Part shown: positions 1 through 64,000 of the stretch, one piece after another
How positions within the stretch are numbered: the first letter of the stretch is position 1
Layout of the letters: each line of letters starts with the position of its first letter
DNA from: a bacterium
GTDB taxonomy: Bacteria; Auribacterota; Tritonobacteria; UBA1439
DNA: 64,000 nt
Assembly: GCA_028716845.1 (NCBI GenBank)
Contig: JAQUPF010000004.1
Span: 128,730-192,729 of the forward strand
Direction of reading: 5' to 3'
Notes under the pieces: model-generated
What the model saw: only the letters and a program-made list of their open reading frames with translations
What the model was told of the DNA's origin: nothing
The model's database searches: none
Made by a program: the position numbers and the translations under genes

Positions 1-156
1 GACATCCGTCTCGACGCCGCGGGGACGCCGTACGTCCTCGAGGTCAACCCGAACCCCTGCATCTCGCCCGACTCCGGGATGGCCCGCTCGGCGGCGGCCG
101 CCGGGATGGGCTACGCCGCGCTCATCGCGCGGATCGCCGATCTCGCCACCGCCTGA
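1..156 (+). CDS. 3' end of an ATP-grasp family protein (partial)
   Basis: Frame 1 translates to ...[51 protein letters not shown]. EVNxxPG is typical of the ATP-grasp C-terminus, as in D-Ala-D-Ala ligase or RimK-like proteins. It runs off the 5' end of the window. Confidence 0.4.
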
Positions 157-177
157 CCCGCATGAAGAACTCCGAAC

Positions 178-265
178 CACGGATCTTCACGGATCATTGA
201 CGGATATCCACGGATTCCACTTCAAGATAATCAGTGGAGATCCGTAATGATCCGTGCGAATCCGT
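178..265. promoter_or_regulatory. Phased array of CACGGAT heptamers (4 direct plus 3 inverted) upstream of aroA
   Basis: CACGGAT(C/T) occurs at 178, 188, 199 and 209. The inverted form ATCCGT(A/G) occurs at 239, 249 and 259. Spacing is 10-11 bp in an AT-richer tract directly 5' of aroA. Confidence 0.35.
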
Positions 266-378
266 GGTGAATTGGTTCTTCTTTCCTTCGGCTTTCAACC
301 TTGAACTTTCGACTTTGAACTGTGGTACTCGCCACTTCCCGGGGGCTGTGCTATAGTGCCCTTCCGGAGGGAGGCCGG

Positions 379-1647
379 ATGCATCTCGTCGTGCAGCCGT
401 CGAAGCTCGGGGGCGAGGTCGTCATCCCCCCGTCGAAGTCGCACACCATCCGCGCGGTCCTCATCGCGGCGCTCGCCGGGGGGCGGTCGCGCGTCATCGC
501 GCCGCTCGACTCCTCCGACACGCGGGCGGCCCTCGCCGCCGCCCGGGCCTTCGGCGCGGACGTCGAGGAGGCCGGGGACTGGCGCATCGCGGGCGTCGGC
601 GGGAGGCCCCGTCCGCCGAAGGACGTCGTCGACGTCGCGAACTCCGGCACGACGCTCCTCCTCGGCATGGGCCTCGCCGCCCTCTGCGACGGCGCGGCGG
701 TCTTCACCGGCGACGCCCAGACCCGGCGACGCCCGGTCCAGCCGCTCCTCGACGCCTACCGGGCGCTCGGCGCCGACGGCTTCACGACCCGCGGGAACGG
801 CTGCGCCCCCCTCGTCCTCAGGGGCGTCATGCGCGGCGGCCGCGCCGGGATCCGGGCGGTCACGTCGCAGTACCTCTCGAGCCTCCTCATCTCCGCCCCG
901 CTCGCCCGCGGTGACGCCGAGATCGAGGTCCCCCTCCTCAACGAGGTCCCGTACGTCGAGATGACGCTCGCCTGGCTCGACTCCCTCGGCGTCCGCTACG
1001 GCCGCGAGGGCTGGAGCCGCTTCCGCGTCCCGGGCGGGCAGGCGTACCCCGCGTTCGAGCGGCGGATTCCCGGCGACTTCTCCTCGGCGACGTTCTTCCT
1101 GTGCGCCGCCGCCCTCACCGGCTCCGCCCTCGTCCTGCGCGGCCTCGACATGGAGGACGTCCAGGGCGACCGGGCGGTCGTCGGGATGCTCCGCTCCCTC
1201 GGGGCGGCGATCGAGACGTCCCCGGACGGCCTCCGGGCGGAGGGCGGCGCGCTCCGCGGCGCCGAGCTCGACCTGAACGCGACGCCGGACGCCCTCCCTG
1301 CCCTCGCCGCCGCCGCCTGCTTCGCCGAGGGGGAAACCCGGCTCGTCAACGTCCCGCAGGCCCGCGAGAAGGAGACCGACCGGATCGCCGTCATGGCGAC
1401 GGAACTGCGGAAGATGGGCGGCCGGGTGGAGGAGCTCCCCGACGGCCTCGTCGTCACCGGCGGCGTCCTCCGCGGCGCCGCCGTGAGCGGCCACCACGAC
1501 CACCGGGTGGTGATGGCGCTCGCCGCTGCCGGCCTCGCGGCGCGCGGCCGGACCGTCATCGACACGGCGGAGGCGGTCGCCGTGACGTTCCCCGACTTCG
1601 TCGAGAAGATGGCCGCCTGCGGCGCCGACATGCGGATCGAGGCGTGA
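379..1647 (+). CDS. aroA: 3-phosphoshikimate 1-carboxyvinyltransferase (EPSP synthase)
   Basis: The full-length protein has EPSPS hallmarks: LGNSGTT-like ANSGTTLLLGMG, the RPV motif, and a KETDRIAVMATELRKMG C-terminal region. The start is MHLVVQPS, preceded by GGAGGGAGG. Confidence 0.9.
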   Translation: MHLVVQPSKLGGEVVIPPSKSHTIRAVLIAALAGGRSRVIAPLDSSDTRAALAAARAFGADVEEAGDWRIAGVGGRPRPPKDVVDVANSGTTLLLGMGLAALCDGAAVFTGDAQTRRRPVQPLLDAYRALGADGFTTRGNGCAPLVLRGVMRGGRAGIRAVTSQYLSSLLISAPLARGDAEIEVPLLNEVPYVEMTLAWLDSLGVRYGREGWSRFRVPGGQAYPAFERRIPGDFSSATFFLCAAALTGSALVLRGLDMEDVQGDRAVVGMLRSLGAAIETSPDGLRAEGGALRGAELDLNATPDALPALAAAACFAEGETRLVNVPQAREKETDRIAVMATELRKMGGRVEELPDGLVVTGGVLRGAAVSGHHDHRVVMALAAAGLAARGRTVIDTAEAVAVTFPDFVEKMAACGADMRIEA

Positions 1648-1670
1648 GCGGCGGCCGCCCGGGCGGAACC

Positions 1671-2519
1671 ATGGAAGAGTACGCGGTGATCGGCTGGCCG
1701 CTCGGCCACACGATGTCGCCCGCCGTCCACAACGCCTCCTTCGCCGCCCTCGGCCTCGCCTGCCGCCTCGGCGCCGTCCCGCTCCCGCCCGACCGCTTCG
1801 ACACGTTCATGGAGGCGCTCCCGCGCGCCGGCCTGCGGGGCGTGGCGGTCACCATCCCCTACAAGGAGCGCGTCCTCCCCCGCTGCGCCTCGCTCGACGA
1901 CGTGGCGGCGGCGGTCGGCGCGGCGAACACCCTCCTCGTCGAGCCGGGGGGCGCCGTGCGGGGCTTCAACACGGACGGCCCTGCCGCGACGGAGGCGCTC
2001 CGGGCGGCGGGGGCGGAGGTGCGGGGGGCGCGCGTGCTCGTCCTCGGGGCGGGGGGTGCGGCGAGGGCCGTCTGCCTCCAGCTCCTCCGGGAGGGGGCGG
2101 CCGCGCTCGCAATCGCGAACAGGACGGCCGCCCGCGCGGCGCGGCTCGCGGCCGACCTCGGGCGCGCGTGCGGGGTCGAGGCGGAGGCGATGCCGCTCGG
2201 CGGGGACCGGCTCGCGGCCGCCGCCGCGGCGGCCGACATCGTCGTCAACACGACCGCCGTGGGGATGTGCCCGCGCGTCGACGAGACGCCGCTCCCGGCA
2301 TCGGCGATCCGGCGCGGGGCCGTCGTGATGGATATCGTCTACAACCCCGTCGAGACCCGCCTCCTCCGGGAGGCGCGCGGGCGGGGGGCGCGGGCGGTGC
2401 CGGGGACGGAGATGCTCATCCTCCAGGCGGCGGCGCAGGAGGGGATCTGGCTGGGGGCGACGGCGGACCTCGACGCGATGCGGCGGGCGCTCACGTGCGC
2501 GCTCGGGCGATCTCCCTGA
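1671..2519 (+). CDS. aroE: Shikimate dehydrogenase
   Basis: MEEYAVIGWPLGHTMSPAVHNASF matches the shikimate DH N-terminal substrate motif (SxSPxxHN). The NADP site is VLVLGAGGAARAV. It follows aroA after a 23-bp gap. Confidence 0.85.
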   Translation: MEEYAVIGWPLGHTMSPAVHNASFAALGLACRLGAVPLPPDRFDTFMEALPRAGLRGVAVTIPYKERVLPRCASLDDVAAAVGAANTLLVEPGGAVRGFNTDGPAATEALRAAGAEVRGARVLVLGAGGAARAVCLQLLREGAAALAIANRTAARAARLAADLGRACGVEAEAMPLGGDRLAAAAAAADIVVNTTAVGMCPRVDETPLPASAIRRGAVVMDIVYNPVETRLLREARGRGARAVPGTEMLILQAAAQEGIWLGATADLDAMRRALTCALGRSP

Positions 2520-3606
2520 GGCGCCGGTCGCAGACCTCGATGAGGGCGCGCGCGGTCTTCGCCCGCCGCGCGAACGCCTTCGTCCAGCGGCGGCGGTGGG
2601 CGGCGTGGAGCCGCCGGAGGAACGCGTCGTCCACCCCCTGCCAGAGGGCGGCCTTCGCCTTCCTGAACGCCTCGAACGGGAGCCGGTACTCCTCCTCCGG
2701 CCACCGCTCGCGGAGCGCCCGCTCGAGCGTCCAGCCCGACTCGCCGAGGTGCCGGAGCTCCCGCCAGTACGACTCGAGCTTGTCCATGTACTCCCCGACG
2801 TCGAACGCCCGCGTCCCGGCGTCGTAGATGACGCAGCGCTCGAGCGGGTGCGCGACGGACTCGTACTGCGACAGCTCGAACTCCGGCGCGAGGAGGCACG
2901 GGCTCCGCATGAGGTCCGTGCCCTGGTGCTTGATCCGGACGGCGGTCTTGGAGTCGGCGAGGTGGAACTTCCCCTCGAAGTAGACCGCCACGGTCCGCTC
3001 GTAGCCGGGGAAGATCGCCCGGAGGGCGGCGTGGTACTGCCGGAGGAGCTTCTCGAGCTTGTGGCAGCCGATCGTGAAGAAGCAGATCTGGCGGATCGGC
3101 GTCCCGCTGTTCTTCGCCAGGTTGATGACGATGTCCATCCCGTTGCTGATCGTCACGCCCGTGGCGATGACGTCGGCGAAGAAGAGCGTCGCGTGCGGCG
3201 GGATGATGATCTTCCGGTACTGGTTCTCCGTGATGAACCAGCGGCCGTACTTGTCCCGCTCGCGCTGCGAGGTGATGAACGACGACGACTGGACGTTGAA
3301 GCCGTACGCCCGCGCGAGCGCCCGCCGCATGCCGAAGTTGAGGCTCCCGCGGAGGAAGTGGATGACGCCGACGGTGCGCGGGTCGAGCCGCCGGAGCGTC
3401 GAGGCGGGCGGAAAATGGAGGAGGGCCGAGGTGATCGCCGCCTCGAGCATGTCGGTGTACCGGACCCCGGTGATCTCCGGGCGGTTGCAGATCTCGCGGG
3501 TCTCCGGCGTCGAGGCGATGTAGCGGACGAGGCTGTCGCCGTACTCCCCCTTCAGCTCGTAGACCGCCGCCCGCCGGTGCCGGCGCGCGAGCCTGATGTA
3601 TTCCAT
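2491..3606 (-). CDS. Hypothetical protein with a phosphoribosyltransferase-like motif
   Basis: The ORF is trimmed to the MEYIRLARRH start. It contains IIIPPHATLFFADVIATGVTISNG, which resembles a type-I PRTase PRPP loop. It ends 8 bp before the next gene on the same strand (operon). Confidence 0.5.
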   Translation of the reverse strand: MEYIRLARRHRRAAVYELKGEYGDSLVRYIASTPETREICNRPEITGVRYTDMLEAAITSALLHFPPASTLRRLDPRTVGVIHFLRGSLNFGMRRALARAYGFNVQSSSFITSQRERDKYGRWFITENQYRKIIIPPHATLFFADVIATGVTISNGMDIVINLAKNSGTPIRQICFFTIGCHKLEKLLRQYHAALRAIFPGYERTVAVYFEGKFHLADSKTAVRIKHQGTDLMRSPCLLAPEFELSQYESVAHPLERCVIYDAGTRAFDVGEYMDKLESYWRELRHLGESGWTLERALRERWPEEEYRLPFEAFRKAKAALWQGVDDAFLRRLHAAHRRRWTKAFARRAKTARALIEVCDRRLREIARART

Positions 3607-3614
3607 CGCCCCCC

Positions 3615-4636
3615 CTAGCCGCCCGGCGCGATCTCCACCTCGCCCGGCGTCGTCGCGAGGAGCGCCTCGCGCGCCCCCGCCGCGTCCTCGATGCGGACGA
3701 GCCGCCCCCCGAACGAGAGGCGCATCCCGCGGTAGTACTCGCCGCGCCGCGATCCGTCGTAGATGACGAGCTCCATCGGCGGGCGCGGCTCGCCGTCGAG
3801 CGTCACGCCCTCGACCGTGAGGACGACCGGCAGGTACGGTGTGTGCCGGTCGTCGGCGACCGTGCACGCCCCCGTCACGGGTCCTCGGACGACCTCCATG
3901 CGGAAGTCGCGGAGCGGGATCTCGTCCTCGCGGGCGTACTTGAAGAACGGGCAGATGACCGTCCCCAGGTGCTTGAACCGGAGCGGCCACGCCTTGCCGA
4001 GCTCGACGACCTCCCGGTCGGGCTCCCGCCGCTTCAGCGACCGGATCCGCTCGATGAGGGCGGCGTTCTCGCGCACCGTCCCGAAGAAGATGCAGTCGAC
4101 GTCCTCCTCCTCCTCCTCGTAGTAGCCGTAGGCGAGCGAGCCGGTGCAGCCGATCCGCTCCCGCGGCACCTCGAGGAGTTCCTCGACGGAGGCAATCACC
4201 TCGGCGAGCCGCGGCGTCGACTCGACGAGCAGGTCGAGCGACCGCATGCTGTCGAAGAATCCCGCCATCTCGTCGAGGAGGAAGTGGCAGAAGTTCTCCG
4301 CGTACGGGGGGCGGGGCGGGCGCGACCGGAGCTCGGGGAGGATCTCCATCTGCCGCTCCACCTGCTCGGCGTAGGGGATGATCTCGAGGCGCCCGTCCGT
4401 GAAGCGGCGGTGCGTCCAGTTGAACTTCCGGCCGAAGATGTCGATGTGGCCGTTCGGGTCCGGGTACTTGATGAGGGCCCCGTACAGCCCCCCGGGCGGA
4501 TGGGCGTATCCCTCGCTGAAGACGAGGCCCCCCTTCCGGTGGAGGAGGTAGATCGCGTCCGTGGGGCCCCCGGCGAGCCGGTCCATCGGCTGGAGGAATC
4601 TCGCCATCATCCCGTCGAAACGGTCCGCCATCTCGC
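3615..4636 (-). CDS. Hypothetical Pol-beta-superfamily nucleotidyltransferase-like protein
   Basis: The start is MADRFDGMMARF. The motif GCTGSLAYGYYEEEEEDVDCIFFG fits the hG[GS]-x(9-13)-DhD NTase signature. The longer upstream extension (KKKKKKEKN) is read through a T/C simple repeat and was rejected. Confidence 0.5.
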
Positions 4637-4725
4637 TCCCCTCACGGCTTTCCCATCGGCCGGCGAGAGGATAGCACAGCCCCCCGCCCCCCGGCAAGCG
4701 CGTCCGCGGCGTTGCGGCCCCGTGA

Positions 4726-4754
4726 TTTTTTTCTTTTTTCTTTTTCTTTTTTCT
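4726..4754. repeat. Simple sequence repeat (T6-7C)x4
   Basis: The tract tttttttcttttttctttttcttttttc lies in a divergent promoter region between the NTase-like gene and the GloVer gene. It is a unique homopolymeric tract in a high-GC context. Confidence 0.7.
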
Positions 4755-4830
4755 ATGTACAGGTCGCCGCGGCTTTGCGACATTGAGCCCCGGGTGCGGG
4801 CCCGCGAACCTCATCAAAGGAGGGGTGCGC

Positions 4831-6486
4831 ATGAAGATGTTCGGTGTGTTGCTGTGCGCGGTCGCGCTCTGCGCGGCGGGCGCGCACGCGCAGGATGGCT
4901 ATTCCGTTCTCCACCATTTCGGCGATCCGCTTGTTCCCACCGACGGACAGTTTCCGATCTCCACGCTCGTCTCGGACGGGAGCGCCCTCTACGGGACGAC
5001 GTTCCTCGGCGGGGCCAACTACCCCGCGTACTACGGCGGGACCGTTTTCTCGATCGCCCCTGACGGCTCGAACTACACGACCCTCCACGACTTCGGCGCC
5101 TCCGCCACCGACGGCGAGATCCCCAGGAGCGGCGTCCTCCTCGACGGCGGCAAGCTCTACGGCACCACCCGCTCCGGCGGCGCCAACAACCTTGGGACAG
5201 TCTACTCGATGAACCCCGACGGCTCGGGCTACACGATCCTCCACAGCTTCGGCGGGCCCCCGGGCGACGGCGAGGACCCCTGGGGCGGCCTCATCTCCGA
5301 CGGGTCAACGCTGTACGGGATGACGCTCTTCGGCGGGGCCAACGACTCGGGCGTCGTCTTCTCCGTCGCCAAGAACGGGACGAACTACACGATCCTCCAC
5401 AACTTCGGCGGCGTCGCCAATGACGGAGAGAACCCGTTCGGCGCCCTCTTTTCCGACGGGACGAAGCTCTACGGGACGACCTCCTACGGCGGCACGGAGT
5501 ACTACGGCACGGTCTTCTCGATGAACCCCGACGGGACGGCGTACAACATCCTCCATCATTTCGAGGGGTTCGCCAGCCTCCCCTATGACGGGCGGTTCCC
5601 CGTCGCGAGCCTCGTCTCCGACGGGACGAAGCTCTACGGGATGACCTACTTCGGCGGCAAGTACCAGACGGCCGAGGCGGGCTACAACTACACTCCGATC
5701 GGTGTCTCCTACCTGTACGGCGGCTACGGTCTGGGGACCGTCTACACGATGAACCCGGACGGGAGCGACTACAGCGTCATCCACAACTTCGGCGGCGTCT
5801 ACCGCGACGGCGTCTCGCCCTCCGGTGACCTGCTCCTCCACGACGGGACGCTCTACGGCATGACGACCTGGTCGCTCGCCACGAGCGCGACCGCCGCCGG
5901 CACCATCTTCTCCATCCAGCCGGACGGGAGCGACTACACGAAGCTCCACGCCTTCGCCCCCGTCTCGACCGGGAGCGGCACCTTCGCGATGGCGGACGGC
6001 GCGATGCCGATGGGGAGCCTCTCCTCCGACGGGACCGCCCTCTACGGCACGGCGAGCACGACCGGCAAGTACGGCTACGGCGTCATCTTCTCGCAGGCGC
6101 TGCCGCCCGTCCCCTGCGTCCGGGTCGAGGTGAGCAGCGAGACGCCGAAGGGCGGCGACATCCTCACCGTCGACGTCACCATCGATCCGATCGCCCAGCC
6201 GTTCGACGCGTGGGGGGTCGTCATTTCCCAGGACGGGCTGATCTTCTCGTTCGACCTGTTCGACCCCTCCGGGCTCCATGTCGGCGCGCGGCCGCTCATC
6301 ACCGGCGTGCCGTCCCTGCCGATCCAGGTGAGCACGCGTCTCTACCAGACGCAGCTCTTCCTCCCGGCGGCGCTCGGGACGTGGGAGATCATCGTCGGCC
6401 TCGTGCCCGCGGGCACGCACCCGCTCGGCACGGGCGACGCGATCCCCTGCTACCTCGACCAGGTCACGGTCACGGTCACGCCGTAA
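4831..6486 (+). CDS. Secreted GloVer (Gloeo_Verruco)-type tandem-repeat protein, beta-propeller-like
   Basis: It has the signal peptide MKMFGVLLCAVALCAAGAHA. It carries about 8 tandem ~48-aa repeats of the form LYGTTxxGGxxxxGTVFSxxPDGSxYTxLHxF. The long N-terminal extension from 4783 was not used. Confidence 0.8.
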   Translation: MKMFGVLLCAVALCAAGAHAQDGYSVLHHFGDPLVPTDGQFPISTLVSDGSALYGTTFLGGANYPAYYGGTVFSIAPDGSNYTTLHDFGASATDGEIPRSGVLLDGGKLYGTTRSGGANNLGTVYSMNPDGSGYTILHSFGGPPGDGEDPWGGLISDGSTLYGMTLFGGANDSGVVFSVAKNGTNYTILHNFGGVANDGENPFGALFSDGTKLYGTTSYGGTEYYGTVFSMNPDGTAYNILHHFEGFASLPYDGRFPVASLVSDGTKLYGMTYFGGKYQTAEAGYNYTPIGVSYLYGGYGLGTVYTMNPDGSDYSVIHNFGGVYRDGVSPSGDLLLHDGTLYGMTTWSLATSATAAGTIFSIQPDGSDYTKLHAFAPVSTGSGTFAMADGAMPMGSLSSDGTALYGTASTTGKYGYGVIFSQALPPVPCVRVEVSSETPKGGDILTVDVTIDPIAQPFDAWGVVISQDGLIFSFDLFDPSGLHVGARPLITGVPSLPIQVSTRLYQTQLFLPAALGTWEIIVGLVPAGTHPLGTGDAIPCYLDQVTVTVTP

Positions 6487-6498
6487 CCGGCCCGGCAA

Positions 6499-6539
6499 CA
6501 AGAAAAAAGAGGCGGTCGAAAAGACCGCCTCTTTTTCTT
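6499..6539. terminator. Bidirectional rho-independent terminator
   Basis: AAGAAAAAAGAGGCGGTC-gaaaa-GACCGCCTCTTTTTCTT is a perfect GC stem with A/T runs on both sides. It sits between two convergent genes. Confidence 0.8.
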
Positions 6540-6577
6540 GTCCGTTTCTAGAGGAGCCGGTGGAAGATCCTCAGTTA

Positions 6578-8644
6578 TTAGTGCGGGTCTGACCCCACGG
6601 CAAATTCCTTCAACCCCTCGGGGACGCGGCCGGCGCGCATGAGGGCGATGCCGAGGTGCCGCCGGGCCGCCGCGTGGTCCGGCCGCAGCCGGACCGCCTC
6701 GCCGAACTCCTTCGCCGCCTCCTCGTTCCTCCCCTTCGAGAGAAGGATGAGCCCCGCGTTGAACCGGCCCTCGAAGAAGTCCGGCTTCGCCTCGATCGAT
6801 TTCCGGAACGACGCGAGCGCCTCGTCCGTCCTGCCGAGGGCGAGGAGGGCGTTGCCGAGGTTGTTGTGCGGGTCGCACTGGCGGTCGTCGATCGAGATCG
6901 ACTCGCGGAACACCCCCGCCGCCTCCTCGAGCCGTCCGGCACCGAGGAGCGCGAGCCCCAGGTTGTTGAGGCCGTCGGTCCGCCTTGGCTCGAGGGCGAG
7001 CGACGCCCGGAGCTCCTCGGCCGCCCGGTCGAAGCGGCCGAGCTTCACGAGGGTCTTCCCGAGGTTGTAGTGGCTCCTGAAGTCCCCGGGCGACCTCCTC
7101 GCCATCTCCTCGAACTCCGGCAGCGCCTCTTCGAACCGCCCGCCCTCGTAGAGATGCCTCGCGAGCCGATAGCGGAAGGCATAGCTCTCCGGGCTCTCCG
7201 CGACGAGCCCCCTGAGGATCGACTCGCCCTCCTCGACCCTCCCCGCCTGCAGCTCGTTGACGGCCTTGATGAAGTCGCTGCGCATCCAGACTGCGTCCTT
7301 CGGGTCGCGGAGGGCCTGCCGCTCGTCGCCCGCGCCGGCCCCGCCGCCGCCCAGGTAGCCGAGGCTCTCGAGGATCCTGCGGGAGGCGTCGTCCATGGCG
7401 ACCTCGGCCGCCTCCGTCTTCACCATGGCCGCCTCGAGCCGCTCGAGCGCCGCCCGCAGCTCGCGCGCCTTCTCCGGGCGCTCGCCGGCGAGGTTCCGCT
7501 CCTCCCCCGGATCGGCCCCCCACTCGTAGAGCTCCTCGCGGGGGGCGTCGATGAACTTCCACCCGTCCGTCGTGATGCTCTGCAGCGGGCTCCAGCCGTA
7601 CTCGGTGAGCGGGAACTCCGTCTCCGAGTAGAACGGCCGCGGCGGCGGCGAGCCCCCCGCGAGCGCGTCGGCGAAGCTGGCCCCGCTCACGCGGCCGGGG
7701 AGCGGCCATCCGAGGAGGTCGAGGACGGTCGGGAAGATGTCCACCGTCGAGACGAGCGCCGGCGACTCCGCGCCCCCCTCGACGCGCCCCGGCGCCGAGA
7801 CGATGAGCGGCACGCGCATGACGCCGTTGTAGAGGAGGAGGCCGTGCTCGTCCTCGCCGTGCTCGCCGAGCGATTCGCCGTGGTCGCCCACGACGACGAC
7901 GATCGTCTTCTCAAGGAGGCCCCGCTCCCTCAGGAAGGCGACGAGCCGCGCGATCTGGCCGTCCATGAAGGCGATCTCGGCGTCGTACGGCCTCCCCCTG
8001 AACCGCGCCTCCCGCATGAACGGCTGCAGGAGGTAGTAGGGGTGGTGCGGGTCGAAGAAGTGGACCCAGCAGAAGAACGGCCGCGCGTGGTGCCCGGCGA
8101 GCCACTCGAGGGCCGCCCCGGCGACCCTGTCCGCGGGGCGGTACCGGTACATGATGTTCTCGTCGATCTGCTCCGGGTTCGGCACCTCGAACTGGTCGTA
8201 TGTCCCGAAGCCGCGGCTCACGCCGAACTTCGCGTCGAGGACGAACGCCGCGATGAAGGCGGCCGTCTCGTAGCCCCGCGACGAGAACGTCTCGGCGAGC
8301 GTCGGCAGCCCCTCCGGGAGGCCGTGGGCGCCGTTGACGCGGCAGCCGTGCTCGGGCGGATAGAGGCCGGTCATGATGGTGGCGTGCGAGGGGAGCGTGA
8401 GCGGCACGTTGCAGAAGGCACGCGTGAACAGGACGCCCGAGCGGGCGAGGCCGTCGAGGGCGGGCGTCTCCGCGTCGCGGCGGCCGTAGCATCCCAGCCG
8501 GTCGGCCCGCGTCGTGTCGAGCGTGATGAGGAGGACGTTCGGCCGGTCCCCGGCGCCCCCCCTCCGCAGGAGGAATACGATGACCGCCGCGGCGGCCACT
8601 GCCGCGAGAACCGGCGCGATCCGTTTCGCCCTCACGGCGCCCAT
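6578..8644 (-). CDS. Sulfatase (alkaline-phosphatase superfamily) fused to C-terminal TPR repeats, with a membrane anchor or signal
   Basis: LLITLDTTRADRLGCYG carries the sulfatase C/S-x-P-x-R-like active-site context. HFFDPHHPY and GDHGE motifs are present. The C-terminal approximately 250 aa are TPR. The start was chosen at MGAVRAKRIAPVLAAVAAAAVIVFLL. Confidence 0.8.
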   Translation of the reverse strand: MGAVRAKRIAPVLAAVAAAAVIVFLLRRGGAGDRPNVLLITLDTTRADRLGCYGRRDAETPALDGLARSGVLFTRAFCNVPLTLPSHATIMTGLYPPEHGCRVNGAHGLPEGLPTLAETFSSRGYETAAFIAAFVLDAKFGVSRGFGTYDQFEVPNPEQIDENIMYRYRPADRVAGAALEWLAGHHARPFFCWVHFFDPHHPYYLLQPFMREARFRGRPYDAEIAFMDGQIARLVAFLRERGLLEKTIVVVVGDHGESLGEHGEDEHGLLLYNGVMRVPLIVSAPGRVEGGAESPALVSTVDIFPTVLDLLGWPLPGRVSGASFADALAGGSPPPRPFYSETEFPLTEYGWSPLQSITTDGWKFIDAPREELYEWGADPGEERNLAGERPEKARELRAALERLEAAMVKTEAAEVAMDDASRRILESLGYLGGGGAGAGDERQALRDPKDAVWMRSDFIKAVNELQAGRVEEGESILRGLVAESPESYAFRYRLARHLYEGGRFEEALPEFEEMARRSPGDFRSHYNLGKTLVKLGRFDRAAEELRASLALEPRRTDGLNNLGLALLGAGRLEEAAGVFRESISIDDRQCDPHNNLGNALLALGRTDEALASFRKSIEAKPDFFEGRFNAGLILLSKGRNEEAAKEFGEAVRLRPDHAAARRHLGIALMRAGRVPEGLKEFAVGSDPH

Positions 8645-8697
8645 TCTAGCAGACGGTTGCCCGCCGAGGGAGCGGAAACCCTCCACCTTCTGTTCGG

Positions 8698-9333
8698 CTA
8701 CGTGACGATTCCCCTGATCGCGGCAGCGGTCTTCCGGCCAATGGAAGGAATCGTCAGCAGTTCGTTCTCCGAGGCGCGTACGACCTTATCGATACTGCCG
8801 AAGTGATCCAGAAGCGCCAGGGCCTTATGGGGTCCCACCTCGGGAAGTCCCTGCAGGATATAGAGCCGCCTCCTCCGCCCGCTCCGTGGCTTCCTCCCCG
8901 GCCGAAGCCACAGTTCCTGCTCAAAGAGAAGGTCCTGCCTCCCCGCCGTCTCAAGGAATTCCGCCGTCTCCGCCGGGTTGCCCGTGAAGACAACCGGCAT
9001 ATACCAGCAGACCGACACGGACGCCAGCGCTCCCCGCACCGCGCCGGGAGCGATGGAGACCCCGCTCCGGTGGAGGTCTGTCCCCTCGATCAGAAGGAGA
9101 GGCCGCTTTGCCTGGTTCCGCATGCGGGAGACCTGTGAGAAGAGGCGTCCGTCGACGATCGAGAGGCAGAGGTCACGGCATGTCTTCCGTTCCACCGTGA
9201 TGGAATCATTCACGAGATAATCCCCCACGCGCAACGCCCTCTCAACGACGACGATGTCCGGCCTGCGTGCCAGGACCGCGGGCACGCCCGATGATCGCTC
9301 GCGGAAATCGCTCTCTATCCGGATCGCGGGCAT
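8698..9333 (-). CDS. ERCC4 (XPF/Mus81/Hef-type) nuclease domain protein with a C-terminal HhH
   Basis: VGDYLVNDSITVERKTCRDLCLSIVDG matches the GDxn-ERKx3D ERCC4 signature. It is followed by the helix-hairpin-helix LQGLPEVGPHKALALLDHFGSIDKV. The start is trimmed to MPAIRIESDF. Confidence 0.6.
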   Translation of the reverse strand: MPAIRIESDFRERSSGVPAVLARRPDIVVVERALRVGDYLVNDSITVERKTCRDLCLSIVDGRLFSQVSRMRNQAKRPLLLIEGTDLHRSGVSIAPGAVRGALASVSVCWYMPVVFTGNPAETAEFLETAGRQDLLFEQELWLRPGRKPRSGRRRRLYILQGLPEVGPHKALALLDHFGSIDKVVRASENELLTIPSIGRKTAAAIRGIVT

Positions 9334-9623
9334 GATCACCCCCCCTCTATAAGACGATGCGAGCGGCGATTTTATTCCCCGGCTGGCGAAATCGGTCGCC
9401 GGCCGGGAACGGGTCCATCGGGGCACGGGGCGGGTTCGATGCATCGGAGATTTCCGGGGGCACGCCGCCCCGGAGAGTATATAATCCGGGAGTCATAGAG
9501 ACGTGGAAGCTCCAGGCCCGGGCCGACGTTCCATTCGCCAGGGATGCCGTCGCCGAATGCAGGATCAAGCTGTCGCACTGAGTCGCCGGCGGAGGAAATC
9601 GCCGGCGGACGGGGAACCGTGAC

Positions 9624-11582
9624 TTGAACCACACCCATCGGCTCCGGCGCCTCGCCCTCCTCGCCGCGCTGGCCGCCCTGTGCTCCGGCTGCACGACGCT
9701 CGACCTGGTCAGGCCCCCCCCGCGGACCGACCTGTACCCGGCCTCGCCCGCCCCGGACGCCCCGCTCGTCCTCGCCATCCCCGGCCTCCGCGTCCCCGGT
9801 CTCCGCATCACGCAGGAGGAGCACTTCGGCCGCCTCGTCGAACTCCTCGCCGCGGAGGGGATCCCCTGCCGCATCCTCGCCTACGACACCGCCGATGACC
9901 CCGCGGCCCGGCATGCCGCCCTCTACTCGCCCGAGCAGGGCCTCGCCTGGACGCGCGTCGGCCCCGCCATGGCGCGGGAGTTCGAGTCGGAGAACGAGCG
10001 GCGCGCCGCGCGCGGCCACCCGCCTGTGAAGCGGCTGGTGCTCATCGGCTACAGCCAGGGCGGCGTCCTCCTCGCCCAGCTCGCCGGGCGCGTCTTCCAC
10101 ACCTTCAGGAACGAGTACCGGGAGACGGTGGAGGCGTTCGGCGCGGAGTGGGAGGCGCTCCGGAAGGACCCGGAGTTCCTGCTGTTCATCAACGCGCTGG
10201 ACGACTTCATCGTGCTGGAAAATATCCGGACGCAGTTCGAGGAGCTCTTCCGGAAAAGCCCCGCCCTCAGGCGGCTCCACGAGCGCGCCCGGAAGAAGCT
10301 CGCGACGCAGCACGACGAGTTCCTCGGCTACCTGACGGACCCGTCCCTCAAGTACCCGGGCATCCGGCGGTTCGAGCGGATCGGTACCCCCTACTACCCC
10401 AAGCGGTACGACAAGATCAGGGAGTACGCCGCCGCCCGCCACGAGCGCGCCGAGGAGGAGAAGGAGCGGAACCGGCAGTTCTTCATCACCTACGCGCAGT
10501 ACCGGCACCTGCTCGACGCCGAGGCCCGGTTCGTCACCTGCGCCGCGTCCCTGTTCGGCTCGCCGCAGGCGAACGACACCATGAACCTCCTGCGATGGCT
10601 GCCGTTCCTGCGGCGCTTCCTCGGGAGCGAATACTACCAGATCGAGCAGACGGAGCTCGGCACCGCCCAGCACCTGCAGCGAATCGAGGCCCTCGCGGCC
10701 GAGGCGCGCGAGCACCGTTTTCCGCTCAAGCCGGGCGCGGCGCTCTCCATCGTCGGCGCGAACGGCCCGCGTGGCGACGGCCTCGTGGACCAGCCCTCGG
10801 CGCACCTGAGCCTCCACACCTTCGCCGTCTACAGGCCGCGGGACGGGGAGGACGGGGAGCCGGTCCTCGAGCAGGCGGATGCCGTGACCCTGCCGCGGCT
10901 CCCGGTCGCGCCGCTCGCGGTCACGCATTTCCCCGAGAAGCGGCTCCGTGGCCTCGCGGGGACGCGGCACGGCGCCGCGTACATGGTCGGGGACAACCCC
11001 GCCTGGCCCTACATCCTGAACTTCATCAGGGACGACTGGGAGGCCATCCGGCGGGATCTCGCCCGCGACGCGGACCGGTTCCACCAGTTCATGGTCGAGG
11101 TCTCCTTCGAGGGCGGCGGGCTGAGGAACTCGGACCTCCGTTGGGAGGACGCCTCCGGAAACATCGAGGTTCGCGGCAGGTACTTCAACGCCGAGAGCGG
11201 GACCCTCGTCTGGACCGGATTCTTCAAGGAGGAGGGGATCGCCGCGGAACTCCGCGAGAAGGCCCGCCTCCTGAACGTGACCGACATGGTTCCCGGCGTC
11301 CGCGACGTCCTCGGCACGGAGCACGCCGAGCGGCCTCCGCTCCTCGGGAACCTGCGGCGGCGCGCCCGCATTCTGGATCCGCTCCCGCTCATCCCGAAGT
11401 CAGAAGCGCTCCTCGGCTGGACCGGCCTCTTCGAGGAGGAGATGGAAGAGGACGAGGGGCGGGTGCGCTTCACCGTGCGGCTGCCGGGCGGAAAGCGGGC
11501 CCCGATCGAGTGCGCCGTTCACTCCGGCCGCATCACCTTCATCAAGATAGACGTTGTATCCAACAATCACGGCGCCAGATAG
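9624..11582 (+). CDS. Lipoprotein, alpha/beta-hydrolase (lipase/esterase-like)
   Basis: A TTG start is followed by a signal peptide with lipobox LAALCSGC. The nucleophile elbow is GYSQGG (GxSxG). The last 11 codons and the stop lie inside palindromic element copy A. Confidence 0.6.
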   Translation: MNHTHRLRRLALLAALAALCSGCTTLDLVRPPPRTDLYPASPAPDAPLVLAIPGLRVPGLRITQEEHFGRLVELLAAEGIPCRILAYDTADDPAARHAALYSPEQGLAWTRVGPAMAREFESENERRAARGHPPVKRLVLIGYSQGGVLLAQLAGRVFHTFRNEYRETVEAFGAEWEALRKDPEFLLFINALDDFIVLENIRTQFEELFRKSPALRRLHERARKKLATQHDEFLGYLTDPSLKYPGIRRFERIGTPYYPKRYDKIREYAAARHERAEEEKERNRQFFITYAQYRHLLDAEARFVTCAASLFGSPQANDTMNLLRWLPFLRRFLGSEYYQIEQTELGTAQHLQRIEALAAEAREHRFPLKPGAALSIVGANGPRGDGLVDQPSAHLSLHTFAVYRPRDGEDGEPVLEQADAVTLPRLPVAPLAVTHFPEKRLRGLAGTRHGAAYMVGDNPAWPYILNFIRDDWEAIRRDLARDADRFHQFMVEVSFEGGGLRNSDLRWEDASGNIEVRGRYFNAESGTLVWTGFFKEEGIAAELREKARLLNVTDMVPGVRDVLGTEHAERPPLLGNLRRRARILDPLPLIPKSEALLGWTGLFEEEMEEDEGRVRFTVRLPGGKRAPIECAVHSGRITFIKIDVVSNNHGAR

Positions 11583-11600
11583 ATACGCGCTTATTCGACC
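11548..11600. repeat. Palindromic repeat element (PRE) copy A, left-arm half copy
   Basis: TAGACGTTGTATCCAAC...CAGATAGATACGCGCTTATTCG. It overlaps the 3' end of the lipoprotein gene. Confidence 0.7.
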
Positions 11601-11729
11601 TCACGCCTGCGCGGGCTTCACGGCTCCGTGCCGCCCCGCCTCGCGATCGGTTGCATGATCCGTTTATTTATACATCATTCTTATATAATTACGTTGCATT
11701 TATACAGTAGCAACGATAAGGTGTTGGGC

Positions 11730-12911
11730 ATGAAAGGAACGTACATCCCCCGGCTGCTCTCCTGTCCGGAGAGGTCCTTCTTCCTCTTCGGGCCGCGGGG
11801 AACAGGCAAGAGCACCTGGCTCAAGCATGTTCTCCCTGAGGCGCTCCGCTTCGATCTGCTCGACGCCGCCATGTACCTGGAGCTTTCCCGCGATTCCCAT
11901 CGCCTTGAAGCCATGGCAGGCGATCGCCCCGAGCATTCCTGGATCATACTGGACGAGATTCAAAAGGTGCCCGGGCTGCTGGATGAAGTCCACAGATTGA
12001 TGGAGGATCGTCACTGGCGGTTCGCGCTCTGCGGCTCCTCCGCCAGAAAATTGCGGCGCGGCGGGGCGAACCTCCTCGCGGGGCGGGCCATCACGCTGAA
12101 TATGGAGGGCTTTTCCTCTGCCGAGCTCCGATCTTCATTCCATCTCCCACAAGCGATCGAGTGGGGTCTTCTGCCGTTTGTATGCCAGGACCCGTCTCAT
12201 TCCGCGGACATACTTGCGGCGTATTTCAATACCTATCTCAAGGAGGAAATTCGGGCGGAAGGCCTGGTGCGCAATGTGCCTCCGTTCGTTCGGTTTCTCG
12301 CCATCGCCGGACAATTCAACGGGCAGGCGGTGAACGGTCATAATATCGCCCGTGAGGCGGCGGTCGCCCGCGCGACCGTTGATACCTACTTTGCCATTCT
12401 TTCCGACACGCTGCTGGGCCATTTCCTGCCCGCCTGGCGCCCAGGCCTCAAGGTTCGCGAATCCGCGCACCCGAAATTCTATTGGTTCGATCCTGGCGTT
12501 GCCCGCGCTGCAGCCGGAATGCTGCGGGACCCGCTGGATCGCCTCTGGCAAGGCACTGCGCTCGAGACCCTGTTGTTCCACGAACTGCGGGTGTATAACG
12601 AGGCCAGCCGGAAGTGCCGCCCCATCTCCTATTATCGCACGGCGGCGGGCGTGGAAATCGATTTCATCGTCGACGTTGCGAGGCGACGGACCCCTTCTCC
12701 TCCCCATGTCGTGGCCATCGAGGTCAAACGCGCGGAGAGATGGGATCGCGCCTGGGAGAAACCACTGCGCAACCTCGCCGCTCTGGCGGGGATAACCGTG
12801 GAACGGATGATAGGCGTGTATTGCGGCAACCGCAGATATAAGTTCGATCAGGTCGATGTCATGCCGACGGCGGATTTCTTCGAGTCGCTGCATCGGGGGG
12901 AGATATTCTGA
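11730..12911 (+). CDS. AAA+ ATPase, DUF4143/COG1373 family
   Basis: Walker A is GPRGTGKST and Walker B is WIILDEIQ. The conserved C-terminal DUF4143-like region follows. It has an AT-rich upstream region and is flanked by PRE half-copies A and B in the same orientation. Confidence 0.75.
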   Translation: MKGTYIPRLLSCPERSFFLFGPRGTGKSTWLKHVLPEALRFDLLDAAMYLELSRDSHRLEAMAGDRPEHSWIILDEIQKVPGLLDEVHRLMEDRHWRFALCGSSARKLRRGGANLLAGRAITLNMEGFSSAELRSSFHLPQAIEWGLLPFVCQDPSHSADILAAYFNTYLKEEIRAEGLVRNVPPFVRFLAIAGQFNGQAVNGHNIAREAAVARATVDTYFAILSDTLLGHFLPAWRPGLKVRESAHPKFYWFDPGVARAAAGMLRDPLDRLWQGTALETLLFHELRVYNEASRKCRPISYYRTAAGVEIDFIVDVARRRTPSPPHVVAIEVKRAERWDRAWEKPLRNLAALAGITVERMIGVYCGNRRYKFDQVDVMPTADFFESLHRGEIF

Positions 12912-12990
12912 GATGCGGATGTTGCATCCAACCCACACGGCGCCAGATAGATACGCGCATATTCGCCCCGCGACGACCCGGGGTGAATCA
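12912..12990. repeat. PRE copy B (left arm plus central hairpin)
   Basis: GATGTTGCATCCAAC...CAGATAGATACGCGCATATTCGCCCCGCG...CGGGGTGAAT starts 1 nt after the ATPase stop. Confidence 0.7.
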
Positions 12991-13055
12991 ACCTCGGTCG
13001 AGCTGCGGCATGGCGGGATGCATACCGGGTCTTCGCGCAGAGGGGGAAGATAAAG

Positions 13056-15190
<2,135 letters not shown>

Positions 15191-15194
<4 letters not shown>

Positions 15195-17029
15195 CGGGGA
15201 TCGGCGCGACCCACGGCGGCGGCTCCTGCGCCTTCAGGGTCTGGGCCCCCCGGAGACGCGCGGTGGAGGTGCGCCTTCTCCACCCGATCGACCGCACGGT
15301 CCCGATGGCGCGGGACGAGTTCGGCTACTGGACGGCGGGGATCGAGGGCACCGGTCACGGCGCGCTGTACATGTACCGGCTCGACGGAGAGCTGGAACGG
15401 CCCGATCCGGCCTCGCACTGCCAGCCCCGCGGGGTGCACGGGCCGTCGATGGTCGTGGACCACGCGCGGTTCGCCTGGGACGACGGCGGCGCGCGCCGCC
15501 GGGCGCTCGACGAGTACATCATCTATGAACTGCACGTGGGGACCTTCACGGCCGGGGGCACGTTCGCGTCCGCCGCCGAGCGGATCCCGGCGCTCGTCGA
15601 ACTGGGCGTCACCGCGGTGGAGATCATGCCGGTCGCCCAGTTTCCGGGAGAGCGCAACTGGGGCTACGACGGCGTCTACCCGTTCGCGGTGCAGCACTCG
15701 TACGGCGGCGTCGACGGCCTGAAGTCGTTCGTGAACGAATGTCACCGCGGCGGCCTCGCGGTCATTCTCGACGTGGTGTACAACCACCTGGGGCCCGAGG
15801 GGAGCTACCTCAGGGATTTCGGCCCCTACTTCACCGACCGGTACCAAACGCCGTGGGGCGACAGCCTCAACTTCGACGGCCCCGACAGCGACGGCGTCTG
15901 CGACTACTTCATCGCCAACGCGTGCCACTGGCTGCGGGCGTTCCACATCGACGCCCTCCGGCTGGACGCCGTCCACGCCATCCGCGACATGGGGGCGCGG
16001 CCGTTCCTCCAGCGCCTGTCGGCGGCGGTCGAGCGGGAGTTCGGCGCGGAGGGCGGGCCCAGGTACCTCATCGCCGAGAGCGACCTGAACGACGCGCGCG
16101 TGATCCGGGAGCGGGCGATCGGCGGCCTGGGCATCCACGCCCAATGGAGCGACGATTTCCATCACGCGCTCCACGCGCTCCTCACCGGCGAGCGGCGGGG
16201 CTACTACGCCGATTTCGGCGACATCGGGCACGTGGAACGCGCGCTCCGCGGCGCCTTCTGCTACAGCGGCGGGTATTCACGGGTACGCAGGCGCAGCCAC
16301 GGGAACGACGCCTCCGGCTTCCCCACCGGCAGGTTCGTCGTCTGCTCGCAGAACCACGACCAGGTCGGCAACCGCATGCTCGGCGAGCGGCTGATCCGCC
16401 TGGCCGGCCCCGCGCGCGCCCGGCTCGCCGCCGCGGCGGTCCTCCTCTCGCCGTACATCCCCCTCCTCTTCATGGGCGAGGAGCACGGCGAGGAGAACCC
16501 GTTCCTCTACTTCGTCGATCATGCCGACGAGTCGCTGAAGCAGTCGGTGCGACGGGGGCGCAGGGAGGAGTTCGCCGGGTTCCACGGGGAGGGCGCCCCC
16601 CCCGATCCGCTTGATCCGCTGACGTTCGAGCGCTCGAGGCCCGACTGGGGCAAGCGGTCCGTGGAGCCGGGCGCGGCGATGCTGCGGTTCTACCGGGAAC
16701 TGATCGGGGTGCGGACCGGCTGCCCCGCCGTCGGGCCCCGCGACCGCGGGCGGCTCGCGATCCGGCGGCACCCCGGCACACGGTGCATTTCGATCCGCTA
16801 CGCGCACGAGGCGCAGCCGGCCCTGTGCCTCTTCAATTTCGGCGACGCCCCCGCCGGGATCGAATGGGAGGAGCCCGGGCGCTGGGACAAACGCCTCGAT
16901 TCGAGCGCCCACGCGCCGGCGGACGGTTCGGCCCCCCTGCCCACCCCCATCCGATCCGCCGGGACGATCCTGCGGCTGCCGCCGCACGGGTTCGCCGTGT
17001 ACGAGGCGCGCGTCGATCGCAGCCGATGA
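15191..17029 (+). CDS. treZ: Malto-oligosyltrehalose trehalohydrolase
   Basis: The GH13 TreZ features FRVWAP, YELHVGTFT, LRLDAVHAI and SQNHDQVGNR are present. The ATG overlaps the glgX TGA (ATGA). Confidence 0.85.
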
Positions 17030-17047
17030 ACTGAGACCGAGACCGCC

Positions 17048-19795
17048 ATGACCGATATCCGGATACCGGGAGCGACCTACCGCCTCCAGTTCACGCCGCG
17101 GTTCCGCTTCCATGACGCCCTCGAGATCCTCCCCTACCTGGCGGAGCTCGGCATCAGCCACATCTACGCCTCGCCGGTGACCCGCGCGCGCAGGGGCAGC
17201 CTGCACGGGTACGACGTCTGCGACCCGCGGGCGGTCAATCCCGAACTGGGGGGCCCCGGGGAGTTCGAGGCGCTCCTCGAGGCGGTCGCGCACAAGGGGA
17301 TGGGGTGGCTCCAGGACATCGTTCCGAACCACATGGCGTACTCGCACGAGAACCCGTTCCTCGTCGACGTCCTCGAGAACGGGCCCGCCTCCCGGTACGG
17401 CGGGTTCTTCGACATCACCTGGGACCACCAGTACGAACATCTCCGCGGCCGCGTCCTCGCGCCGTTCCTCGGCAAGCCGTACGGGCAGTGCGTCGTCGAC
17501 GGCGACCTGCGGCTCGTCTACGAGAACGGCGGCCTGTGGGCGGCCTACCACGACCAGCGCTACCCCCTCTCGCCGGAGTCGTACTGGACGGTCCTCGGGG
17601 TGGAGGCGGAAGACCTCCCGCCGCCCCCAGGCCCCGGGGGCGGCGCGCTCCTCGAGTCGCTCCGTCTCCTGCGGGGCCCGCACGGGGAGGACCGCCCCGA
17701 GCGATGGGGCCGCGCGAAGGAGGCGGTGTGGGAGCTCCATGAGACCGACGGCGCGATACGCGGGCACGTGGAGGATCGCCTGCGGCGGTTCTCCACCGGC
17801 GCCGCACCGGGGAACGCCCGCTTCGACGATCTGATGCGGCAGCAGCATTTCCGGCTCGCCTTCTGGAAGGTCGCGGCGGAGGAGCTGAACTACCGTCGCT
17901 TCTTCACGATCAGCGACCTCATCTGCGTCCGCGTCGAGGACGAGCCTTTCTTCGACGAGACGCATTCGCTCGTCCTCGGCCTCGTCGAGCGGGGGCTCAT
18001 CGGCGGGCTCCGCGTCGACCATATCGACGGCCTCTTCGATCCGGCCGCCTATTTGCGGCGGCTCCGCGCGCGCGCCCCCGGGGCCTACATCGTCGTCGAG
18101 AAGATCCTCGACAGGGACGAGCGGCTCCCCGCCGACTGGCCCGTGCAGGGGACGACCGGCTACGACTTCCTCAACCACCTCAACTACGTCTTCTGCGACA
18201 CGGCGGCGGAGCGCCGATTCACCGCGCTGTACGAGCGGACAATCGGGAGGCGCGTGGACCCCGTGGAGCTCCGGCTGGAGAAGAAGCGCCTCATCATCGG
18301 CCGGCACATGGCGGGCGACATCGACAATCTCGCCCACCTGATCATCAGGATCGCCGGCATCGACCTGATGGGGAGGGACATCACGCTCTACGGCCTCCGC
18401 CGGGCCCTCGTCGAGGTGCTCGCCCACTTCCCGGTCTACCGCACCTACGTCACCCCCGATTCCTTCTCTGCCGACGACGCCCGGCACGCGGCGCGGGCGC
18501 TCGCGCTGTCGCGCCGGACCATGCCCGGCCTCGCCGTGGAGTTCTCCTTCATCGAGCGGTTCCTCATGCTGCGGGGCGACACGGTCCTGCGGGACGGCTT
18601 CGACGAAACGTGGGCCGCCGCCGTGATGCGCTTCCAGCAGTTCACCGGCCCGCTGATGGCGAAGGGATTCGAGGACACCTTCTTCTACGTCTACAACCGC
18701 CACGCGGTCCTCAACGAGGTCGGGGGCTGGCCGACGCACTTCGGCATACCGGAGGGCGTCTTCCACGCCTATATCGGGGGGCGCCGCGCATCCCATCCCC
18801 ACGGCATGAACGCGACCGCGACGCACGACACGAAGCGGGGCGAGGACGCGCGCATGCGCCTGCAGGTCCTTTCGGAAATGCCCCTCGAATGGGCGAGGCA
18901 GGTCTCCTCCTGGCAGCGGATGAACGCCTGCCACGCGGCGAAAGGCGAGGGGCGGACGTCGCCCGACCGGAACGACGAGTACCTCCTCTACCAGACGCTC
19001 GTCGGCACCTTCCCGCCCGACGGCGCGATCGACGGCGCCTGGGTCGGCCGCATCAGGGAGTACATGATCAAGGCGATCCGCGAGGCCAAGGTCCATACGG
19101 CATGGATACGGCCCGACGAGGAATACGAGGGGGCGGTCTCCGCCTTCGTGGAGGCCTGTCTCGACCCCTCGAGGAGCCGCGCCTTCACGGACGCCCTGCG
19201 CGGCTTCGCGGAGCGGATCGCATGGTTCGGCATGCTCAACTCCCTCTCCCAGACCGCGCTGAAGCTCACGCTGCCCGGCGTGCCGGACTTCTACCAGGGT
19301 ACGGAACTGTGGGATTTCAGCCTGGTGGATCCGGACAATCGGAGACCGGTGGATTATGCCGCGCGCGCCCGCGCCCTCTCGGAATCGGCGGAGAGGCCGG
19401 GGATGCCGCCGATCGCGCCCGACGGCCTCGTCAAGCAGATGCTCATCCGGAAATGCCTGGCGGCCCGCCGGCGGCACGAGCGGCTGTTCCGGGAGGGGAG
19501 CTACGCCTCGCTGAAGGCGAGGGGCGTCCACCGCCACCGCCTGCTCGCCTTCACGCGACAGTTCGAGGGCGCCTCGCTGCTCGTGGTCGTCCCCCGCTTC
19601 CCATCCCGTCTGGGAAAGGCGAACGAGCTCCCGACGGGCGGGGCGGTGTGGCGGGATACCCGCCTGTTGCTTCCCCGCTCGATGGCGGGCGCCCCGATGC
19701 GCAACATCTGCACGGACGAAACGGTGGAATGCGGGGAGGAGACGCCGGTCGGAGACATCCTGGCGACATTCCCCGTCGCCGTCTGTCTGGCGTAG
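17048..19795 (+). CDS. treY: Malto-oligosyltrehalose synthase
   Basis: The TreY N-terminus is ATYRLQFTPRFRFHDALEILPYLAELGISHIYASP. It also contains IVPNHMA and LRVDHIDGL. Confidence 0.85.
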   Translation: MTDIRIPGATYRLQFTPRFRFHDALEILPYLAELGISHIYASPVTRARRGSLHGYDVCDPRAVNPELGGPGEFEALLEAVAHKGMGWLQDIVPNHMAYSHENPFLVDVLENGPASRYGGFFDITWDHQYEHLRGRVLAPFLGKPYGQCVVDGDLRLVYENGGLWAAYHDQRYPLSPESYWTVLGVEAEDLPPPPGPGGGALLESLRLLRGPHGEDRPERWGRAKEAVWELHETDGAIRGHVEDRLRRFSTGAAPGNARFDDLMRQQHFRLAFWKVAAEELNYRRFFTISDLICVRVEDEPFFDETHSLVLGLVERGLIGGLRVDHIDGLFDPAAYLRRLRARAPGAYIVVEKILDRDERLPADWPVQGTTGYDFLNHLNYVFCDTAAERRFTALYERTIGRRVDPVELRLEKKRLIIGRHMAGDIDNLAHLIIRIAGIDLMGRDITLYGLRRALVEVLAHFPVYRTYVTPDSFSADDARHAARALALSRRTMPGLAVEFSFIERFLMLRGDTVLRDGFDETWAAAVMRFQQFTGPLMAKGFEDTFFYVYNRHAVLNEVGGWPTHFGIPEGVFHAYIGGRRASHPHGMNATATHDTKRGEDARMRLQVLSEMPLEWARQVSSWQRMNACHAAKGEGRTSPDRNDEYLLYQTLVGTFPPDGAIDGAWVGRIREYMIKAIREAKVHTAWIRPDEEYEGAVSAFVEACLDPSRSRAFTDALRGFAERIAWFGMLNSLSQTALKLTLPGVPDFYQGTELWDFSLVDPDNRRPVDYAARARALSESAERPGMPPIAPDGLVKQMLIRKCLAARRRHERLFREGSYASLKARGVHRHRLLAFTRQFEGASLLVVVPRFPSRLGKANELPTGGAVWRDTRLLLPRSMAGAPMRNICTDETVECGEETPVGDILATFPVAVCLA

Positions 19796-20083
19796 ATGGT
19801 GTGCGCATCCCGTTGCGCGGTGGATGGTTGCCATGAGAATACGCCTCCACCTGGAACCGAGCGGCCGCACGCCGGCGGGCAACGCCGACTGGGTCCGGCG
19901 GGCAGCGGACGCGGCGGCCCGCGCCGGCCGCGCACGCGCCACGCCGGAGGACGTGCGGCGGTGGCTCGAGCTGGAGGCGCCGTGAGCCGCCGCTATCGTT
20001 TCCCCCGGGGCCGGGATTCCGCCGGCGGGATCCGCGCGGGGACCGCCCCCCCCCATCCGCAATCGGGAGGCGTCGTTTGCCGT

Positions 20084-20659
20084 ATGAAGAGACTCACGAA
20101 GGAGGAAATCGCGCAGCGCCCCATGCGGGGCTACGAGGGGCCCGTGCACGTCATCAGCTCCGGTGACGGGCTCGCCGAGGCCGTCGCGCGCCTGCGGGAA
20201 GAGGCCATCCTCGGTTTCGACACGGAGACGCGGCCCGCCTACAAGAAAGGCGAGAGCTACCCCCCGGCCCTCCTGCAGCTCGCGGGCGAGCGCGCGGTGT
20301 ACGTGTTCCAGCTCACGCACCTGCGTCTGCCCGGACCGGTCCGCGGCATCCTCGCCGCCCCTGACATCGTCAAGGCGGGGGTTGCGCTCGAATACGACCT
20401 CAGGGAGCTCCGGAAGATCGCGCCCTTCGAGCCGGCGGGCTTCGTGGAGCTCGGCGATCTCGCGAGGCGCGCCGGCCTGAACAACCACGGCCTGCGGGGC
20501 CTCGCGGCCGCGGTCCTGGGGTTCAGGATATCGAAGAGCTCCCGGCATTCGAACTGGGCGAGCGGCACGCTGACGCCGGCGCAGATACGGTATGCCGCCA
20601 CCGACGCCTGGGTCGGACGCGAGCTGTACAGGAAGCTCCGGCAGATGCCGAGTCGCTGA
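20084..20659 (+). CDS. 3'-5' exonuclease domain protein (DEDDy, RNase D/WRN-exo-like)
   Basis: ILGFDTETRP is the Exo I DxE. YAATDAW is the Exo III YxxxD. The start is trimmed to MKRLTKEE; the upstream 96 codons are very GC-rich and look like non-coding read-through. Confidence 0.7.
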   Translation: MKRLTKEEIAQRPMRGYEGPVHVISSGDGLAEAVARLREEAILGFDTETRPAYKKGESYPPALLQLAGERAVYVFQLTHLRLPGPVRGILAAPDIVKAGVALEYDLRELRKIAPFEPAGFVELGDLARRAGLNNHGLRGLAAAVLGFRISKSSRHSNWASGTLTPAQIRYAATDAWVGRELYRKLRQMPSR

Positions 20660-20817
20660 CGACGGCCCCGGCCGGCGTCGGACAACATCCGGCCGCAGAT
20701 TGCCGCAGATCCGATACGGTTCCTGCCGCGGGTTGACGCGGATCTTCGAAGATGCCTGAGGGGGTGTTCGGGGGCAACCCTTTCATATTCCCTCTTCAGG
20801 GCTCTCCCCCCGGCCGC

Positions 20818-21669
20818 CTACATGGCGACTCTCGGGTAGAGCCGGCTGCCGGCGATGACCAGCAGCGTCGTCACGGCGGCGAGCACCGCGAAATCCACTC
20901 CCAGGCCGAAGTGGGACGTTCCGCCCACGGGCATGAGCGCCCGGAGCGCGTCCACCTCGTAGCTCAGGGGGTTGAACCTCGCGAGGGCCCGCATCCATCC
21001 CGGCATGACCGCGATGGGGTAGATGGCGTTGCTGATGAGGAAGACCGGCATCGTCAGCAGCTGGCCGATCCCCATGAACCGCTCGCGTGTTTTCACGATG
21101 CACGCGATACCCAGGGAAAAGGTGGAGAAGAGGACTGCCCCCAGGACCACGAGCATGACGACACCCAGGAGCGTGAAGGGGGACCAGTTGATCGGGATCT
21201 GAAGAAATGAGGCCACGAGATAGATGATGAAGCACTGGGCCAGGCCGCGGATTCCGGCCGCCAGGCCCTTTCCCAGCACAATGGCCGAGCGGGGCGTCGG
21301 CGACACGAGGAGTTTGTGGACGATCCCCAGGTCCCTTTCCCAGATGATGGAGATTCCGCAAAATATGGCGATGAAGAGAACGCTCTGGGCCAGGACGCCC
21401 GGCGCGAGAAACGCCCTATAGGACAGGTCGTCGGAGGGAATTGACCTGAGCCGGCCGAACACGCCCCCGAAGACCAGCAACCACAGCGCCGGCTGGCAGG
21501 CCCGGGTGATGACCTCCATGTAGTCATGGCGCAGTTTCCGTATGTCCACTTCCACGATGGCGAGCGTCTTTGAGAGGAATCGCGTGAGTTTCCTCCGGAA
21601 GGCCCGTGGCCGGAACGGCTCCTCTTCAGCCGAGACGGCGTATGGTGCGCCGCCTTTTCGAGATTTCAT
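20818..21669 (-). CDS. ABC-2 type transporter permease
   Basis: It has six predicted TM helices and ABC-2 family composition. It overlaps the upstream ATPase gene. Confidence 0.7.
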   Translation of the reverse strand: MKSRKGGAPYAVSAEEEPFRPRAFRRKLTRFLSKTLAIVEVDIRKLRHDYMEVITRACQPALWLLVFGGVFGRLRSIPSDDLSYRAFLAPGVLAQSVLFIAIFCGISIIWERDLGIVHKLLVSPTPRSAIVLGKGLAAGIRGLAQCFIIYLVASFLQIPINWSPFTLLGVVMLVVLGAVLFSTFSLGIACIVKTRERFMGIGQLLTMPVFLISNAIYPIAVMPGWMRALARFNPLSYEVDALRALMPVGGTSHFGLGVDFAVLAAVTTLLVIAGSRLYPRVAM

Positions 21670-22426
21670 GGAAGTCACCCCCTGTCTCCAGTTCCCCCCC
21701 GGTGTAATGGCTGAACACGTCCGTCAGCGTGGCCCCCTCCGGGCCGATGGAGGCCTTCAACTCCAGCGGCGTGCCCGCGGCGGCCATCTTCCCATGGGAC
21801 AGAATGGCGAGCCGGTCACAGAGGCTGTCCGCCTCCTCCATGGAGTGGGTGGTCAGGACCACCGTCGTCGGGTGGCGCGTTTTCAGGGACATGAGGTATT
21901 CCCAGACCGCACGGCGGGCAACCGGGTCCAGCCCGACGGTCGGTTCATCCAGGAAGAGAACGGAGGGCCGGTGGAGCATGGCCTGGGCGATCTCCAGCCG
22001 CCTGATCATGCCGCCGGAGTATTGGCGCACCAGGCGGTCCGCCGCATCCACGAGGCCCATCGTGTGGAGGGCCGCCTCCACGCGCCCGGCCCGCTCTCCC
22101 CGCGGGATGTCATAGAGCTTGGCGGAGAGGACCAGATTTTCACGGCCGGTCAGCGTTCCGTCGGCGGAGACCATTTGCGGCACGTAGCCGATGGCGCGTC
22201 TGACCCCTGCGGCGTCCCGTGTGATGTTCAGGCCGGCCACCGAGGCCGTCCCGGCAGTGGGAGGCAGAAGCGTCGTGAGCATCTTCATGATCGTCGTCTT
22301 CCCCGCGCCGTTGGGGCCCAGAAGGCCGAAGATCTCCTTCCGGCGGACGGCGAACGTCAGGTGATCCACCGCCCGCAGCGAGCCGAAATCGCGCGTGAGT
22401 GATTCGGTCTCCAGAACAAATTCCAT
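21626..22426 (-). CDS. ABC transporter ATP-binding protein
   Basis: Walker A is GPNGAGKTT. The signature motif is YSGGMIRRLEIAQA. Walker B is VLFLDEPT. The H-loop is TTHSMEEA. Confidence 0.85.
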   Translation of the reverse strand: MEFVLETESLTRDFGSLRAVDHLTFAVRRKEIFGLLGPNGAGKTTIMKMLTTLLPPTAGTASVAGLNITRDAAGVRRAIGYVPQMVSADGTLTGRENLVLSAKLYDIPRGERAGRVEAALHTMGLVDAADRLVRQYSGGMIRRLEIAQAMLHRPSVLFLDEPTVGLDPVARRAVWEYLMSLKTRHPTTVVLTTHSMEEADSLCDRLAILSHGKMAAAGTPLELKASIGPEGATLTDVFSHYTGGELETGGDFHEISKRRRTIRRLG

Positions 22427-22879
22427 GGTGTTCCCTCGCACAGCGTCTCTAGTGGGCGGAGGACGCGTGCCGCGGGCGCGCCGGAGGCGGCCCGGGGCGA
22501 TGCGGGCTTCCGCGAGAACGAATTGTGAGCCCGCGCGGGATTCAGCGTGCGGCGCCGGCATGTTCCTCTTCTCCGTTGTGCGGGGGCGAGAAGACGCCCG
22601 CCGGCCGCCGTGTCTCAAATTGCGTGGATACTAGCATGTCCCGGGGATGCGATGAACCGGTTTTCGGCATGAATGTGCCGGGGATGCGGCGCCGGTTGCC
22701 CGCGTATAACTGGATGAAAGCGCGTGGCATTCCGAAAGAAAGGAGGCGCACGGCGCGGGGACAGCGGTGAATTGCCGGGGTGATCGAAAGAGACGCCCGT
22801 GGGTATTGAAATCTTGGCATCGGGAGAAAGTGGCATGATGAGGAACAGGCCGTCCGGGCCTTCCGGGGAGGGATCGATC

Positions 22880-23215
22880 ATGAAGAAGACACTGTGCGCG
22901 ACGCTGGTCCTGCTGCTGCTCGCGGCATCGTCCGCCTTCGCCCGGCCGCGGCACCACCGGCACGGGTACCGGGGCCGCTACCGCCCCGGCTGCTCTGTCC
23001 CGGCGATCGTCGGCTCGGCCATCGGCGCCGGTCTCGGCGCGTACTGCGCGACCCGCTCATGGGACTCATGCGACCGTCCGTACGCCTACTCCCCCGCCCC
23101 CGTCTACTACTCTCCGCCGCCGCCGTACTACGCCCCGTACGCGTACGGCTATTACGTCTACCCGTCACCCTCGGTCTATGTTCGGGAATGCTACGTCCTC
23201 CCTCCCGGGTACTGA
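22880..23215 (+). CDS. Small secreted Tyr/Pro-rich protein
   Basis: The RBS GGGGAGGGA precedes signal peptide MKKTLCATLVLLLLAASSAFA. It has a glycine-zipper SAIGAGLGAY and a Y/P-rich C-terminus. Confidence 0.5.
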   Translation: MKKTLCATLVLLLLAASSAFARPRHHRHGYRGRYRPGCSVPAIVGSAIGAGLGAYCATRSWDSCDRPYAYSPAPVYYSPPPPYYAPYAYGYYVYPSPSVYVRECYVLPPGY

Positions 23216-23256
23216 AGACGTATTGCGGGACTGTTCGCGATTGATTGTGCTGCATG

Positions 23257-23332
23257 GATATTCGCCTCGCCGGCCCCGCGGGGCGAATAATGTTCCATCT
23301 CACTGGAAACAGGCTGGTTACATACATCGCCC
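23257..23332. repeat. PRE copy D (central hairpin plus right arm)
   Basis: ATTCGCCtcgccggccccgcGGGGCGAATAATGTTCCATCTCACTGG...GGTTACATACATCG. Confidence 0.6.
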
Positions 23333-23460
23333 GAAGCAGGGGCGCAGGCGGACGTATCCGACCGGAAGAATCAGATCCCTACAACGCCCTTATAACGTAT
23401 AATGTTGTCTGCACAGGACGCCAAGATCCGATTCGTATTGCTTGTGCAAAGGACGATTGC

Positions 23461-24948
23461 ATGGGTATTTTTTTGATCAACATTCGCGATCCGCAATTTT
23501 TCGCGTCCGCGAAGACGACCCGCGCCGGGAACGGGAACATCCGCGTGACCGGTTTCCCGCCGATCGGGATCATGTCGCTCTCCGCCGTGCTCAAGCGCGC
23601 CGGCCACGAGTGCGTCATGTTCGACCAGGCCAATCCCGAAACGCCCGATGACGTGATCGTCGAGGAGATCCGCCGGCGGCGACCGGCGCTCGTCGGCTTG
23701 AGTTTCCTGAGCACGACCAGCTATCCGTACGCGAAGGTCCTCGCCCGCCGGATCCGGGACGCCGACGCGAACGTGCGGCTGGCGTTCGGCGGCGTGTTCG
23801 CCACGCTGAACGCCGAGCAGGTGAAGCTCCAGTGCCCCGAGGTGGACTTCGTCTGCCGCGGCGACGGCGAGCAGCTCATCCTCGATCTCGCGGAGCATCT
23901 GGATGATCCCGCCGGTGTCGCGGGTCTCACCTGGATGAAGGATGGCCGGGTGCTGCATAACCCCAACCGCTCGATGGACCATGACCTCGATCAGTGGCCG
24001 TTCCCCGACCGCGACGGCCTTCCGCTGGAGTTTGTCGAGTCGATGCCGCTCGACGTGCCGGTGGTCCTGTCGACGGATCGCTTCACGACCGTGCAGACCT
24101 CCCGCGGCTGCCCCTGGCAGTGTACATTCTGCGACGTCCCGATCTTCGGTGAGGGGAAGTGGCGCTCGCGCAGTCCGCGGCATGTGGTCGCCGAGCTGGC
24201 GCACCTGCGGCAGCGCGGCTACAGGTCCGTCTCCTTTGTCGACGACAACTTCCTCCTGGATCCCGCGAGGATCGGGGAGATCTGCAAGGGGATCCGCGAT
24301 GCCGGCATCGATATCCGGTGGGGCTGCGAGGGACGGGTCGACTCGGTGGTCCAGCACCTCTTCCCCGCAATGGCGAAGGCGCACTGTCATGCGCTCCTGT
24401 TCGGCATCGAGAGCGGCAGCCAGCGGGTGCTCAACCGGCTCAGGAAGCGGCACACGGTGGCGGAGGTCGCGAGCGCGATCAGGAATGCAAAGCGGGCGGG
24501 CATCGAGCTCGTGCACGGGTTCTTCGTCATCGGCGTCCCCGATGAGACCATCGAGGACATCAAGGCGACCTTCGACTTCGCGGCAAGACTCCGGCTGGAT
24601 ACCTTCTCGTTCAACCGCCTGTGCGTCTACCGCGGCTCGCCGCTCTGGCGGGAGTACGTGGGGCGCGGCCTGATCAACGACTCGACCGACTGGTTCAAGT
24701 ACTTCAAATGTTCGGAGATCGATCCCACCTGCCTCTCCGGTGAGGCGGTCAACCGCGCGCGCATCGTCGGCCTGCGGCGGCTCCTCCTCTACAAGTTCAC
24801 GCATTATCCGATCAATACGCTGCGAACGCTGTGGCGCCTCGCCCGCCATACGCCGATACGCGACATCCTGTATTTCATCCTCAAGCCTTACCTCGGGAGC
24901 AAGCGCGGTGCGACGAAGGCGGAACGGATGTCGCGCGCGGTTATGTAG
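23461..24948 (+). CDS. B12-binding domain radical SAM protein
   Basis: The N-terminal cobalamin-binding fold is followed by the radical SAM cysteine triad TSRGCPWQCTFC. Confidence 0.8.
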   Translation: MGIFLINIRDPQFFASAKTTRAGNGNIRVTGFPPIGIMSLSAVLKRAGHECVMFDQANPETPDDVIVEEIRRRRPALVGLSFLSTTSYPYAKVLARRIRDADANVRLAFGGVFATLNAEQVKLQCPEVDFVCRGDGEQLILDLAEHLDDPAGVAGLTWMKDGRVLHNPNRSMDHDLDQWPFPDRDGLPLEFVESMPLDVPVVLSTDRFTTVQTSRGCPWQCTFCDVPIFGEGKWRSRSPRHVVAELAHLRQRGYRSVSFVDDNFLLDPARIGEICKGIRDAGIDIRWGCEGRVDSVVQHLFPAMAKAHCHALLFGIESGSQRVLNRLRKRHTVAEVASAIRNAKRAGIELVHGFFVIGVPDETIEDIKATFDFAARLRLDTFSFNRLCVYRGSPLWREYVGRGLINDSTDWFKYFKCSEIDPTCLSGEAVNRARIVGLRRLLLYKFTHYPINTLRTLWRLARHTPIRDILYFILKPYLGSKRGATKAERMSRAVM

Positions 24949-24996
24949 ATCGGACGCCGCACGGAAGCGGTTGCAGGGCAGGATAGATACGATCTC
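24944..24996. repeat. PRE copy N (degenerate left arm) overlapping the rSAM stop
   Basis: GTAGATCGGACGCC...GGTTGCAGGGCAGGATAGATACGATC. The CAGGATAGATACG core is shared with copies A, B and K. Confidence 0.35.
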
Positions 24997-25003
24997 CGCG
25001 AAC

Positions 25004-26479
25004 ATGCCCATCACCGCCACGATGCTCTACAACCTGGTCCAGTGCCCGCACCGGGTCAGCATGGACCTCCACGGCGATCCCGGCGCGCGGGATCCCGTCA
25101 GCCCCTTCGTCCAGCTCCTCTGGGAGAAGGGCTGCGATTTCGAGGAGGAGGTCATCGAGGGCCTCCGGGTGCCGTTCACGAATCTCCGCCCCTTCAGCGA
25201 GGAGGAGCGGGAGCGCCGCACGCTCGAGGCGATGCGGCGCGGGGATCCGCTCATCTACGGCGGGCGCGTACGGGCCGACGACCTCCTCGGCGACCCGGAT
25301 CTCCTGCGGATGGGCGGCGGCGGCTATGTCGCGGGCGACATCAAGAGCGGCGCCGGTCTCGAGGGCGAGACCGATGCGGCGGACGGAAGGCCCAAGCGAC
25401 ACTACGCCGTCCAGCTCTCCCTCTACACCGACATCCTGGAGCGGATGGGGTGCTCCGGAGGCCGCACCCCCTTCATCTGGGACATCCGCGGCAGGGAGGT
25501 CCCGTACGACCTCGACGCCCCCGAGGGGGAGCGGAAGACCGGCACCCTCTGGGAAATCTACCGCGACGCCCTCGCCGAGGCGCGGGCGATCGCCGCCGGG
25601 GGCGGCCGCACCGTGCCGGCGCTCGCGGGGATCTGCAAGCTGTGCCGGTGGCGGACCGCCTGCTCGAAGGAACTGGAGGGGCGCGACGACCTGACGATGC
25701 TGCCCGAACTCGGCAGGTCCCGGCGCGACGCGATGATCCACGCCCTTCCCACGGTCGGGGCCCTCGCCGCGGCGGATCTCGGCCGCTACATCCGCGGCGC
25801 GAAGACGGCGTTCCGGGGCATCGGCCCCGAGACGCTCAGGAAATTCCAGGAGCGGGCGATACTCCAGAAGACGCCGCGGGCGAGGCCGCGCCTCAAGGCG
25901 CCGGTCGACCTGCCGCGGGCCGACACCGAGCTCTTCTTCGACATCGAGACGGACCCGATGCGGGACATCTGCTACCTCCACGGCTTCGTCGAGCGCCGGG
26001 GCGGCGACACGAATGGCGAGCGCTACGCGGCGTTCCTGGCCGCGCGGCCGACGGAAGCCGAGGAGCGGCGCGTCTTCGCGGAGTCCTGGGCCTACATCCG
26101 GTCGGCACGGCCGTGCGCGATCTACTACTACTCGCACTACGAGCGAACGTACTGGCGGAAGTTGCAGGCAAGGTATCCCGACGTCGCCTCCGCCGCGGAG
26201 ATCGAGGGGCTGTTCGGATCCCCCTCGACGGTGGACCTCTACGGCGACATCGTGCGCTCCCGGATGGTCTGGCCCACCCGCGACCACTCGGTCAAGACGC
26301 TTGCGAAATATCTCGGCTTCAAGTGGCGCGACACCGATCCCTCCGGCGCCGCGTCGATCGAATGGTACCACCGCTGGGTTCAATCCGGAGACGATGCCAT
26401 CCGCCGGCGCATCCTCGACTACAACGAGGATGACTGCATTGCCATGCGCGTCCTTCTCGACGCCATCCGCACCCTGTAG
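25004..26479 (+). CDS. RecB-family nuclease, TM0106 family (COG2251)
   Basis: The N-terminal Cys-containing PD-(D/E)xK region is LYNLVQCPHRV...GDIK. The C-terminal RNase-H-like region ends with YNEDDCIAMRVL, typical of TIGR03491. Confidence 0.65.
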   Translation: MPITATMLYNLVQCPHRVSMDLHGDPGARDPVSPFVQLLWEKGCDFEEEVIEGLRVPFTNLRPFSEEERERRTLEAMRRGDPLIYGGRVRADDLLGDPDLLRMGGGGYVAGDIKSGAGLEGETDAADGRPKRHYAVQLSLYTDILERMGCSGGRTPFIWDIRGREVPYDLDAPEGERKTGTLWEIYRDALAEARAIAAGGGRTVPALAGICKLCRWRTACSKELEGRDDLTMLPELGRSRRDAMIHALPTVGALAAADLGRYIRGAKTAFRGIGPETLRKFQERAILQKTPRARPRLKAPVDLPRADTELFFDIETDPMRDICYLHGFVERRGGDTNGERYAAFLAARPTEAEERRVFAESWAYIRSARPCAIYYYSHYERTYWRKLQARYPDVASAAEIEGLFGSPSTVDLYGDIVRSRMVWPTRDHSVKTLAKYLGFKWRDTDPSGAASIEWYHRWVQSGDDAIRRRILDYNEDDCIAMRVLLDAIRTL

Positions 26480-26560
26480 TGTTCCGGGGTATGCGGGGTC
26501 GGACCACGATAACTCTTTCCGGTGGAATGAGATAAGCATATTTTCGGCACGGGATGGGAC

Positions 26561-26635
26561 AGGGGCGTTCGCCCCGCAGGGGCGAATATGATTCCATCCT
26601 ATTGAAGCCGGGCGGATTCCATACAACGTCTACTC
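26561..26635. repeat. PRE copy E (central hairpin plus right arm)
   Basis: GTTCGCCCCgcaGGGGCGAATATGATTCCATCCTATTG...CCATACAACGTCTAC has a perfect 8-bp central inverted repeat. Confidence 0.75.
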
Positions 26636-26663
26636 TTGACCGGGGCAATAAAGAGGGTATAAT
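26636..26663 (+). promoter_or_regulatory. Sigma70-type promoter for typA (-35 TTGACC, 16-bp spacer, -10 TATAAT)
   Basis: TTGACC at 26636-26641 abuts the right end of PRE copy E. TATAAT is at 26658-26663, about 105 bp upstream of the typA ATG. Confidence 0.55.
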
Positions 26664-26770
26664 GCGGCAAGAGTAGTGGTATTCAGAGGGCAGAACTGAC
26701 CGCAAGGTGTTCAGTTATGCACCGTGCGGTTTTTCTGTGCGCCGCCGTTCCGGCAAGCGGGATTCGGCCC

Positions 26771-28693
<1,923 letters not shown>

Positions 28694-28775
28694 ACACGTA
28701 TTCGCCCCCCGCGGGACCCGGAAAGGCGAATTAATCCACACCATCCCGCGCCCATGGCATACAATGTCGATATCC

Positions 28776-29516
28776 ATGAAGAAGCTGCTCCACGCGCTGT
28801 ATCAACCATATAAGTGGCTGTTCTTCTTCCCTTATCTCGTTGTATCCACGATCGTTTTCGCCCTGGCGGCCATGCTCCTGGCCGCCGTCGCGAATGCCAG
28901 GATCGCCAGTTTCGTGGGCGGGGTGATTTGGGCCAGGCTGATCACCTGGTTGACTCCCGTGCTGGTGGAGGTTGTCGGGAGGGAGAATATCGATACGGGG
29001 CAGTCGTACGTCGTTATTTCGAACCACCGGAGTTTCTACGATATCTTCATCCTGTACGGCCGGCTGGGAATGGACATCAAGTGGATCATGAAACGGGAGT
29101 TGAAGAAGATCCCGTTCCTCGGCATCGCCGCTGAAACAGTCGGCCACATATATGTCGACAGGTCGAACATACGATCGGCGCTCGCCCTGGTAAAGGCGGT
29201 CAAGTCGAAGATGACGCGCGGCACATCCGTGGTCTTTTTCCCGGAGGGGACGAGGAGCAAAACCGGAGAAATGGGCGCCTTCAAGAAAGGCGCGTTTCTC
29301 ATCGCCGTTGATCTCGGACTCCCCATCCTCCCGGTGACCATAATCGGAACGGAAGGCATACTGCCGGCGAACACCATGGATCTGTTTCCCGGACGGGTGA
29401 AAGTGATCATCCACAAGCCGGTTCCTACCGCCGGCTGTCATCAGAATGACATCCAGGAATTGGCGGGCAGGGTGAGGGAGGTGATTCAATCAGGATGTCG
29501 CGGACGTCGCATCTGA
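28776..29516 (+). CDS. plsC: 1-acyl-sn-glycerol-3-phosphate acyltransferase
   Basis: The LPLAT motifs NHRSFYD and FPEGTRS are present, with an N-terminal TM helix. Confidence 0.8.
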   Translation: MKKLLHALYQPYKWLFFFPYLVVSTIVFALAAMLLAAVANARIASFVGGVIWARLITWLTPVLVEVVGRENIDTGQSYVVISNHRSFYDIFILYGRLGMDIKWIMKRELKKIPFLGIAAETVGHIYVDRSNIRSALALVKAVKSKMTRGTSVVFFPEGTRSKTGEMGAFKKGAFLIAVDLGLPILPVTIIGTEGILPANTMDLFPGRVKVIIHKPVPTAGCHQNDIQELAGRVREVIQSGCRGRRI

Positions 29517-29598
29517 CCCGCCCGGCGCGCACGAAAGGATGATGCCCCGCGCAACACGAACGGGGCAGGCCCATATTGAGCCGGGGCGCGGAGGACGC

Positions 29599-30327
29599 CT
29601 AGGGCTTGACGGCGAAATCCCAGCCCATCTGGATCGCCAGCCAATGCGGGAGAAGCATGACAGACCGGGAGTAATCCCAGCCCGCGCGTTCGATATATTC
29701 CCGTATCGTCGCCGAATACCGGTTTCCCGCGTCCGCGATGGACGTGATCGCCGTCGGATGGGGGCCGATCTTCGGGTCGTTTGTCACGCGGCAGGAATCG
29801 GGATGCGAACGGACATAATGGGTTCGGCACACGACCGGCCTCACCGGATAGGCGCTGCACGCGCCGCCTACCAGCAGGGGGCAACAATGGTCGTAACGGG
29901 AAAAATCCGTGCGCCCGCTGATGTCGGCCGGCGGACGGCTGCCCGGCCTGTAGTCGTTCCACTCATGCCATCGTTTCGTTCGGATCCGGAGGCTGCGTAT
30001 CCGGCCGGTCGAAAATTCCCGCCTGACATACTGCGCCAGGGCGTGGGCCTCCGCGACGTTCGTGACGATATGATGCCGGCAGCAGTGTGAACATCCCCGC
30101 GTGCACGCGGGGATGACGCCGTCCCCGCGACGCAGCCGGTCCAGCTCGCGCGCGATCGCTGAATCCAGCGATGCATAGACGCTGTTGACGAATTTCTCCT
30201 GCGGCGTGATCGGGGTATCGGCTCCGATTGTTTCATCGGCCGTCCGGGGACGGGCATTCTCTATCACATTCATTATCATTCTTTTCGCAGCAGCGGCTTT
30301 CTGCAGCCATGGTTCACGAAGATCCAT
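29599..30327 (-). CDS. YkgJ-family cysteine-cluster (Fe-S/Zn-chelating) protein
   Basis: CTRGCSHCC...C and a later CxxxxC match the UPF0153/COG0727 CxxCxxCC pattern. Confidence 0.6.
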   Translation of the reverse strand: MDLREPWLQKAAAAKRMIMNVIENARPRTADETIGADTPITPQEKFVNSVYASLDSAIARELDRLRRGDGVIPACTRGCSHCCRHHIVTNVAEAHALAQYVRREFSTGRIRSLRIRTKRWHEWNDYRPGSRPPADISGRTDFSRYDHCCPLLVGGACSAYPVRPVVCRTHYVRSHPDSCRVTNDPKIGPHPTAITSIADAGNRYSATIREYIERAGWDYSRSVMLLPHWLAIQMGWDFAVKP

Positions 30328-30407
30328 GATGATTGTAGCAGTATGCCGGGCCCTTTGCCATGCGGAGGCTGCATGGAACTGATTGCGATTGAAGGCGGCA
30401 CAAAGAC

Positions 30408-30485
30408 ATTCGCCCCGCGCGGCATGGGGGGCGAATAACCTTCCATCCTGTTGCAGACGTTGTGGTTACATACAACGTCTCCACT
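30408..30485. repeat. PRE copy F (central hairpin plus right arm)
   Basis: TTCGCCCCgcgcggcatgGGGGGCGAATAACCTTCCATCCTGTTGCAGACGTTGTGGTTACATACAACGTCTCC. Confidence 0.7.
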
Positions 30486-30665
30486 CGTGTATCATTGCCG
30501 CAGGACGGCGCCGCGGAGGGAGGCATGAGGGCATGAATCCGTGCACCTGCGCGCGGCGACCCTCGGCGGTGTCGATTCCGGAGAGGTCCGGCTGATGGGG
30601 AAACGGCTGTGAGAACGAACGGACTTCGCGCGGGACCGCCCGGTCCCGAAAACGATGCATCCAAA

Positions 30666-30740
30666 ATTGCCCCGCGGTTCCGGCAGGGAGAATTACCCTC
30701 CATCACTCTTGCCTGCAACGGGTTGCATAATACGTCTTTG
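30666..30740. repeat. PRE copy G (degenerate)
   Basis: ATTGCCCCGCGG...GAGAATTACCCTCCATCACTCTTGCC...GGTTGCATAATACGTCTT. Confidence 0.4.
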
Positions 30741-31679
30741 CCGGCAATCCTCGTCGCCGTGGTGACCGTCGCGGGGTGCGCGAGCCCCCCCGCGCTCCGC
30801 TGCGTCGACATGGACGCGCGAGGAGGCCGGCTCCTCCCCCTGGGGCTCAGCCCGGCGCGCGTGTACGGCATCGGCCTCTCCTACGCCGGCCACGCCGGGG
30901 AGACCGGCCTCCGGCGCCGCGCGCGCACGGGACCCCCGGTATTCGAGAAGGGCCCGTCCTCGCTCAATGCGATGGGCCGCCCGGTGCGGATGCCGTCGAG
31001 GGCCGAGCTCATCGACGCCCTCGAGCGGCTCGAGCCGGGTCTCGGGCGGAGGGCGGACAGGGAGTTCGCCGATCTCCCGGCGCTGCTCGATTACGAGGCC
31101 GAGCTCGCCTTCGTGCTGCTCGAGGACGTGGACTGGCGGCGGATCGACGAGCGGGCCTACGCCCCCCGGATGGGCTTCTTCATCGCGAACGACCTCTCCG
31201 CCCGCTCCGTCGCGGTACTGGGCGAGGGACGGCCCGACCGCGATGCATTCTGGGGCGCGTCGAAGAGCTTCCGCGGTTTCATGCCGGTCGGGCCGACCAT
31301 GTGGGTGCCGGATGCGTTGTCCCTCGACGCGGTCGTCTGCGTAATCCTCACCACCGAGGTGAACGGCGAGGTGAGACAGCGCGACTCGACCGGAAGGCTC
31401 CTCTACACGCCGCGGCGGATGCTGAAGGCCGTCGCCGCGCGCTTCCCCGACGACCTCCCGGCCGAGGGGGATGTCATACTCACCGGCACGCCGGCGGGGG
31501 TGGCCCTGCGGGTGCCGGCGTGGAAGACCGCCCTCGCTGATCTCCTCGGCATCGACCGGTTCGCCCGGCTGTCATCCGTCATCGGGATGGCGGAGCGGAG
31601 CGGCCGGTTCCTCGCCCCCGGCGACGAGGTGACCGTCTCGGGCGGTCCGCTCGGCTCGGTGACCACTGTCATCGAGTAG
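30738..31679 (+). CDS. Fumarylacetoacetate hydrolase (FAH) family protein
   Basis: The FAH fold carries DYEAELAFVL, GTPAGV and a metal-binding acidic cluster. The start is uncertain. A TTG at 30738 gives the hydrophobic N-terminus LPAILVAVVTVAGC (lipobox-like). The longer ORF from 30609 runs through PRE copy G, and an alternative ATG is at 30810. The stop TAG lies inside a short PRE left-arm remnant. Confidence 0.6.
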   Translation: MPAILVAVVTVAGCASPPALRCVDMDARGGRLLPLGLSPARVYGIGLSYAGHAGETGLRRRARTGPPVFEKGPSSLNAMGRPVRMPSRAELIDALERLEPGLGRRADREFADLPALLDYEAELAFVLLEDVDWRRIDERAYAPRMGFFIANDLSARSVAVLGEGRPDRDAFWGASKSFRGFMPVGPTMWVPDALSLDAVVCVILTTEVNGEVRQRDSTGRLLYTPRRMLKAVAARFPDDLPAEGDVILTGTPAGVALRVPAWKTALADLLGIDRFARLSSVIGMAERSGRFLAPGDEVTVSGGPLGSVTTVIE

Positions 31680-31898
31680 ACGTTGTACTGAACTGCTTGG
31701 GACCATGGATGTTGCAAACATATTCGGCGCGCGCGGCGCCGAGGGCATACACGTCGAAGACGCCGCGCCGCTGTCACCGATGAACGGCATCCGCCCGGCG
31801 GCCGGACCTGCTCCCGATTCCCATTTGCGCCCGCGCCATCGGCGGTGTATGGTGTATGCGCAGTTTGCCGTTCACGCACCGTACAAGGGAGGCGCGCC

Positions 31899-33299
31899 AT
31901 GTTCTTCAGGCAGTTCAGGGTGGAGGGGCTCGGGTGCTATTCGTACCTCGTCGGGTGTCCGCGGGCCGGGGTGGCCTGCGTGGTGGATCCGGAGCGGCAT
32001 GTCGACCGCTACCTCGATGCCGCGCGGGAGGAGGGGATGCGGATCACGCACATCTTCGATACCCATCTCCACGCCGACCACGTCACCGGGAGCCTCGAGC
32101 TCGCCCGCCGGACCGGGGCGGCGATCCACGTGCACCCGGCGGTCGAGGCCGGCTACGAGCATGTTCCCGCAAGGGGGGGCGACCGGTTCGTCCTCGGCGC
32201 GGCGGAGATCGAGGTCGTCGAGACGCCCGGCCACACGCCGAACTCCATCACCCTCGCGGTGACCGACGCCGCGCGCTCCCGGGAGCCGATGATGCTCCTC
32301 ACCGGCGACCTCCTCTTCGTCGGCGACATCGGCCGGCCGGACCTCGCCGGCGAGGACCTGCTCGAGGAGCAGGTGAAAAACCTCTATAGCAGTCTCTACC
32401 GGACGCTCTCCCGCTTCCCCGACTGGGTGGAGGTCTATCCCGCGCACGGGGAGGGGTCCCTCTGCGGGAAGGGGATGAGCGCCAAGCCGATGACCACGCT
32501 CGGCTTCGAGCGGCGCGCCAACCCGCTCCTCGCCGGCATGCCGTTCGAGAAGTTTCGGGAGATCATGACCGCGGAGTTCCAGGCACGACCCGACAATTTC
32601 GCGGTCATGGTGGAGAAGAATCGGAAGGGGCCCGCGCCGCTCGAGGAGGCCGCCGCCGTGCGGAGGCTCTCCGCCGACGAGGTGGAGGCGGCGCGGAAGG
32701 ACGGCGCCGTCCTCGTCGACCTGCGGGACGCGGAGGCGTTCGGGGCCGCGTTCATCCCCGGCTCCCTCAACATCGGCCTCCGCCCGCAATCGCCGAACTG
32801 GCTGGGGATGGTCGTCGAGGCGCGGGAGCGGATCGTCCTCATCGCCCACTCGGACGCCGACGCGGGGGCGGCGGTGGAGCAGTTCCGGCGGGTGGGCTAC
32901 GACGGCATCATCGGCTCCCTCGACGGAGGCATCTCCGACTGGGCCGCCCGGGGAAAGCCGCTCGACCACCTCCCGCAGCTCTCGGTGTTCAGCCTGGCGC
33001 ACGTGCTGGAGAAGTACCCCGACCACGTCCTCCTCGACGTGCGGACGGACGGCGAGTGGGAATCCGGCCGCATCGAGGGCGCCGTGCACACGCCGATCTC
33101 CGCGCTGCTCAAGGACGGGATCGAGGTCGACGCCTCGCGCCACGTCACGGCGATCTGCAACTCCGGCTACCGCTCGAACATCGCGGGGAGCTTCCTCAAG
33201 GCCCGCGGCTTCGCGCACGTCTTCAGCGTCATCGGCGGCATGACGGCGTGGGAGAACGCGCGGCGCGCCGGCGGTCTGGTGGATGGGCGGCCGGCGTGA
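31899..33299 (+). CDS. MBL-fold metallo-hydrolase fused to two rhodanese domains (persulfide dioxygenase/sulfurtransferase-like)
   Basis: The RBS AAGGGAGG precedes the start. The metallo-beta-lactamase motif is HxHxDH (THLHADHVTG). Two C-terminal rhodanese modules follow, the second with active-site CNSGYRS. Confidence 0.75.
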   Translation: MFFRQFRVEGLGCYSYLVGCPRAGVACVVDPERHVDRYLDAAREEGMRITHIFDTHLHADHVTGSLELARRTGAAIHVHPAVEAGYEHVPARGGDRFVLGAAEIEVVETPGHTPNSITLAVTDAARSREPMMLLTGDLLFVGDIGRPDLAGEDLLEEQVKNLYSSLYRTLSRFPDWVEVYPAHGEGSLCGKGMSAKPMTTLGFERRANPLLAGMPFEKFREIMTAEFQARPDNFAVMVEKNRKGPAPLEEAAAVRRLSADEVEAARKDGAVLVDLRDAEAFGAAFIPGSLNIGLRPQSPNWLGMVVEARERIVLIAHSDADAGAAVEQFRRVGYDGIIGSLDGGISDWAARGKPLDHLPQLSVFSLAHVLEKYPDHVLLDVRTDGEWESGRIEGAVHTPISALLKDGIEVDASRHVTAICNSGYRSNIAGSFLKARGFAHVFSVIGGMTAWENARRAGGLVDGRPA

Positions 33300-33309
33300 C
33301 GCGCCCCGC

Positions 33310-33471
33310 ACGGGAGACCGGCCTCCGGCGCCGCGCCCGCGCGGGACCCCCCGTCTTCAGCAAGAGCCCGGCCTCGCTCAACGCGGTGGGGCGGCCGGTG
33401 CGGATGCCGTCGGCGACGAGGTGACCGTCTCGGGCGGCCCGCTCGGCTCGGTAACCACTGTCATCGAGTAG
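33310..33471 (+). pseudogene. Internally deleted remnant of an FAH-family gene (paralogous to 30738..31679)
   Basis: 33310-33413 matches 30895-30998 at about 85%. It then jumps to match 31615-31679 at about 95%, including the shared ...GTCATCGAGTAGAC end. There is no start codon. Confidence 0.65.
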
Positions 33472-33712
33472 ACCCTGTACGAGGCATCTTGATCTTATTC
33501 GAATGGCGTACAGACGCGATTATGATTACGACGCATGTCTCGATCCGCGAGACTATCGCCCCGCAAGAACATAGAATTGATAGACGTTGAACGGAATTGA
33601 ATGGGTGCGAATGCGCTGCAAACCTGTTCGCCCCGCGCTGCACGCGGGGTAAATTTCATCCGATCACACTTATTTGCAGGAGGATATGTAATACGTCTTC
33701 TTATTGTAATTT
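33468..33712. repeat. PRE cluster H: left-arm remnant, then an inner motif, then central hairpin plus right arm
   Basis: TAGACCCTGTAC...CTTATTCGAATGG is followed by ...TAGACGTTGAAC... and then CTGTTCGCCCCGCGctgcaCGCGGGGTAAATTTCATCC...ATGTAATACGTCTTC. Confidence 0.5.
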
Positions 33713-33801
33713 GAGGCGGTCGGTGTGCATTACGGGTTGAGGATAATGGCATTGATCAGAGACGACCATTCCTGACAGCAGACACGGGAGATCTGATTCC
33801 G

Positions 33802-34083
33802 ATGACAGCCGAACTTGAAGCCCTCGTAAAGAAGGCGGCTGCCGCCATGATATCGGCGGGAGCCCGGGAGGTGTATCTGTTCGGGTCATCCTCGCGCGGC
33901 ATTGACGATGCTGAGTCGGATATCGACCTGGCGATCGCAGGTCTCCCCCCCGCACTCTTTTTCCGTACTATCGGCCTTGCCCGGCGCATTCTGAAGAAGC
34001 CGGTTGATCTTATCGATCTCGATGAGCCGAATCCCTTTACGGACTATCTGAAAACCAGCGGGGGGCTCATTCGTGTTGCATGA
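33802..34083 (+). CDS. MNT-type minimal nucleotidyltransferase (antitoxin of a HEPN/MNT pair)
   Basis: The Pol-beta NTase motif is GSSSRGIDDAESDIDLAI. It is 93 aa with a GGGAG RBS. Confidence 0.75.
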   Translation: MTAELEALVKKAAAAMISAGAREVYLFGSSSRGIDDAESDIDLAIAGLPPALFFRTIGLARRILKKPVDLIDLDEPNPFTDYLKTSGGLIRVA

Positions 34084-34168
34084 ATTAGGCCGGCAGGTTG
34101 ATGTGGAATGCCGCCAATTACGCCGGCTGTTGGAGACACATGCCGGTATTCTGGGCAGATGTCGCTAA

Positions 34169-34528
34169 TTCGCGCCTTCAGTTGATGAGAGGGCTGCACT
34201 CGCGGCTATTCTGCACGCTTTCTACAACGGCGTAGAGAATATTTTCAAACGAATTGCGCTGGCACTGGATCACGAGATCCCCCGCGGATTATCCTCACAT
34301 GCTGACTTGCTGGCTTCCATGACCAGCCCCAAACCCCATCGCCCCGCACTTCTCTCTGAATCGCTGTCCGAGACGCTTCAGGAATACCTTGATTTTCGTC
34401 ATGTATTCCGTCAGGCCTACAGTTTTGAATTGAGGTGGGAGAAGATGAAGCATCTTGTCCTTGGTTTGGGTGAAACATTCCAGCGCTTGGAGCAGGAATT
34501 GGGCGCCTTTTTAGGCAAGATGGAGTAA
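34169..34528 (+). pseudogene. HEPN-type NTase substrate-binding partner (HI0074/PF08780-like), N-terminally truncated or frameshifted
   Basis: The in-frame translation ...ILHAFYNGVENIFKRIALALDHEIPRGLSSHADLL...FRHVFRQAY... matches the NTase_sub_bind family. No ATG or GTG lies between the upstream TAA at 34166 and the first TTG at 34307. Confidence 0.45.
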
Positions 34529-34567
34529 TGGAGTAGAGGCTGGACGGCACCGGATTGGCTCGAACGC

Positions 34568-34615
34568 GTTGCAGACAAATTCGCCCCGCCTATTCTGCGG
34601 GGCGAATCTATTCCC
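34568..34615. repeat. PRE copy I (central hairpin only)
   Basis: GTTGCAGACAAATTCGCCCCGCctattctGCGGGGCGAATCTATTCC has a perfect 10-bp inverted repeat. It lies between convergent genes. Confidence 0.6.
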
Positions 34616-34654
34616 GGCGCGCCGATACGCCGGACAGCGGAGAGGCCGCCCGCG

Positions 34655-34861
34655 CTATTCGAGCTCGATGATCCCGCCGCACTCGGGGCACTTGAACTTC
34701 CCCTCGTCGCGGTCGATCCAGTAGACCGTGTCCTCGCCGGTCCCCACCCTGCCGCAGTGCGGGCACCGGTAGCTCCCGTCCCCCGGCATCTTGAAGATCC
34801 CGTCGTACCCGCTCGCCATCATCCCGAGCGTGTCTTCCAGGAACTCGTCCTCGCCGTACAT
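34655..34861 (-). CDS. Small zinc-ribbon protein
   Basis: The 68-aa protein has CPHCG...CPECG, two CxxC pairs. GGGAG-like RBS upstream. Confidence 0.5.
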   Translation of the reverse strand: MYGEDEFLEDTLGMMASGYDGIFKMPGDGSYRCPHCGRVGTGEDTVYWIDRDEGKFKCPECGGIIELE

Positions 34862-35072
34862 CGTCGCGATCTCCGGAACCCCTACTCCCCCACCCTCGTG
34901 CCTCGCGGAACAAGGTCACTCTATCGCTCCTGATCCGGCCGGGGCAAGCGAAATCCCGTCCGGTATGGCAGCGGAACGCCCCGCGTTTCCGCGGGGCGAA
35001 TATCCGCGCGCCATCTTCCGCCGGAGTATGCCGCGCCCAACGTCCGCGAGGGAACGCGGGCGGGTGCCCCGC

Positions 35073-36533
35073 CTACGCCTTCACCTCGCTCAAGGGGATG
35101 CCGAGCGCCTTCGCCACCCCCTTGCCGTAGGCGGGATCGGCCTTCATGCAGTGACGGGCGTGGCGGACCTTGATCTCCTTCGGCGCGTCGCCGAGTGCGC
35201 GGGCGGTGTTGCCGAAGAGCGCCTCCTGCTGCGCGGGCGTCATCAGCCGGAACAGCCTGCCGGGCTGGTCGAAATAGTCGACGTCGTCCTCGGCGTATTT
35301 CCAGCGGTCGGCGTCGCCGCTGATCTTGAGCGGCGGCTCCGCGAAGTCGGGCTGCTGCTGCCACTCGCCGTAGCTGTTCGGCTCGTAGGCGAGCGTGCCG
35401 CCGAAGTTGCCGTCCACGCGCATGGCGCCGTCCCGGTGGTAGCTGTGGGCGGGGCAGCGCGGCTTGTTGACCGGGATCAGGTGGTGGTTCACGCCGAGCC
35501 GGTAGAGCTGCGCGTCGTGGTAGGAGAAGAGGCGCCCCTGGAGCATCTTGTCCGGGGAGAACCCGATGCCGGGCACCACGCTCGCCGGGTTGAAGGCCGC
35601 CTGCTCGACCTCGGCGAAGTAGTTCTCCGGGTTACGGTTCAGCTCCATCATCCCCACCTCGATCAGCGGGTAGTCCTTGTGGAACCAGACCTTGGTCAGG
35701 TCGAACGGGTGGTACGGGCACTTCTCCGCGTCCTCCTCCGGCATCGCCTGGATGCAGAGCTGCCACTTCGGAAACGCCTTCCGCTCGATGCTCTCAAAGA
35801 GGTCGCGCCCGTGGCTCTCCCGGTCCTTCCCGACGAGGGCCTCGGCCTCTGCGTCCGTCAGGTTCTTGATGCCCTGCTGGCAGACCCAGTGGAACTTGAC
35901 CCAGTGCCGCTCGTTCGCGGCGTTGATCATACTGAAGGTGTGGCTCCCGAAGCCGTGCATGTGCCGGAAGGTGGCCGGGATGCCCCGGTCGCTCATCGTG
36001 ATCGTGACCTGGTGCAGGGCCTCGGGGAGCGAGGTCCAAAAGTCCCAGTTGTTCTTCGCGCTCCGCATGCCGGTGCGCGGATCCCGCTTCACGGCATGGT
36101 TGAGGTCCGGGAACTTGAGCGGGTCGCGCAGGAAGAAGACGGGCGTGTTGTTCCCCGCGAGGTCCCAGTTCCCTTCCTCCGTGTAGAACTTGACGGCGAA
36201 TCCGCGGATGTCGCGCTCCGCGTCCGCCGCGCCGCGCTCGCCGGCGACCGTGGAGAAGCGGACGAAGAGGTCGGTCTTCTTCCCGACCTTCGAGAAGAGC
36301 TTGGCCCTCGTGTAGCGGGTGATGTCGCGGGTGACGGTGAACGTCCCGTACGCCCCCCACCCCTTGGCGTGCATGCGCCGCTCGGGGATGACCTCCCGGT
36401 CGAAGTGGGCGAGCTTCTCCAGGTACCAGACGTCCTGCAGCAGCATCGGGCCGCGCGGCCCGGCGGTCAGCGAGTTCTGGTTGTTCGGGACCGGCGCCCC
36501 CACCTTGGTCGTCAGCTTCTTTTTATCATCCAT
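35073..36533 (-). CDS. katA: Monofunctional haem catalase
   Basis: The catalase signatures FDRERIPERVVHAKG-like ([15 protein letters not shown]), RLFSYHDAQ and proximal Tyr context are present. The start MDDKKKL has a GGAGG RBS. Confidence 0.9.
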
Positions 36534-36943
36534 GGTCTCCTCCCCTGCGGGGCGCCGCCTCGGCCCGCGCCGCATCGGCGGCACCCGCGGTGCAATTGTA
36601 TGAAAGAAAGGACGGGACGGCCATGAGATTTTCCGGCCGACGCTCCGCTTTTCCGCTTGACTTTCATGATGTATCTTGTTACCTCCCAACCGGTTGCACG
36701 ATCAGGAACAGGGGATGCGGGAGTGGCGCGGGAGTGCGCGGCGGGGATCGGCGACCACCTCCTGCCCCTGATCGGGAAATGCCGCTCCGCATTCCCCGTC
36801 GCCACGTTCGTCCGGGACCGCCATGAGCGGCATCCCGGCGGGGGTGAAGATCACCCGGCGCGGCGCCCGCGCGGCGCTGGCCCGGGCCCTCATGGGGGGT
36901 ATCTCCACCTGTCACGGCCGGGCTCCGGGGGGAGGGATCGCAC

Positions 36944-37255
36944 GTGAGAAAGGCGCTGTGTGCGCTGGTTCTCCTCGCATCGATCCCTCCCTGCCGCGGG
37001 GAGGAGAATCGGACCTACCAGTTCGGGGTCTCCGGCGACGGCTTCCTGCCGCCGGCCAGGCGCGACGCCTACGGCCCGGGCCTCGACTCCGACGCCACGG
37101 GCAGGCCGTTCTACTGGGCGCCGCGGGACGAGCCCTCGACCATGATGCCGCACGCCGCCCCCGACCCGACGCTGCGGGTGAAGCCGGACGGCTACGGCCT
37201 GGGCGTCGGGAGGGATCAGTACGGCAGGCCCATGGAGCGACGGGGCTGGGATTGA
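36944..37255 (+). CDS. Small secreted hypothetical protein
   Basis: A GTG start after GGGAGG is followed by signal peptide MRKALCALVLLASIPPC. Confidence 0.4.
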   Translation: MRKALCALVLLASIPPCRGEENRTYQFGVSGDGFLPPARRDAYGPGLDSDATGRPFYWAPRDEPSTMMPHAAPDPTLRVKPDGYGLGVGRDQYGRPMERRGWD

Positions 37256-37414
37256 AGCGCCCCTCCCGGGATCAACCGTGACGGCCGTCGCGGAGGGCCC
37301 CATCCACCGGCGCGGGGACGTCCGCCCGGAATTGTTTTCCGCGGCGCCGTCCGCCGGGCCGACATGGACGCGGACACCCGGCTGAACCGGTCGACGTCGC
37401 CGGTGATGTCCACG

Positions 37415-37490
37415 GATTCGCCCGGCAGGGGCCCGGGGCGAATAAGTTTCCATCCTATTGGCAGATAAGAAGTTGGATACAACGTCTACG
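37415..37490. repeat. PRE copy J (central hairpin plus right arm)
   Basis: GATTCGCCCGGcaggggCCCGGGGCGAATAAGTTTCCATCCTATTGGCAGATAAGAAGTTGGATACAACGTCTACG. Confidence 0.75.
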
Positions 37491-37498
37491 AAAATCCT

Positions 37499-37527
37499 CT
37501 TGACATATTCGCTATTCGCGAATAGCG
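37499..37527 (+). promoter_or_regulatory. A -35 TTGACA followed by a perfect 18-bp palindrome CGCTATTCGCGAATAGCG (operator)
   Basis: It lies 8 nt after the right end of PRE copy J and immediately upstream of the AbiEi-like HTH gene. Confidence 0.55.
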
Positions 37528-37534
37528 TATCTGT

Positions 37535-38068
37535 ATGAATATGAAACCACAAGACGTCCTCGTCACACTAAAGCTATTGGCATCGGGATGGCCGGGAAGC
37601 TATGCGGCAATGGGCAAGCAGATAGGCCTGAGCGCCTCTGAAACCCATGCCGCTCTTCGCCGCGCACGTCAGGCTGGATTGATTCATCCGAAGGATAATA
37701 TCCCCAACAAATCGGCGGTGTCCGAGTTCCTTTTGCATGGCCTCAGGTATGTGTTTCCGGGCCATCGCGGCCCGAAGACACGGGGCATGCCCACAATCCA
37801 TGCGGCGCCACCGCTGGTTGCGGAGTTTCGTTTATCATCGTCTTCCGATGAGGATGTACCTGTGTGGCCTGATCCGGAAGGCGAACAGCCCGGCTATGAA
37901 TTCGAACCCTTATGCCGATCCGTGCCGCTTGCAGCCCGCAATGATGCCGGGCTCTACGAATGGTTGGTACTCGCGGATGCACTGCGCGGCGGACGCGCCC
38001 GCGAGCGGGAACTTGCCTCGGGAATCGTCCGAAAGCGTCTCCAATATGAAATCTGCAATACGCATTGA
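37535..38068 (+). CDS. HTH (winged-helix) regulator, AbiEi-like antitoxin candidate
   Basis: The N-terminal wHTH-like region is KPQDVLVTLKLLASGWPGSYAAMGKQIGLSASETHAALRRARQAGLI. It has lower GC and overlaps the downstream NTase gene by 23 bp. Confidence 0.5.
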   Translation: MNMKPQDVLVTLKLLASGWPGSYAAMGKQIGLSASETHAALRRARQAGLIHPKDNIPNKSAVSEFLLHGLRYVFPGHRGPKTRGMPTIHAAPPLVAEFRLSSSSDEDVPVWPDPEGEQPGYEFEPLCRSVPLAARNDAGLYEWLVLADALRGGRARERELASGIVRKRLQYEICNTH

Positions 38069-38756
38069 TGACATCGCAACTGTGGCATTGCGACTGGAAC
38101 CGCTTCGGGAGAAGTGCGTATTCACGGGCGGAGCCATAATAGGCCTCCTCATGGATGACCCGGCCTTGGTCAGCATTCGCCCTACAAAAGATGTGGATGT
38201 CATCGTCGAGGTCCGGACGCGCATTCACTATGCTGATCTTGAGGGACGACTGCGCGGGCTCGGTTTCAAACATGCTATGTCCGAGGGGGCACCTAAATGT
38301 CGCTGGATCATTGACAACATCCGCGTGGATATTATGCCGGTGACCGATCAGACCGGCGAGCTCAGCGATACATGGTTCGAGCTTGCTCTCCGAACGGCGA
38401 CGAAAGCACGTGCCGGCAAAGCTGAAATATGGATGGTGACCGCACCGTGTCTCGTTGCGACGAAACTAGAGACCTTCATAGATCGCGGCAAGGGGGACTT
38501 CATGGCCAGTCACGATATCGAGGATCTCCTAGCCGTCATAGATGGTCGTGAAGCGTTGGTCGAGGAAATCGCCGCCTCATCAGCCGATCTTAGGCATTTC
38601 ATCGCGGACAAAATAGCCGAGCTTCTGGGGAATATGAGGTTCCTTGATAGTCTGCCGGGCCATCTGCCACCCGATGATGCAAGTCAGCGGCGATTGCCCA
38701 TTGTCCATGAACGACTACGGGCAATCGCAGCGTTGGCGACTGGTTCCGACTCCTGA
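38046..38756 (+). CDS. Nucleotidyltransferase, AbiEii/DUF1814-like toxin candidate
   Basis: FTGGAIIGLLMDDPALVSIRPTKDVDVIVEV matches the AbiEii N-terminal GG(T/A)...R.(S/T).D.D motif. It is the second gene of an overlapping pair. Confidence 0.55.
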   Translation: MKSAIRIDDIATVALRLEPLREKCVFTGGAIIGLLMDDPALVSIRPTKDVDVIVEVRTRIHYADLEGRLRGLGFKHAMSEGAPKCRWIIDNIRVDIMPVTDQTGELSDTWFELALRTATKARAGKAEIWMVTAPCLVATKLETFIDRGKGDFMASHDIEDLLAVIDGREALVEEIAASSADLRHFIADKIAELLGNMRFLDSLPGHLPPDDASQRRLPIVHERLRAIAALATGSDS

Positions 38757-38786
38757 CTGAAGGGAGCGGGGACGGATATGAGCGGG

Positions 38787-38925
38787 CGGATGGAGAAGAC
38801 AACTGCCGCGTGGTGAGGGATTATTCAGCGAGCAACGGCCGGGGCCCTACGGCGGAATGGCACATTGCCGGCGAGCATTCCGCGTCGCCTCCGTCCATTT
38901 GTAAAGAGTAAAGGTGTGACCCCCA
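38787..38925. repeat. Roughly 135-bp dispersed repeat, copy 1 (paralog at 46135-46268)
   Basis: GGATGGAGAAgacaactGCcGcGtGGTGAGGGAtTATTCAGCGAGCAAcGGCCgGGgCCt... is about 75% identical to the second copy. Confidence 0.5.
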
Positions 38926-39011
38926 ATTATTCAGCCGGAACATAGTATCATGGTCCGACCCGGGAATAGAGAATACACCGGGAATACAAACTTCACCCGC
39001 CGCATGACCGC

Positions 39012-40316
39012 CTATATGCTGAGGGCCGGGCCGTACATCTCATCTTCCACGTAGCGGAATCTCCTGGCCGAAACGACGCCCACGAGCGCCCCGCCCGCGG
39101 CCCATAGAATCAGAAACAGCACGCACCGTCCCCATTCGCCGTTGAAGCTCCCGAACATGGAGGCCCTGAGCCCCCGCACGACGTGCGTGAGCGGGAGACA
39201 GTGGGATACCACTCTGTAGGGCTCAGGCGAGAGTTCGATCGGGTAGGCGCCGCCCGCAGAGGCGATCTGTACGACGAGGAGCAGAACGCACAGCAGCTTC
39301 GCCACATCCCCGAGGAGCGAGACGAGGGGGAGGATCGTCGCGCTGTAGGCAAGCGCCGCGGCGATCAGAACGGCGACGAGGCCGGCGGGGTGAACGGAGC
39401 GGATGCCCATGCCGTACCGTATCGTGACGCTGAGGAGGAGCGCCCCCGCCAGGGAGACGCAGACAGGGATCGCCCACTTGCCGGCGACCTTCGCTGCGGC
39501 GCCCCCGCCCGCGGCGCTCCGCGGCAGCACGGTGAGGCGGAAGAGGAACGCCGGCATGAGGGCGCCGACCCAGAGCGAGAGCGCCATGAAGTAGGGGGCG
39601 AACGCCGGGCCGTTGGAGGGGACGGGCGCGAGCTCCTCGTGGCGGACCTGAACGGAGACCGCCATGTGCTCGGCGTCCGGCCTCTCGGGCCGAGGGGCCC
39701 GGGTGATCTCCCGTATGACCGAGCGGACGGCGTCGAGCCCCTTGAGGAGGTCGGAGGAGAGGACGGCATTCCAACGCTCGATCTCGATCTTCCGATTGAC
39801 GTCGGCCGCCATGTCCTCGGCGAAACGCCCGCCGATGATGCTGGCGACGTAGCTCGACCCCTGCGAGGTGATCAGCGTGAGCGCGCCGGTCTTCGCGCCG
39901 GGAACGGCGCTGCCGCTGAAATCCTCGGAGACGACGAGCGCGAAGTAGACCTCGCCCGACCTGACCGCCCCCTCGGCGGACTCGGCGCTGTCGAATCGCA
40001 CGAACCGGAACGGCCGTTTCTCCTCGAGTCCCTCGACGAGCTTCTCGCCCAGGTTGTGGTGAGCGCCCCTGTACTCGGTCCCCCTGTCGAGGTTGGCGAG
40101 CCCGACCGGGAGGCGGCTCACGTTCCCGTAGGGGTCCCACATCGCGCCGAGGTAGATGACGCAGTAGAGGGAGGGGACGAGCGCGATTGCGATCACCGCT
40201 CGCCGGAGCCTGGGGCGCATCCTCAAGAGGGCGATCTCCGCCCGGAGTACGCGAAGCGCCTGCGCCCCGACGGCGCGAGAAGCGCCATCACCCGAATTGG
40301 AACTCATGCGGCTCAT
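39012..40316 (-). CDS. YhgE/Pip-domain membrane protein (ABC-2-like permease architecture)
   Basis: It has an N-terminal TM helix, a large extracytoplasmic domain, and a C-terminal multi-TM bundle typical of YhgE/Pip. Confidence 0.55.
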   Translation of the reverse strand: MSRMSSNSGDGASRAVGAQALRVLRAEIALLRMRPRLRRAVIAIALVPSLYCVIYLGAMWDPYGNVSRLPVGLANLDRGTEYRGAHHNLGEKLVEGLEEKRPFRFVRFDSAESAEGAVRSGEVYFALVVSEDFSGSAVPGAKTGALTLITSQGSSYVASIIGGRFAEDMAADVNRKIEIERWNAVLSSDLLKGLDAVRSVIREITRAPRPERPDAEHMAVSVQVRHEELAPVPSNGPAFAPYFMALSLWVGALMPAFLFRLTVLPRSAAGGGAAAKVAGKWAIPVCVSLAGALLLSVTIRYGMGIRSVHPAGLVAVLIAAALAYSATILPLVSLLGDVAKLLCVLLLVVQIASAGGAYPIELSPEPYRVVSHCLPLTHVVRGLRASMFGSFNGEWGRCVLFLILWAAGGALVGVVSARRFRYVEDEMYGPALSI

Positions 40317-40740
40317 GATCCCGTTCGCACCCGCGATTATATCAGAAGAGGCGAGACGTTTGATTTCACACTCCGACCGTCGGCAGCTTGCTGATCGACG
40401 GGCCGGCTATCCGGCTGCCTCATGGACGTCCCGAAACAGCGGATAAGCGGAACCTGCTTCCCTGAAGGTTCAGAAACTTATGAGTCAATAGTAGAGGTCT
40501 GACCCTGATTTATTACACCTGCCGCTGCTGCACATGCAAGCCACGCTTCTCAGGTCGGGTGCAGCGTATGGTTAGATTACGCTGTTGTAGAATACTTCCT
40601 GATATAGGCTGATCTAAAATAAGCACCTAGTAAAGCACCCAAGTAAGAACTTATGCTCCAGACAAGAATACAAATAAGCATCTCAAACGAAAACTCAGGA
40701 TACCTGATTAGGATGAATATTGAATAACGGAATTATCTTG

Positions 40741-40770
40741 TTGACAAACCCACCTCCCCCAGGGTATATT
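40741..40770 (+). promoter_or_regulatory. Sigma70 promoter for the transposase (TTGACA, 18-bp spacer, TATATT)
   Basis: TTGACA is at 40741-40746 and TATATT at 40765-40770. The GGAGGTGG RBS is at 40781-40788, before the ATG at 40794. Confidence 0.6.
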
Positions 40771-40793
40771 AGTACCAGAAAATGGAGGTGGCT

Positions 40794-41690
40794 ATGAACC
40801 TGATTGAGATTAGCAGAATGTCGGAGAATGAGGCAAGGGAATACGTCGAGAGTATCCGTTGGCCGCAAGGCCCCGTGTGCCCCCACTGCGGCGACAAGAA
40901 GCGCGCCTATCCGCTCAAGGGCAAGGCGACGAGGTCCGGCGTATACAAGTGCGGGGCCTGTCGGAAGCAGTTTACTGTGACAGTCGGTACGGTCCTCCAC
41001 CGCTCGCATATCTCCCTGAGACAGTGGATTATCGCCTTCCATCTGATGTGCTCCAGCAAGAAGGGCGTCTCGGCCCTCCAACTTCAGCGCGAAATGGGCC
41101 TGAAGTCCTATCAGGCCGCGTGGTTTCTCGCGCATCGTATACGCGCCGCCATGAAGGAAGACCCGCTCGCCTCTCTCCTCGACGGCACGGTGGAGGCGGA
41201 CGAGACTTACATCGGGGGGAAGGGAAAGCCCGGATCGAAGCGCGGTAGGGGCACCTCGAAGATGCCGGTGGTCGCGCTCATATCCCGTAAGGGGCGCGCA
41301 TACTCGAAGCCGGTCGAGCGCGTCAACGCCAAGGAACTGAAGGGCGCGATCCGTAAGATGGTAAGTAAGGATTCCAGGATAATCACCGACGAGTGGAAAG
41401 CGTATCAGGGGATAGGGAGAGAATTCGCGGGCGGACACGAATCGGTAAATCACGGAGAAAAGGAGTACGCCCGCGGCGATGTTCATGTAAACAATGCGGA
41501 ATCTTACTTTGCTTTACTGAAGCGCGGTGTACATGGTATATTTCATCATGTCTCCCGCGAACATCTTGGACGTTACTGCGATGAGTTCTCATTCCGCTGG
41601 AATCATCGTAAAGTATCCGATGGTGAAAGGACGATCGCGGCTATCCGGGGAATCGCAGGGAAGAGGTTGGCATATCAGGCAAGCCGGTAG
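40794..41690 (+). CDS. IS1595-family (ISXO2-like) transposase
   Basis: The N-terminal zinc-ribbon is CPHCG...CGAC. The DDE region is present. The C-terminal family signature is HVNNAESYFALLKRG...EFSFRWNHR. Confidence 0.8.
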   Translation: MNLIEISRMSENEAREYVESIRWPQGPVCPHCGDKKRAYPLKGKATRSGVYKCGACRKQFTVTVGTVLHRSHISLRQWIIAFHLMCSSKKGVSALQLQREMGLKSYQAAWFLAHRIRAAMKEDPLASLLDGTVEADETYIGGKGKPGSKRGRGTSKMPVVALISRKGRAYSKPVERVNAKELKGAIRKMVSKDSRIITDEWKAYQGIGREFAGGHESVNHGEKEYARGDVHVNNAESYFALLKRGVHGIFHHVSREHLGRYCDEFSFRWNHRKVSDGERTIAAIRGIAGKRLAYQASR

Positions 41691-41711
41691 TTTATAAAGA
41701 AGCATCTTACA

Positions 41712-42647
41712 ATGATAAGGCAAGAATACTTATTCAATATGAGCAATGCCATACGCCAGAAATTAGGCAAGTACCAGATTTTTAATATAGATGCTTTTCT
41801 CTGGCTATCGAATGCAAAACCCAATTCTATTCATGCGGTCGTCACTGATCCCCCCTATGGGTTGGTGGAATATACAGCGAAACAACTCGAAAAGAAAAAG
41901 AACGGGAATGGCGGAGTCTGGAGAATCCCTCCATCGTTCGATGGTTGCCAACGCAGCCCCTTGCCGCGCTTCACTATCCTTAATGGGAATGACAAAGAAG
42001 CATTGAGGTCATTTTTCGATAAGTTAGCGCGCGAGCTTTTACGTGTCCTAGTCCCGGGCGCCCATGTATTCATCGCCACAAACCCACTTGTTTCTTATCT
42101 GGTTTATGAGCCGTTCATCTCCAATGGATTCGAGAAGCGAGGGGAGGTTATTCGAGTGGTTCAAACCCTAAGAGGCGGCGACCGCCCTAAAAACGCGCAT
42201 CAGGAATTCCCTGACATATCTGTAATGCCAAGGTCGTGTTGGGAGCCGTGGGGTCTATTTAGAAAGCCATGCGAGGGTAGAGTGCAGGATAACCTGCGCA
42301 AATGGCGGACTGGAGGATTGCGCCGCGTTTCAGATACCGAACCTTTCAAGGATTTGATTTATTCGCCGCCCGCACGCGGAATAGAACGTGAAATTGCCCC
42401 GCACCCATCATTAAAACCGCAGCATTATCTTAGGCAGATTGTCAGGGCAGCGCTGCCTCTTGGCAGCGGAATCATTCTCGACCCATTCATGGGGTCAGGG
42501 TCTACCATTGCTGCCGCAGTGGCGTGCGGTCTTGAAAGTATAGGGCTGGAAGTTAATAATGAGTTCTTTGGAATTGCTGAAAGGGCCATTCCGAAACTCG
42601 CCATTTATAATCCTTCCGGAGACAATAATAATGGTCCGGAATACTGA
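41712..42647 (+). CDS. Beta-class DNA methyltransferase (N6-adenine or N4-cytosine)
   Basis: Motif IV DPPY (VVTDPPYG) precedes motif I FMGSGSTIAAA, a circularly permuted beta-group arrangement. Confidence 0.8.
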   Translation: MIRQEYLFNMSNAIRQKLGKYQIFNIDAFLWLSNAKPNSIHAVVTDPPYGLVEYTAKQLEKKKNGNGGVWRIPPSFDGCQRSPLPRFTILNGNDKEALRSFFDKLARELLRVLVPGAHVFIATNPLVSYLVYEPFISNGFEKRGEVIRVVQTLRGGDRPKNAHQEFPDISVMPRSCWEPWGLFRKPCEGRVQDNLRKWRTGGLRRVSDTEPFKDLIYSPPARGIEREIAPHPSLKPQHYLRQIVRAALPLGSGIILDPFMGSGSTIAAAVACGLESIGLEVNNEFFGIAERAIPKLAIYNPSGDNNNGPEY

Positions 42648-43239
42648 CTTTAATAATTCTGTCCCCTTGCCTCCGGGGCTCGCCATTGCTTCAATAAGGA
42701 AGGCGATAGAATACGTGGAAAGGGAATTGGCTGACTTAGCAGAACTCTATTTTGAGCAAGCGAATGTATTCAGCGCCTTAGTTGGGATATATGCTACTAA
42801 AGCACTTGATGCAAACAGTGTGTATGAAAAGCAGCGACATGCCGATTTGGCGCAACAGCGATTCCCTGATTTGAAAAAGCGCGGAAGCGGTGCAAAGCCA
42901 AGCCCACGAGAATCACTTGAATGCAAAGCGAGTAAAAGACCATGGGCAGTGCAATCGCATTACGACCATTCCGGTTGGTATATTATCTGGCGCTATCTTG
43001 TCGATACAACCTGTTCACTTGAGCGCAATCGCCCGGTAATTATCTGGAGAGTTGATGTTGTCTTCGTAAAGAAGAACGATTGGAAATATGAGGGTAGCAA
43101 GGCAAAAGCCGGCAGAGGTGGAAGAACCCATACTTTTGGGATGAAAAACCCGGCATCCAAGTTAAAAAATGCTGCTGTTTATAATCGCGTAGATGTAAAG
43201 ATCTCTGGAGGGAAAGCTATCCCTCGAAACGGAGGGTGA
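42631..43239 (+). CDS. Putative type II restriction endonuclease partner of the MTase
   Basis: It overlaps the MTase stop by 17 nt. It carries a PD-(D/E)xK-like PRESLECK motif. It has low GC and no other recognisable domain. Confidence 0.4.
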   Translation: MVRNTDFNNSVPLPPGLAIASIRKAIEYVERELADLAELYFEQANVFSALVGIYATKALDANSVYEKQRHADLAQQRFPDLKKRGSGAKPSPRESLECKASKRPWAVQSHYDHSGWYIIWRYLVDTTCSLERNRPVIIWRVDVVFVKKNDWKYEGSKAKAGRGGRTHTFGMKNPASKLKNAAVYNRVDVKISGGKAIPRNGG

Positions 43240-43399
43240 TACAGGAGGATAAGATGGCCCATGAAAAAAGAGAAGGGAAATCACGCCGCCTAAAACCCAT
43301 TTCTCTTCATCCTCTTCCAGTCCAAGATGCCATATCGGCTTTCATTGCCGTTGATCCGAAGAAGATTGAAGAGAGGATGAAACGGGAAAAGAAGCAGGA

Positions 43400-44377
43400 T
43401 TAGATTGCTGGCAGATTATCAGACATAGGTTTTTGAACATCGGCTACTGGAGCCATTGCTTTTAACTTCTCCGAGATTATCCTTTCTCGTTCCATTCTAA
43501 AAGAATCTTGATTGATAACTTCAAGAATTTTTGAAACTGGCACCACAATAGCTATCCCCATATTCAACCGCTCTTCGAGAAGCGCATTATCGGACGTGCT
43601 TGCATCTTCTGATAATTTCGATTCCCAGTGACCGTGCATAAGACCCATCCAATAAAATAGTCTCTCGGCACCCGTTCTAAAAGATTTCCCTATAACGCGA
43701 CTAGCGCCGGTATACAGGAATACTGGTGATCCACTCAGCCCACCAATTGATCTGGCTTCCACCAAATAAGCGTCGATAGGCCCGAGGTCGTCCGTATGTA
43801 CCCGCTCATCTGGCATAAGTGCTATATTCCCAACTCTGACAATGGGGAGATTCTTTTGACGACCATAATGACTTGAAAATAGCCCGGTTAAAAATACCTC
43901 GTCTCCAACTCCAATCCCTTCCGATTTAATTACCTTATCGGTCATAACCATCTCTAGGGGGATAGACATATAGTCGAACCGATCAATCGGGAGCATCAAT
44001 GACAATACTGCTACATCCACAGATTTATCGTTGGGATGGAACATCCAATTTGCTAATGGAGTTGAAACGTATGCGCTTGATCCGGCAGTAGTATTCACCC
44101 TCAACCACACCTGCCCATCCGTGGCATGCTTCTTGACATGTTCTATGACGTGCCGCGCTGTAACAATGTAGGCGAAAAAAATAGAGTTATCTGTTGGGAT
44201 GGAAACCGCAACGAAAAATACAGTACCGGCTAAAGCATATCCATCGCCTACTTTAAAGCAGGCGAATGCCACGCATTTTCGTACCGTGTCCGGAACTTGC
44301 ATGGGATTACGCTCCTCTTCGGCAACGTAATACTGAGGGCATCCCCCCAAACGATAATCTACCATAAGCCTGTTCAT
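43400..44377 (-). CDS. Trypsin-like (S1/chymotrypsin-fold) serine protease
   Basis: The His motif is TARHV and the Ser motif is GGLSGSPVF (GDSGGP-like). GC is about 45%. Confidence 0.65.
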   Translation of the reverse strand: MNRLMVDYRLGGCPQYYVAEEERNPMQVPDTVRKCVAFACFKVGDGYALAGTVFFVAVSIPTDNSIFFAYIVTARHVIEHVKKHATDGQVWLRVNTTAGSSAYVSTPLANWMFHPNDKSVDVAVLSLMLPIDRFDYMSIPLEMVMTDKVIKSEGIGVGDEVFLTGLFSSHYGRQKNLPIVRVGNIALMPDERVHTDDLGPIDAYLVEARSIGGLSGSPVFLYTGASRVIGKSFRTGAERLFYWMGLMHGHWESKLSEDASTSDNALLEERLNMGIAIVVPVSKILEVINQDSFRMERERIISEKLKAMAPVADVQKPMSDNLPAI

Positions 44378-44413
44378 TGTCGTGCTATAATTCCCTATGA
44401 AAACATGGGTTTG

Positions 44414-44698
44414 TTAAGCGGATAATTCCGTTGAATAATATAGCCCTGTACTAAGTACTAAATAGTTCCAAAACGATTTCCTAAGATATGGCTGTCCCAA
44501 ATAGCTAGCCAAACAACTGCCTAAAGCAAAGCATAATGGAAATACTATTAGAAAGATGATCCCGAGCAAAGATTCTGGAGATCTACCAGTTTTCACTACT
44601 ATCGGTCTAAAGATAACTACTTCAATAATTGCGTACAAACTGAGAGAGACAGAAATACCGATAATCAAATACAAGATCAATAAGCATAGCTTCTTCAT
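44414..44698 (-). CDS. Small membrane protein
   Basis: It has 3 predicted TM helices, low GC, and a Lys-Lys N-terminus. Confidence 0.4.
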   Translation of the reverse strand: MKKLCLLILYLIIGISVSLSLYAIIEVVIFRPIVVKTGRSPESLLGIIFLIVFPLCFALGSCLASYLGQPYLRKSFWNYLVLSTGLYYSTELSA

Positions 44699-44784
44699 GA
44701 TTCAATGTAATCTAACGTTCAGGCCGAGACGCGTTTTTATGCGCCAGCATAAATACGTAGTCTCCAGCCTCTGGTTCGACCCTC

Positions 44785-45291
44785 TTATATCAGTCTTGTG
44801 ATCAGAACGATTGCCAAAGCTCCGAGTGCAGCAAGATACGTTTTGGGGGGTAAGCGAAAGCGCATGCCCCACGCGATGCTGATGTATGCCAGATTGAACA
44901 GGACGAGCAGAGCATCGAAGAGCGTACGAAGTGCCTCTGCGAAGAAGCTGTTGACGTCGTCCGGAATGGCACGCAGCAGTGCCGTGAAGCCAAGAACCAT
45001 GAACGCCGCTGCTACTTGGAAGTAGAAGAACTCCTGAGTGCTCAGTCGTGGCTCGGTCCACGCACGGCCCTTCCGAACGAAGTGTCGCCACATCAGAACG
45101 AGGATGAGCCCCCAGAGACATAGTATCAGCCAAGGGGCGAATCGTCCCGCATTGCTGTCTTCGCCGAAGGCAAACAGGATTATGGCAACAAGGGCTGCGA
45201 CCGGAAACACGAGCATGCCGCCACCGACGACGAGGTAGATCGCCATACTTGCTATCGAGTTTGTCTGCCATGTTGTGCGTGCTCGAGTCAT
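44785..45291 (-). CDS. Membrane protein
   Basis: It has 4-5 predicted TM helices. The start is trimmed to MTRARTTWQT. Confidence 0.4.
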   Translation of the reverse strand: MTRARTTWQTNSIASMAIYLVVGGGMLVFPVAALVAIILFAFGEDSNAGRFAPWLILCLWGLILVLMWRHFVRKGRAWTEPRLSTQEFFYFQVAAAFMVLGFTALLRAIPDDVNSFFAEALRTLFDALLVLFNLAYISIAWGMRFRLPPKTYLAALGALAIVLITRLI

Positions 45292-45449
45292 CTTCTCACG
45301 AGGTCGAACGATTACTTGGGTTCGAATTCCTTTTCCGCGAGTGATGATCACAGCAAATGTCTTCCCATGGAAAATATGTTGCGACGGACAATATGAATAC
45401 CTGAAATCAAGTTATATCCAGGAAGAGGCTCCAATCAACGACAGCCTCT

Positions 45450-45690
45450 CTAGCGTAATGGGCGGCCCATGCGAGGCGTCTCGATGGGACCATACGGTTC
45501 GCCCCGCTGCTTCTCCAGCTTCGCCACGAGATCCCGAACGGCCTGATTCACCACGTCCGAGCGGGTCACCCGATCCCACCACGCCACCCGGCGAATCGCC
45601 TCAGCAACGTACGCGGCGAGTTCGATTGTCTGCCGGTACGTCTCGCCCTTGGCCCTCCGCGGGCGGGTCCATCCCCCAGGTTGTCTGACG
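45450..45690 (-). pseudogene. Ribbon-helix-helix (CopG/Arc-like) protein remnant, no intact start
   Basis: The minus-strand translation ...GETYRQTIELAAYVAEAIRRVAWWDRVTRSDVVNQAVRDLVAKLEKQRGEPY has an RHH beta-strand plus two helices. The upstream reading frame is broken. The stretch has high GC, unlike its flanks. Confidence 0.3.
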
Positions 45691-46134
45691 TGTCGCCGTA
45701 TCTTTTCAAGGCATGGCCGGACCGCCGGGGACTTTCCCAGGGAGCGCCTTGAGCGTCATCGAGTGATCCATTGAAATGTCAGCGGTCATACCTGTTATCC
45801 CGTCGGCACCAAGATGGATTGTAAACGACAAATGTACTAATAGTCCAAGGGAAATCAGGGAATTCGCGTTAGTAGAGTATCGGTAATCCGCTATCCTTTC
45901 AGTTTACCGCGATCGGCAGGATCCAGGGGGTCTGCTTGCTTTTGGCTATGTGCTTTCGGATGGTACCATTGAAAATGGGTTGTTACAATCCGAATCGCAC
46001 TCAACGCAAATAGGAAATAGCCGGCGGCAGACCTCTACTATTGACTAGACCATGGTGGAAGATTCAGAAACCCATTAGTCAATTGTAGAGGTCTGATTCT
46101 GATTTTACACAGAAGGGAAAAGGCACGAGCGAGA

Positions 46135-46268
46135 GGATGGAGAAACGGCTGCAGACCGGTGAGGGACTATTCAGCGAGCAATGGCCGTGGCCTGACCTCG
46201 GAATAACCCAATTACGGCGAGCATCCCAAGTCGGCGCTTTCTATTGTTAAGAATAAAGATGTGACCGC
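46135..46268. repeat. Roughly 135-bp dispersed repeat, copy 2
   Basis: It is the paralog of 38787-38925 and sits immediately 5' of the IstB fragment. Confidence 0.5.
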
Positions 46269-46443
46269 AAGCACCATGATGACCTCCAACCGCCCCATCG
46301 AGGAATGGGAGAAGCTCATCGGCGATGTCCCCTCGGCAACGGCCATCCTGGACCGCTTCCTGCACCACGCCGAGATTATCCCGATCAAGGGCATGAGTTA
46401 CCGATTGAAAGATCGGGCTTGCATATCTATCAAGGAAGGATGA
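46261..46443 (+). pseudogene. IS21-family IstB helper ATPase, C-terminal fragment
   Basis: TSNRPIEEWEKLIGDVPSATAILDRFLHHAEIIPIKGMSYRLKDR is the IstB C-terminal consensus. No istA or N-terminal part is present. Confidence 0.7.
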
Positions 46444-46530
46444 TTATCTGATCACTTACTGGCTGATTTTTAAGTAACCGCGAGTAGCTGATTATGATGT
46501 GACCGGTGACATTAAGAGGAGATGACCAAT

Positions 46531-46941
46531 ATGGACATATCCGCAGATGAGATCAAGGAGGGATTGGTCCTGTTCCTCGACCCGGAGATTTTAATCGCTA
46601 AAGGCGCAACGTGCTCAGTGCCAGATAATTATAGGGCGAGAAAGAGTCGGCCCTTTTTATGCATAGATGCAGATTCATCTTCTGGTACCTGTATTCCACT
46701 CTATAGCTCTGATGCTAAGGGCCGAGGACCAATTGAGGAAGATAGCAAAGAGGGAGATGATATATGGATAGTTAGTGACAGCTACTATGACACTAGGCAA
46801 CAATGGAATGCGGTGGCCCATGAAACAATCATAGCTGCTGCTAGGGGAGATCAATCAACTACTGATCTAAGAAACACCGTTACTCCTGAGTGCCTTCGAG
46901 ACATTAAAGAAGATTACAGAATCAGCAATCGCCTGGCATAG
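46531..46941 (+). CDS. Hypothetical protein (low GC)
   Basis: The AGGAG RBS is followed by an ORF of about 136 aa with no recognisable domains. Confidence 0.35.
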   Translation: MDISADEIKEGLVLFLDPEILIAKGATCSVPDNYRARKSRPFLCIDADSSSGTCIPLYSSDAKGRGPIEEDSKEGDDIWIVSDSYYDTRQQWNAVAHETIIAAARGDQSTTDLRNTVTPECLRDIKEDYRISNRLA

Positions 46942-47055
46942 CCAAACCGCCTCAGCATCCAGCAACCCGTTCAGCGTCTCCTCAAACGATCTCCGCACCA
47001 CCCTGTCCAGATGCGCCCGGATCTCACCCTCATCAACCTCAGAAACGCTCTTCAA
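46920..47055 (-). pseudogene. IS256-family transposase N-terminal fragment
   Basis: LDRVVRRSFEETLNGLLDAEAVWLCQA matches the IS256 N-terminal consensus (VEETLNALLDAEADxLC). It is truncated by the low-GC insert and has high GC. Confidence 0.5.
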
Positions 47056-47216
47056 CCCGGCCCCTGTTTCGCTATCCTCTTCACGAGCAGTGCCTCCTCG
47101 CCTGTCGGGCGTGTTGGCTCTTCCACAAACACCGACTAGCAGGAAGCCTGCTCCTTGTAAAGTGCGAATAATAGCGTACTTTGACGTGATTAATCGGGGC
47201 CTGACAATAATACCCT

Positions 47217-48269
47217 CTATTTGTCCTTTTCTGTAGGGTCTGGTGCTTTGTCTCCCGTATTATCTTCTTCCCGTTTCTTTCCTTTATCATCATATCCTAT
47301 ATCGCGATAAAGGTTGTCAAGCGGATGATCTAAACGTCCCAAGATATCTTCGACCTTGCTTGGATAGCCAAAATACTTGCTCCAATCATAAATTCCAGCA
47401 GGCGCTATTAAACTAGGCTGGCTTAATTTATCGAGGGTCTTTTGTATATTTTCTTTCATCCCTTGATCCATCTTAAGTACAGCAATATTTGCCCTCAGAT
47501 TGCCTATCATTCTATTATTTTCCTCCAGCATATTCCGAGATTCGGCACTTCTTTTTTCCAGTTCATTTTTTAGAATTCTAATAAATGATCCCATTTCATC
47601 TGCACTTCCAGCTAATCTGTTAAATATAACCAAGAATTGCTCTAATAATGGTTCACTGATACTATATGGATAACGTATCTGATGATCTATTTCGCTCCAA
47701 CCTTCTTCAAATATTGTTCTCACCTGTATCTCCGCAATGATTTCCGATCCTTTATCGGGGCTCACAGTAATTGTGTAATGGATTGACCTATATCCATAAG
47801 GATGCTCATTAATTTCGCATCCCTTTTCTTTGAATGCTCTAATGATATTTTCTGAATCACCAGATCTCACATTCGCCACTGTTATTTCTTTTAAATCCCA
47901 AGTATTTACTACATAATTGTGAATGTCTTTCCAGTCATTCTTAAAAAGGTGCAATGCCCTGACACCGATCAAATCGAATATTACTTGCCTATAGTTATCC
48001 CGATCAATCGATAAGTTATTGTCTGCAATTTGTTTCCTAATTATCTTGGCTATTAAATGTTCTGGATCCTTTATTCGGAATTTAACTGAATGAACTTGAG
48101 GTATAGCTCTCAAGTTATCAGCAATCGTGTCAGCTTGAGGCTCAAGCAATTCCATATAACTTAGATAGTTCTTTTCTATCTCTTCAAGTTCAGTCCATTT
48201 GAAACCTGTACTTTTGAAATCTTCCAAAGTTATACTATATTTCTTTAAAAACATATTTTGTGCTAACAT
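47217..48269 (-). CDS. RelA/SpoT-domain protein (small alarmone synthetase-like, candidate toxSAS or CapRel-type fused toxin-antitoxin)
   Basis: The PF04607 motifs are VKFRIKDPEHLIAKIIRK, DLIGVRA, GYRSIHYT and EIQVRTIFEEGWSEIDH. A roughly 130-aa C-terminal extension follows. GC is about 40%. Confidence 0.7.
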   Translation of the reverse strand: MLAQNMFLKKYSITLEDFKSTGFKWTELEEIEKNYLSYMELLEPQADTIADNLRAIPQVHSVKFRIKDPEHLIAKIIRKQIADNNLSIDRDNYRQVIFDLIGVRALHLFKNDWKDIHNYVVNTWDLKEITVANVRSGDSENIIRAFKEKGCEINEHPYGYRSIHYTITVSPDKGSEIIAEIQVRTIFEEGWSEIDHQIRYPYSISEPLLEQFLVIFNRLAGSADEMGSFIRILKNELEKRSAESRNMLEENNRMIGNLRANIAVLKMDQGMKENIQKTLDKLSQPSLIAPAGIYDWSKYFGYPSKVEDILGRLDHPLDNLYRDIGYDDKGKKREEDNTGDKAPDPTEKDK

Positions 48270-48397
48270 TTTGCACCTCGCCTATCCTTCTCTCATAGTG
48301 TCTGGTTATATCCCGTTCCTCCGTGGCTGGTTATGACCGGCCGATGACACTTTATCAGTGCCGACATCATCCCCGAAACATAATGCACCCTCCAAGG

Positions 48398-49219
48398 TTA
48401 TTCCACTGGCTCTTCAAGCCCTGTGTTTCTCTTCCAGCGTTCAATAGAAGCACGATTGATCGGAGCGGTAATCATATCTGTTATATCTTTTTCTACACGT
48501 GCAAATCCAGCCTTAGACAGACGCTCTCTTACTACCATCTCTTTGCCACGAGATAATCCCTTTTGATAATGACCTGCAAGGTAATGTGCAAGCCATAGCC
48601 CCCCCTGTGAATCTCCTGCTAATGAGCTATCACTCCAGATTATACACATGTCTGCGTTAGTGAATCGCAACCTCGATTTAAATAACTCAGCTTCATCGCG
48701 ATTCATTCTCCTCGCTGCTTGTAAAATACCATTGAGCTGCCCGCTCAACCTATGAACACTGTCTATGAATATTCTCCTCGTTGGTTTGGGCATTGTCTTT
48801 TGATCCAACACAATCGAGAGACCATCTACGAAATCCTTTGCTATGGCGGATACGGTTGCCTGAGCTATTGCCTGCCCCATGCAGAATTGCCATACCCAGT
48901 TCCTTAATCCTATTCCCTCTTCTGTTAGATAGTGTCTATTAGCCCCAGTAATCAACCTTGTGGCTCTTGCCATCGTATTCATTTTCGAAAGCTTACTTTG
49001 TATTTTATTGCCGTATCCTCTATCTGGATATATGTAAGAAATGTGCGGAAAAGCGTTAAGCTCCTTGATTTTCTTAACAAGCCAATCAACATGTCCATTC
49101 GGTTTATCTATCGTAGGGGGATCGCCTAAGATTGCTACAGTGGCAGCAACAAAAGGGGGGTCGCCATCATTCATCGGCATCGTGCCTGCTTCGTCACCAT
49201 AAATCCGAAGAATAGCCAT
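48398..49219 (-). CDS. DUF3800-family protein
   Basis: The N-terminus MAILRIYGDEAG matches the DUF3800 (y)IDESG start. It has low GC and is adjacent to the RelA/SpoT gene. Confidence 0.5.
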   Translation of the reverse strand: MAILRIYGDEAGTMPMNDGDPPFVAATVAILGDPPTIDKPNGHVDWLVKKIKELNAFPHISYIYPDRGYGNKIQSKLSKMNTMARATRLITGANRHYLTEEGIGLRNWVWQFCMGQAIAQATVSAIAKDFVDGLSIVLDQKTMPKPTRRIFIDSVHRLSGQLNGILQAARRMNRDEAELFKSRLRFTNADMCIIWSDSSLAGDSQGGLWLAHYLAGHYQKGLSRGKEMVVRERLSKAGFARVEKDITDMITAPINRASIERWKRNTGLEEPVE

Positions 49220-49467
49220 GTCTCAACCTGCCTTTCTACTGGTGACAATCGTGATGGCATTATTCCCATAATAGCACTGCTGGCAGCCCTGCATGATGTA
49301 TATGCCCTATTCATTGGATATTCTACCGGATCATGGTGGAGAGAATAAGCAAAGCATTTTAAAGCATTTTGCGTTTTGTCCATTCTCCAATTCAATTTCC
49401 CGCAGCCTGGTTGCAGCCAGGAACACCACCTTGTTTCCGTCAGGAATACTGGCAGCTTCGCATATGT

Positions 49468-52400
49468 TCACTGGGATATATTCAGGCCGAGTTGTTCACC
49501 CTCCTGTTCTTTCGCCTTCGGAGCCTCGCGCATTTCATCCGGGACGGGCGGCATTTCATCGGATCGGAAGCATTCGCCCTCAATGACAGCATTAAGGAGA
49601 TTAGCTTGCTCAGGATAGCATTCGACTGTTGCCTCCAGCACCCAGAGCAGTTCAAGGAGTTCGGTTGTAAACTGACTGGTCCATTTCTCAGGGCGGATAT
49701 CATCGAGGGGGGATGATTTCTTCCCGGCCCCTTTCTTCATGCGATATTTAAGCCATGATCGTACAACCTTGAGTCCCGAAACTTCATACTCGTAAACCTC
49801 GGGTGTGACAGGTAAGAACTTGCCATCGCCTACATGCAGCGTTCGGTTATTTTCTTCATAATGGAACGACTCAGGATAACCAGCAGAGCTGCCGGGGACA
49901 GCCTTCACGCACTTAGCCTTACCGGGTGGGATCTGCCCCAAGCGCTTGCCTTTAGGCACAAAGCGCTCACCGTAAGTATGCAACCACAGTAGTCGCGCCC
50001 CGATATCGGAAATCTTATCGAACAGCATGCCATCCTTTGTAATCGGCACTCTCAGCTCTCGCGTTTCTAGTTCCTTTTGAAATCGCGCGGTAAAGGCTGG
50101 CTGCGCCAAGACTCCATAAAGATAAGCTGCGAAATCCTCCGGCGCTACTTTCCGTATGTACACCTTGCCGAGCTGTTCGAGCAAGCCGGGGAGGATATTG
50201 GATTGCGTTGCGTTTCTTTTCCTGTACAGGGGTACAATATCTCTCCCTCCCCTTCCGGAAAAATAGTGACGATCGGGGATTTCAGCTGCTGATGTTAATG
50301 CTGGACCTTGCCCAAGTTCCAATGTCATCGAACTTGCAAGATAAAGCTGCTTTGGGCCATGAGTGCGCCAGAGATCGGGACGGAGGTAGTCTCCGATACG
50401 ATTGTCCGCAAACATCCATTGTCTATCGAACGAACGATATGCGTAGCGTTCAATCTGCGGCGGGGAGACATTACGTGGTAAATGATTAAGAGGACTGCCA
50501 TCTCCCTGCCGGAAATACAGAAGTGGGTACCTCAATGAAATCTTCCGATCTCGTGTCTCCTTAAAGGCATTAGCCCTATCGTCTGCGACAAGCAACGCTC
50601 GCCACCTTGATTTCAAGGTTTCTATCTCATGGCAAATTGGCCAAGTTCGTTTCATCTCGCAACCAGTATGTTGCCACGGCATAATATCAGTTAAAAGAGG
50701 CCAGTTGAAATAATGGCCCTTCCCCATAGGGCGAAATGGAGCATGCCAATCGTTAAGGCAGGCCTTCCACTCTACTTTGGAATAATCATCGATGGCTTCA
50801 AGCGCAGCAAGCTTGGTCTTGCTATCGCCCTCGATGCGGGAGTAATGGACTCGGGCGGGTTTGTCTTTATTCGCCTTCTTCGCGCGGACAGCGACGGCTA
50901 TGGCGACCGGGGTCTGAATGGCGAAAACGTTTTCGCTTTTTCGCGTACCGCGACCTTCTCCGCCAAGATCAAGAATCCATATCTCTTCACAAATTCGTCG
51001 CATATGTTCCCGCATCCCACAAAAGGCATCGCCATCCAGGTAACTTGATGCGCTGATAAAACTGACCACACCAGGGCATTGCGATTTCTCGTGTTCGAAG
51101 ACCTTCCAGAGCGCCCAGCGCCAGAAATAGACATAGAGATTATAGAGATTCTTGAGGTGGACGCCATGCCCGGCAGCTATGGCAGGATTAATGAAGTCGC
51201 GAAGAATAGAGCGTTTTTCTCTTTCTGATATCCTCGCCTTTGCGCTCGTGATTTTACGTATTTGACCCCTTTTGTCCCGCTTGCGGTCGTCGGGTAAAGG
51301 ATCTCCAAATCGAACCCAACCTCCATAGCGGGCCAGACTATCCTCTCGAGTAATATCCACGGCCTCGTGACGGTCGTAAGGAGGATTGCCCAAGCAGACA
51401 ATGACGGGAACGCTGTTCTTTACTTTGAGCGCCTTTGCGTGTTGCTCCGCGATGGGTCGCAGAAAGAAGGGCAATTGTGGAGGCTCGGCATGGGGGCTTT
51501 CAAGTGTGTCGGTCAGGAATATGTGGGTTCCGTCGGCGGGAAGTGATGCACCACGGTCACTCAGTGCACGGCTGACGCGCAACTCGGTCACAGCGTATGG
51601 ACCGACCATAATTTCGAATCCGAAGATGTTCTTTGCAAGCTCAGTTGCCTGTCCCTTGACGGCCCCTTTGCCCTGCTCAGACTTGACCCGCTCCAGGGCA
51701 TGTTCAATGACACCGAGCAGATAGGTGCCTGTCCCGGCGGCGGGGTCAAGCGTGATGACGCTGGGATCGGCAAAACCCAACGGCTTGTTGAGGCGGTTGA
51801 CAAGAAGATCGTCTATCAAGCGCACCTGGCAGTGAACGACTTCAATCGGTGTGTAGTATGCTCCAGCGTCCTTGCGTAGTTTGGGATCATAAACGGAGAG
51901 GAAATGTTCATAGAAATACAACCATGGGTCCTCAGGACCGATAAATGCGGCAGTGGGAACGGCGGCGATAACGCGGAGAAGTAGATCAAGAGAGGTTGTA
52001 ATTTCGGCGCGTGCGCGATTATCGGTCAGAACTTGGAGTGCACGGGCAAGGAGATTATGTTGCGCCGCGAGCGCCTTTTCAGCGCTGGCGAGTGTTAATG
52101 GTTCGGCTCCTTCACTACGCCCCAGGAGTAAGCCAAAGGTGACGGTTTGGGCATAGGCGTCAGCAAATTGCTCATCAGGCGCATCGGGAAATAGTAATTG
52201 CCGCCAGTCCCTGGCGAGTTCAACCAGCGGCGATGACGGGTCTTTGAGCGCATCTATCACATCATCGCGCAACATCCGGCAGAGTGGTGCGAGCAGAGCT
52301 GCGAACGCCTTGAGGTCGATCTTCCCCTTCCGATCTCTCGGGATGAGCGGTTGCCACAAGAAAAAGTCGCGCAGAAGGTGTTCAAGCGCAGCCGCATTTT

Positions 52401-52851
52401 GTGTGGAAACAGCCTTCTTGCCGTCCGCAGCCACATTGCCGGAGAGTCGCACAATCCTACCAGCAAGTTCACCATTGCGATAAAGCGCCCATTCATTGCC
52501 ATCGGTATAGAGAATATTGGGAATGGCCGAAAAGCGCTTGAATTGTTCGCGGTTATGTCCTTTGAATCGCGTTGCAAACGCGCCGACTCCGGGAGCTTTA
52601 AGTTCGACGTACCCGACGAGCAGCTTCTTGACGTGAACGGCGTAATCGGGACGGCCAAGTCGGTTAGGAAGGCGCGTTTCCCCGATACAAACAATATTCC
52701 ATCCAAGGGCTTTAGCTACGGCTGCCTTAAAGTTCTCGAAAGGGCCCCGCAACTGATCCTCGGGCTCACCGGTAGTGAGCTGTGTCATCTTGGCCTTCAC
52801 GTTGGTCGCGAAGGTTTCCAAGGATTCGCGTATCGAGATGATCTTGCTCAT
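49468..52851 (-). CDS. Type IIG restriction-modification enzyme (MmeI-like: PD-ExK nuclease plus gamma-class N6-adenine MTase plus TRD)
   Basis: The N-terminal PD...ELK is RPDYAVHVKKLLVGYVELKAPG. MTase motif I is LDPAAGTGTYL and motif IV is GNPPYD. There are no helicase motifs. It is 1127-1143 aa depending on start (M at 52899 or 52851). Confidence 0.75.
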   Translation of the reverse strand: MSKIISIRESLETFATNVKAKMTQLTTGEPEDQLRGPFENFKAAVAKALGWNIVCIGETRLPNRLGRPDYAVHVKKLLVGYVELKAPGVGAFATRFKGHNREQFKRFSAIPNILYTDGNEWALYRNGELAGRIVRLSGNVAADGKKAVSTQNAAALEHLLRDFFLWQPLIPRDRKGKIDLKAFAALLAPLCRMLRDDVIDALKDPSSPLVELARDWRQLLFPDAPDEQFADAYAQTVTFGLLLGRSEGAEPLTLASAEKALAAQHNLLARALQVLTDNRARAEITTSLDLLLRVIAAVPTAAFIGPEDPWLYFYEHFLSVYDPKLRKDAGAYYTPIEVVHCQVRLIDDLLVNRLNKPLGFADPSVITLDPAAGTGTYLLGVIEHALERVKSEQGKGAVKGQATELAKNIFGFEIMVGPYAVTELRVSRALSDRGASLPADGTHIFLTDTLESPHAEPPQLPFFLRPIAEQHAKALKVKNSVPVIVCLGNPPYDRHEAVDITREDSLARYGGWVRFGDPLPDDRKRDKRGQIRKITSAKARISEREKRSILRDFINPAIAAGHGVHLKNLYNLYVYFWRWALWKVFEHEKSQCPGVVSFISASSYLDGDAFCGMREHMRRICEEIWILDLGGEGRGTRKSENVFAIQTPVAIAVAVRAKKANKDKPARVHYSRIEGDSKTKLAALEAIDDYSKVEWKACLNDWHAPFRPMGKGHYFNWPLLTDIMPWQHTGCEMKRTWPICHEIETLKSRWRALLVADDRANAFKETRDRKISLRYPLLYFRQGDGSPLNHLPRNVSPPQIERYAYRSFDRQWMFADNRIGDYLRPDLWRTHGPKQLYLASSMTLELGQGPALTSAAEIPDRHYFSGRGGRDIVPLYRKRNATQSNILPGLLEQLGKVYIRKVAPEDFAAYLYGVLAQPAFTARFQKELETRELRVPITKDGMLFDKISDIGARLLWLHTYGERFVPKGKRLGQIPPGKAKCVKAVPGSSAGYPESFHYEENNRTLHVGDGKFLPVTPEVYEYEVSGLKVVRSWLKYRMKKGAGKKSSPLDDIRPEKWTSQFTTELLELLWVLEATVECYPEQANLLNAVIEGECFRSDEMPPVPDEMREAPKAKEQEGEQLGLNISQ

Positions 52852-52964
52852 GCCGATATTGCCTTTGGATCCTTTAGGCAATTCATATCCCGTTAACACA
52901 GAAGATTATCTGTAGAGTATAACAATGCTTCCGAAATCAGGTTCCCAGATTATCCATCGACTGA

Positions 52965-53660
52965 TTACCGTCTCATTGTATCAAGTGTAACCCAATCGCC
53001 AGGAGCCCGCTCGTATCGCCAGAATGTCCACCCGTTGCAGGTTCTTCGTTTACAGGCCGCCGCCGCAGCGAGTGAGGGAGATGTGTATACCTTCCCGTTC
53101 AAGAGAATCGTTCCATCGCGCCGAACCCGCGCCTGGATACGCTGCCCTTTGTGCTTTCCTCGAATTATGAATGGACCTGAATTATATTTCCTCAGTACAG
53201 CGTTCCGCCCCCCCGGGGCTTCTATGAGCTCCTCCCGCTTTTGCGCAACACACGTCTCGCCGAACAGCCCATCAATCCGCTCTTGAAAATCCCGTTTGAT
53301 TTGCTGGCGGAACTTCCGTTGTAAGTTTTCAGAACGGGCGAACTTCCCTTTCTGCTTGTTCCCGGGGGGCTGCACCACGCGCAGGATCAATGATTCGAGT
53401 TCCCTCAGATTGTCACTGCCGATGGTCAGATAGACGGAGAACCGATCCCAGGAGTCCCTGTGCTTGTCCCGGAGATGATGTCTTAACCGGCTGCGAAGGT
53501 TTGTTGCAAGCCCCACATAATAGAGCTTCCCACGCCGATACAACGCGTATACCCCCTGCCGGCGCCGGACATAGTGTCGGATGATATTCAGGTGCTTTTC
53601 CAATGCCTCGCGCGAGATATTCTCAAGATGCTGACACACTAGCTGAGAGTGCTTGGCCAT
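52965..53660 (-). CDS. GIY-YIG nuclease domain protein with a C-terminal DUF4357-like region
   Basis: The GIY-YIG motif is GVYALYRRGKLYYVGLATNLRSRLRHH. The C-terminus has a conserved GWTFW. The start MAKHSQL follows a GGGGGAG RBS. Confidence 0.6.
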   Translation of the reverse strand: MAKHSQLVCQHLENISREALEKHLNIIRHYVRRRQGVYALYRRGKLYYVGLATNLRSRLRHHLRDKHRDSWDRFSVYLTIGSDNLRELESLILRVVQPPGNKQKGKFARSENLQRKFRQQIKRDFQERIDGLFGETCVAQKREELIEAPGGRNAVLRKYNSGPFIIRGKHKGQRIQARVRRDGTILLNGKVYTSPSLAAAAACKRRTCNGWTFWRYERAPGDWVTLDTMRR

Positions 53661-53798
53661 TATCTCCCCCCCGCCTTCAATGCTATCCAACTCTATGATG
53701 GCTATGGATGGAGTAGTTCCCCTGTGGATTTCTCGCCATAACTTGTCCTGTGAATGTGTGCAAGTCAACCGGTCTGTGCTGCTTGCCAGCAATCTCTT

Positions 53799-55808
53799 TC
53801 AGTCAACAGCCGGACCCGCCTCCGGTGACCCCTCTCCCCCATTCTCCTCGGGAGGCATTGGGGGGGAGGCAGCCACTGTATGTGCCGCGGCAGGGAGGTG
53901 AGCCCGGGCGGCCTCAGCCGCTTCCGATTTAAGTCGCTCAGCCTTGCGACGATACTTTCTCGCCGGAGGGTAATTCGGTTTGAGTTCAAGTGCTTTATCA
54001 TAGTCGGCAATAGCCCGATCGTACTCCCCCATATCCTTGTATACATTGCCCCGATGATAATAGTAATACGCGCTATTCGGCCGCAGTGCGATGGCTTCCG
54101 TATAATCAGCGATCGCATGGGGGCTATCACCCTTTCCGTGATATGCCCTGGCCCGGTCCACATAAGCTTGAAGAAAAGTGGGATCCAGTTCGATCGCCCT
54201 GTTGAAGTCCGCGATGGCACTATCATTATCAAGCTGGTTAAGGTGCCAAGAGCCGCGACAGCGAAGCGCTTTCACGTGATTCGGATCAAGTTCAATCGCC
54301 TTGTCGAAGTCCGCAATTGCGCGTGCGCGCTCGCCAATGCGAAGGAGAACGTTGCCACGATTGTAATGAGCATCCGCATATTGTGGGTCTAATGCTATCG
54401 CCATGCTGTAATCGGCAAGAGCCTTCTCATGTTCCCGTTGTTGCACGTGACAGTATCCCCGATTCAGGAAAGAGAGCATATGGTTTGGTCGCAGTTCAAT
54501 CGCCCTGCTGTAATCCGCAATCGCCTTGTCGAAGTCCTCTCTCAGGCGGTGCGCATTGCCCCGGTTGTAATGTGCGGGGTGGCTTCTCGGATCAAGCTCG
54601 ATCGCCTTTGTGTAATCGGCGATTGCCTTGTCCCATTCACGGGCATGGCGGTGCGCAACGCCCCTGCTGTTATACGCCGGGGAGCAATGCGGATCCAGTT
54701 CGATCGCCTCATTCGCGAATGCGAGGGCCCGCGTGTGATCGCCTTTCGCGTTATAGACAAGCGCCATTCCGTTGTATGGATAGGCATAGCGGGGGAAAAG
54801 CTCGATTGCCTTTTCATAGTCCGCAAGGGCAAGATCGTATTCACCTTGCTCTTTATAGAGATTGCCTCGATTATTATAGGCATATGCGTACTTGGGGTTG
54901 AGTTCGATCGCTCGGTTATAATCGGCGAGCGCTTTGTCATACTCCCCCTTGTCCAAGTACGCATTCCCGCGATTGTTGTACACAATGGTATAATCCGCAT
55001 CCAGGTTTATCGCCGCGGTATAATCATCGATCGCCCGATCATTATCCCCCTTCCCCCTGTATGCGCAGCCGCGATCCTTGTATGCCGATGCTCGGGAGGG
55101 ATCAAGCTCTATCAATGAACCATAATCATCGATGGCCTTGTCATACTCGCGCATATCCAAATACACGCCGGCACGGGCACGATAGGGAGTTCTATCCCCG
55201 GGCCTCAGTTCAATCGCCCTGCTGAAATCATCAACCGCACACGAGAAATTGCGCATATTCCTGTATGCCCTGCCTCGACTGATGTAAGCTCTTGGATAAT
55301 CCGGCCTCAAGCCGATGACCGTGCTGTAATCCGCAATTTCCGATTCATAATCCTTTATCCTGCGATATGAAGCGGCACGACTCATGTACGCGCCGATGAA
55401 ATCAGGCTTCAGTGTGATTGAGCGAGAATAATCGTTGATCGCAGATTGATAATATTTCCCGGTCTGAAACAGATTGCCACGAATGGAGTATAGACCAGGT
55501 TCGGCCGGGTTCAGATTGATCGCGGTGTTGAGATCCGCGAGTGCGCGGTCGTAATCACCCTCGGCCATATAAATGAACGCACGAACGCAATATAACCGGG
55601 CATCCTTCGGCTCAAGGGCAATCGCCTTATTGCACATGTCTATCGCACCGGCATGATCACCGTTTAAATGGCAGGCGAAGCTCTGTTTCATGCAGGCTTC
55701 GATCGCGGAGGAATCGCGCCGCGGAATACGGCAGGATGTCACCAGAAGCAGAAGCATCAGGATGGGAAGAACGAGGAGCCACCTTCTGCTACATCCCATT
55801 GCATTCAT
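53799..55808 (-). CDS. TPR-repeat lipoprotein
   Basis: The signal and lipobox LLLLLVTSC are followed by more than 15 tandem 34-aa TPR units (AxxYxxRGxxYxxxGxYDxAIxDY). Confidence 0.8.
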   Translation of the reverse strand: MNAMGCSRRWLLVLPILMLLLLVTSCRIPRRDSSAIEACMKQSFACHLNGDHAGAIDMCNKAIALEPKDARLYCVRAFIYMAEGDYDRALADLNTAINLNPAEPGLYSIRGNLFQTGKYYQSAINDYSRSITLKPDFIGAYMSRAASYRRIKDYESEIADYSTVIGLRPDYPRAYISRGRAYRNMRNFSCAVDDFSRAIELRPGDRTPYRARAGVYLDMREYDKAIDDYGSLIELDPSRASAYKDRGCAYRGKGDNDRAIDDYTAAINLDADYTIVYNNRGNAYLDKGEYDKALADYNRAIELNPKYAYAYNNRGNLYKEQGEYDLALADYEKAIELFPRYAYPYNGMALVYNAKGDHTRALAFANEAIELDPHCSPAYNSRGVAHRHAREWDKAIADYTKAIELDPRSHPAHYNRGNAHRLREDFDKAIADYSRAIELRPNHMLSFLNRGYCHVQQREHEKALADYSMAIALDPQYADAHYNRGNVLLRIGERARAIADFDKAIELDPNHVKALRCRGSWHLNQLDNDSAIADFNRAIELDPTFLQAYVDRARAYHGKGDSPHAIADYTEAIALRPNSAYYYYHRGNVYKDMGEYDRAIADYDKALELKPNYPPARKYRRKAERLKSEAAEAARAHLPAAAHTVAASPPMPPEENGGEGSPEAGPAVD

Positions 55809-55823
55809 TGAATGGATGGAACC

Positions 55824-55948
55824 CGTAGACGTTGTATATATCGCGCTCGGGTCGAACAGGATAGAAACTTATTCGCCCCCGGGGGCTCTGGGGGCGAATA
55901 AGTCCGCATCATCCTGCGGCCGGGGCAGTTGCATAACACGTCTTCTAC
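55824..55948. repeat. PRE copy K, complete about 125-bp palindromic element (type copy)
   Basis: GTAGACGTTGTATATATCGCGCTCGGGTCGAACAGGATAGAAACTTATTCGCCCCCgggggctctGGGGGCGAATAAGTCCGCATCATCCTGCGGCCGGGGCAGTTGCATAACACGTCTTCTAC. The stop codon of the downstream minus-strand gene is the terminal CTA. Confidence 0.85.
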
Positions 55949-57264
55949 CGGGCCGGCGGCTCCTCCAGCCGCACCAGCAGCCGTTGCTGGGTTTGGCCGT
56001 CCGCGAAGTGGAGCAGGACGGGCACGGTGTCCCCGGTGAGATTGCCCACTCCGCATTCCATGACCGGCCGGGTCGTGCCGGACACCGTCCACGCCGCGCG
56101 CTGCGACGCCTTGTCGGCCATGCCCTCGATGGTCCGCGTGTCACCGGTGGACGCGTCGTGGATCATGCCGCCGATGATGCCCTCCCTGCTGATGTCGAGT
56201 TGCAGGAACTGCGACGGCTCGGGGCCGGACGGCTGGCCGTCCTGCGTCAGGGCGAACACGCCAAGCGGCATCCACTCGACCGTGTCGGGGGCGACCTCCG
56301 GAGCGCTGCCGGCGATCTGTTCCGCCTGCTCCGCGTACTCATCCGCCGACGCGATGACCTGATCACCGTAATAGACCGAATTGTCCTGGTAGTAGACGTT
56401 CTCGCCGTACGAGTAGTACACGGGCTCCCGCCACCCGTAGCCGACCCAGCCGACCATCATGGGCCACGTGGCCCAACCGTAGGGATGCGTGACGCGCCAG
56501 GAGGCCCAGTTGGGGTGATCCGACCAGAAGTCGAGCCGGGGATAGTTGTCCCTGACCTGATCGCGGATTTCGTCGCGCCGCTCGACGCGATCGCCCTGCA
56601 GCTTCTGGCGGTTCTCGATCCGGTCCGGTCGCCTGGCGGAGATGTCGCCGCGCCGGTCCGGGCGGCTCTCGATGCGATCGGCGCGGGCTTCAGCCGGCCG
56701 GGGACGGCCCTCGATCCTCCCCGCGGCGGGACGGCCCTCTGCGCCGCGCCCCTGGAGGAACTCGGCCGCGGCGCCGCCGGCCGCAGGGCCCCACGTCCGG
56801 TCCCCGGTCCTCGAACCGGCTGACGGCCTCGGCATGTCCAGGAAATGCTGCAGATCGGCGCTCGAGGGCCGGGCCCCGGCGCCGGGCCGGGCCCCCGCGC
56901 CCGGGAAGGCGCCTCCACCGGGATGGGTGCCCGCGCCCGGGAAGGCGCCTCCACCGGGACGGGTGCCCGCGCCCGGGAAGGCGCCTCCGCCGGGACGGGT
57001 GCCGTGTGACGGAGCGCGGCTGATCGAGGGTGAACGGCCCACCGACGCGCTCGGGCGGCTCCCTCCGCCGCCATGCATGCTTCTCCCTCCCCCGTACGAT
57101 CCGCCTCCGACGCGGCCGCCGCCGCCGCGCGCTCCTCCGCCGCCGCGCCCCCCTCCGCCGCGTCCCCCGCCGCCGCGTCCCCCGCCGCCGCGGGCCGGCA
57201 CGTCACCGACCGTCAACAGGAGGACCGCCGCCACGACCATGCCGACGCGAACAACCCTGTTCAT
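55945..57264 (-). CDS. Secreted glycine-rich low-complexity protein with internal tandem repeats
   Basis: The signal peptide is MNRVVRVGMVVAAVLLLTVG. It has (GGGGR)x6 and (TRPGGGAFPGAG)x3 repeats and a globular W/Y-rich C-terminus. Confidence 0.6.
   Translation of the reverse strand: MNRVVRVGMVVAAVLLLTVGDVPARGGGGRGGGGRGGGGRGGGGARGGGGRVGGGSYGGGRSMHGGGGSRPSASVGRSPSISRAPSHGTRPGGGAFPGAGTRPGGGAFPGAGTHPGGGAFPGAGARPGAGARPSSADLQHFLDMPRPSAGSRTGDRTWGPAAGGAAAEFLQGRGAEGRPAAGRIEGRPRPAEARADRIESRPDRRGDISARRPDRIENRQKLQGDRVERRDEIRDQVRDNYPRLDFWSDHPNWASWRVTHPYGWATWPMMVGWVGYGWREPVYYSYGENVYYQDNSVYYGDQVIASADEYAEQAEQIAGSAPEVAPDTVEWMPLGVFALTQDGQPSGPEPSQFLQLDISREGIIGGMIHDASTGDTRTIEGMADKASQRAAWTVSGTTRPVMECGVGNLTGDTVPVLLHFADGQTQQRLLVRLEEPPAR
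56898..57005. repeat. 36-bp tandem repeat x3 (coding) inside the Gly-rich gene
   Basis: GCCCGGGAAGGCGCCTCCACCGGGA(T/C)GGGTGCCCGC is repeated three times. A 15-bp GGGGR-coding repeat array follows at about 57098-57190. Confidence 0.7.
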
Positions 57265-57342
57265 GACCTGTTCCTCTCCTCATTCGGGAACCGCGCGCGC
57301 CGCGCTCGGACATGCAACGCGACCGGCCGCCCCCGCGGGGGA

Positions 57343-58233
57343 TCACTGTTTCGTGATCCTGACCTCCTCGACATCCGGCAGCAGTTCGCCGTCCACCATG
57401 CGGTTGACGGACTGGATCGTGCACGTTTCGTCATCCAGGCGCGTGATGATGTTCACGGACGAGGATTGCCGCCCCCCGGGCAGGACGCCGCCCTGATGGA
57501 TATACCAGCGGTTGCCCTTCCGCTTCCACGTCCCCTGGCCGAAGCCGCCGTCCGAATCGAAGACCCAGGAGCGGATCTGTTTCGCCGCCGGGTCCCAGCC
57601 GACTATCTGCATCCCGGCCATGTCGATGCGGTCGCGGATCTGGACGGTGAAGAAGCGGGTCAGGAAGTTGTTGTTCCGCGTCCAGCCGCATTCGGTGACC
57701 ACCGTCGCCTCGTCATCCTGGTCGACCCACCGTCCGGTCAGCCATTCCAGCTCTTTCAACTGCTCGTAGTGCGAGGGGATGGCGGGCGTTTCCTCCTCGG
57801 TGACGCGGTCCAGCAGCCAGCGGTCGCCGCTCCTGATGTAGATCGCGGCGTACTCGGATTCCTCCGGCGGCGCGTCCGGAACCGCGAGCCTGGCCGTCCC
57901 GTGCTCGACGGCGACGCTCGGAGAGATGAACTGGATGGAATCCGTTTTCGCCTCCAGCGTGGCGCCTTCCGCCCCGGCGAGGACGGCGGCGAACTCCTTT
58001 TCGATCGCCTCGCGCCCGACCACCTCCACGCCGCTCCGCGGATTCGTGTAGACGGCCGCGGGCGACCACAGCGCCGCCAGGGCCTTCGCGTCTCCCTTGT
58101 TGAACGCGGCGACGTACGCCTCCACGGCCTTCCGGATCGCCGCCTCGTCGGCGGCCTGCCGATCGGTTTCCGCCCCGGCACCCGAGGCCAGGCCCCATGC
58201 CGCCATCGCGGCGGCCACCAGCATGCGTTTCAT
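57343..58233 (-). CDS. Secreted SnoaL-like / DUF4440 (NTF2-fold) tandem-domain protein
   Basis: The signal peptide precedes IRKAVEAYVAAFNKGDAKALAALWSPAAVY, typical of NTF2-like DUF4440/SnoaL_3. A second NTF2-like half follows. Confidence 0.55.
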   Translation of the reverse strand: MKRMLVAAAMAAWGLASGAGAETDRQAADEAAIRKAVEAYVAAFNKGDAKALAALWSPAAVYTNPRSGVEVVGREAIEKEFAAVLAGAEGATLEAKTDSIQFISPSVAVEHGTARLAVPDAPPEESEYAAIYIRSGDRWLLDRVTEEETPAIPSHYEQLKELEWLTGRWVDQDDEATVVTECGWTRNNNFLTRFFTVQIRDRIDMAGMQIVGWDPAAKQIRSWVFDSDGGFGQGTWKRKGNRWYIHQGGVLPGGRQSSSVNIITRLDDETCTIQSVNRMVDGELLPDVEEVRITKQ

Positions 58234-58249
58234 CCTCCCCTCCTCCGTT

Positions 58250-58378
58250 TGATCAAAGACGTATTATATAACCAACACGGCACCAATGAGATAGGAACTA
58301 TTTCCCCCTCAACATCCAACGGCCGGATTGATCCGCATCATGCCGCGGCCGGAGCAGTTGCATAACAAGTCTTCTAGA
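58250..58378. repeat. PRE copy L (full length, degenerate centre)
   Basis: AAGACGTATTATATA...GGATTGATCCGCATCATGCCGCGGCCGGAGCAGTTGCATAACAAGTCTTCTAG has a right arm about 90% identical to copy K. It overlaps the stop of the ABC permease gene. Confidence 0.7.
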
Positions 58379-59189
58379 TATATCTCCTGTGGAGGAAGAT
58401 GAGCGTCGAGACCACATAGCAGAACGCGGCGAAGAGCAGCGCATAGCCGAGAATTCCGGCAAGGGAGACCCAATCCATCGCCAGGACCCGGTAGCTCAGG
58501 TGCACGCCCTTCACCTTGTCGGCGAGGGGGGAATAGGTGGGGAGAAGGACATAGCAGGCGGCGAGGAGCTGCTGGACCATCCGGAGCATGAAGAGGCGCA
58601 CCTGATCCGTCGTCCCGTCCATCGCCCCCATGGTGACGATCATGAGCCAGTAGAGAAGCCTCTCATGAATCACCATGATGATCAGGACCGCCACGGCCGG
58701 GTGCAGGAAGGTCGCGAGCAGGACAGCCCAAGACAACGCCACGGTGCTTGAGGCGATCCCCTCGATGGCGACGAAGATGATTCCCGTCTGGAAAGGAATC
58801 GTCCAGACCAGGGAGAGGATCGTCGCCAGCACGAGCCCCAGCAGATGCATGGAGGAACAGGCGAGGACGGTGGATAGAAACACCGAGAGCATCCACCCTT
58901 CCGGTCGACACGGCTTCGTCAGCACCATCTTGATGCAGCGGGTGCTGACGTGGTAGTAGAACGTGAGGACCGCGAGGGCCACCCCCATCACGAAGGCGAA
59001 CCTTCCTATCTCCTGCTGGATCCGCCGGATCAGATCGAACCGGGTCATCGAACTCCGGGTCGCGACGGAGGGAATGAGCATCACGGCAAGGATGATGCCG
59101 ACAAACAGGCCGACCGCCCGGATGAGCCGGTTTCTCCGGAAGAAGACAATCTGCACTCTGATCTGCTCACGAAGGTGCCCGGTCATCAC
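58374..59189 (-). CDS. ABC-2-type transporter permease (membrane protein)
   Basis: It has 6 predicted TM helices and sits in an operon with an ABC ATPase and a TlpA-like redoxin. Confidence 0.55.
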   Translation of the reverse strand: MMTGHLREQIRVQIVFFRRNRLIRAVGLFVGIILAVMLIPSVATRSSMTRFDLIRRIQQEIGRFAFVMGVALAVLTFYYHVSTRCIKMVLTKPCRPEGWMLSVFLSTVLACSSMHLLGLVLATILSLVWTIPFQTGIIFVAIEGIASSTVALSWAVLLATFLHPAVAVLIIMVIHERLLYWLMIVTMGAMDGTTDQVRLFMLRMVQQLLAACYVLLPTYSPLADKVKGVHLSYRVLAMDWVSLAGILGYALLFAAFCYVVSTLIFLHRRYI

Positions 59190-60087
59190 GCGCTCCCCTG
59201 AGGACGTCCATAAAGATGTCTTCGAGCGTATTTCGCTTCAACGAGCAGGCATACACCGCGAGCCCCTTCCCCGCCGCGAAGGACAGAAAGGCCGAGAGCA
59301 TGTCCGCGGGGAGGGCGGCCCGTATCACCCCCGCCTCGCTCCGCTCCACCGCGATGTATCCAGGAACATCCGCGCACGCATCGAACTCCACGCTGTAGAG
59401 CCCGCGATCAAATCGAATGAGGTTCCTCAGCTCATCCTGGAGCACGACCCGCCCATGGTCCATGATCGCGACATGGTCGCTCACCATCTCCACCTCCGAG
59501 AGGATGTGCGAATTGATGAGGATCGTCGTGCCCCCACGGTGCATCCTGATGAGGATGTCCCTGAACTCCTTCGTGGCGATGGGGTCAAGTCCCCGCGTCG
59601 GCTCGTCGAGGAAGAGGAGGTCGCACTGTTTGAGGATGCACGCCGCGATACCCGCCTTCTGCTTCATCCCCTTGGAGCAATTCCCGAGCAGCAGGTCGCT
59701 GAATTCCGACAGGCCGACCTGCTCCATGACCTCGCGGATCCTTCGCGAGGGAATGCGTTCATCGTAGAGCGAGCCGTAGTACCGAATCGCCTCCTCGACC
59801 GTGAGGTACAGGTGGTAATGGGGCTCCTCGGGAAGGTAGGCGATCCGTTCGAACTGCGGGGACCCTTTCCGGGGCATCCCTCCGAAGAGTGAAACCGATC
59901 CCCGGTCGGGCCGTATCAGCCCCAGAAAGCAGTATAATGCCGTGGATTTCCCCGCGCCGTTGGGGCCCAGCAGGGCACAAAAGTCGCCGGCCCGTACCTG
60001 CAGATTGAAGCCGTCGAGCGCGCGAATCTTCTCCCGCCGGCGTCCCCTCGCGAATTCAACGGTCACGTCGCGCGCGTCGAGGATCAT
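59167..60087 (-). CDS. ABC transporter ATP-binding protein
   Basis: Walker A is GPNGAGKST. The signature is CSKGMKQKAGIA. Walker B is LLFLDEPT. The start is MILDARD. Confidence 0.85.
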   Translation of the reverse strand: MILDARDVTVEFARGRRREKIRALDGFNLQVRAGDFCALLGPNGAGKSTALYCFLGLIRPDRGSVSLFGGMPRKGSPQFERIAYLPEEPHYHLYLTVEEAIRYYGSLYDERIPSRRIREVMEQVGLSEFSDLLLGNCSKGMKQKAGIAACILKQCDLLFLDEPTRGLDPIATKEFRDILIRMHRGGTTILINSHILSEVEMVSDHVAIMDHGRVVLQDELRNLIRFDRGLYSVEFDACADVPGYIAVERSEAGVIRAALPADMLSAFLSFAAGKGLAVYACSLKRNTLEDIFMDVLRGARDDRAPS

Positions 60088-60932
60088 TCCCGCACCACAC
60101 TGTACTTCCGGCTCAATGCGGCTATGATCTCCCCGTCGTCCTTCCGCTCCAGCACCGCCTGGACGAGATCCTTCTTGATCCTCCTGGCGATCATGCAGTT
60201 GCACATATCCAATCGCTTCTCCCGCCCGCAGGGACAGTTGATTCTCCCCGCTATCTCCTCCGCGCGACCATGGAGCACCGTGCCTTTCCCCCCGAGGACG
60301 TTTGCGTAGAATTCCCGGCGCTGCCCCGCCAGGTACGCCCCGCGACTGATCCCCTCTCCTCCCCTGATGGATGCCAGGAGGGGCATTACCACATGCTCGA
60401 GGAGGACATCCGCGTTGCTGATCGCCCCCATCTCATAGAGGGTCACCCTGCCCTGGTGATCAATGAGCACCGTCGTGGGGATTGAATCGATGCCGAACTT
60501 CCGGCGTATGTCGCTCCCGGCATCAATCCCGACGGGGAATGCGATCGTATGCTCCGCGACGAATTCCCTTACCGCCGATTCCTCCTCATCGGTGTTGATG
60601 CCGAGCAACACGAACGGATCATCCCTGTGGGCCAGCGCGTACCGATTGAGTTCGGGGATTTCCGTCCGGCACGGCTTGCACCAGGTGGCAAAGAAATTCA
60701 GCGCAACGATCTTCCGCCCGGCCGCGTCCGCCATGCGGAACGTTCCGCCGTCCAGAAGCTTCAGCTCGAAATCCGGCGCATACTTGCCGCGCCATCGGGC
60801 ATGGCGTCGCATCTTCCTGGAATATCGAGAGATGGATATGACATCCGGCACCGTTTTGGCGGCCTGATGGATGATGACGATTCCGATCGCGAGCAGGAGC
60901 GCGATGAGAACAGTGCACCGGGTGCCCAGCAT
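60084..60932 (-). CDS. TlpA-family thiol-disulfide oxidoreductase (redoxin) with a C-terminal Cys cluster
   Basis: The N-terminal TM anchor is followed by a thioredoxin fold with WCKPC. The C-terminal extension contains CPCG...CNC. A 4-nt overlap links it with the downstream ATPase. Confidence 0.7.
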   Translation of the reverse strand: MLGTRCTVLIALLLAIGIVIIHQAAKTVPDVISISRYSRKMRRHARWRGKYAPDFELKLLDGGTFRMADAAGRKIVALNFFATWCKPCRTEIPELNRYALAHRDDPFVLLGINTDEEESAVREFVAEHTIAFPVGIDAGSDIRRKFGIDSIPTTVLIDHQGRVTLYEMGAISNADVLLEHVVMPLLASIRGGEGISRGAYLAGQRREFYANVLGGKGTVLHGRAEEIAGRINCPCGREKRLDMCNCMIARRIKKDLVQAVLERKDDGEIIAALSRKYSVVRE

Positions 60933-61123
60933 CTCCTCACACCCTTTTCAGCGGATGAAACCCGGGACAAGAAAAGGGCGCATCCGAAACCGGACGCGCC
61001 TTGAGGGCGACAACAACCTTCTCAGGGATCACGTTCTGCATGGGAACCTCAACCCGATCTCGATCAGATTCTGTTCTTCCCGGCCCCCGGCGTCAAGGCG
61101 GAATCGACATTTCACAATATTAA

Positions 61124-61250
61124 CGGAGACGCATTACATAACGGCCATGGCGTCGGAGGGATAGGTACTCATGCACCCGGTGGGGCCCACGGTGCGAATG
61201 GATTGGAAACATGCACCGCCGCTGGAGCTTACATAGATACGTCTTCGCCT
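61124..61250. repeat. PRE copy M (full length, degenerate)
   Basis: GAGACGCATTACATAA...GGATAGGTACTC...CACGGTGCGAATGGATTGG...GCTTACATAGATACGTCTTC. Confidence 0.5.
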
Positions 61251-61274
61251 GACGCCATTACCGTGTTGCGGACA

Positions 61275-64000
61275 TCATGGGGCCACGAAGACCATCACAT
61301 CGTCCAGCGCCAGGTTGCCGCCGCTGGGCGCCTTCTCATACTTGAAAAGGATTCGGGTGGCGTTGTAGTCGGGATAGTACGGCCCCATCAGCACACCCTT
61401 GACGGGAAGGCTCTGGATCTCGGCCAGCGTGAACCACGTCGTCCCGATCAGCTGCTTGATGATAAGCTTGCTTTGCGGGCCATTCCCGCCGGGGCTGACC
61501 AGTTTGGCCCAGAAGTAGAGCGCCGTGGGATTGGAGAACTCCCTCGTGATCGCCGCCTGCTCCGGCCGTTCGAACCTCAACATGGGCGGCCCTGAAATGC
61601 TGCCGCTCAGGAGGGGATATCCGGGGCGCAGACGCAGGCCGAGGTATGCGTCGCCGCTCTGGAAGTTCTCATAATCCCAGCCGGCGGGCCATGTCCCCGG
61701 CTCGTCGGGCCAGGCATTCTTGAAGCCCTCCGGGAAGCCATCGGCCGGGACGTGATCGGGCAACGGCAGCGGCACGTCGCGAACGGCCCTGACGAGCTGC
61801 GTTTCCGTCCTTGGCCGTGCGACTTCACCGGGACCGAGATTGTACCAGCTGTAGGCCCTGGCATTCCCGCCTTCATCGGCCGTGGAAGTCCAGTACGAGT
61901 ACTCGGGCTTGTCATAGTAGTAGTAGCCCAGCAGATGCCTGTTCTGGTACATCAGGCCCATCTCTTCCGCGGTGGGCAGGCGCCAATCATCCCTGCCCAG
62001 CCAGTTGCCGATCTCGCGGCGGCTTCCAAGCAAGTGATCCTTGGTCCCGTCGTTCCATGTCCGCACATTCCCCTTGGCCCACTCTATTGCCGTATCCCAG
62101 TCATATCTGACGAGCCAATGGGGAGCGCCCGGGGACTGCACGTGCCGGGTCACATACATGTCCCCGATCTGCACGACCTCATCTCTGCCGGCCGGGCCGT
62201 AACACTGGTACCAATGATCGGGATGAGGAGTGGGAGCGGGGGCATCCACCACGCAGGCATGCGTCCCCGTCCGCCAGGCGCTGGTGCCGCCGCCGTTCGT
62301 CGCCTTCACCCTGTACCAGTAGCTGCCGTTGCCGACCTCCTGCGAATAGGAGGTTCCCATTCCCGAGGAGATCGGATTCCAGCTCTGCTGGGCATCATGC
62401 GAGCGTTCCAGTTCGTACGTGAGCGCGCCGTCGGAGGGGGCCCAGAACACCTCATAGATGCCCGTGGCGGAACTCGAGGGGTAAGTGATGGAATCCGGCG
62501 CCGACGGCGGCATCGGGGTGGGATCCACCGTGGGCGTTCCTGTCGGAGCCGGGGAGGGCGTGCTCGCCGGCGTCGCCGTGGGCGTCGGCGTGGCCGTCGG
62601 CGGCGGCGCACACTGTGCCGGATCACACAGGAGCTCGTCCCAGTAGCTCGCCCCGTCGGCGCCGATGTGGATGGTGCTGAACCCGTGGATATCGGTGTGC
62701 GCGGCGAGCGCCGCCGCCGACGGCAGATAGATCCACGATTCCAGGGCGCCGCCGCCCGCCTCGGCCTGGTAGGTGAGCCGAATCCTGTCCCCCGCCTCGG
62801 AGACGAAGTCACCCCATCCGATGTACAGGCTCGCGTTCCTGTCGGAGTAGTGCGCCGGGTACATCTCCCCGTTCTCAACGAACACATTCCCGTTATCCGT
62901 CACCCCCGCATACTCGTCCGACCAGAATGAGTAGAGCAGGCCGTTCGCCGTGGCCGCCCTCGTCTGCTCGATCCACATGCCGAGCGGACGGTGGACGAAC
63001 AGCGGCATGTTGCAGAACGCCGCGCCGGCATACGCGCCCATGTTCGGCGGGTCGCCGAACGGCACGCCCGCCAGGTCCGTTGCCGGAGCCCACGCCGCAT
63101 TGCCCGCCTCATAGCAGCTCGAAGTGGCATCGCGGAGGCGGTAGTCGCCGCCGGCCGCGTCAATGAACACCGGGTGGTCCGTGATGCTGTTCGGCCCCGG
63201 GACCGCAACGCCGCCCCAGTCGCCGATCGTGTTCCCGCTGAGACAGTTCCAGTCGGTGTCGTGGCTCACCCCGGAGGCGATCGTGATGCCGTATCCTGTA
63301 TTATCCACAATGATGCTGTTGTAGATGGCGGTGGTGACGCCGCCCTCCCCCAGGATGACCTGAAATCCGCTTTGCTTGTTGTCCGCGATGGTCGTGTTCA
63401 CCATCGTGAGGGTCGCCCAGGAACCGTAGAGCCCTCTCCCCTTGTTGCCGTAGCTCAGCGACGATTCGACACGTATGTTGCCGCGTTGCGCGGTGTCTTC
63501 GGGGTGGGTGTTTGACTCGACATATATCCCGTGCCCCGAGTTGCCATGCGCTGTTGAGCGCCGGATTATGTTCGGCTCCCCGGTGAGCTGGTACGGGTAG
63601 ATGCTGAAGCCGTTTCCTGCATTGCCGTGCGCAACGCTCTCCTCGATCACGACCCCCTGATTGTTGTAATGGACGTTGACCCCCGCTCTCCGATTGTCAC
63701 GGGCCACGCAGTTGGAGATGGTGCTGTAGCTCCCCGCGCCGCCGCTCCCGATCTCGAACCCGTTGTGGAGGGCGTTTCTCGCCTCGAAGTTCTTCACGAT
63801 CCAGTATTGCCGCCGTATGTAGAGGCCCTCGTTGCGCACATATTCCCCGTCTACGATCGGCCGTGATGTCGAATCCGGCCAGATCTCGCCCGCCCAATCG
63901 CCCTTCAACACTATCTCGTTGCCGGAACTCCCGTTGTGCGTCATGGAGGAGCCGGGGGATTCGGGGTATGTCCCCGCCCGCACCCAGATCGTGTCTCCGG
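61275..64000 (-). CDS. Large surface protein: right-handed parallel beta-helix repeats, Pro/Thr linker, FN3-like domain and DUF1566 (Lcl C-terminal) domain, N-terminally partial
   Basis: Repeated GNxG/NxxG beta-helix rungs (HGNAGNGFSI, HGNSGHGIYV, YGNKGRGLY) are present. The linker is PTATPTPTATPASTPSPAPTGTPTV. The DUF1566 motif is DWRLPTAEEM...YWTST. The ORF reaches the window edge. Confidence 0.6.
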   Translation of the reverse strand, partial: GDTIWVRAGTYPESPGSSMTHNGSSGNEIVLKGDWAGEIWPDSTSRPIVDGEYVRNEGLYIRRQYWIVKNFEARNALHNGFEIGSGGAGSYSTISNCVARDNRRAGVNVHYNNQGVVIEESVAHGNAGNGFSIYPYQLTGEPNIIRRSTAHGNSGHGIYVESNTHPEDTAQRGNIRVESSLSYGNKGRGLYGSWATLTMVNTTIADNKQSGFQVILGEGGVTTAIYNSIIVDNTGYGITIASGVSHDTDWNCLSGNTIGDWGGVAVPGPNSITDHPVFIDAAGGDYRLRDATSSCYEAGNAAWAPATDLAGVPFGDPPNMGAYAGAAFCNMPLFVHRPLGMWIEQTRAATANGLLYSFWSDEYAGVTDNGNVFVENGEMYPAHYSDRNASLYIGWGDFVSEAGDRIRLTYQAEAGGGALESWIYLPSAAALAAHTDIHGFSTIHIGADGASYWDELLCDPAQCAPPPTATPTPTATPASTPSPAPTGTPTVDPTPMPPSAPDSITYPSSSATGIYEVFWAPSDGALTYELERSHDAQQSWNPISSGMGTSYSQEVGNGSYWYRVKATNGGGTSAWRTGTHACVVDAPAPTPHPDHWYQCYGPAGRDEVVQIGDMYVTRHVQSPGAPHWLVRYDWDTAIEWAKGNVRTWNDGTKDHLLGSRREIGNWLGRDDWRLPTAEEMGLMYQNRHLLGYYYYDKPEYSYWTSTADEGGNARAYSWYNLGPGEVARPRTETQLVRAVRDVPLPLPDHVPADGFPEGFKNAWPDEPGTWPAGWDYENFQSGDAYLGLRLRPGYPLLSGSISGPPMLRFERPEQAAITREFSNPTALYFWAKLVSPGGNGPQSKLIIKQLIGTTWFTLAEIQSLPVKGVLMGPYYPDYNATRILFKYEKAPSGGNLALDDVMVFVAP

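Follow-up and report, generated by a model that had tools for sequence, protein, structure and literature searches.

Downstream of an intact gene for an MBL-fold/double-rhodanese protein, in the 64,000-nt stretch of bacterial DNA analysed here (the window), lies a 178-nt segment (33303–33480) that we take, with a probability of about 0.68, to be the non-coding remains, after extensive deletion, of a second copy of the FAH-family gene nearby. Read in this way, the relic is the product of ordinary bacterial gene duplication and decay, and no proof that the palindromic elements (PREs) around it shuffle the genome.

The Parent Gene and the Palindromic Elements at Its Ends

The FAH-family gene (30738–31679, plus strand) is intact and encodes a 313-aa protein (MDD5556541.1) with a lipoprotein-type N-terminus. 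The protein matches PF01557 (FAA_hydrolase domain) over profile positions 2–212 of 214 (E = 1.7e-31), and 969 homologs are found at E ≤ 1e-10. An earlier, sequence-only reading of the locus had the gene begin at 30609. The start is instead the TTG at 30738, where the NCBI annotation places it and from which the orthologs align; the ORF from 30609 reads through a PRE. The right arm (TTGCATAATACGTCT) of this element (30621–30739, plus strand; nhmmer 30639–30739, E = 2.9e-8 and 2.2e-10) abuts or overlaps the start codon. At the other end, the same reading correctly placed the FAH terminus at 31679 inside a PRE arm: the TAG stop at 31677–31679 overlaps the arm AGACGTTGTAC at 31678–31688. The short or half PRE located here (31676–31762; nhmmer E = 1.1e-7 on the minus strand and 8.8e-5 on the plus strand) supplies the AG of the stop codon and probably gives FAH its last ~3 codons (VIE). 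Both FAH termini differ from those of the orthologs exactly at the points of PRE contact, as seen in the ortholog alignment and in the stop contexts. FAH and the relic have the C-terminus TTVIE*, whereas orthologs end in ...RIVR*, ...IAP* and similar sequences without the arm.

PREs are about 115–120 nt long, with inverted terminal arms and a central hairpin, and about 15 copies are present in the window. Being short, non-coding and multi-copy, with terminal inverted repeats, the PRE is MITE-like. Matches to a profile built from seven seed sequences reach E = 1e-28 (nhmmer); the profile search finds 8 copies within 6.4 kb, and from 28.6 to 35 kb hardly a spacer is free of PREs. The arm AGACGTTGTAT has 21 matches versus 6.7 expected. 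Copies differ from each other by 22–45%. A cognate autonomous IS was not found in the window, whose IS1595 copy was rejected as the autonomous partner on account of its unrelated termini. A metagenome scan with a PRE signature returned one match, a genuine 175-nt palindromic element on an unrelated 56%-GC contig, which carries no information on this locus.

Extent and Junctions of the Relic

Self-BLAST of the window, a repeat-family search and gapped local alignment place the similarity between the relic and FAH far above chance. The sequence-only reading had reported a fragment of FAH, directly joined internally, after the MBL-rhodanese gene; self-BLAST and gapped alignment bear this out, and the similarity held on alignment. 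The copy is real, but it extends over 178 nt rather than the 162 bp (33310–33471) first assigned to it. It consists of two pieces on the plus strand. Piece B' (33303–33410) starts 3 nt past the MBL-rhodanese stop and is identical to segment B of the parent (30889–30996) at 92 of 108 positions (85.2%) in the gapped local alignment. Self-BLAST gives 85.5% over 110 nt for 33303–33412 versus 30889–30998 (E = 1.7e-29), and tblastn gives 83% over 35 aa (E = 4e-12). Piece D' (33411–33480) is identical at 66 of 70 positions (94%; self-BLAST E = 1.3e-24) to segment D (31619–31688, plus strand), which takes in the final 19 codons with the stop and, beyond it, the 11-nt PRE arm. D' encodes a 19-aa C-terminus and stop identical to those of FAH, followed by the arm AGACCCTGTAC; the peptide GDEVTVSGGPLGSVTTVIE is unchanged, with two differences only, both synonymous. 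Families D1 and D2 of the repeat-family search agree with self-BLAST on both pieces. The identity of the relic to the resident FAH is 85%/97%, versus 57–77%/69–81% to orthologs, among which segment B itself shows 58–71% nucleotide identity. The longest exact word common to both copies is 27 nt, and neither self-BLAST nor tblastn detects other FAH-derived pieces in the 64 kb.

Segment C of the parent (30997–31618, plus strand) is missing from the relic, and its removal is out of frame (622 mod 3 = 1). The internal deletion of roughly 620 bp that had been proposed is therefore real, at 622 nt, but a duplication followed by this one deletion is not enough to produce the relic, whose similarity to the gene begins only after its first ~150 nt, right against the MBL-rhodanese stop. 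At least two more breaks are needed, at that stop and at 33480, so that at least 2–3 rearrangements are involved. The microhomology once read at the B'/D' junction (GCCGTCG/GCGACGAG) shrinks to the dinucleotide CG, and a 2-nt match is uninformative in DNA of 70% GC. Of the three breakpoints, 33480/33481 alone falls on a PRE feature, the exact inner edge of the 11-nt arm.

The overlap of stop codon and arm seen in FAH is repeated in the relic as TAGACCCTGTAC, and the GTAC arm variant common to the two occurs in no other PRE-associated arm. The sequence-only reading had the arm followed by a PRE cluster. The arm is indeed repeated after the fragment, but the cluster resolves into one full PRE (33581–33703, plus strand), whose nhmmer E-value of 2.5e-23 is circular in that this copy is among the seven profile seeds, and a preceding 100 nt (33481–33580) of non-PRE sequence. 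This AT-richer segment, at which the GC content drops, is unique in the window, gives no PRE match by profile search even with filters off and is bounded by two arm copies, TAGACCCTGTAC at 33469–33480 and TAGACGTTGAAC at 33581–33592. Its interpretation as a degenerate PRE or as a derivative of the FAH 3' flank was rejected after negative comparisons. Among the copies, the PRE after intact FAH is matched best (73%) by the left half of the PRE at 33581–33703, at a constant offset of 1904. The two elements are reciprocal or near-reciprocal best matches (nearest-neighbour table; families D14 and D4), and the one at 33581–33703 is possibly the duplicated counterpart of the other. Its right half is no closer to the PRE upstream of FAH than to other copies, and a hybrid element generated by unequal crossover was rejected. 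The idea that FAH was duplicated together with its element is sustained as far as a paralogous copy with at least 11 nt of the FAH 3' PRE. The description of this duplication as tandem is not: the copies are separated by the intact, unrelated MBL-rhodanese gene, and three breakpoints stand in place of a single head-to-tail join-point.

Mis-assembly of the locus, a concern raised with the original observation, is unlikely. The Logan assembly of SRR22315506 contains a single 6910-bp contig with the same arrangement, 100% identical to positions 28478–35387 and unbranched across all three junctions; it is independent as to assembler and may come from the same reads as the metagenome-assembled genome (MAG). 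The Logan assembler uses k = 31, at which k-mer joins between the copies are impossible because they share no word longer than 27 nt. That the source is a MAG, and that repeat-rich intergenic DNA is prone to mis-joins, would favor a chimeric or collapsed join placing FAH-like reads after the MBL-rhodanese gene. Such a chimera would not yield a diverged copy, however, and here the copies differ by 6–15%. Together with the Logan contig, this makes an artefact extremely improbable.

Coding Capacity and Age

The relic has lost its coding capacity: nothing remains of the 5' ~150 nt, the internal deletion shifts the frame, and B' and D' are in different frames. A 62-aa ORF (33283–33471) that overlaps the relic ends in the 19 C-terminal residues of FAH, reads the 5' piece in a frame other than that of FAH and has no Pfam match. 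No gene was called in the relic region of the Logan contig by the Logan gene caller. The relic has no Rfam family, no structural signal on folding (z = −0.32) and no plus-strand terminator in a terminator scan, and its reading as a functional RNA or terminator was rejected on these negative results. It has no detectable function of its own.

Synonymous divergence between FAH and the relic is dS = 0.225, with dN = 0.081, a pairwise omega of 0.36 and ~11% overall nucleotide divergence. Over the same codons, dS to the closest ortholog is 0.44. The duplication is old: its dS of ~0.23 is about half of that separating FAH from its nearest known ortholog. Polarisation assigns 10 changes to the live-gene branch and 7 to the relic branch, with 1 ambiguous (p = 0.63 for 10 versus 7; small counts). 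The relic branch carries 3 synonymous and 4 non-synonymous changes; at these very small counts, neither a faster rate nor a clear omega = 1 signature is seen on it. The 5' piece has diverged by 15% and the 3' piece by 3–6%, a borderline difference (Fisher p = 0.03–0.09) that arises because segment B is fast-evolving in all orthologs; gene conversion is not needed to explain it. Function retained by the fragment, either within the 3' UTR of the MBL-rhodanese gene or as the 62-aa ORF, would account for the identical 3' peptide, for persistence to this divergence and for the absence of excess changes on the relic branch. Two synonymous changes prove nothing, however, and with neither Pfam match, gene call, structure signal nor terminator, and with the 5' piece out of the FAH frame in the ORF, retained function seems very unlikely.

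Proposed Origin of the Relic and Its Alternatives

Our analysis allows an order of events to be proposed. In a first step, which the data show, PREs inserted at both ends of FAH in this lineage only, replacing the original N- and C-terminal codons and supplying the TAG stop. FAH would then have been duplicated along with at least the adjacent PRE arm, possibly with the whole downstream PRE. The duplication is shown to postdate PRE insertion, because the relic has the same TTVIE* C-terminus and the same rare arm variant. The redundant copy was probably whittled down by ordinary deletional decay, in which the loss of all sequence between the stop codon of the MBL-rhodanese gene and position 30888 in FAH would have been followed by the 622-nt out-of-frame deletion, with its 2-nt junction microhomology, and by a further break or insertion just past the PRE arm. 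The MBL-rhodanese gene may lie between the copies because the unit that was duplicated extended beyond FAH, or it may have come there by later insertion or rearrangement. Rapid deletional removal of bacterial pseudogenes is an established background process (PMC2916853, PMC6054270). Several points weigh against decay, among them the unaccelerated relic branch noted above. Three separate deletions or breaks are less parsimonious than a one-step model, and a functionless fragment lasting to ~11% divergence has survived longer than pseudogene extinction dynamics predict (PMC2916853), a difficulty that would not arise had the second copy kept its function over much of this period. Nor was an intermediate state, either a full-length second copy or a locus without the relic, found among the genomes available.

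One-step formation would dispense with a full second copy. An MMBIR/FoSTeS-like templated insertion during repair or replication restart would have switched template to FAH 2.4 kb away, copied ~108 nt (30889–30996), jumped, copied ~70 nt (31619–31688) and returned. Two short, collinear patches in the same orientation from a nearby template, joined at 2 nt of microhomology, are consistent with such an event, as is the lack of other FAH-derived pieces in the 64 kb, and a single event would take the place of three. However, a third patch is required if the PRE at 33581–33703 and the PRE after FAH are duplicates. Only the B'/D' junction can be assessed, given ~11% divergence and only the post-event sequence on the outer sides. 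Deletional decay is also much better documented in bacteria than such events, and we regard this route as improbable. It is unlikely, too, that the PREs flanking FAH acted as recombination or transposition substrates and that the relic is a footprint of their activity, whether by unequal crossover, by mobilisation of PRE-FAH-PRE as a MITE-pair composite or by capture of the MBL-rhodanese gene between PREs. This proposal draws on the precise bracketing of FAH by PREs, with an arm overlapping the start codon at one end and the stop codon at the other, on a FAH context that differs in every relative and on the position of breakpoint 33480/33481 at the inner edge of the arm. In other bacteria, DNA that lies between two miniature elements can be mobilised by the pair (PMC4133298). 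The other two breakpoints do not touch a PRE, however, and neither target-site duplications (direct repeats around the four complete PREs), nor a hybrid PRE, nor a transposase or integrase partner among the ~29 window ORFs scanned was found. PREs would also be a poor RecA substrate today because their ends are only 55–78% identical, with no long identical tracts evident.

The sequence-only reading had offered element-mediated capture of the MBL-rhodanese gene as one explanation. PREs do lie on both sides of this gene (31676–31762 and 33581–33703), with degenerate ends and no visible flanking duplication; target-site duplications, a hybrid PRE and a transposase or integrase partner were not found, as stated above, and capture is not supported. 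Bracketing by PREs is in any case uninformative because there is hardly an intergenic spacer here without one, and adjacency is expected by chance with ~15 copies in the 64 kb, 8 of them inside a 6.4-kb stretch. With a single breakpoint at a PRE, diverged element ends and an old event, the further claim that the PREs are recombinationally active is not upheld. A broader proposal, that PREs are or once were a mobile palindromic family moving flanking genes and that FAH travelled as PRE-FAH-PRE, strikes us as quite doubtful. If true, PRE mobility would explain the changing contexts of FAH, its element-derived start and stop codons and the decayed copy two kilobases away, and the relic would record how miniature elements mobilised a gene in a bacterial lineage that is uncultured and unclassified. 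As a decayed duplicate, the relic should not count as evidence for PRE recombinational activity. It serves instead as a relative time-stamp, with PREs at the FAH ends before the duplication (dS ~0.23) and absent from relatives whose FAH is 67–81% identical. It dates the PRE invasion of the lineage and shows that PRE insertion rewrote both ends of FAH, which nevertheless stayed functional.

Comparison with Known Systems

Like described bacterial pseudogene relics (Kuo & Ochman 2010, PMC2916853; Danneels et al. 2018, PMC6054270), the FAH relic is a truncated, frameshifted, non-coding paralog near its parent, reduced piecemeal to the edge of a neighbouring functional gene. It differs from them in being unusually old, on a branch no longer than that of the live gene, and in being separated from its parent by an intact, unrelated gene.

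REP elements provide join-points in Salmonella duplications. Flanking of FAH by short palindromic repeats, and a copy that includes part of a repeat, recall REP/MITE-mediated duplications and MITE-pair composites (TIMEs, PMC4133298). Unlike those, the present case has yielded no join-point hybrid, target-site duplications or transposase partner; the copies are not head-to-tail, and the repeats are highly diverged.

Rickettsia palindromic elements are a further kind of ORF-remodelling element. In size, arms, hairpin and copy number, and in lying at 3' ends and in intergenic spacers where they overlap annotated start and stop codons, PREs resemble the ORF-end-remodelling MITEs QMITE1/2 of Coxiella (PMC5896051) and the enterobacterial RU/ERIC type (PMC2229807, PMC2759123). 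They differ in lacking a sequence relationship (as compared via Rfam alone) and flanking direct repeats, and in having an unclassified, high-GC, uncultured bacterium as host.

One or two genes of unrelated function between imperfect palindromes, a toxin–antitoxin pair and a duplicated cassette-like gene are reminiscent of integron cassette arrays with attC sites (CALINs). However, PREs read 5'-GTTGTAT...ATACAAC-3', whereas attC reads 5'-RYYYAAC...GTTRRRY-3'; PRE orientations are mixed, and the genes next to PREs include housekeeping ones (TypA/BipA, catalase). No Phage_integrase domain occurs in the ~29 window ORFs scanned, a set that omits about half of the candidates, mostly at 0–23 kb. The polarity of the core sites, the mixed orientations, the housekeeping neighbours and the lack of an integrase among the scanned ORFs led us to reject an integron cassette array.

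The MBL-Rhodanese Gene and Gene Context in Relatives

Synteny was compared in related genomes, as the sequence-only reading had advised. Species-representative genomes are uninformative, holding FAH homologs only at 34% identity or less. The six close FAH relatives (67–81%) have different neighbours in every case; these six and the closest MBL-rhodanese homolog show no shared neighbours, no MBL-rhodanese gene beside FAH and no fragment, and no PRE was found on the contigs of all seven. The adjacency of FAH and the MBL-rhodanese gene thus appears unique to this lineage among the relatives compared.

The MBL-rhodanese gene had been placed at 31899–33299 (plus strand), and Pfam confirms its identity with one PF00753 and two PF00581 stretches. 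It is intact, encodes 466 aa (MDD5556542.1) and is preceded by the ribosome-binding site AAGGGAGG. Its homologs are at most 74% identical, and the closest lies in a different genomic context. Relative to the closest homologs, its C-terminal tail is longer by ~6 aa.

Structure of the Locus

The FAH-family hydrolase gene (30738-31679, +; PF01557, E = 1.7e-31; NCBI MDD5556541.1, 313 aa) is flanked by a palindromic element (PRE) at 30621-30739 and a short PRE at 31676-31762. A sequence-only reading had it begin at 30609; that open reading frame crosses the upstream PRE, and the NCBI start and the ortholog alignments both fall at TTG 30738. A 136-nt spacer (31763-31898) with a ribosome-binding site at its end leads to the MBL-rhodanese gene (31899-33299, +), which Pfam confirms as an MBL-fold (PF00753) protein with two rhodanese domains (PF00581). 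The left edge of a 178-nt relic (33303-33480), which reproduces two separate FAH pieces, lies 3 nt past its stop. A repeat search matched 33303-33412 to 30889-30998 (85%) and 33406-33480 to 31614-31688 (92%). Gapped local alignment set the limits of piece B at 33303-33410 = 30889-30996 (92/108 identical) and of piece D at 33411-33480 = 31619-31688 (66/70 identical). The FAH-derived fragment noticed earlier is therefore real, with small coordinate corrections, and its similarity holds in self-BLAST of the window (E = 1.7e-29 and 1.3e-24), which found no further FAH-like DNA elsewhere in the 64 kb. At the protein level, the only extra FAH matches are these two pieces.

The relic lacks FAH segment 30997-31618, whose length of 622 nt puts the join out of frame. 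The overlap at this junction is the dinucleotide CG alone, and microhomology, which the sequence-only reading saw here, does not account for the arrangement. The MBL-rhodanese tail is ~6 aa longer than in the closest homologs, so the left breakpoint may fall inside the last codons of that gene. At the right breakpoint (33480/33481), GC drops from ~0.73 to ~0.5 and stays low up to ~34600. The low-GC islet that begins exactly at the relic 3' end (33481-34650, GC 0.49-0.58 vs ~0.70 in the flanks) carries, between two PREs, a toxin-antitoxin pair consisting of an MNT-type nucleotidyltransferase (33802-34083) and a HepT-like protein (34307-34528).

One 6910-bp Logan contig (run SRR22315506, possibly the same reads as those behind the MAG) is identical to window positions 28478-35387 and spans all junctions. 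FAH and the relic differ by 6-15% and have no exact word above 27 nt in common, too little for a k-mer graph to join them at k = 31, which we take to be the Logan setting. A diverged copy would not arise from a chimera. The arrangement, reproduced by an independent assembler, is almost certainly not an artefact, and it is exceedingly improbable that mis-assembly, a possibility raised in the sequence-only reading, placed FAH-like DNA after the MBL-rhodanese gene.

The PRE Family

A profile built from seven full PRE copies and searched against the window recovers ~15 copies, including one weak match at 34978-35046 (E = 0.0015). Besides those flanking FAH, copies lie at 11549-11671, 12913-13034, 23213-23331, 26519-26634, 28653-28777, 30360-30482, 33581-33703, 34533-34615, 37367-37490, 55824-55946, 58257-58375, and 61121-61246. 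The elements measure 115-120 nt and comprise, in order, arm AGACGTTGTAT, GGATGGAA, hairpin ATTCGCCCC-loop-GGGGCGAAT, and arm GCATAAYACGTCT. Against 6.7 arm motifs expected in the window, 21 were counted. The outer end of PRE 30360-30482 holds a 26-nt mini-palindrome (30455-30480) of two arms back to back (AGACGTTGTGGTTACATACAACGTCT). Eight copies fall inside 28.6-35 kb, so that nearly all spacers there contain one, and housekeeping genes are also PRE-flanked (TypA/BipA, 26717-28693; catalase, 35073-36689). Arms overlap two start codons of flanking genes, TTG 30738 and ATG 28764, and one stop codon, TAG 31677-31679.

PRE ends share only 55-78% pairwise identity, target-site duplications are absent beside four complete copies, and an Rfam search of the PREs gave no match. 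We class them as an old, MITE/REP-like element family. Their cores read GTTGTAT...ATACAAC, a polarity opposite to that of integron attC sites. This polarity, the housekeeping neighbors, and the lack of any Phage_integrase match among ~29 window ORFs scanned (about half of the candidates, with coverage thinnest in 0-23 kb) lead us to discard an integron cassette array as a reading. A 175-nt perfect-armed palindrome (AGACGTTGTATATAACTCTCTC...GAGAGAGTTATATAAAACGTCT) with the PRE arm and core (TTATTCGCCCC...GGGGCGA) occurs at L048:12323-12497 (JGI contig Ga0315291_10005512), an unrelated metagenome contig of 56% GC, indicating that the family reaches beyond this genome.

Order and Age of Events

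FAH homologs were found at 81, 80, 78, 75, 73, and 67% identity. All have a lipoprotein-type N-terminus (MR...AGCA); their C-termini, ...RIVR*, ...IAP*, and the like, are closed by TGA and lack the arm motif. The contigs of seven FAH relatives carry no PRE. In the window gene, sequence running on from the PRE right arm has taken the place of the N-terminus as far as the lipobox, and the C-terminus reads ...TTVIE*, its TAG stop overlapping a PRE arm. The relic keeps the identical 19-residue C-terminus, stop codon, and arm. The arm variant ...GTAC is common to both, whereas other PRE-associated arms end in ...TAT, except that at 33582 (...GAAC). The copied unit thus already held a PRE, making the duplication younger than the PRE insertion. 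What the relic usefully preserves is this chronology: PREs reached the FAH ends before the duplication and in this lineage only. PRE 33581-33703 and the PRE after intact FAH are reciprocal or near-reciprocal best matches (73%) at a constant offset of 1904, versus 1792 for the gene pieces, which is weak evidence that the entire PRE belonged to the duplicated unit. If so, the 112-nt segment 33470-33581, between two arm copies, would be extra in the relic copy; its inner 100 nt is not PRE and has no second copy in the window. The lipoprotein-type signal (30738-30800 and orthologs P0002-P0009; a hydrophobic stretch, then an AGC/GC lipobox), present in all close orthologs, suggests that the enzyme of this clade is exported or membrane-anchored, which is unusual for the family.

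In the FAH frame, 9 codons differ synonymously and 7 nonsynonymously between FAH and the relic (Nei-Gojobori dS = 0.225, dN = 0.081, omega = 0.36). Between resident FAH and its nearest ortholog (L039, 81% aa identity), dS is 0.44 for these codons and 0.37 for the gene as a whole, which places the duplication at about half the divergence of the closest relative known. Polarizing 18 differences with four outgroups assigns 10 to the live-gene branch, 7 to the relic branch, and 1 ambiguously (p = 0.63); by this count, the relic appears to decay no faster than the gene changes. In all orthologs, piece B falls in a fast-evolving stretch of FAH (58-71% nucleotide identity), which accounts for its greater divergence (15%, against 3-6% for piece D). 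Bacterial pseudogenes are rapidly removed (PMC2916853), and survival of the relic to such divergence suggests that the second copy was functional for much of the elapsed time or that deletion is slow in this lineage.

The best MBL-rhodanese homolog among 5.8 billion proteins (74% identical; Ca. Tritonobacter lacicola, Auribacterota) sits in a peroxiredoxin/sulfur-transporter/rubrerythrin cluster without FAH. FAH relatives neighbor purH and small ORFs, aldehyde dehydrogenase, AAA_14/DUF4143, metallophosphoesterase, or BNR-repeat genes, and tblastx of these relatives against the window found no common neighbor except a multicopy AAA_14 gene. These differing contexts make the FAH/MBL-rhodanese adjacency specific to this lineage; neither it nor an intermediate state occurs among the FAH and MBL-rhodanese relatives compared. 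The AAA_14/DUF4143 ATPase gene (11628-12911) has a PRE on each side; its 82%-identical ortholog in one FAH relative (L042:2880-4061) lies directly upstream of FAH there, whereas the pair is 18 kb apart in the window.

Origin of the Relic

We favor, with a probability of about 0.68, an old duplication of a PRE-capped FAH gene, the redundant copy having been whittled to a noncoding remnant. FAH, already PRE-capped, would have been duplicated long ago; at least two deletions would have cut down the redundant copy, and a further break after the PRE arm would have left a noncoding relic. Duplication with internal deletion, as first proposed, is retained, while its tandem nature is not. On this reading, the relic adds a further case to a familiar process.

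PRE-driven duplication or capture is unlikely. PREs bracket FAH perfectly and the FAH context is not conserved, but such adjacency is expected given the PRE density, and of the three breakpoints just one lies at a PRE. There are no target-site duplications, no hybrid PRE, and no partner transposase among the ~29 window ORFs scanned. The earlier view that the relic is evidence of recombinationally active elements is not sustained. A one-step template-switch patchwork insertion would be parsimonious, with its template close by; it is weakened if the PRE was co-duplicated, its junction evidence is limited to the inner join, and we consider it quite unlikely. Retention of the relic for a function is harder still to credit: the 3' peptide is identical to that of FAH, but the relic has no RNA structure (z = -0.32), terminator, or Pfam domain.

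Other Features of the Window

A lower-GC mobile/defense island (40700-53800) encodes an IS1595-family transposase (40782-41690), rejected as a PRE partner because its element termini are unrelated to PREs, an N6/N4 DNA methylase (41712-42647), a RelA/SpoT-domain protein (47217-48269), a Type ISP restriction-modification enzyme (49468-52899), and a RAMA-domain protein (52965-53792). Dispersed repeats unrelated to PREs lie near the IS1595 copy (46127-46266 vs 38780-38921, 76% over 142 nt; 46058-46110 vs 40464-40518, 84% over 55 nt). The 567-aa ORF at 4783-6486 contains ~150-nt periodic repeats of ~65-70% identity (self-BLAST, 4909-5964) and thus probably encodes a repeat protein.

Follow-up and report, generated by a model that had tools for sequence, protein, structure and literature searches.

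The window, that is, the whole 64-kb stretch of DNA that was analysed, carries a small two-gene module on its plus strand, headed by a proposed promoter with a palindrome in its spacer. We refer to the two genes as A and B. The module consists of the following features:

37500-37505, plus strand: -35 box TTGACA, read directly from the sequence
37507-37530, no strand: predicted operator ATTCGCTATTCGCGAATAGCGTAT, 24 bp, in which 11 of 12 positions pair, with a perfect core at 37510-37527
37507-37512, 37514-37519, 37518-37523 and 37525-37530: four operator half-sites of the ATTCGC type, in 7-bp steps
37523-37528, plus strand: putative -10 box TAGCGT, set off by a 17-nt spacer, overlapping the right operator arm and ending 6 nt before the ATG
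37535-38068, plus strand: gene A, 177 aa, a winged HTH (wHTH) regulator and putative antitoxin matching PADLOC PDC-M21A
37535-37705, plus strand: wHTH segment of A (AF2 helices 5-17, 23-30 and 34-46, plus wing)
37631-37672, plus strand: recognition helix of A (aa 33-46), starting S33-A-S35-E36-T-H38
37709-38044, plus strand: C-terminal domain of A (aa 59-170), which matched no known family
38046-38756, plus strand: gene B, 236 aa, a DUF1814-superfamily nucleotidyltransferase (NTase) of the MenT1/COG4849 type and putative toxin/effector, matching PDC-M21B
38127-38198, plus strand: motifs I-II of B, G28-G29 ... R45-P-T47-K-D49-V-D51, with F26-x before G28
38184-38186, plus strand: codon of T47 of B, a candidate phospho-acceptor
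38463-38525, plus strand: motifs III-IV of B, K140-L-E-T-F-I-D-R147 (the KLxAaxxR signature of COG4849) and H156-D157-I-E-D160 (+DxxD)

When the sequence was re-read, both reading frames and their 23-bp overlap agreed with the coordinates of the first-pass annotation. A 339-aa ORF at 37737-38756 was considered as the true B gene and rejected; the start of B was placed at 38046 because of the N-termini of its homologs and the conserved frame of A. The layout is shared by nearly all relatives: in 82 of the 83 related loci A lies directly 5' of B and in the same orientation, the two genes overlap in 75 of 77, and the pairing of A with B is obligate. The pair was found in at least 596 species genomes from many phyla, and on about 115-120 plasmids as well. 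Lower GC had been claimed for the module, and its values of 0.54-0.60 are indeed below those of the flanks (0.65-0.745). DNA identity to the nearest relative (L001) is 82% and spans exactly 37499-38730, the limits of homology being the promoter at one end and the stop codon of B at the other. A repeat search around the module revealed no flanking direct or inverted repeats that would point to a transposon, and a phage genome collection searched with A and B contained no homolog of either; there is thus no sign of a phage-borne cassette. Furthermore, an Rfam scan of 33-41 kb and a tRNA scan of the whole 64-kb window both came back empty, which argues against an RNA antitoxin and a tRNA integration site in the respective regions, and a terminator scan called none 3' of B.

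The module had also been placed at the edge of a defence island. This holds only in part: a low-GC island does lie nearby, but an ABC-2 permease gene stands in between, and the surroundings are as follows:

33802-34528: MNT/HepT pair of the window, with a catalase between this pair and the module
39012-40316: ABC-2 permease gene of high GC, between the module and the low-GC island
40.4-53.8 kb: low-GC island with IS1595, a type II MTase, PDC-S45, RelA_SpoT, a type IIG RM enzyme and PDC-S14

TA, defence or mobile-element genes are found beside related loci.

The protein encoded by A is identical to MDD5556548.1, annotated as 'hypothetical protein', and belongs to a large family, with 639 homologs and 2008 cluster representatives (E<=1e-10; about 2000 clusters at 50% identity). 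It matches PDC-M21A over aa 25-170 with an E value of 2e-37. The HTH ascribed to it was borne out, as a winged HTH, by an AF2 model (pLDDT 92.3) and by profile and fold matches to the wHTH domains of ArsR, Lrp, LysR and DtxR. In profile searches, the family profile matched YgaV/ArsR (E 0.0025), family members matched HTH_24, MarR_2 and IclR at about 1e-4, and NCBIfam gave only a sub-threshold AsnC match to A. Residues S33, S35 and E36 at the start of the recognition helix are invariant or nearly so, and changes at these positions track changes in the operator. The C-terminal domain carries a further set of invariant residues (R83, G84, T87, V110, W111, P112, D137, Y141, W143, D148, R151, R156 and E157), and no match to it was found in Pfam, NCBIfam, PDB sequences or Foldseek, all matches being limited to the wHTH. 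The top 50 Foldseek matches of A cover only the wHTH (E>=0.28), and Foldseek against viral structures gave HTH matches only.

The proposal that A is an AbiEi-type antitoxin did not survive these searches. Neither A nor 25 of its homologs matched AbiEi_1-4 of Pfam, AbiE of PADLOC or NCBIfam at E<=1. A profile of A found no match to the AbiEi structure 6Y8Q at E<=10, and no AbiEi or Rv2827c chain was among the top 50 Foldseek matches. The relatives of A are found in several contexts. In some, the A domain is fused to MNT, with a HepT gene next and the same kind of operator; in others it is fused to extensions of 850-1300 aa, some of them Dsr1-like. All of these fusions keep the C-terminal domain, and the variants with Dsr1-like sensor extensions still adjoin a B gene. 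The joining of the whole A domain, including its C-terminal domain, to MNT and to long unrelated extensions counts against an antitoxin role, since a generic repressor or dimerisation module would account for such varied fusions at least as well as a neutraliser specific to B. A is also more conserved than B (mean column identity 62% compared to 50%), an order that is unusual for an antitoxin and its toxin.

Gene B had been described as a DUF1814/AbiEii-type NTase with the motif FTGGAIIGLLMDDPALVSIRPTKDVDVIVEV. The motif is present, and sequence and model place B among the Pol-beta-fold NTases of the DUF1814/AbiEii superfamily. With the PF08843 HMM, B scored 24.2 bits, the cut-off being 22.5, and the alignment, confined to the C-terminal half of B (aa 123-215, profile positions 128-203 of 238), is marginal and partial. 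Only some B homologs carry a precomputed PF08843 match, and NCBIfam assigned B to no family. B also matches PDC-M21B (E 1.2e-51, aa 11-229). When the AF2 model of B (pLDDT 92.9) was compared with solved structures by Foldseek, MenT1 (8an5/8an4) was the best match (E 1.6e-7 to 6e-6, best-hit probability 1.0), followed by other DUF1814 proteins (Pb27, ANT(2'')-Ia, LnuA and JHP933); profile matches in the PDB were 5uvd (3e-6) and MenT1 8an4 (1e-4).

The four motifs that define DUF1814 proteins (PMC3985639) are conserved throughout the B family. G28, G29, R45 and T47 are present in 89 of 89 unique sequences and D49 and D51 in 88; K140, R147, D157 and D160 are again found in all 89, and D95 is also invariant (88-89 of 89). 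Absence of the catalytic GSx(n)DxD residues would have spoken against an NTase; instead, motifs I-IV are invariant, and B has the pattern hG[G/S]-x(n)-DhD together with the motif II Arg, with x = 19 compared to 15 in AbiEii. The model and the alignment show that B has the NTase fold, that none of the four motifs is missing and that the active site is intact. By the sequence of motif III and its closeness to MenT1, it is tentatively classed as COG4849-type. The earlier AbiEii-type call is therefore right as to the DUF1814 superfamily, but the nearest characterised toxin is MenT1 (COG4849 type) and not AbiEii (COG2253 type).

Residues T47, D49, D51 and K140 of B align with T39, D41, D43 and K137 of MenT1, for which the roles of the active-site residues have been described (PMC10435456, PMC11375011). 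MenT1 T39 is dispensable for toxicity (PMC10435456) and is the auto-phosphorylation site through which the toxin is inactivated (PMC11375011), T65 being the equivalent residue in AbiEii. T47 sits two residues before the first Asp of motif II, as does the Ser/Thr phospho-acceptor of type VII toxins. Since its MenT1 counterpart is phosphorylated and yet not needed for toxicity, the invariance of T47 in 89 of 89 sequences suggests, by analogy, a regulatory role, although its conservation could instead stem from NTP binding.

Upstream of A, the -35 box TTGACA and the perfect 18-bp palindrome that had been noted behind it are both where they were said to be. The palindrome, CGCTATTCGCGAATAGCG, occupies 37510-37527 and occurs once in the window; a repeat search stretched it to 37503-37534 with 88% match. 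Taken alone, a 9+9 palindrome is no more than weakly improbable in 64 kb, with about 0.24 expected by a uniform-base estimate. Enrichment of the 10-bp core ATTCGCGAAT within the window was dropped as a line of operator evidence, because this core is not enriched (4 matches with <=1 mismatch vs 3.6 expected). What takes the operator beyond chance is its recurrence across related loci: most of the 78 non-redundant ones have this site, and have it in the same slot of the promoter. Its position in the spacer between the -35 and -10 boxes is conserved across loci of many phyla, and perfect versions of 24-26 bp are found in L024, L060 and L069. Furthermore, the operator covaries with the recognition helix of A: 57 of the 67 loci with E36 have the core TTCGCGAA, compared to none of the 11 without it (Fisher p = 4.5e-8, phylogeny ignored). 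Other helices go with other cores, SASRVH with TTCCAGAA or TTCCGGAA, S.SQVF with TTCTGGAA and SVGEVH with TTCATGAA. Conservation and covariation with the recognition helix thus back the suggestion of an autoregulatory site, and on this comparative evidence the assignment of the palindrome as the predicted operator of A is strongly supported.

The promoter boxes recur as well. TTG occupies the -35 slot, 35 nt 5' of the start codon, in 32 of the 78 non-redundant related loci, and 42 of the 78 have TAnnnT in the -10 slot, which reads TATAAT in L046, L051 and L042. The overall layout (6-nt -35 box, 17 nt, 6-nt -10 box, 6 nt, ATG) is kept in two operator registers. A simple promoter scan did not call the proposed promoter, because TAGCGT is weak and matches at only 3 of 6 positions. 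A motif resembling an SD was seen 5' of A in only 5 of 80 loci, and this rarity, together with a -10 box that ends 6 nt before the ATG, implies a leaderless mRNA. Judging from a promoter geometry conserved in many related loci, the mRNA of A is probably leaderless; leaders are present in some relatives (L037 and cyanobacterial loci).

Among catalogued systems, PDC-M21 of PADLOC agrees with the locus in every respect compared: both HMMs matched near full length, the gene order is the same and no difference was detected. By these profile matches the locus is a member of this candidate system, one of 145 phage-defence candidates obtained by 'guilt-by-embedding' (bioRxiv 10.1101/2024.01.29.577857). 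A literature search for PDC-M21 returned no paper naming it. The best solved match of B, MenT1, belongs to the type VII system MenAT1 of M. tuberculosis (Rv0078B/Rv0078A), in which it acts as a tRNA 3'-end NTase; there, too, the antitoxin gene is 5' of the toxin gene, and the catalytic residues correspond. However, menAT1 is not subject to autoregulation and its antitoxin MenA1, 68 aa long, lacks a DNA-binding domain, whereas A has 177 aa, a wHTH and a conserved operator. B in turn exceeds MenT1 by 40 aa; six inserted residues lie between its motifs I and II, and its C-terminal part has a conserved LPGHLPPD...SQxR segment. The predicted COG4861-COG4849 pairs (Dy et al. 2014, PMC3985639), including MenAT2 (Rv0837c/Rv0836c), also place a predicted wHTH regulator before a COG4849-type NTase, but appear to differ: Rv0837c is described as 'much larger than the cognate toxin', while A is smaller than B and, going by that description, much shorter than Rv0837c.

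AbiE of S. agalactiae and L. lactis and the COG5340-COG2253 systems MenAT3 and MenAT4 follow the same logic of a wHTH-plus-C-terminal-domain autorepressor and antitoxin followed by an NTase, under an inverted-repeat operator; these systems reside on mobile elements and stabilise plasmids. In contrast to them, A has no detectable relation in sequence or fold to AbiEi/COG5340, B falls on a COG4849-like branch, the operator lies within the promoter spacer and the mRNA is probably leaderless. The autoregulating architecture shared with AbiE is a functional resemblance and not evidence of homology. Finally, the type VII system HepT-MNT is approached by those relatives of A that are fused to the MNT antitoxin and followed by HepT under a like operator, but A in the window is unfused, and it is paired with a DUF1814 NTase, B, regarded as the presumed toxin, not as the antitoxin.

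We consider it probable that the locus is a self-contained, horizontally mobile cassette of the TA/abortive-infection type, a PDC-M21 member made up of the autorepressor A and the MenT1-like NTase B. By homology, B would extend the 3' ends of tRNAs with nucleotides, which would block translation. In some hosts the toxicity of MenT toxins is only weak, which counts against this reading. As the comparison of loci suggests, A would bind the 24-bp palindrome with its four half-sites in the spacer of its own promoter and repress the operon; the geometry of the region suggests that A would be translated from a leaderless mRNA and B then by coupling through the 23-nt overlap. A would probably also neutralise B at the protein level. 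The likeliest route would be type VII-like, with binding of A leading to auto-phosphorylation of B on T47. Auto-phosphorylation of a toxin induced by its antitoxin has been shown for MenA1-MenT1, MenA3-MenT3 and AbiEi-AbiEii, and on this analogy we put the route forward for A and B tentatively, as somewhat less likely than not. If A were lost or inactivated, whether because a phage infects or because the cassette is lost, B would be set free, and the outcome would be abortive infection, plasmid or island addiction, or both.

A different division of labour would confine A to transcription, as a repressor or sensor that does not act as an antitoxin at the protein level, and keep B harmless through low expression; phage infection, turnover of A or a ligand on its C-terminal domain would then cause de-repression and release the NTase effector. 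We regard this as somewhat unlikely. Operons with other partners (MNT/HepT or long extensions) also begin with the full A domain behind its own operator, and such differing partners point to a portable regulatory module; the retention of the C-terminal domain in every fusion is what one expects of a dimerisation or sensing domain, and the higher conservation of A than of B and an operator exactly within the promoter spacer agree with this picture. However, the near-universal overlap indicates one transcript and coupled translation for A and B, so that de-repression would yield both proteins and basal B would be left with no antidote if A acted as a repressor only. A repressor-only A would also leave unexplained the invariance of T47, the MenT1 equivalent of which is dispensable for toxicity; characterised DUF1814 toxins with a partner are all neutralised post-translationally by that partner; and even the sensor-fusion variants keep B beside A. 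It is unlikely, too, that the A domain, with its wHTH, its C-terminal domain and an ATTCGC operator that is nearly universal, serves as a portable immune switch and not as a simple antitoxin. The C-terminal domain of the minimal PDC-M21 would in that case detect a sign of infection and lift both the repression of the promoter and the inhibition of the NTase, and expanded relatives would wire the same switch to Dsr1-like phage-sensor domains or to MNT/HepT. Were this true, it would be a new modular coupling of phage sensing to a tRNA-modifying effector, and the recognition code (E36-CG, R36-CA/CG, Q36+F38-TG) would be open to reprogramming.

That the locus is instead a canonical AbiEi/AbiEii (COG5340-COG2253) abortive-infection system of type IV, with A as an AbiEi-family antitoxin, appears improbable. 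Such a system would present the same layout, namely a gene for a wHTH plus C-terminal domain ahead of the gene for a DUF1814 NTase and inverted repeats as the operator in the promoter; B scores just above the Pfam AbiEii threshold, and PGAP calls its homologs 'nucleotidyl transferase AbiEii/AbiGii toxin family protein'. However, A and its homologs failed to match AbiEi in the profile and fold searches described above, and B, with the COG4849 motif III KLxAaxxR, is nearest to MenT1 and not to COG2253 members. The operators differ as well, being one 24-bp palindrome of four 6-bp half-sites here and two 23-bp inverted repeats 3 bp apart for AbiEi. The 'type IV' label is itself under revision, AbiE now being argued to be type VII (bioRxiv 10.64898/2026.01.19.700257). 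Highly improbable, in our view, is a role of B as a small-molecule NTase, such as an enzyme that modifies antibiotics in the manner of ANT(2'')/Lnu, with A as its dedicated repressor. Enzymes of this type are counted in the DUF1814 superfamily, and Foldseek did retrieve ANT(2'')-Ia (E 2e-4 to 6e-4) and LnuA (3.6e-4), but MenT1 scored about 1000-fold better and the MenT phospho-acceptor and motif III/IV residues are invariant in B. Moreover, the pair has TA, defence and mobile genes around it and occurs on plasmids from many phyla, the sources being mainly environmental and not clinical, and PDC-M21 was found by guilt-by-embedding inside defence systems.

The find is well supported yet fairly ordinary, with a regulator that is outside the AbiEi family. 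For the window, the favoured cassette reading adds a further small, mobile cassette of the defence/TA kind close to a defence island, which has annotation value and is no surprise. Few defence and TA effectors are as abundant as the DUF1814 NTase toxins (AbiEii, MenT1-4). To our knowledge, the only antitoxin types studied with them are AbiEi/COG5340 and MenA1. The locus would represent a very widespread third antitoxin pairing, so far a catalogue candidate (PDC-M21), and it brings with it testable features: a 24-bp operator with a predicted code between amino acids and bases, and a probably leaderless, translationally coupled operon. If T47 is the phospho-acceptor, it would carry the auto-phosphorylation model to an unrelated antitoxin, and the natural fusions of A to Dsr1-like sensor regions could reveal how phages trigger such toxins.

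The module comprises two overlapping genes on the plus strand, a winged helix-turn-helix (wHTH) regulator and putative antitoxin (A) and a nucleotidyltransferase (NTase) and putative toxin (B). Re-reading of the ORF coordinates and the sequence confirmed the overlap, the TTGACA box and the 18-bp palindrome described in the first-pass annotation, as well as the module's lower GC (0.54-0.60 vs 0.65-0.745 in the flanks).

Features of the A-B cassette
37500-37505, +, -35 box TTGACA, read in the sequence
37507-37530, putative operator ATTCGCTATTCGCGAATAGCGTAT, its core the 18-bp palindrome, with four ATTCGC-type half-sites at 7-bp steps
37510-37527, perfect 18-bp palindrome CGCTATTCGCGAATAGCG, occurring once in the window
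37535-38068, +, ORF A, 177 aa
38046-38756, +, ORF B, 236 aa, sharing 23 bp with ORF A

For each protein an identical sequence is present in GenBank under the name 'hypothetical protein' (MDD5556548.1 for A and MDD5556549.1 for B), both from an unclassified MAG. DNA similarity to the closest relative, locus L001 (82%), begins at the -35 box and stops 26 nt short of the B stop codon (exactly 37499-38730). Thus, promoter and two genes behave as one cassette. The B frame is open in the 5' direction as far as an ATG at 37737 (alternative ORF 37737-38756, +, 339 aa), and such extended starts are sometimes chosen by gene callers (P0003, 269 aa; P0391, 339 aa), which hides gene A.

The pairing of A and B is obligate, and the pair is the PADLOC phage-defence candidate PDC-M21. 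A homolog of A lay directly 5' of B on the same strand in 82 of 83 retrieved loci, the sole exception ending at a contig end, and the two genes overlapped in 75/77. When a single genome was scanned for each species, B relatives were encoded by at least 596 of them, from phyla and classes including Verrucomicrobiota, Kiritimatiellia, Desulfobacterota, Acidobacteriota, Myxococcota, Planctomycetota, Zetaproteobacteria and Chloroflexota; the A family numbers 2008 cluster representatives at E<=1e-10. The pair is also carried by 115-120 PLSDB plasmids of Rhizobium, Bradyrhizobium, Agrobacterium, Pseudomonas, Acinetobacter, Deinococcus and cyanobacteria, where the PGAP annotation of B is 'AbiEii/AbiGii toxin family' and that of A is 'hypothetical'. 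Other loci have Fic, HicAB, Phd, DUF2971, AAA ATPases, Wadjet fragments and transposases as neighbours. On unrelated contigs, a gene for DUF2971 is repeatedly found no more than a few kb from the pair (L001 8831-9628, L086 3975-4841, L091 6604-7386); none adjoins the module in the window.

B is a DUF1814 NTase, as first proposed. Its AF2 model was confident (pLDDT 92.9), and Foldseek retrieved MenT1 of M. tuberculosis as the best match (E 1.6e-7), followed by Pb27, ANT(2'')-Ia, LnuA and JHP933, all of which except LnuA are included in the DUF1814 superfamily in the literature. A profile built from 30 B homologs matched Pb27 (5UVD, E 3e-6) and MenT1 (8AN4, E 1e-4) among solved proteins, and the PDC-M21B model covered B almost end to end (E 1.2e-51). 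The HMM suggested at first pass, PF08843 (AbiEii), did exceed its cut-off (24.2 vs 22.5 bits), but this match is marginal and partial, spanning aa 123-215 alone; no NCBIfam family matched B. All four DUF1814 motifs are present and invariant in 88-89 of 89 unique family sequences, the catalytic G28-G29 and D49/D51 among them.

DUF1814 motifs of B, as defined by Dy et al. 2014 (PMC3985639)
Motif I, G28-G29
Motif II, R45/D49/D51, plus D95
Motif III, K140-L-E-T-F-I-D-R147, the KLxAaxxR form typical of COG4849
Motif IV, H156-D157-x-E-D160

A was recognized by the PDC-M21A model (E 2e-37), while Pfam and NCBIfam searches with the window protein gave HTH matches below threshold and nothing else. The predicted HTH was nevertheless borne out: the family profile matched wHTH regulators (YgaV, E 0.0025), other family members matched HTH_24, MarR_2 and IclR at about 1e-4, and the AF2 model (pLDDT 92.3) places a winged HTH at aa 1-57. 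The modelled alpha/beta C-terminal domain (aa 59-170), rich in invariant residues, had no match in Pfam, PDB sequences, Foldseek-PDB or Foldseek-viral searches. The proposal that A is an AbiEi-type antitoxin was not supported: no AbiEi model matched A or any of 25 homologs, the A sequence search did not retrieve AbiEi 6Y8Q, and the top 50 Foldseek matches of A held no AbiEi or Rv2827c chain. 6Y8Q weakly matched B instead (Foldseek rank 37, E 0.04, probability 0.89, 211 aligned columns), which may be a spurious alpha/beta similarity.

The operator is nearly unchanged in most related loci, from Deinococcus to cyanobacteria, despite protein identity of only 40-65%, and occurs as perfect 24-26-bp versions in L024, L060 and L069. 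Variation in its core tracks the start of the A recognition helix.

Recognition-helix starts and operator cores
S33-x-S35-E36-x-H38, TTCGCGAA
SASRVH, TTCCAGAA or TTCCGGAA
S.SQVF and SASHVF, TTCTGGAA or TTCTCGAA
SVGEVH, TTCATGAA or TTCGTGAA

The core TTCGCGAA was found in 57 of 67 loci with E36 vs 0 of 11 without it (Fisher p = 4.5e-8, uncorrected for phylogeny), and the helix/core changes fall in about six separate lineages. This constitutes strong comparative evidence that A binds the palindromic site in its own promoter, and the recurrence of the site together with its covariation supports the earlier reading of the palindrome as an autoregulatory operator. A second operator-like element, ATTCTCTATTCCC (38962-38974, -; two half-sites, one 7-bp step), lies 206 bp past the B stop codon, with direct repeats at 38960-38995. 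Within the 64 kb the pattern ATTCNCNATTCNC has only two occurrences, this element and the operator, vs 0.18 expected. No A-like ORF follows the element, which may be the remnant of a further cassette or may match by chance.

The window promoter reads TTGACA, 17 nt containing the operator, TAGCGT, 6 nt and ATG; 'delta' loci use a second operator register with unchanged spacing (TTGCGC, 17 nt, TATAAT, 6 nt, ATG). The -10 slot was TAnnnT in 42/78 loci and an SD-like motif preceded the A gene in only 5/80. Given this layout, the A mRNA is probably leaderless; some relatives (L037, cyanobacterial loci) have clear leaders. A repressor bound in the -35/-10 spacer would occlude RNA polymerase.

Fold, motifs, obligate pairing and a conserved, covarying operator are thereby established. 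By homology, B would add nucleotides to tRNA 3' ends, and by analogy A may also neutralise it, most plausibly by causing it to auto-phosphorylate at T47, the route of MenAT1, MenAT3 and AbiE. T47 is kept in 89/89 sequences and aligns with MenT1 T39, at which auto-phosphorylation inactivates MenT1 (PMC11375011); MenT1 T39A is still toxic (PMC10435456). The main rival explanation is that A represses transcription only, in keeping with the modularity of the A domain, which occurs in other protein architectures.

A-domain variants
L089 58-930, proteins P0265 and P0311, A-MNT fusion, complete A domain plus minimal nucleotidyltransferase
L089 956-1207, HepT gene after the fusion (PF01934, E 6.6e-23)
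L091 1384-4446 (P0264), L092 1058-5464 (P0262), also P0331 and P0379, A with an 850-1300-aa C-terminal extension

The A-MNT fusion with its downstream HepT is a HepT/MNT TA system that has acquired the A-type regulator-plus-operator head, with a ATTCGTGAATCGCGAAT (ATTCGTGAAT-CGCGAAT) site 5' of the fusion gene in L089. The extensions of P0331 and P0379 match the Dsr1 C-terminal (sensor) region (E 1e-19 and 1e-30), and the genes in L091 and L092 are preceded by the A-family operator and leaderless geometry. However, of the four extension variants, the three checked in genomic context (L091, L092 and the P0379 contig) all have a B homolog adjoining the extended A gene. Thus, the two genes remain linked in function.

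In the window the cassette forms an isolated low-GC islet between catalase and an ABC-2 permease. The first-pass placement at the edge of a defence island was partly right: the cassette is near the low-GC defence and mobile island at 40400-53800 but not inside it, the permease gene lying between.

Surroundings of the cassette
33802-34083, +, MNT (Polbeta/NTP_transf_2; PADLOC PDC-S09)
34307-34528, +, HepT-like_2, paired with the MNT
35073-36689, -, catalase
36944-37255, +, 103-aa ORF, lipoprotein-like signal peptide MRKALCALVLLASIPPC
39012-40316, -, ABC-2 permease
40782-41690, IS1595 transposase, island
41712-42647, type II N6/N4 MTase, with an unassigned 226-aa ORF behind
43400-44377, -, trypsin-like PDC-S45 protein
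47217-48269, -, RelA_SpoT-domain protein
49468-52899, -, type IIG restriction-modification enzyme
52965-53792, -, GIY-YIG/RAMA PDC-S14 protein

The MNT/HepT pair at 33802-34528, about 3 kb before the cassette, occupies a separate low-GC islet and constitutes another small TA-type module. The 103-aa ORF, in a GC-rich stretch just 5' of the cassette, holds an internal 38-nt repeat (37048 and 37171); no Pfam match was obtained for a 152-aa ORF that overlaps it in a different frame (36823-37281).

PDC-M21 is one of 145 untested 'guilt-by-embedding' candidates (bioRxiv 10.1101/2024.01.29.577857), and our literature search returned no paper naming it. Dy et al. 2014 (PMC3985639) had already observed wHTH regulators of a non-AbiEi kind, COG4861, ahead of COG4849 NTases. 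For the single COG4861 antitoxin discussed, Rv0837c, the description gives a size far above that of its cognate toxin, whereas A has 177 aa and B 236 aa. Among COG4849 toxins, MenT1 alone has been characterised; its antitoxin is small, with no DNA-binding domain, and the system lacks autoregulation. In contrast, A is a winged-HTH protein with a conserved operator. The locus thus belongs to a catalogued but uncharacterised type; set against AbiE and MenAT, which have been characterised, it represents a variant with an unrelated antitoxin.

Follow-up and report, generated by a model that had tools for sequence, protein, structure and literature searches.

In the ISNwi1 group of the IS1595 family, members with passenger genes are called transporter IS, or tIS (Siguier, Gagnevin and Chandler 2009; ISfinder/TnCentral). 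Defining features of the IS1595 family are 8-bp duplications together with a Zn finger and a DDE domain, and the IS1595-type N-terminal zinc ribbon is present in every group but IS1016 (PMC8101967). tIS, defined by passenger genes inside the inverted repeats, are recognised in the family (bioRxiv 10.1101/2021.05.26.445724), and the cited IS1595 passengers are regulators of transcription (ISNha5; PMC11891212). The whole stretch of DNA analysed here (64 kb; the window) contains an element with the features of an IS1595-family tIS, probably of the ISNwi1 group: a transposase with Zn-ribbon and DDE_Tnp_IS1595 domains, an 8-bp duplication, genes other than transposition genes between the inverted repeats, and short terminal inverted repeats starting with (c)GGAATTAT. 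The size of the element falls within 1.75–4.75 kb, which we take to be the ISfinder range for ISNwi1 members with passengers. Unlike the described IS1595 tIS, it carries a complete putative type II restriction-modification (R-M) pair and a PDC-S45-like protease. Within the literature that could be searched, we failed to find a description of an R-M plus protease cargo on an IS1595 element or of the conserved small ORF at the right end. The kind of element is known, its specific cargo is new, and, as far as we could find, the pattern of R-M and defence cargo across the clade is new as well.

Mobile restriction-modification units were reportedly studied by genome comparison by Furuta, Abe and Kobayashi in 2010. 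As in such units, the putative R-M gene pair acts as a portable module; unlike the units inferred from insertion/deletion polymorphism, it has an explicit vehicle, namely a minimal DDE transposon whose inverted repeats are defined and which is flanked by an 8-bp duplication. PDC-S45, a candidate defence family only, is mentioned in the literature in a single paper, and no experimental evidence for it was found there. The protease of the element matches the PDC-S45 HMM nearly over its full length, and its gene likewise forms a module of one gene within a defence island. A PDC-S45 gene inside an IS1595 tIS appears to be unreported.

Boundaries and transposase of the element

We assign a probability of about 90% to the reading that the real element spans positions 40728–44430 and is a 3,703-bp IS1595-family tIS, probably belonging to the ISNwi1 group (Table 1). 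Its two 25-bp inverted repeats have 4 mismatched positions and the 8-bp duplication around them is perfect. The ends are CGGAATTAT...TTGACAAACCCA, and the motif CGGAATTAT-N5-TTGACAAA is kept at both ends of the relatives. From left to right, the element consists of IRL, the genes of the transposase, methyltransferase and restriction endonuclease, the small conserved ORF, the protease gene on the opposite strand, and IRR; the methyltransferase, endonuclease and protease genes are all located between the inverted repeats, which is the defining property of a tIS. In silico deletion of 40728–44438 restored a single 136-aa ORF encoding an apparent four-helix membrane protein, for which homologues were sought and none found. 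The element was inserted at TTGAATAA within this gene with an 8-bp duplication. The window contained one copy of the 3,703-bp element only, and no empty site was found.

Table 1. Features of the IS1595 element and of the repeats outside it (positions in the window).
Feature	Position	Strand	Evidence or remark
Solo right end of Y1/RAYT-like element, outside the IS1595 element	40464..40508	+	Last nine codons (KVQKLMSQ*) and terminal repeat AGTCAATAGTAGAGGTCTGACCCTGA
Interrupted membrane-protein gene, 3' part (insertion target)	40577..40727	-	Single ORF after in silico deletion
Left 8-bp target-site duplication TTGAATAA	40720..40727	.	Same as 44431-44438; adjoins the IS end
IRL, left inverted repeat, CGGAATTATCTTGTTGACAAACCCA	40728..40752	+	21/25 positions match IRR
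IS-borne promoter: -35 TTGACA (inside IRL), 18-nt spacer, -10 TATATT	40741..40770	+	11/12 consensus matches
IS1595-family (probably ISNwi1-group) DDE transposase, 298 aa, N-terminal Zn ribbon	40794..41690	+	Pfam, NCBIfam
Beta-class type II DNA methyltransferase	41712..42647	+	Pfam, PADLOC; NCBI MDD5556552.1 'DNA methyltransferase'
Putative type II restriction endonuclease, 202 aa, PD-(D/E)xK fold	42631..43239	+	17-nt overlap with methyltransferase 3' end
Small ORF, 49 aa, motif RLKPISLyPL..E.A.rAf..VdP, then basic tail	43254..43403	+	Family-wide conservation
Chymotrypsin-fold serine protease, 300 aa	43400..44302	-	PADLOC PDC-S45, structure model
IRR, right inverted repeat, TGGGTTTGTTAAGCGGATAATTCCG	44406..44430	-	96% identical to right end of related copy L008
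Right 8-bp target-site duplication TTGAATAA	44431..44438	.	Same letters as left copy
Interrupted membrane-protein gene, 5' part	44439..44698	-	Now a 94-aa ORF ending within IRR
Gene-less mini-copy of Y1/RAYT-like element, outside the IS1595 element	46028..46102	+	Hairpin; both ends present

The transposase (identical to MDD5556551.1) is intact with full-length domains: Pfam DDE_Tnp_IS1595 was matched at positions 2–153 of 153 (1e-39) and Zn_ribbon_IS1595 at residues 14–63 (2.3e-15), and the score against NCBIfam transpos_IS1595 was 220.6 bits (cut-off 75). The gene start is preceded by the Shine–Dalgarno sequence GGAGGTG. The assignment to the ISNwi1 group is based on the NCBI name of one relative, a 72%-identical transposase (P0007) annotated as 'IS1595 family transposase ISNwi1', and on the element ends starting with cGGAATTAT, which is consistent with ggnnatTAT, presumably the ISfinder end consensus of this group. 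A -35 box inside IRL together with a -10-like hexamer was detected for 33 of 45 left ends versus 7 of 45 right ends.

Approximately 45 relatives found in other genomes share these ends and 8-bp duplications; each is 1.7–5.0 kb long and has cargo, and in 37 of them the 8-bp duplication at this boundary is perfect. The same ends delimit L002, L004 and L005 (transposases 73–79% identical), of which L002 and L004 are without target duplications, and genome loci with 45–66% identity. The ends, the 8-bp duplication, the left-end promoter and the small ORF are traits common to about 45 relatives with other cargo. The mobility of such elements is supported by a related 3,785-bp tIS, which occurs in one genome as two copies with a single 1-nt difference.

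Cargo genes and their occurrence elsewhere

The methyltransferase gene begins 21 nt after the transposase gene. Its product was recognised by Pfam N6_N4_Mtase (6e-16) and PADLOC MTase_II PDLC03215 (4.4e-123), and the order of motifs in the translation, with DPPY in the N-terminal and FxGxG (FMGSGS) in the C-terminal part, is that of the beta class. The predicted 202-aa protein encoded next to it is a separate putative endonuclease with a nuclease fold and catalytic motif. It was recognised by none of the profile libraries; its structure model, of moderate confidence (pLDDT 73.7), has a restriction-endonuclease fold. Together the two genes probably encode a type II R-M pair. The small ORF follows the endonuclease gene after 14 nt and has no match in Pfam. 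A jackhmmer search recovered it from 39 of the 47 relatives that had been delineated; its strand was invariably that of the transposase, and in 23 relatives it was at most 102 bp away from the right end.

The protease showed a match to PADLOC PDC-S45 (3.5e-17), while its score against Pfam Trypsin_2, 22.4 bits, was under the cut-off of 27.6. The residues H51, D96 and S190 were invariant among 42 homologues, and the AlphaFold model (pLDDT 91.4) matched Deg/HtrA/thrombin structures in Foldseek with a probability of 1.00. The protein may be regarded as a candidate single-gene defence effector. The NCBI form of this protein is 325 aa long and would begin at 44377.

A second copy, L008, was found in another metagenome context. 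It has the same methyltransferase, endonuclease and small ORF in the same arrangement from the transposase on, with DNA identity of 80.7%, and the same IRR, but different DNA where the protease gene would be. What lies between the small ORF and IRR is a variable slot. The methyltransferase–endonuclease pair also occurs without any IS in L010–L015, and it was found in unrelated contexts and phyla at protein identities of 73–88%; it is a portable two-gene module. A GC mosaic inside the element, with about 60% in the transposase gene and 45–50% in the cargo, also supports the cargo reading.

In the proposed working of the element, the Zn-ribbon/DDE transposase would bind the 25-bp inverted repeats and mobilise the whole unit, and the promoter with its -35 box in IRL may drive a single operon made up of the transposase, methyltransferase and endonuclease genes and the small ORF. 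The R-M pair could restrict incoming DNA and might also stabilise the element, if cells losing the pair were killed.

The preliminary description of this DNA had already proposed a candidate IS1595-family cargo transposon with R-M and protease genes; such an element, intact, was borne out by our analysis, except for the proposed ends and size of 5.6 kb. The intact transposase, the TTGACA-18-TATATT promoter, the beta-class methyltransferase gene overlapping an ORF with an endonuclease fold and the trypsin-like protease were all confirmed, and the 8-bp target duplication it had suggested looking for was found on both sides of the inner inverted repeats. It had further considered that inverted repeats closer to the transposase would reduce the element to a simple IS of roughly 1 kb; such repeats do exist, but the DNA between them measures 3.7 kb and contains the R-M and protease genes.

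Outer repeats and alternative readings

A 20-mer GAGTCAATAGTAGAGGTCTG is located at 40482–40501, outside the IS1595 element, and has an inverted partner at 46028–46047. The pair is perfect over 19 nt (40483–40501 versus 46028–46046), the 20th base being mismatched. A third, direct copy with one mismatch (46076–46095) lies 28 nt past the inverted one, and the direct repeat reaches 48 nt at 85% identity (40464–40511 versus 46058–46105, 7 of 48 positions differing). The 19-mer has three copies in the window versus 0.00 expected from shuffles. The preliminary description had reported perfect 20-bp inverted termini, with the right one at 46029–46048, and a third copy after 26 nt; the repeats are there, with the extent, position and spacing corrected as above.

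On other contigs the AGTCAATAGTAGAGGTCTG repeat, whose motif was detected on nine metagenome contigs, lies on both sides of a Y1_Tnp gene (Pfam Y1_Tnp, 1e-13 in L017 and 7e-12 in L024), one copy being upstream of the gene and the other overlapping its stop codon. The left outer copy of our window can be aligned to the Y1 elements of L017, L024 and L018 at their right ends, where the gene ends with AGT CAA TAG. The mini-copy on the right consists of a left end (46028–46046), the start remnant ATGG, the last nine codons and a right end (46077–46102); its DNA fold has an energy of -18.4 kcal/mol with a z-score of -5.4, and a similar doublet was found in L018. No Y1 gene was found in the window.

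REP/RAYT and REPIN elements are reportedly known from Nunvar in 2010 and Bertels and Rainey in 2011. The Y1 elements resemble these in having a Y1 HUH transposase gene between inverted copies of a short GTAG-containing repeat, gene-less inverted doublets folding as hairpins, and solo copies. They differ in their protein, which has 336 aa, a C-terminal region resembling the DnaA C-terminal domain and a score of 68.8 bits against NCBIfam REP_Tyr_transpos, below the cut-off of 80. Three repeat copies were counted in 64 kb. As judged by their sequence, the outer 20-bp repeats are best read as debris of a Y1 (HUH) RAYT-like element, unrelated to the IS1595 element.

It is very improbable that these repeats terminate a 5.6-kb IS1595 transposon (40482–46048) with two membrane-protein genes and an RHH remnant as extra cargo, as the preliminary description had it. 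Further in lie the conserved ends and the 8-bp duplication that are proper to the transposase family, whereas no target duplication adjoins the outer repeats (flanks AACTTATG on the left versus AGACCATG on the right), and the repeat belongs with a Y1 transposase gene in other metagenomes. The inverted repeat itself is real and would not be expected by chance, but its copies are ordered right end, then left end, so that the 5.5 kb between them are outside both; one of the supposed cargo membrane genes is the interrupted target. The GC content does fall near 40.4 kb, at the left repeat; however, it stays low up to about 55.9 kb, and the repeats do not bound a low-GC segment. The other suggestion made there, a 38-bp att-like direct repeat, would make the direct repeats (38–48 bp) attL and attR of an integrated island. 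The length and identity of the repeat and the location of the left copy at the GC transition agree with this reading, to which we nevertheless give hardly any credence: the copies differ from each other as described, and in both, which match right ends of Y1 elements elsewhere, the final codons of the Y1 gene survive as a remnant. No integrase lies between them, and no integrase domain was found with Pfam, PADLOC and NCBIfam profiles; the window has no tRNA gene, the low-GC island runs 10 kb past the right copy, and the two island edges have no common repeat of at least 11 nt.

The inner element could also be a dead fossil, in which resident R-M and protease genes were trapped between unrelated or decayed IS ends. 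Its single copy, the imperfect match of its inverted repeats and the difference in GC between cargo and transposase gene would fit such an origin. We consider it quite unlikely, since the duplication is perfect and the target ORF cleanly restorable, the transposase is intact, L008 has the same set of genes from transposase to small ORF with the same IRR elsewhere, and the small ORF, a marker of the right-end module, is downstream of the R-M pair as in the relatives.

The whole region, with the 3.7-kb tIS, forms the left margin of a low-GC defence island of 15 kb. The RHH remnant of the preliminary description came down to a VapB_antitoxin hint only (E 0.069). The two membrane-protein genes, present as ORFs, and this possible remnant are outside the IS and are not its cargo.

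Ends, target site and transposase of the element

We analyzed the segment that the preliminary description had taken for a 5.6-kb IS1595-family transposon with restriction–modification (R-M) and protease cargo. Such an element is present in the window; however, it is 3.7 kb in length, and its ends are not those proposed. A second inverted pair, closer to the transposase gene, was found by a repeat search and subsequent base-by-base reading. Its left (IRL) and right (IRR) copies agree in 21 of their 25 bp, and the 8-bp target duplication suggested earlier as a check was found on both flanks of this inner pair (table). The ends of this ISNwi1-like transporter IS (tIS, an insertion sequence with passenger genes) carry the motif CGGAATTAT. 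The single-transposon reading was to fall if closer inverted repeats made the element a simple IS of about 1 kb; such repeats exist, but they enclose 3.7 kb with cargo.

The transposase was 298 aa in length, started at 40794 downstream of the Shine–Dalgarno sequence GGAGGTG, contained full-length IS1595 Zn-ribbon and DDE domains in profile searches, and was identical to NCBI MDD5556551.1. A 302-aa reading gave no exact match on look-up and was discarded, the true start being 40794. The IS1595 family is defined by an 8-bp duplication, a Zn finger, and a DDE domain (PMC8101967), and IS with passenger genes are already recognized within it (bioRxiv 10.1101/2021.05.26.445724); the kind of element is already known. 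A relative with 72% transposase identity carries the NCBI name ISNwi1. The plasmid search with the transposase yielded only relatives at ≤47% identity.

When 40728–44438 was deleted in silico, an uninterrupted minus-strand ORF for a membrane protein of 136 aa was restored. Thus, the 94-aa "membrane protein" previously listed as cargo is the interrupted target gene. The homologue search with the restored protein found none, and therefore no empty-site evidence was obtained.

Features of the window and of related loci (window coordinates unless a locus is named)
Feature	Position	Strand	Remarks
Target duplication, 8 bp	40720–40727 and 44431–44438		TTGAATAA on both flanks of the tIS
IRL	40728–40752		CGGAATTATCTTGTTGACAAACCCA
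Methyltransferase gene	41712–42647		Pfam N6_N4_Mtase; PADLOC type II methyltransferase model, 4e-123
Endonuclease ORF	42631–43239		overlaps methyltransferase gene by 17 nt
Small ORF, 49 aa	43254–43403	plus	motif RLKPISLyPL..E.A.rAf..VdP and basic tail
Serine protease gene	43400–44302	minus	PADLOC PDC-S45, 3.5e-17
IRR	44406–44430		TGGGTTTGTTAAGCGGATAATTCCG, partner of IRL
IS21-family IstB ATPase C-terminal fragment, ~50 aa	46261–46443	plus	Pfam IstB_IS21, 1e-16
RelA/SpoT-domain protein	47217–48269		
273-aa protein	48398–49219		no assigned function
Type IIG R-M enzyme, 1,143 aa	49468–52899		PADLOC E = 0
RAMA-domain protein	52965–53792		also a weak GIY-YIG hit, marginally under its cut-off (22.1 vs. 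22.6 bits)
TPR protein, 669 aa	53799–55808		
Y1 transposase gene	L017 171–1181; L024 647–1657		Pfam Y1_Tnp; IS200-like/RAYT-like
Acidobacteriota tIS copies	L038 7934–11718; L040 7934–11718		~4 kb apart, 1-nt difference
Small-ORF homologues, family length ~45 aa	L004 4947–5132; L037 9863–10057; L026 11503–11661; others		

Outer repeats and the Y1/RAYT-like element

The 20-bp outer repeats, previously regarded as the transposon termini, are real. The 20-mer GAGTCAATAGTAGAGGTCTG was located at 40482–40501; its inverted partner lies at 46028–46047, one base to the left of the position first assigned, and the complementarity is perfect over only 19 nt. The third, direct copy was also confirmed, with one mismatch (46076–46095), but it begins 28 nt rather than 26 nt past the inverted one, and the direct repeat as a whole spans 48 nt, with 85% identity between the copies (40464–40511 vs. 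46058–46105). Three copies of the 19-mer in the window against 0.00 expected in shuffles indicate that the repeat is not due to chance. Nor do the outer repeats bound the low-GC segment, which extends from ~40.4 to ~55.9 kb in a host of ~68% GC.

The 19-mer was present in nine metagenome contigs. At two loci with a Y1/RAYT-like (HUH transposase) element, L017 and L024, a minus-oriented repeat precedes a gene for a 336-aa protein, and a plus-oriented repeat overlaps its stop codon (AGT CAA TAG); the Y1-linked motif is AGTCAATAGTAGAGGTCTG. The protein scored 68.8 bits against the NCBIfam model of REP-associated tyrosine transposase, below the 80-bit cut-off. Its C-terminal region resembles that of DnaA (TIGR00362, E 3e-5 to 6e-5). 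Tn3-like or IS21-like ends were considered for the outer repeat and dropped when its copies turned out to flank the Y1 gene.

Both direct copies of the window align to the right ends of L017 and L024 and keep the last nine codons of the Y1 gene; 40464–40508 is therefore a solo right end. The region 46028–46102 consists of a left end, ATGG, the last codons, and a right end, i.e., a gene-less mini-element folding as a hairpin, and a similar doublet was found in L018. No Y1 gene was found in the 64-kb window. The 5.5-kb stretch from 40501 to 46028 has a right end at its left border and a left end at its right border and is thus outside both copies. The alternative reading of an att-like direct repeat flanking an integrated island fails likewise, the direct repeats being right ends of this element. 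An unrelated Y1/RAYT-like element accounts for the outer repeats as well as for the att reading. The transposon boundaries first drawn, although plausible, were wrong and are corrected here.

Cargo and chassis of the ISNwi1-like clade

The methyltransferase has the motif order DPPY, then FxGxG, and belongs to the beta class; its DPPY motif would predict m6A as the product. Neither the endonuclease nor the small ORF matched any model in Pfam, NCBIfam, or PADLOC. PDB sequence searches gave no significant match for the endonuclease or the protease, so that fold searches were needed for both. Endonuclease homologues (~3,000) occur in many phyla and are of near-constant length, ~202 aa among the 120 listed. 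The methyltransferase–endonuclease pair was also encoded in chromosomal context without any IS in L010–L015, and in a second, 5'-truncated tIS copy (L008) with 80.7% DNA identity and the same IRR.

The protease triad H51/D96/S190 was invariant among homologues, and the protease model (pLDDT 91.4) has a chymotrypsin fold resembling Deg/HtrA and thrombin. In L008 the protease position is filled by other DNA, and the PDC-S45-matching protease was absent from all surveyed relatives. An inward promoter in IRR driving the protease gene was not supported: the consensus scan found no minus-strand site at IRR, and a −10-like box was present at only 7 of 45 right ends.

Contigs encoding the closest relatives (73–79% transposase identity) have the same ends around the transposase gene and other genes. 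Transposase homologues numbered ~8,000 in total; elements were delineated at 80 genome loci in addition to the earlier ones, almost all surveyed loci being MAGs. Inverted-repeat pairs were called in 47 cases, ~45 of them credible and distinct once a spurious call is dropped and a pair of near-identical copies from one genome is counted singly. Perfect 8-bp duplications flank 37 delineated relatives. Element lengths are 1.7–5.0 kb; thus, no delineated member is without cargo. The 72 cargo proteins, from 44 elements, included 13 R-M-type DNA methyltransferases (8 N6_Mtase and 5 N6_N4_Mtase), with type IIG-like and methyltransferase–Mrr fusions among them; seven of the eight N6_Mtase proteins matched PADLOC type IIG models. 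Mrr_cat was matched by four cargo proteins, and in L004 and L005 this nuclease domain is fused to an N6_N4 methyltransferase. Other cargo had PIN, HipA_2, SocA, Schlafen/AlbA, NYN, DUF3800, Beta_protein, or HNH domains.

An Acidobacteriota MAG (CBDFMZ010000001.1, ~1.168–1.180 Mb) contains two inverted copies of a related 3,785-bp tIS with exchanged flanking octamers (AAAAGAAA/TCTTAAAA vs. TCTTAAAA/AAAAGAAT), the pattern expected after inversion between both copies. Hyphococcus sp. ECK-19 (L034), probably a cultured isolate since it is not labelled as a MAG, also has a related tIS, whose target duplication is AATTCTAA.

Of the 47 delineated elements, 39 encode a homologue of the small ORF; its strand is invariably that of the transposase gene, and it mostly lies close to the right end, on the inner side (≤102 bp from it in 23). 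The transposase promoter noted previously is a family trait: a −35 box TTGACA within IRL and a −10-like hexamer downstream occur at 33/45 left ends vs. 7/45 right ends. There is a hint of an anti-Shine–Dalgarno hairpin between the inner part of IRL and the ribosome-binding site of the transposase gene: the window and L002, L004, and L005 have such a prediction, with modest z-scores, but L030 and L036 lack it.

The proposed chassis would begin with a promoter-bearing IRL, followed by the transposase gene, a first cargo slot, the conserved "SLYPL" small ORF (~45 aa), a second cargo slot that is optional, and IRR. Tentatively, at a probability of about 0.4, the clade may be a dedicated shuttle of defense/addiction genes with this fixed chassis, the small ORF being an undescribed second IS-encoded factor. 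Transposition of the tIS, its operon structure, the specificities of its enzymes, and a defense role, if any, are inferred. In the searchable literature, R-M plus protease cargo on IS1595, the conserved small ORF, and clade-wide defense-type cargo were not found, and there was nothing on point for IS1595 with R-M, defense, or cargo, nor for ISNwi1. Cargo is carried throughout a clade of environmental IS1595 elements, together with a conserved small ORF. The tIS of the window is a clean, minimal example of a one-transposase IS carrying a complete R-M system and a candidate defense gene, with ends and target duplication both defined; hopping of R-M/defense genes between distant phyla becomes testable with a 3.7-kb construct.

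Neighboring low-GC island

No repeat is common to the two edges of the low-GC island. Judging by gene content, its remaining part (46500–55900) looks like a defense island (table). The RHH remnant reported earlier (45470–45690, minus strand) is no more than plausible: only a VapB_antitoxin hint was obtained (E 0.069), an in-frame start codon is missing, and the same frame contains stops upstream. The IstB fragment is 5'-truncated and lies shortly downstream of the Y1 mini-element; Logan contig L001 (9,886 bp) ends within it, at about 46302. A 339-aa ORF in a ~56% GC patch (37737–38756, plus strand) has a weak match to AbiEii, a type IV toxin, just below the cut-off (E 1.3e-4).

Follow-up and report, generated by a model that had tools for sequence, protein, structure and literature searches.

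Gene content and composition of the locus

The window was a stretch of 64,000 nucleotides of bacterial DNA, and the region under study occupied its positions 47217 to 53660. The genes and spacers of this region, followed by the enclosing island and its other genes, were as follows.

47217 to 48269, minus strand: orphan small alarmone synthetase (SAS) gene, 350 aa, GC 0.357 (Pfam RelA_SpoT)
48270 to 48397, minus strand: SAS-P2 spacer, 128 nt, without recognisable element
48398 to 49219, minus strand: P2 gene, 273 aa, GC 0.442 (AF2 model and family alignment)
49220 to 49467, minus strand: P2-type IIG spacer, 248 nt, without recognisable element
49468 to 52851, minus strand: type IIG restriction-modification (R-M) gene, 1127 aa, GC 0.527 (PADLOC and Pfam)
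52965 to 53660, minus strand: GIY-YIG + RAMA gene, 231 aa, GC 0.546 (Pfam and PADLOC PDC-S14)
40500 to 55900, strand not assigned: low-GC island (composition profile, Pfam and PADLOC scans)
40782 to 41690, in island: IS1595 transposase (Pfam/PADLOC scans)
41712 to 42647, in island: N6_N4 DNA methylase (Pfam/PADLOC scans)
43400 to 44377, in island: PDC-S45-type trypsin-like protein, a protease (Pfam/PADLOC scans)
46261 to 46443, in island: IstB/IS21 fragment (Pfam/PADLOC scans)
53799 to 55808, in island: TPR protein, 669 aa (Pfam/PADLOC scans)

The initial annotation of four consecutive low-GC genes on the minus strand was confirmed, as the open reading frames were real and all four genes (GC 0.357 to 0.546) were below the host flanks (0.646 to 0.672). 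The composition profile placed them in the right-hand part of an island of ~15 kb with a GC of ~0.50 (host ~0.65 to 0.67). Defence-type genes were present both in the region (type IIG enzyme and PDC-S14-type nuclease) and further along the island (methylase and PDC-S45-type protease, together with the transposase and the IstB fragment), and the earlier framing as a defence island held; acquisition of the island by horizontal transfer is supported as well. A Lys/Glu/Asn-rich composition may be part of the cause of low GC.

The SAS-P2 spacer had no Rfam match and a fold z-score of -0.50, and promoter and terminator scans were at background level. The P2-type IIG spacer had no Rfam match either, DUF3800 RNA motifs included, and its fold z-score was +0.32. 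Neither spacer contained an attC site, with attC detection, like our own gene calls, relying on custom heuristics.

Type IIG enzyme and GIY-YIG nuclease

The type IIG enzyme matched PADLOC PDLC03631 REase_MTase_IIG over its full length (1179.6 bits; residues 25-1137), as well as Pfam N6_Mtase and Type_ISP_C (E 3e-74). The public gene call started at 52851 (1127 aa), and the longest open reading frame extended to 52899 (1143 aa). A PD-(D/E)xK-type motif (RPD83...GYVELK96) was found at the N-terminus, followed by a gamma-class N6-adenine methyltransferase (DPAAGTG 385, NPPY 505), and residues 738-1084 formed the Type_ISP_C specificity domain at the C-terminus. The MmeI-class layout of a single chain with PD-(D/E)xK-type motif, NPPY N6-adenine methyltransferase and target-recognition domain was thus present, in agreement with the initial assignment. 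True type ISP enzymes carry a helicase-like ATPase, which was absent here despite the Type_ISP_C domain. By family membership, the single chain would methylate host adenines at its recognition site and cut unmethylated incoming DNA.

The fourth gene, described earlier as a GIY-YIG/DUF4357-like nuclease, retained that description: the GIY-YIG domain scored just below the cut-off (22.1 versus 22.6 bits) with GVY, YYVG, R and E motifs visible, RAMA was detected (E 4.2e-14), DUF4357 was weak, and PADLOC PDC-S14 matched (E 1.1e-16). The public gene call started at 53660 (231 aa) and the longest open reading frame extended to 53792 (275 aa); most of the top 120 homologues had the 231-aa length, within a usual range of 229-236 aa. 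Identity to these homologues was 52-71% (at least 59% for all but one). PDC-S14 has the same domain pair (GIY-YIG + RAMA/DUF4357) and length, stands alone in variable defence neighbourhoods, and is a candidate defence gene only. Neighbours differed among four homologue loci (type I HsdR; DUF1016 nuclease and ParE/Phd; RNase H and Fic; PLD), and nothing linked the gene specifically to the type IIG enzyme beside it. The protein may act as a stand-alone nuclease in which the RAMA domain would bind DNA and the GIY-YIG domain would cut it.

P2, a DUF3800-like protein of RNase HII fold

The DUF3800 label initially given to the second gene failed against Pfam DUF3800 (no match, E up to 10), and no match to P2 was obtained in Pfam, NCBIfam or PADLOC. 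The AF2 model (pLDDT 91.9) had an RNase HII-like fold, and D9, E10, D139 and H212 were conserved in at least 90% of the family alignment; with the tetrad taken from the alignment and secondary structure, these are the predicted catalytic residues. P2 was DUF3800-like only, in that it shared with DUF3800 (PF12686) the D-E motif of the first, N-terminal strand, the RNase H2-like fold and defence contexts. The C-terminal QxxD of DUF3800 was replaced in P2 by L-A-H-x-L-A, the fourth catalytic residue being His (compare PIWI DEDH). Further differences were an additional helical insert and, at the C-terminus, the invariant motif W...TGL.EP. Among ten remote family members scanned, four gave sub-threshold DUF3800 matches (12-14 bits; cut-off 21).

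The P2 family was small (162 clusters in 1.84 billion representatives), separate from DUF3800 and without a name. Canonical attC sites flanked P2 homologues at loci L090, L094, L096 and L099/L103. Neighbours of P2 homologues varied and were often of defence type (type IIG in three other loci; also TIR, FRG, Fic, SF1 helicase-nuclease, PDC-S11 and DpdB-like genes). P2 is mobile on its own, either in the form of an integron cassette or as an island gene. On the model, it is a predicted stand-alone nuclease of RNase HII fold with a D-E...D...H active site, distantly related to DUF3800, and probably cleaves nucleic acid; like type 2 RNases H, it may act on a duplex that contains RNA.

Sequence and fold of the SAS protein

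The SAS protein had the RelA_SpoT domain at residues 65-203 (E 1.2e-19) and a C-terminal extension at residues ~205-350, as expected from the initial annotation. All five synthetase motifs were intact (FRIKDPEH 64, DLIGVR 99, YGYRSIH 158, EIQVRT 180, DHQIRY 195) and invariant across the family alignment; the domain is not dead. A conserved N-terminal helical region (1-55) preceded the SYNTH domain (~59-203). After that domain came a long helix at 207-264, a short one at 269-283 and, at 289-350, a tail that was disordered and not conserved. The AF2 model had pLDDT >90 at residues 1-190 and <50 at 289-350. In homologues, the region beyond residue ~285 was hypervariable, with a C-terminal CxxC...CxxC zinc ribbon in some. 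SAS is a predicted catalytically competent member of a large uncharacterised family.

RelP and RelQ (PDB 6EWZ, 6FGJ, 5DEC, 2BE3) were the best matches both in the profile search against PDB (E 4e-14) and in Foldseek with the SAS model (3e-10). They shared with SAS the SYNTH fold as well as every synthetase motif, at an identity of only ~20%, and SAS scored 36 bits against NCBIfam YjbM (cut-off 320). Relative to RelP/RelQ, the SAS family added the conserved 55-aa N-terminal region, a helix of ~60 residues and the variable tail; it was mobile and present in many phyla, whereas RelP/RelQ is a Firmicutes core gene.

CapRel (PDB 7ZTB) is, like SAS, a single-gene RelA/SpoT-domain protein of ~350 aa on mobile DNA, and the catalytic G-loop tyrosine was common to both (Y160 in SAS). 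The folded C-terminal antitoxin/sensor domain of CapRel had no counterpart in SAS. The structure prediction did not bear out the CapRel-like architecture proposed at first, as the extension consisted of a long helix and a disordered tail, and both sequence and fold were nearer to RelP/RelQ.

Pag1B/GRel, the PANGU type I effector, is close to SAS in size and has the same layout, in which an alpha-helical linker lies between the SYNTH domain and the C-terminal region; it is non-toxic alone and produces pppGpp when activated, and PANGU requires an adjacent YejK-like nucleoid protein (bioRxiv 10.64898/2026.04.06.716658). No YejK-like protein was found in the window, or among 128 immediate and 10 further tested neighbours of SAS-family genes. 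The C-terminal region of Pag1B is a folded acidic domain, whereas its SAS counterpart was disordered.

Distribution and neighbours of the SAS family

The SAS family comprised >3500 homologues, with a relative encoded by at least 457 matching stretches in GTDB species genomes. Members were ~50% identical between unrelated phyla, without synteny. No neighbour of any kind was conserved in 80 loci, which gives no support to membership of the classic toxSAS toxin-antitoxin group; the earlier observation that no cognate antitoxin open reading frame lies beside the gene was correct as such. Immediate neighbours were mostly housekeeping genes (peptidase M3, two-component systems, aminotransferases, transporters), and a minority were of defence type, some being HamB, AriA-like or SIR2 genes. 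Compared with the distal flanks, the SAS gene was lower in GC by >5 points at 34 of 73 loci, and higher by that margin at none (0/73). The family was present on 127 plasmid records, including pXO1, where it adjoins xerS. It also occurred in phages, with 4 records, two being close relatives. In the Paracoccus plasmid pMARC1, SAS lay in an AT-rich 'plasmid islet' (PMC3832669); in sister plasmids, this site was occupied either by a retron-type RT or by an SMC-like ATPase. The SAS family behaves as mobile single-gene cargo of low-GC islets, with no need for a neighbouring partner.

Possible function of SAS

RelP and RelQ make (pp)pGpp. SAS would likewise move pyrophosphate from ATP onto a purine nucleotide, most likely giving (pp)pGpp and possibly (pp)pApp. 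The long C-terminal helix may hold the enzyme in a low-activity oligomer until some cue switches it on; growth of the carrier would then be slowed or arrested, with an abortive-infection or stress-arrest effect. Pag1B/GRel offers a precedent, as such non-toxic, tetrameric, helix-linked SAS defence effectors make pppGpp (bioRxiv 10.64898/2026.04.06.716658). A defence or growth-arrest role is plausible, and a role in conflict or defence gains circumstantial support from the mobile behaviour of the family; an accessory role in stress signalling fits SAS equally, because its immediate neighbours are mostly housekeeping genes and those of defence type are a minority.

It is conceivable, though on balance unlikely, that SAS is a plain accessory alarmone synthetase, acquired horizontally, acting in stress signalling like RelP/RelQ or Tde-SAS, and lying beside defence genes here with no part in phage defence. 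Of the relatives with solved structures, the closest are (pp)pGpp synthetases of the housekeeping type, the neighbours in other genomes are mostly housekeeping genes too, and SAS enzymes with regulatory C-terminal extensions are known (DsRel/Tde-SAS, with TPR repeats). However, the low-GC islets of a single gene (34 of 73 genomes), the level of identity across unrelated phyla without synteny, and the plasmid and phage carriage, including a plasmid islet slot that elsewhere takes a retron RT or SMC-like ATPase, argue against it.

A CapRel-type fused single-chain toxin-antitoxin, in which a C-terminal domain would cover the active site until bound by a phage protein, the freed enzyme then pyrophosphorylating tRNA 3' ends and stopping translation, is doubtful. 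SAS is a single, partnerless, mobile gene in a defence island, with homologues that are hypervariable beyond residue ~285 and in some cases end in the zinc ribbon, all of which would suit such a protein. The tRNA-targeting toxSAS enzymes have no sequence signature (Kurata et al.), so (pp)pGpp synthesis and tRNA pyrophosphorylation are not separable by sequence, and tRNA as a substrate is compatible with that of SAS. Nevertheless, SAS had no globular C-terminal domain, its long helix being followed by the tail of pLDDT <50; CapRel was not recovered by phmmer or by the PDB profile search (E up to 1), and ranked 41st by Foldseek (1.4e-5, versus 3e-10 for RelP).

Probable independence of the four genes

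The island is a defence island of the ordinary mosaic kind, with two uncharacterised families (SAS and P2) inside. The four genes, each with its own GC, probably are unrelated, separately mobile single-gene modules and not a multi-gene system, with P2 acting as a nuclease and SAS possibly in growth arrest. The initial annotation had suggested that the RelA/SpoT and DUF3800 genes form a functional pair, to be judged by their co-occurrence; a P2 homologue occurred within 6 kb of a SAS-family gene in 0 of 80 loci, and a RelA/SpoT gene occurred at 0 of about 25 other P2-family loci, so that SAS and P2 are not a conserved pair.

A two-gene system (toxin and antitoxin, or sensor and effector), with the RNase H-like protein controlling or controlled by the synthetase, is accordingly very improbable and close to refuted already. 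In its favour, SAS and P2 are neighbours in one orientation, 128 nt apart with no terminator-like site between them, a toxSAS effector with an unrelated non-toxic partner is known (e.g., PANGU type I), and DUF3800 is present in retron type VII and in Cas12a2-associated proteins, both multi-gene defence settings. Against it, besides the lack of co-occurrence, P2 moves alone as an integron cassette, SAS moves alone in one-gene islets and on plasmids, and the two genes are unlike in GC (0.357 versus 0.442).

The low-GC island

Four consecutive open reading frames (ORF) were found on the minus strand, in their longest form:

47217-48269, minus strand, 350-aa RelA/SpoT-domain protein (the synthetase, SAS)
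48398-49219, minus strand, 273-aa RNase HII-fold protein (P2)
49468-52899, minus strand, type IIG restriction-modification (R-M) enzyme
52965-53792, minus strand, GIY-YIG/RAMA nuclease

A public gene call on identical DNA (protein accessions MDD5556559.1 and MDD5556560.1) has shorter starts for the last two ORFs, giving 1127 aa and 231 aa. The four genes fall in a stretch of low GC from about 40.5 to 55.9 kb (GC about 0.50 vs. 0.65-0.67 on either side), and their GC is unequal (0.357, 0.442, 0.527 and 0.546 in window order); ORFs and GC confirmed the description as four consecutive low-GC genes on the minus strand. The same stretch contains:

40782-41690, IS1595 transposase
41712-43239, N6_N4 DNA methylase (311 aa) and an overlapping 226-aa ORF without a Pfam match, directly after the IS1595 transposase
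within 43400-45351, trypsin-like protein (325 aa), PADLOC candidate PDC-S45 (4e-17)
44414-44698, small hydrophobic ORF adjoining the PDC-S45-type protein
44785-45351, 188-aa ORF weakly matching the 8xMP family of octameric membrane proteins
46261-46443, C-terminal fragment of IstB (IS21 helper), a decayed insertion sequence
46522-46941, plus strand, 139-aa ORF without a family match, next to the IstB fragment and convergent with the synthetase gene
53799-55808, 669-aa protein of nearly all TPR repeats (14 matched stretches), right edge of the island

The N-terminus of the TPR protein resembles a signal peptide, and the GC is 0.535. The methylase and its overlapping ORF may form a small R-M pair of type II, and the PDC-S45-type protein with its neighbours (43400-45351) may be a further defence module. 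The difference in GC, together with the IS1595 transposase, the methylase, the PDC-S45-type protein and the IstB fragment, upheld a horizontally acquired island of defence-type genes. The initial annotation was largely right and its island framing reasonable; its CapRel-like fusion, its DUF3800 label and its functional pair of genes found no support. No tRNA gene was found in the window, and hence no sign of tRNA-linked integration, nor were direct or inverted repeats of meaning. Promoter and terminator scans for operon structure gave background-level numbers only and were uninformative. Mosaic defence islands with a type IIG enzyme are common, and the island as such is ordinary.

Synthetase domain, neighbours and mobility

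The RelA_SpoT domain of the synthetase (residues 65-203) was intact. The motifs RxKD, DxxGxR, GYRSxH, ExQxRT and HxxY were all present and were invariant over 31 diverse homologues; with every synthetase motif found on the alignment, the annotated RelA/SpoT domain is not dead. Sequence searches against the PDB with the single protein and with profiles returned RelP, RelQ and related SAS enzymes only. The synthetase differs from RelP and RelQ in failing the NCBIfam equivalog (GTPPhKinYjbM, 36 bits vs. a cut-off of 320 bits). The taxon spread of its family overlaps that of fpRel and gRel (Atkinson 2011), which is a lead only. Because tRNA-targeting toxSAS bear no sequence signature (Kurata et al.), sequence does not settle the substrate.

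In toxSAS modules (FaRel, FaRel2, PhRel, PhRel2 and bicistronic CapRel), a conserved antitoxin gene adjoins that of the toxin, in an operon of two or three genes. Across 80 SAS-family loci fetched from GTDB species genomes, no conserved neighbour and no small adjacent ORF of toxin-antitoxin kind was found, the sizes, strands and gaps of the neighbours being heterogeneous; membership of a toxSAS toxin-antitoxin system, as first suggested, was not borne out, a conserved adjacent antitoxin gene being absent from these loci. An upstream gene overlapping the synthetase gene occurred in a Fusobacteriaceae subset only (6 loci). It encodes about 337 aa without a Pfam match (e.g., L073:4957-5970; also L066, L082 and L084), and, by the start called, overlaps the synthetase gene by about 16-23 nt or lies within about 20 nt of it; the two may form a lineage-specific two-gene system. 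Housekeeping genes predominated among the immediate neighbours of the family; defence-type genes (e.g., HamB, AriA-like, SIR2) were a minority.

The family numbers thousands of homologues, and those from unrelated phyla were all about 45-54% identical. In 34 of 73 loci the synthetase gene was poorer in GC than its distal flanks by more than 5 points, and in none was it richer by more than 5 points; deficits reached 20-27 points, and near flanks matched far flanks. The window copy followed the same pattern (GC 0.357 in a host of 0.65-0.67). Single-gene low-GC islets occurred among the fetched loci L007-L086 (e.g., L046, L059, L062, L041, L017 and L081), which indicates repeated recent one-gene insertions. 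Members of the family were also present in 127 plasmid and 4 phage records (two of the phage records are close relatives). The following homologues illustrate this carriage:

2242-3411 of pMARC1 (NC_025023.1, L118), a 5.1-kb Paracoccus plasmid
4995-6044 of the B. anthracis pXO1 locus (L119), beside xerS
49360-50070 of Ralstonia phage YO102_1
6001-6597 of a Vibrio prophage locus (L120), an unannotated, partial match

The homologues on pMARC1, pXO1 and the two phage records had 38-47% identity. That of pMARC1 sits inside an AT-rich "plasmid islet", which in sister plasmids holds a retron-type reverse transcriptase or an SMC-like ATPase instead (PMC3832669).

A plain accessory SAS of stress signalling, to which the mostly housekeeping neighbours and the lack of a conserved partner would point on their own, is possible but somewhat unlikely; the cross-phylum identity, the low-GC islets and the carriage by plasmids and phages are the reasons why the gene is read as mobile one-gene cargo.

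C-terminal region of the synthetase

A conserved N-terminal helical region of 55 residues, the SYNTH domain and a long helix are common to the family. Beyond about residue 285 there was no alignment at all, and some members end in CxxC...CxxC. In the AlphaFold model, pLDDT was above 90 for residues 1-190, followed by a helix (207-264), a short helix (269-283) and values below 50. With nothing beyond these two helices modelled at a pLDDT of 50 or more, the synthetase has no predicted C-terminal fold like that of CapRel.

In CapRel, the C-terminus folds into an antitoxin/sensor domain that docks on the toxin domain; a single-chain sensor of this kind is quite improbable for this protein. By fold (Foldseek), CapRel was matched at 1.4e-5, with RelP and RelQ leading at 3e-10; by sequence, phmmer and hmmsearch returned no CapRel at E up to 1. 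The extension read initially as that of a CapRel-like fused toxSAS is a helix with a disordered, unconserved tail. DsRel (SAS-TPR, Tde-SAS) is defined by a C-terminal TPR domain (PMC10434055); this identity was rejected, Pfam finding no TPR and the model having a single long helix.

In PANGU type I, the effector is a GRel-class SAS (Pag1B/GRel) whose SYNTH domain is joined by an alpha-helical linker to an acidic C-terminal domain (2026 preprint). According to the same preprint, this SAS forms tetramers that are not toxic until a YejK-like protein activates them, and its product is pppGpp. The synthetase has a SYNTH domain and a long helix, and its last 60 residues are charged and predicted disordered. 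No adjacent gene for a YejK-like nucleoid-associated protein (Pag1A) was found by Pfam among the window neighbours, nor a YejK-like protein in the 128 + 10 neighbours of homologues checked. A PANGU-like arrangement was rejected for lack of this partner in the window and in the tested neighbours, and the likeness is one of design and not of membership because the partner is missing.

The functional pair that had been proposed for the RelA/SpoT and DUF3800 genes is highly improbable, adjacency in a shared island at one site being no evidence for it and the search from both sides having found none: the P2 profile matched in 0 of the 80 SAS loci, and the SAS profile matched in no P2-family locus (27 metagenomic and 5 others fetched) apart from the window's own copy.

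P2 family

P2 had no family match in Pfam (E up to 10), NCBIfam or PADLOC. A word-indexed search found 23 homologues only. Among 1.84 billion representatives searched by profile there were 162 clusters, almost all of them stand-alone and about 270 aa long. The AlphaFold model from the family alignment was confident (pLDDT 91.9). Three motifs were near-invariant in the family alignment: the first strand carries G-D9-E10-x-G, the fourth core strand has L-D139-Q-K at its end, and a late helix holds G-L-x-L-A-H212-x-L-A. This layout matches that of type 2 RNase H (adjacent D-E, then D, then a helix-borne last residue), and H212 is a histidine as fourth residue, as in the DEDH of PIWI.

DUF3800 proteins (PF12686) are described as having a DE motif at the N-terminus, QxxD at the C-terminus and a fold like that of RNase H2 (PMC7736814, PMC10910872). 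The DE motif and the fold are common to P2; the QxxD motif is absent, the aligned helix having His for Asp and no Gln. Remote members of the P2 family reached 12-14 bits on the DUF3800 model in 4 of 10 scanned (cut-off 21). Because only the first and third features are present and the remote scores are sub-threshold, P2 counts, judged by sequence, as a distant DUF3800 relative outside that family; the DUF3800 label of the second gene was given up on the missing motif and the lack of a Pfam match. Many DUF3800 genes are associated with ncRNA motifs (PMC5737381). A structured RNA near P2 was rejected, as Rfam gave no match between 44 and 56 kb (E up to 1); the two spacers (48270-48397 and 49220-49467) folded no better than shuffles, and no flank sequence was conserved across P2 loci besides attC repeats and the start region.

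Neighbours of P2 varied by locus and included DUF4238, DUF2971, TPR and DUF4268 proteins, metabolic genes, an SF1 helicase fused to a DUF559 nuclease, and TIR, FRG and Fic proteins. Unrelated type IIG enzymes adjoined P2 homologues in three other loci. Canonical attC sites (RYYYAAC...GTTRRRY, paired arms) flanked homologues in L096, L099/L103, L090 and L094:

404-479, 1595-1670 and 2128-2203 of L096, strict sites, all three upstream of the P2 homologue; a related repeat copy follows the gene
1449-1524 of L099
1426-1522 of L090
3079-3135 of L094

These homologues were placed in same-strand arrays of unrelated small genes and are integron gene cassettes, which argues for P2 working alone. No attC lay between genes in the window, where the only candidate falls inside the P2 coding sequence, and P2 had no match in the plasmid collection. 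P2 would act as a stand-alone metal-dependent nuclease of RNase HII fold. The family ties DUF3800-type nucleases to integron cassette arrays, and as a compact, unnamed family with a D-E-D-H site, occurring in integron cassettes and defence islands, is a cheap candidate for single-gene defence screens.

Type IIG enzyme and GIY-YIG/RAMA nuclease

Along its whole length, the third protein matched PADLOC's type IIG model (1179.6 bits), and it has the Pfam domains N6_Mtase and Type_ISP_C. It carries RPD...GYVELK (residues 83-101), DPAAGTG (385) and NPPY (505), with the nuclease motif, the methyltransferase motifs (SAM-binding and NPPY) and the specificity domain all on one polypeptide; the match and the motifs agreed with its annotation as a type IIG R-M enzyme. 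No ATPase or helicase Pfam domain was found in its 1127 aa. A type ISP enzyme was rejected, there being no ATPase domain between nuclease and methyltransferase, and the protein is assigned to type IIG because it is without a helicase-like ATPase. The enzyme would restrict unmethylated DNA.

The 231-aa protein has a RAMA domain (52.8 bits vs. a cut-off of 35.2 bits) and a borderline GIY-YIG domain (22.1 vs. 22.6 bits) with visible and complete catalytic motifs, and matched the PADLOC single-gene candidate PDC-S14 (1.1e-16). Most close homologues are likewise 231 aa long. The GIY-YIG motifs and the C-terminal RAMA/DUF4357 domain bore out a GIY-YIG/DUF4357-like nuclease. At the 4 homologue loci examined, the neighbours were HsdR (type I), a DUF1016 nuclease with ParE/Phd, RNase H with Fic, and a PLD nuclease. 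A pair with the type IIG enzyme was rejected on these other neighbours, and the gene was taken as an independent module because the neighbours differed and none was a type IIG enzyme (0/4). The protein would be a stand-alone DNA nuclease.

Proposed function

On balance, the block of four genes is best read as four independent modules, with the synthetase an active pyrophosphotransferase under oligomer control that affects growth. The mobile, partner-less synthetase, with its intact fold and motifs, would most likely make (pp)pGpp, would be held in an oligomer through the long helix and, once activated by a putative trigger, would slow or stop growth of the carrier cell, possibly in defence. 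We know of no characterisation of this orphan SAS family so far. If the synthetase is an immune or addiction gene, the toxSAS idea would come to cover a form that has no partner and is unlike CapRel.

A joint reading of both families goes further and is rather doubtful: the synthetase would represent a large, overlooked class of partner-less, self-mobile immune or growth-arrest proteins, and P2 a new cassette-borne single-gene defence nuclease. Within this joint reading, a coiled-coil oligomer may silence the SYNTH domain, and the hypervariable C-terminal tail (a zinc ribbon in some homologues) may sense infection. If true, this would be a third mode of control for toxic SAS, besides separate antitoxins (toxSAS toxin-antitoxin systems, PANGU) and the folded CapRel sensor. 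The lasting interest lies in two uncharacterised, mobile single-gene candidate families, the partner-less SAS and the cassette-borne D-E-D-H protein of RNase HII fold.

Additional observations

An attC-like site was found 81 nt past the stop codon of a synthetase homologue in a Polyangiales MAG (L041:7329-7419); in at least this one genome, the synthetase homologue may be an integron cassette too. Just outside the island, a 339-aa ORF (37737-38756) had a marginal match to the AbiEii nucleotidyltransferase toxin (22.4 bits vs. a cut-off of 22.5 bits). A 439-aa ORF of high GC (55945-57264) has long N-terminal Gly/Arg-rich and Pro/Gly/Ala repeats, and is probably host-encoded.
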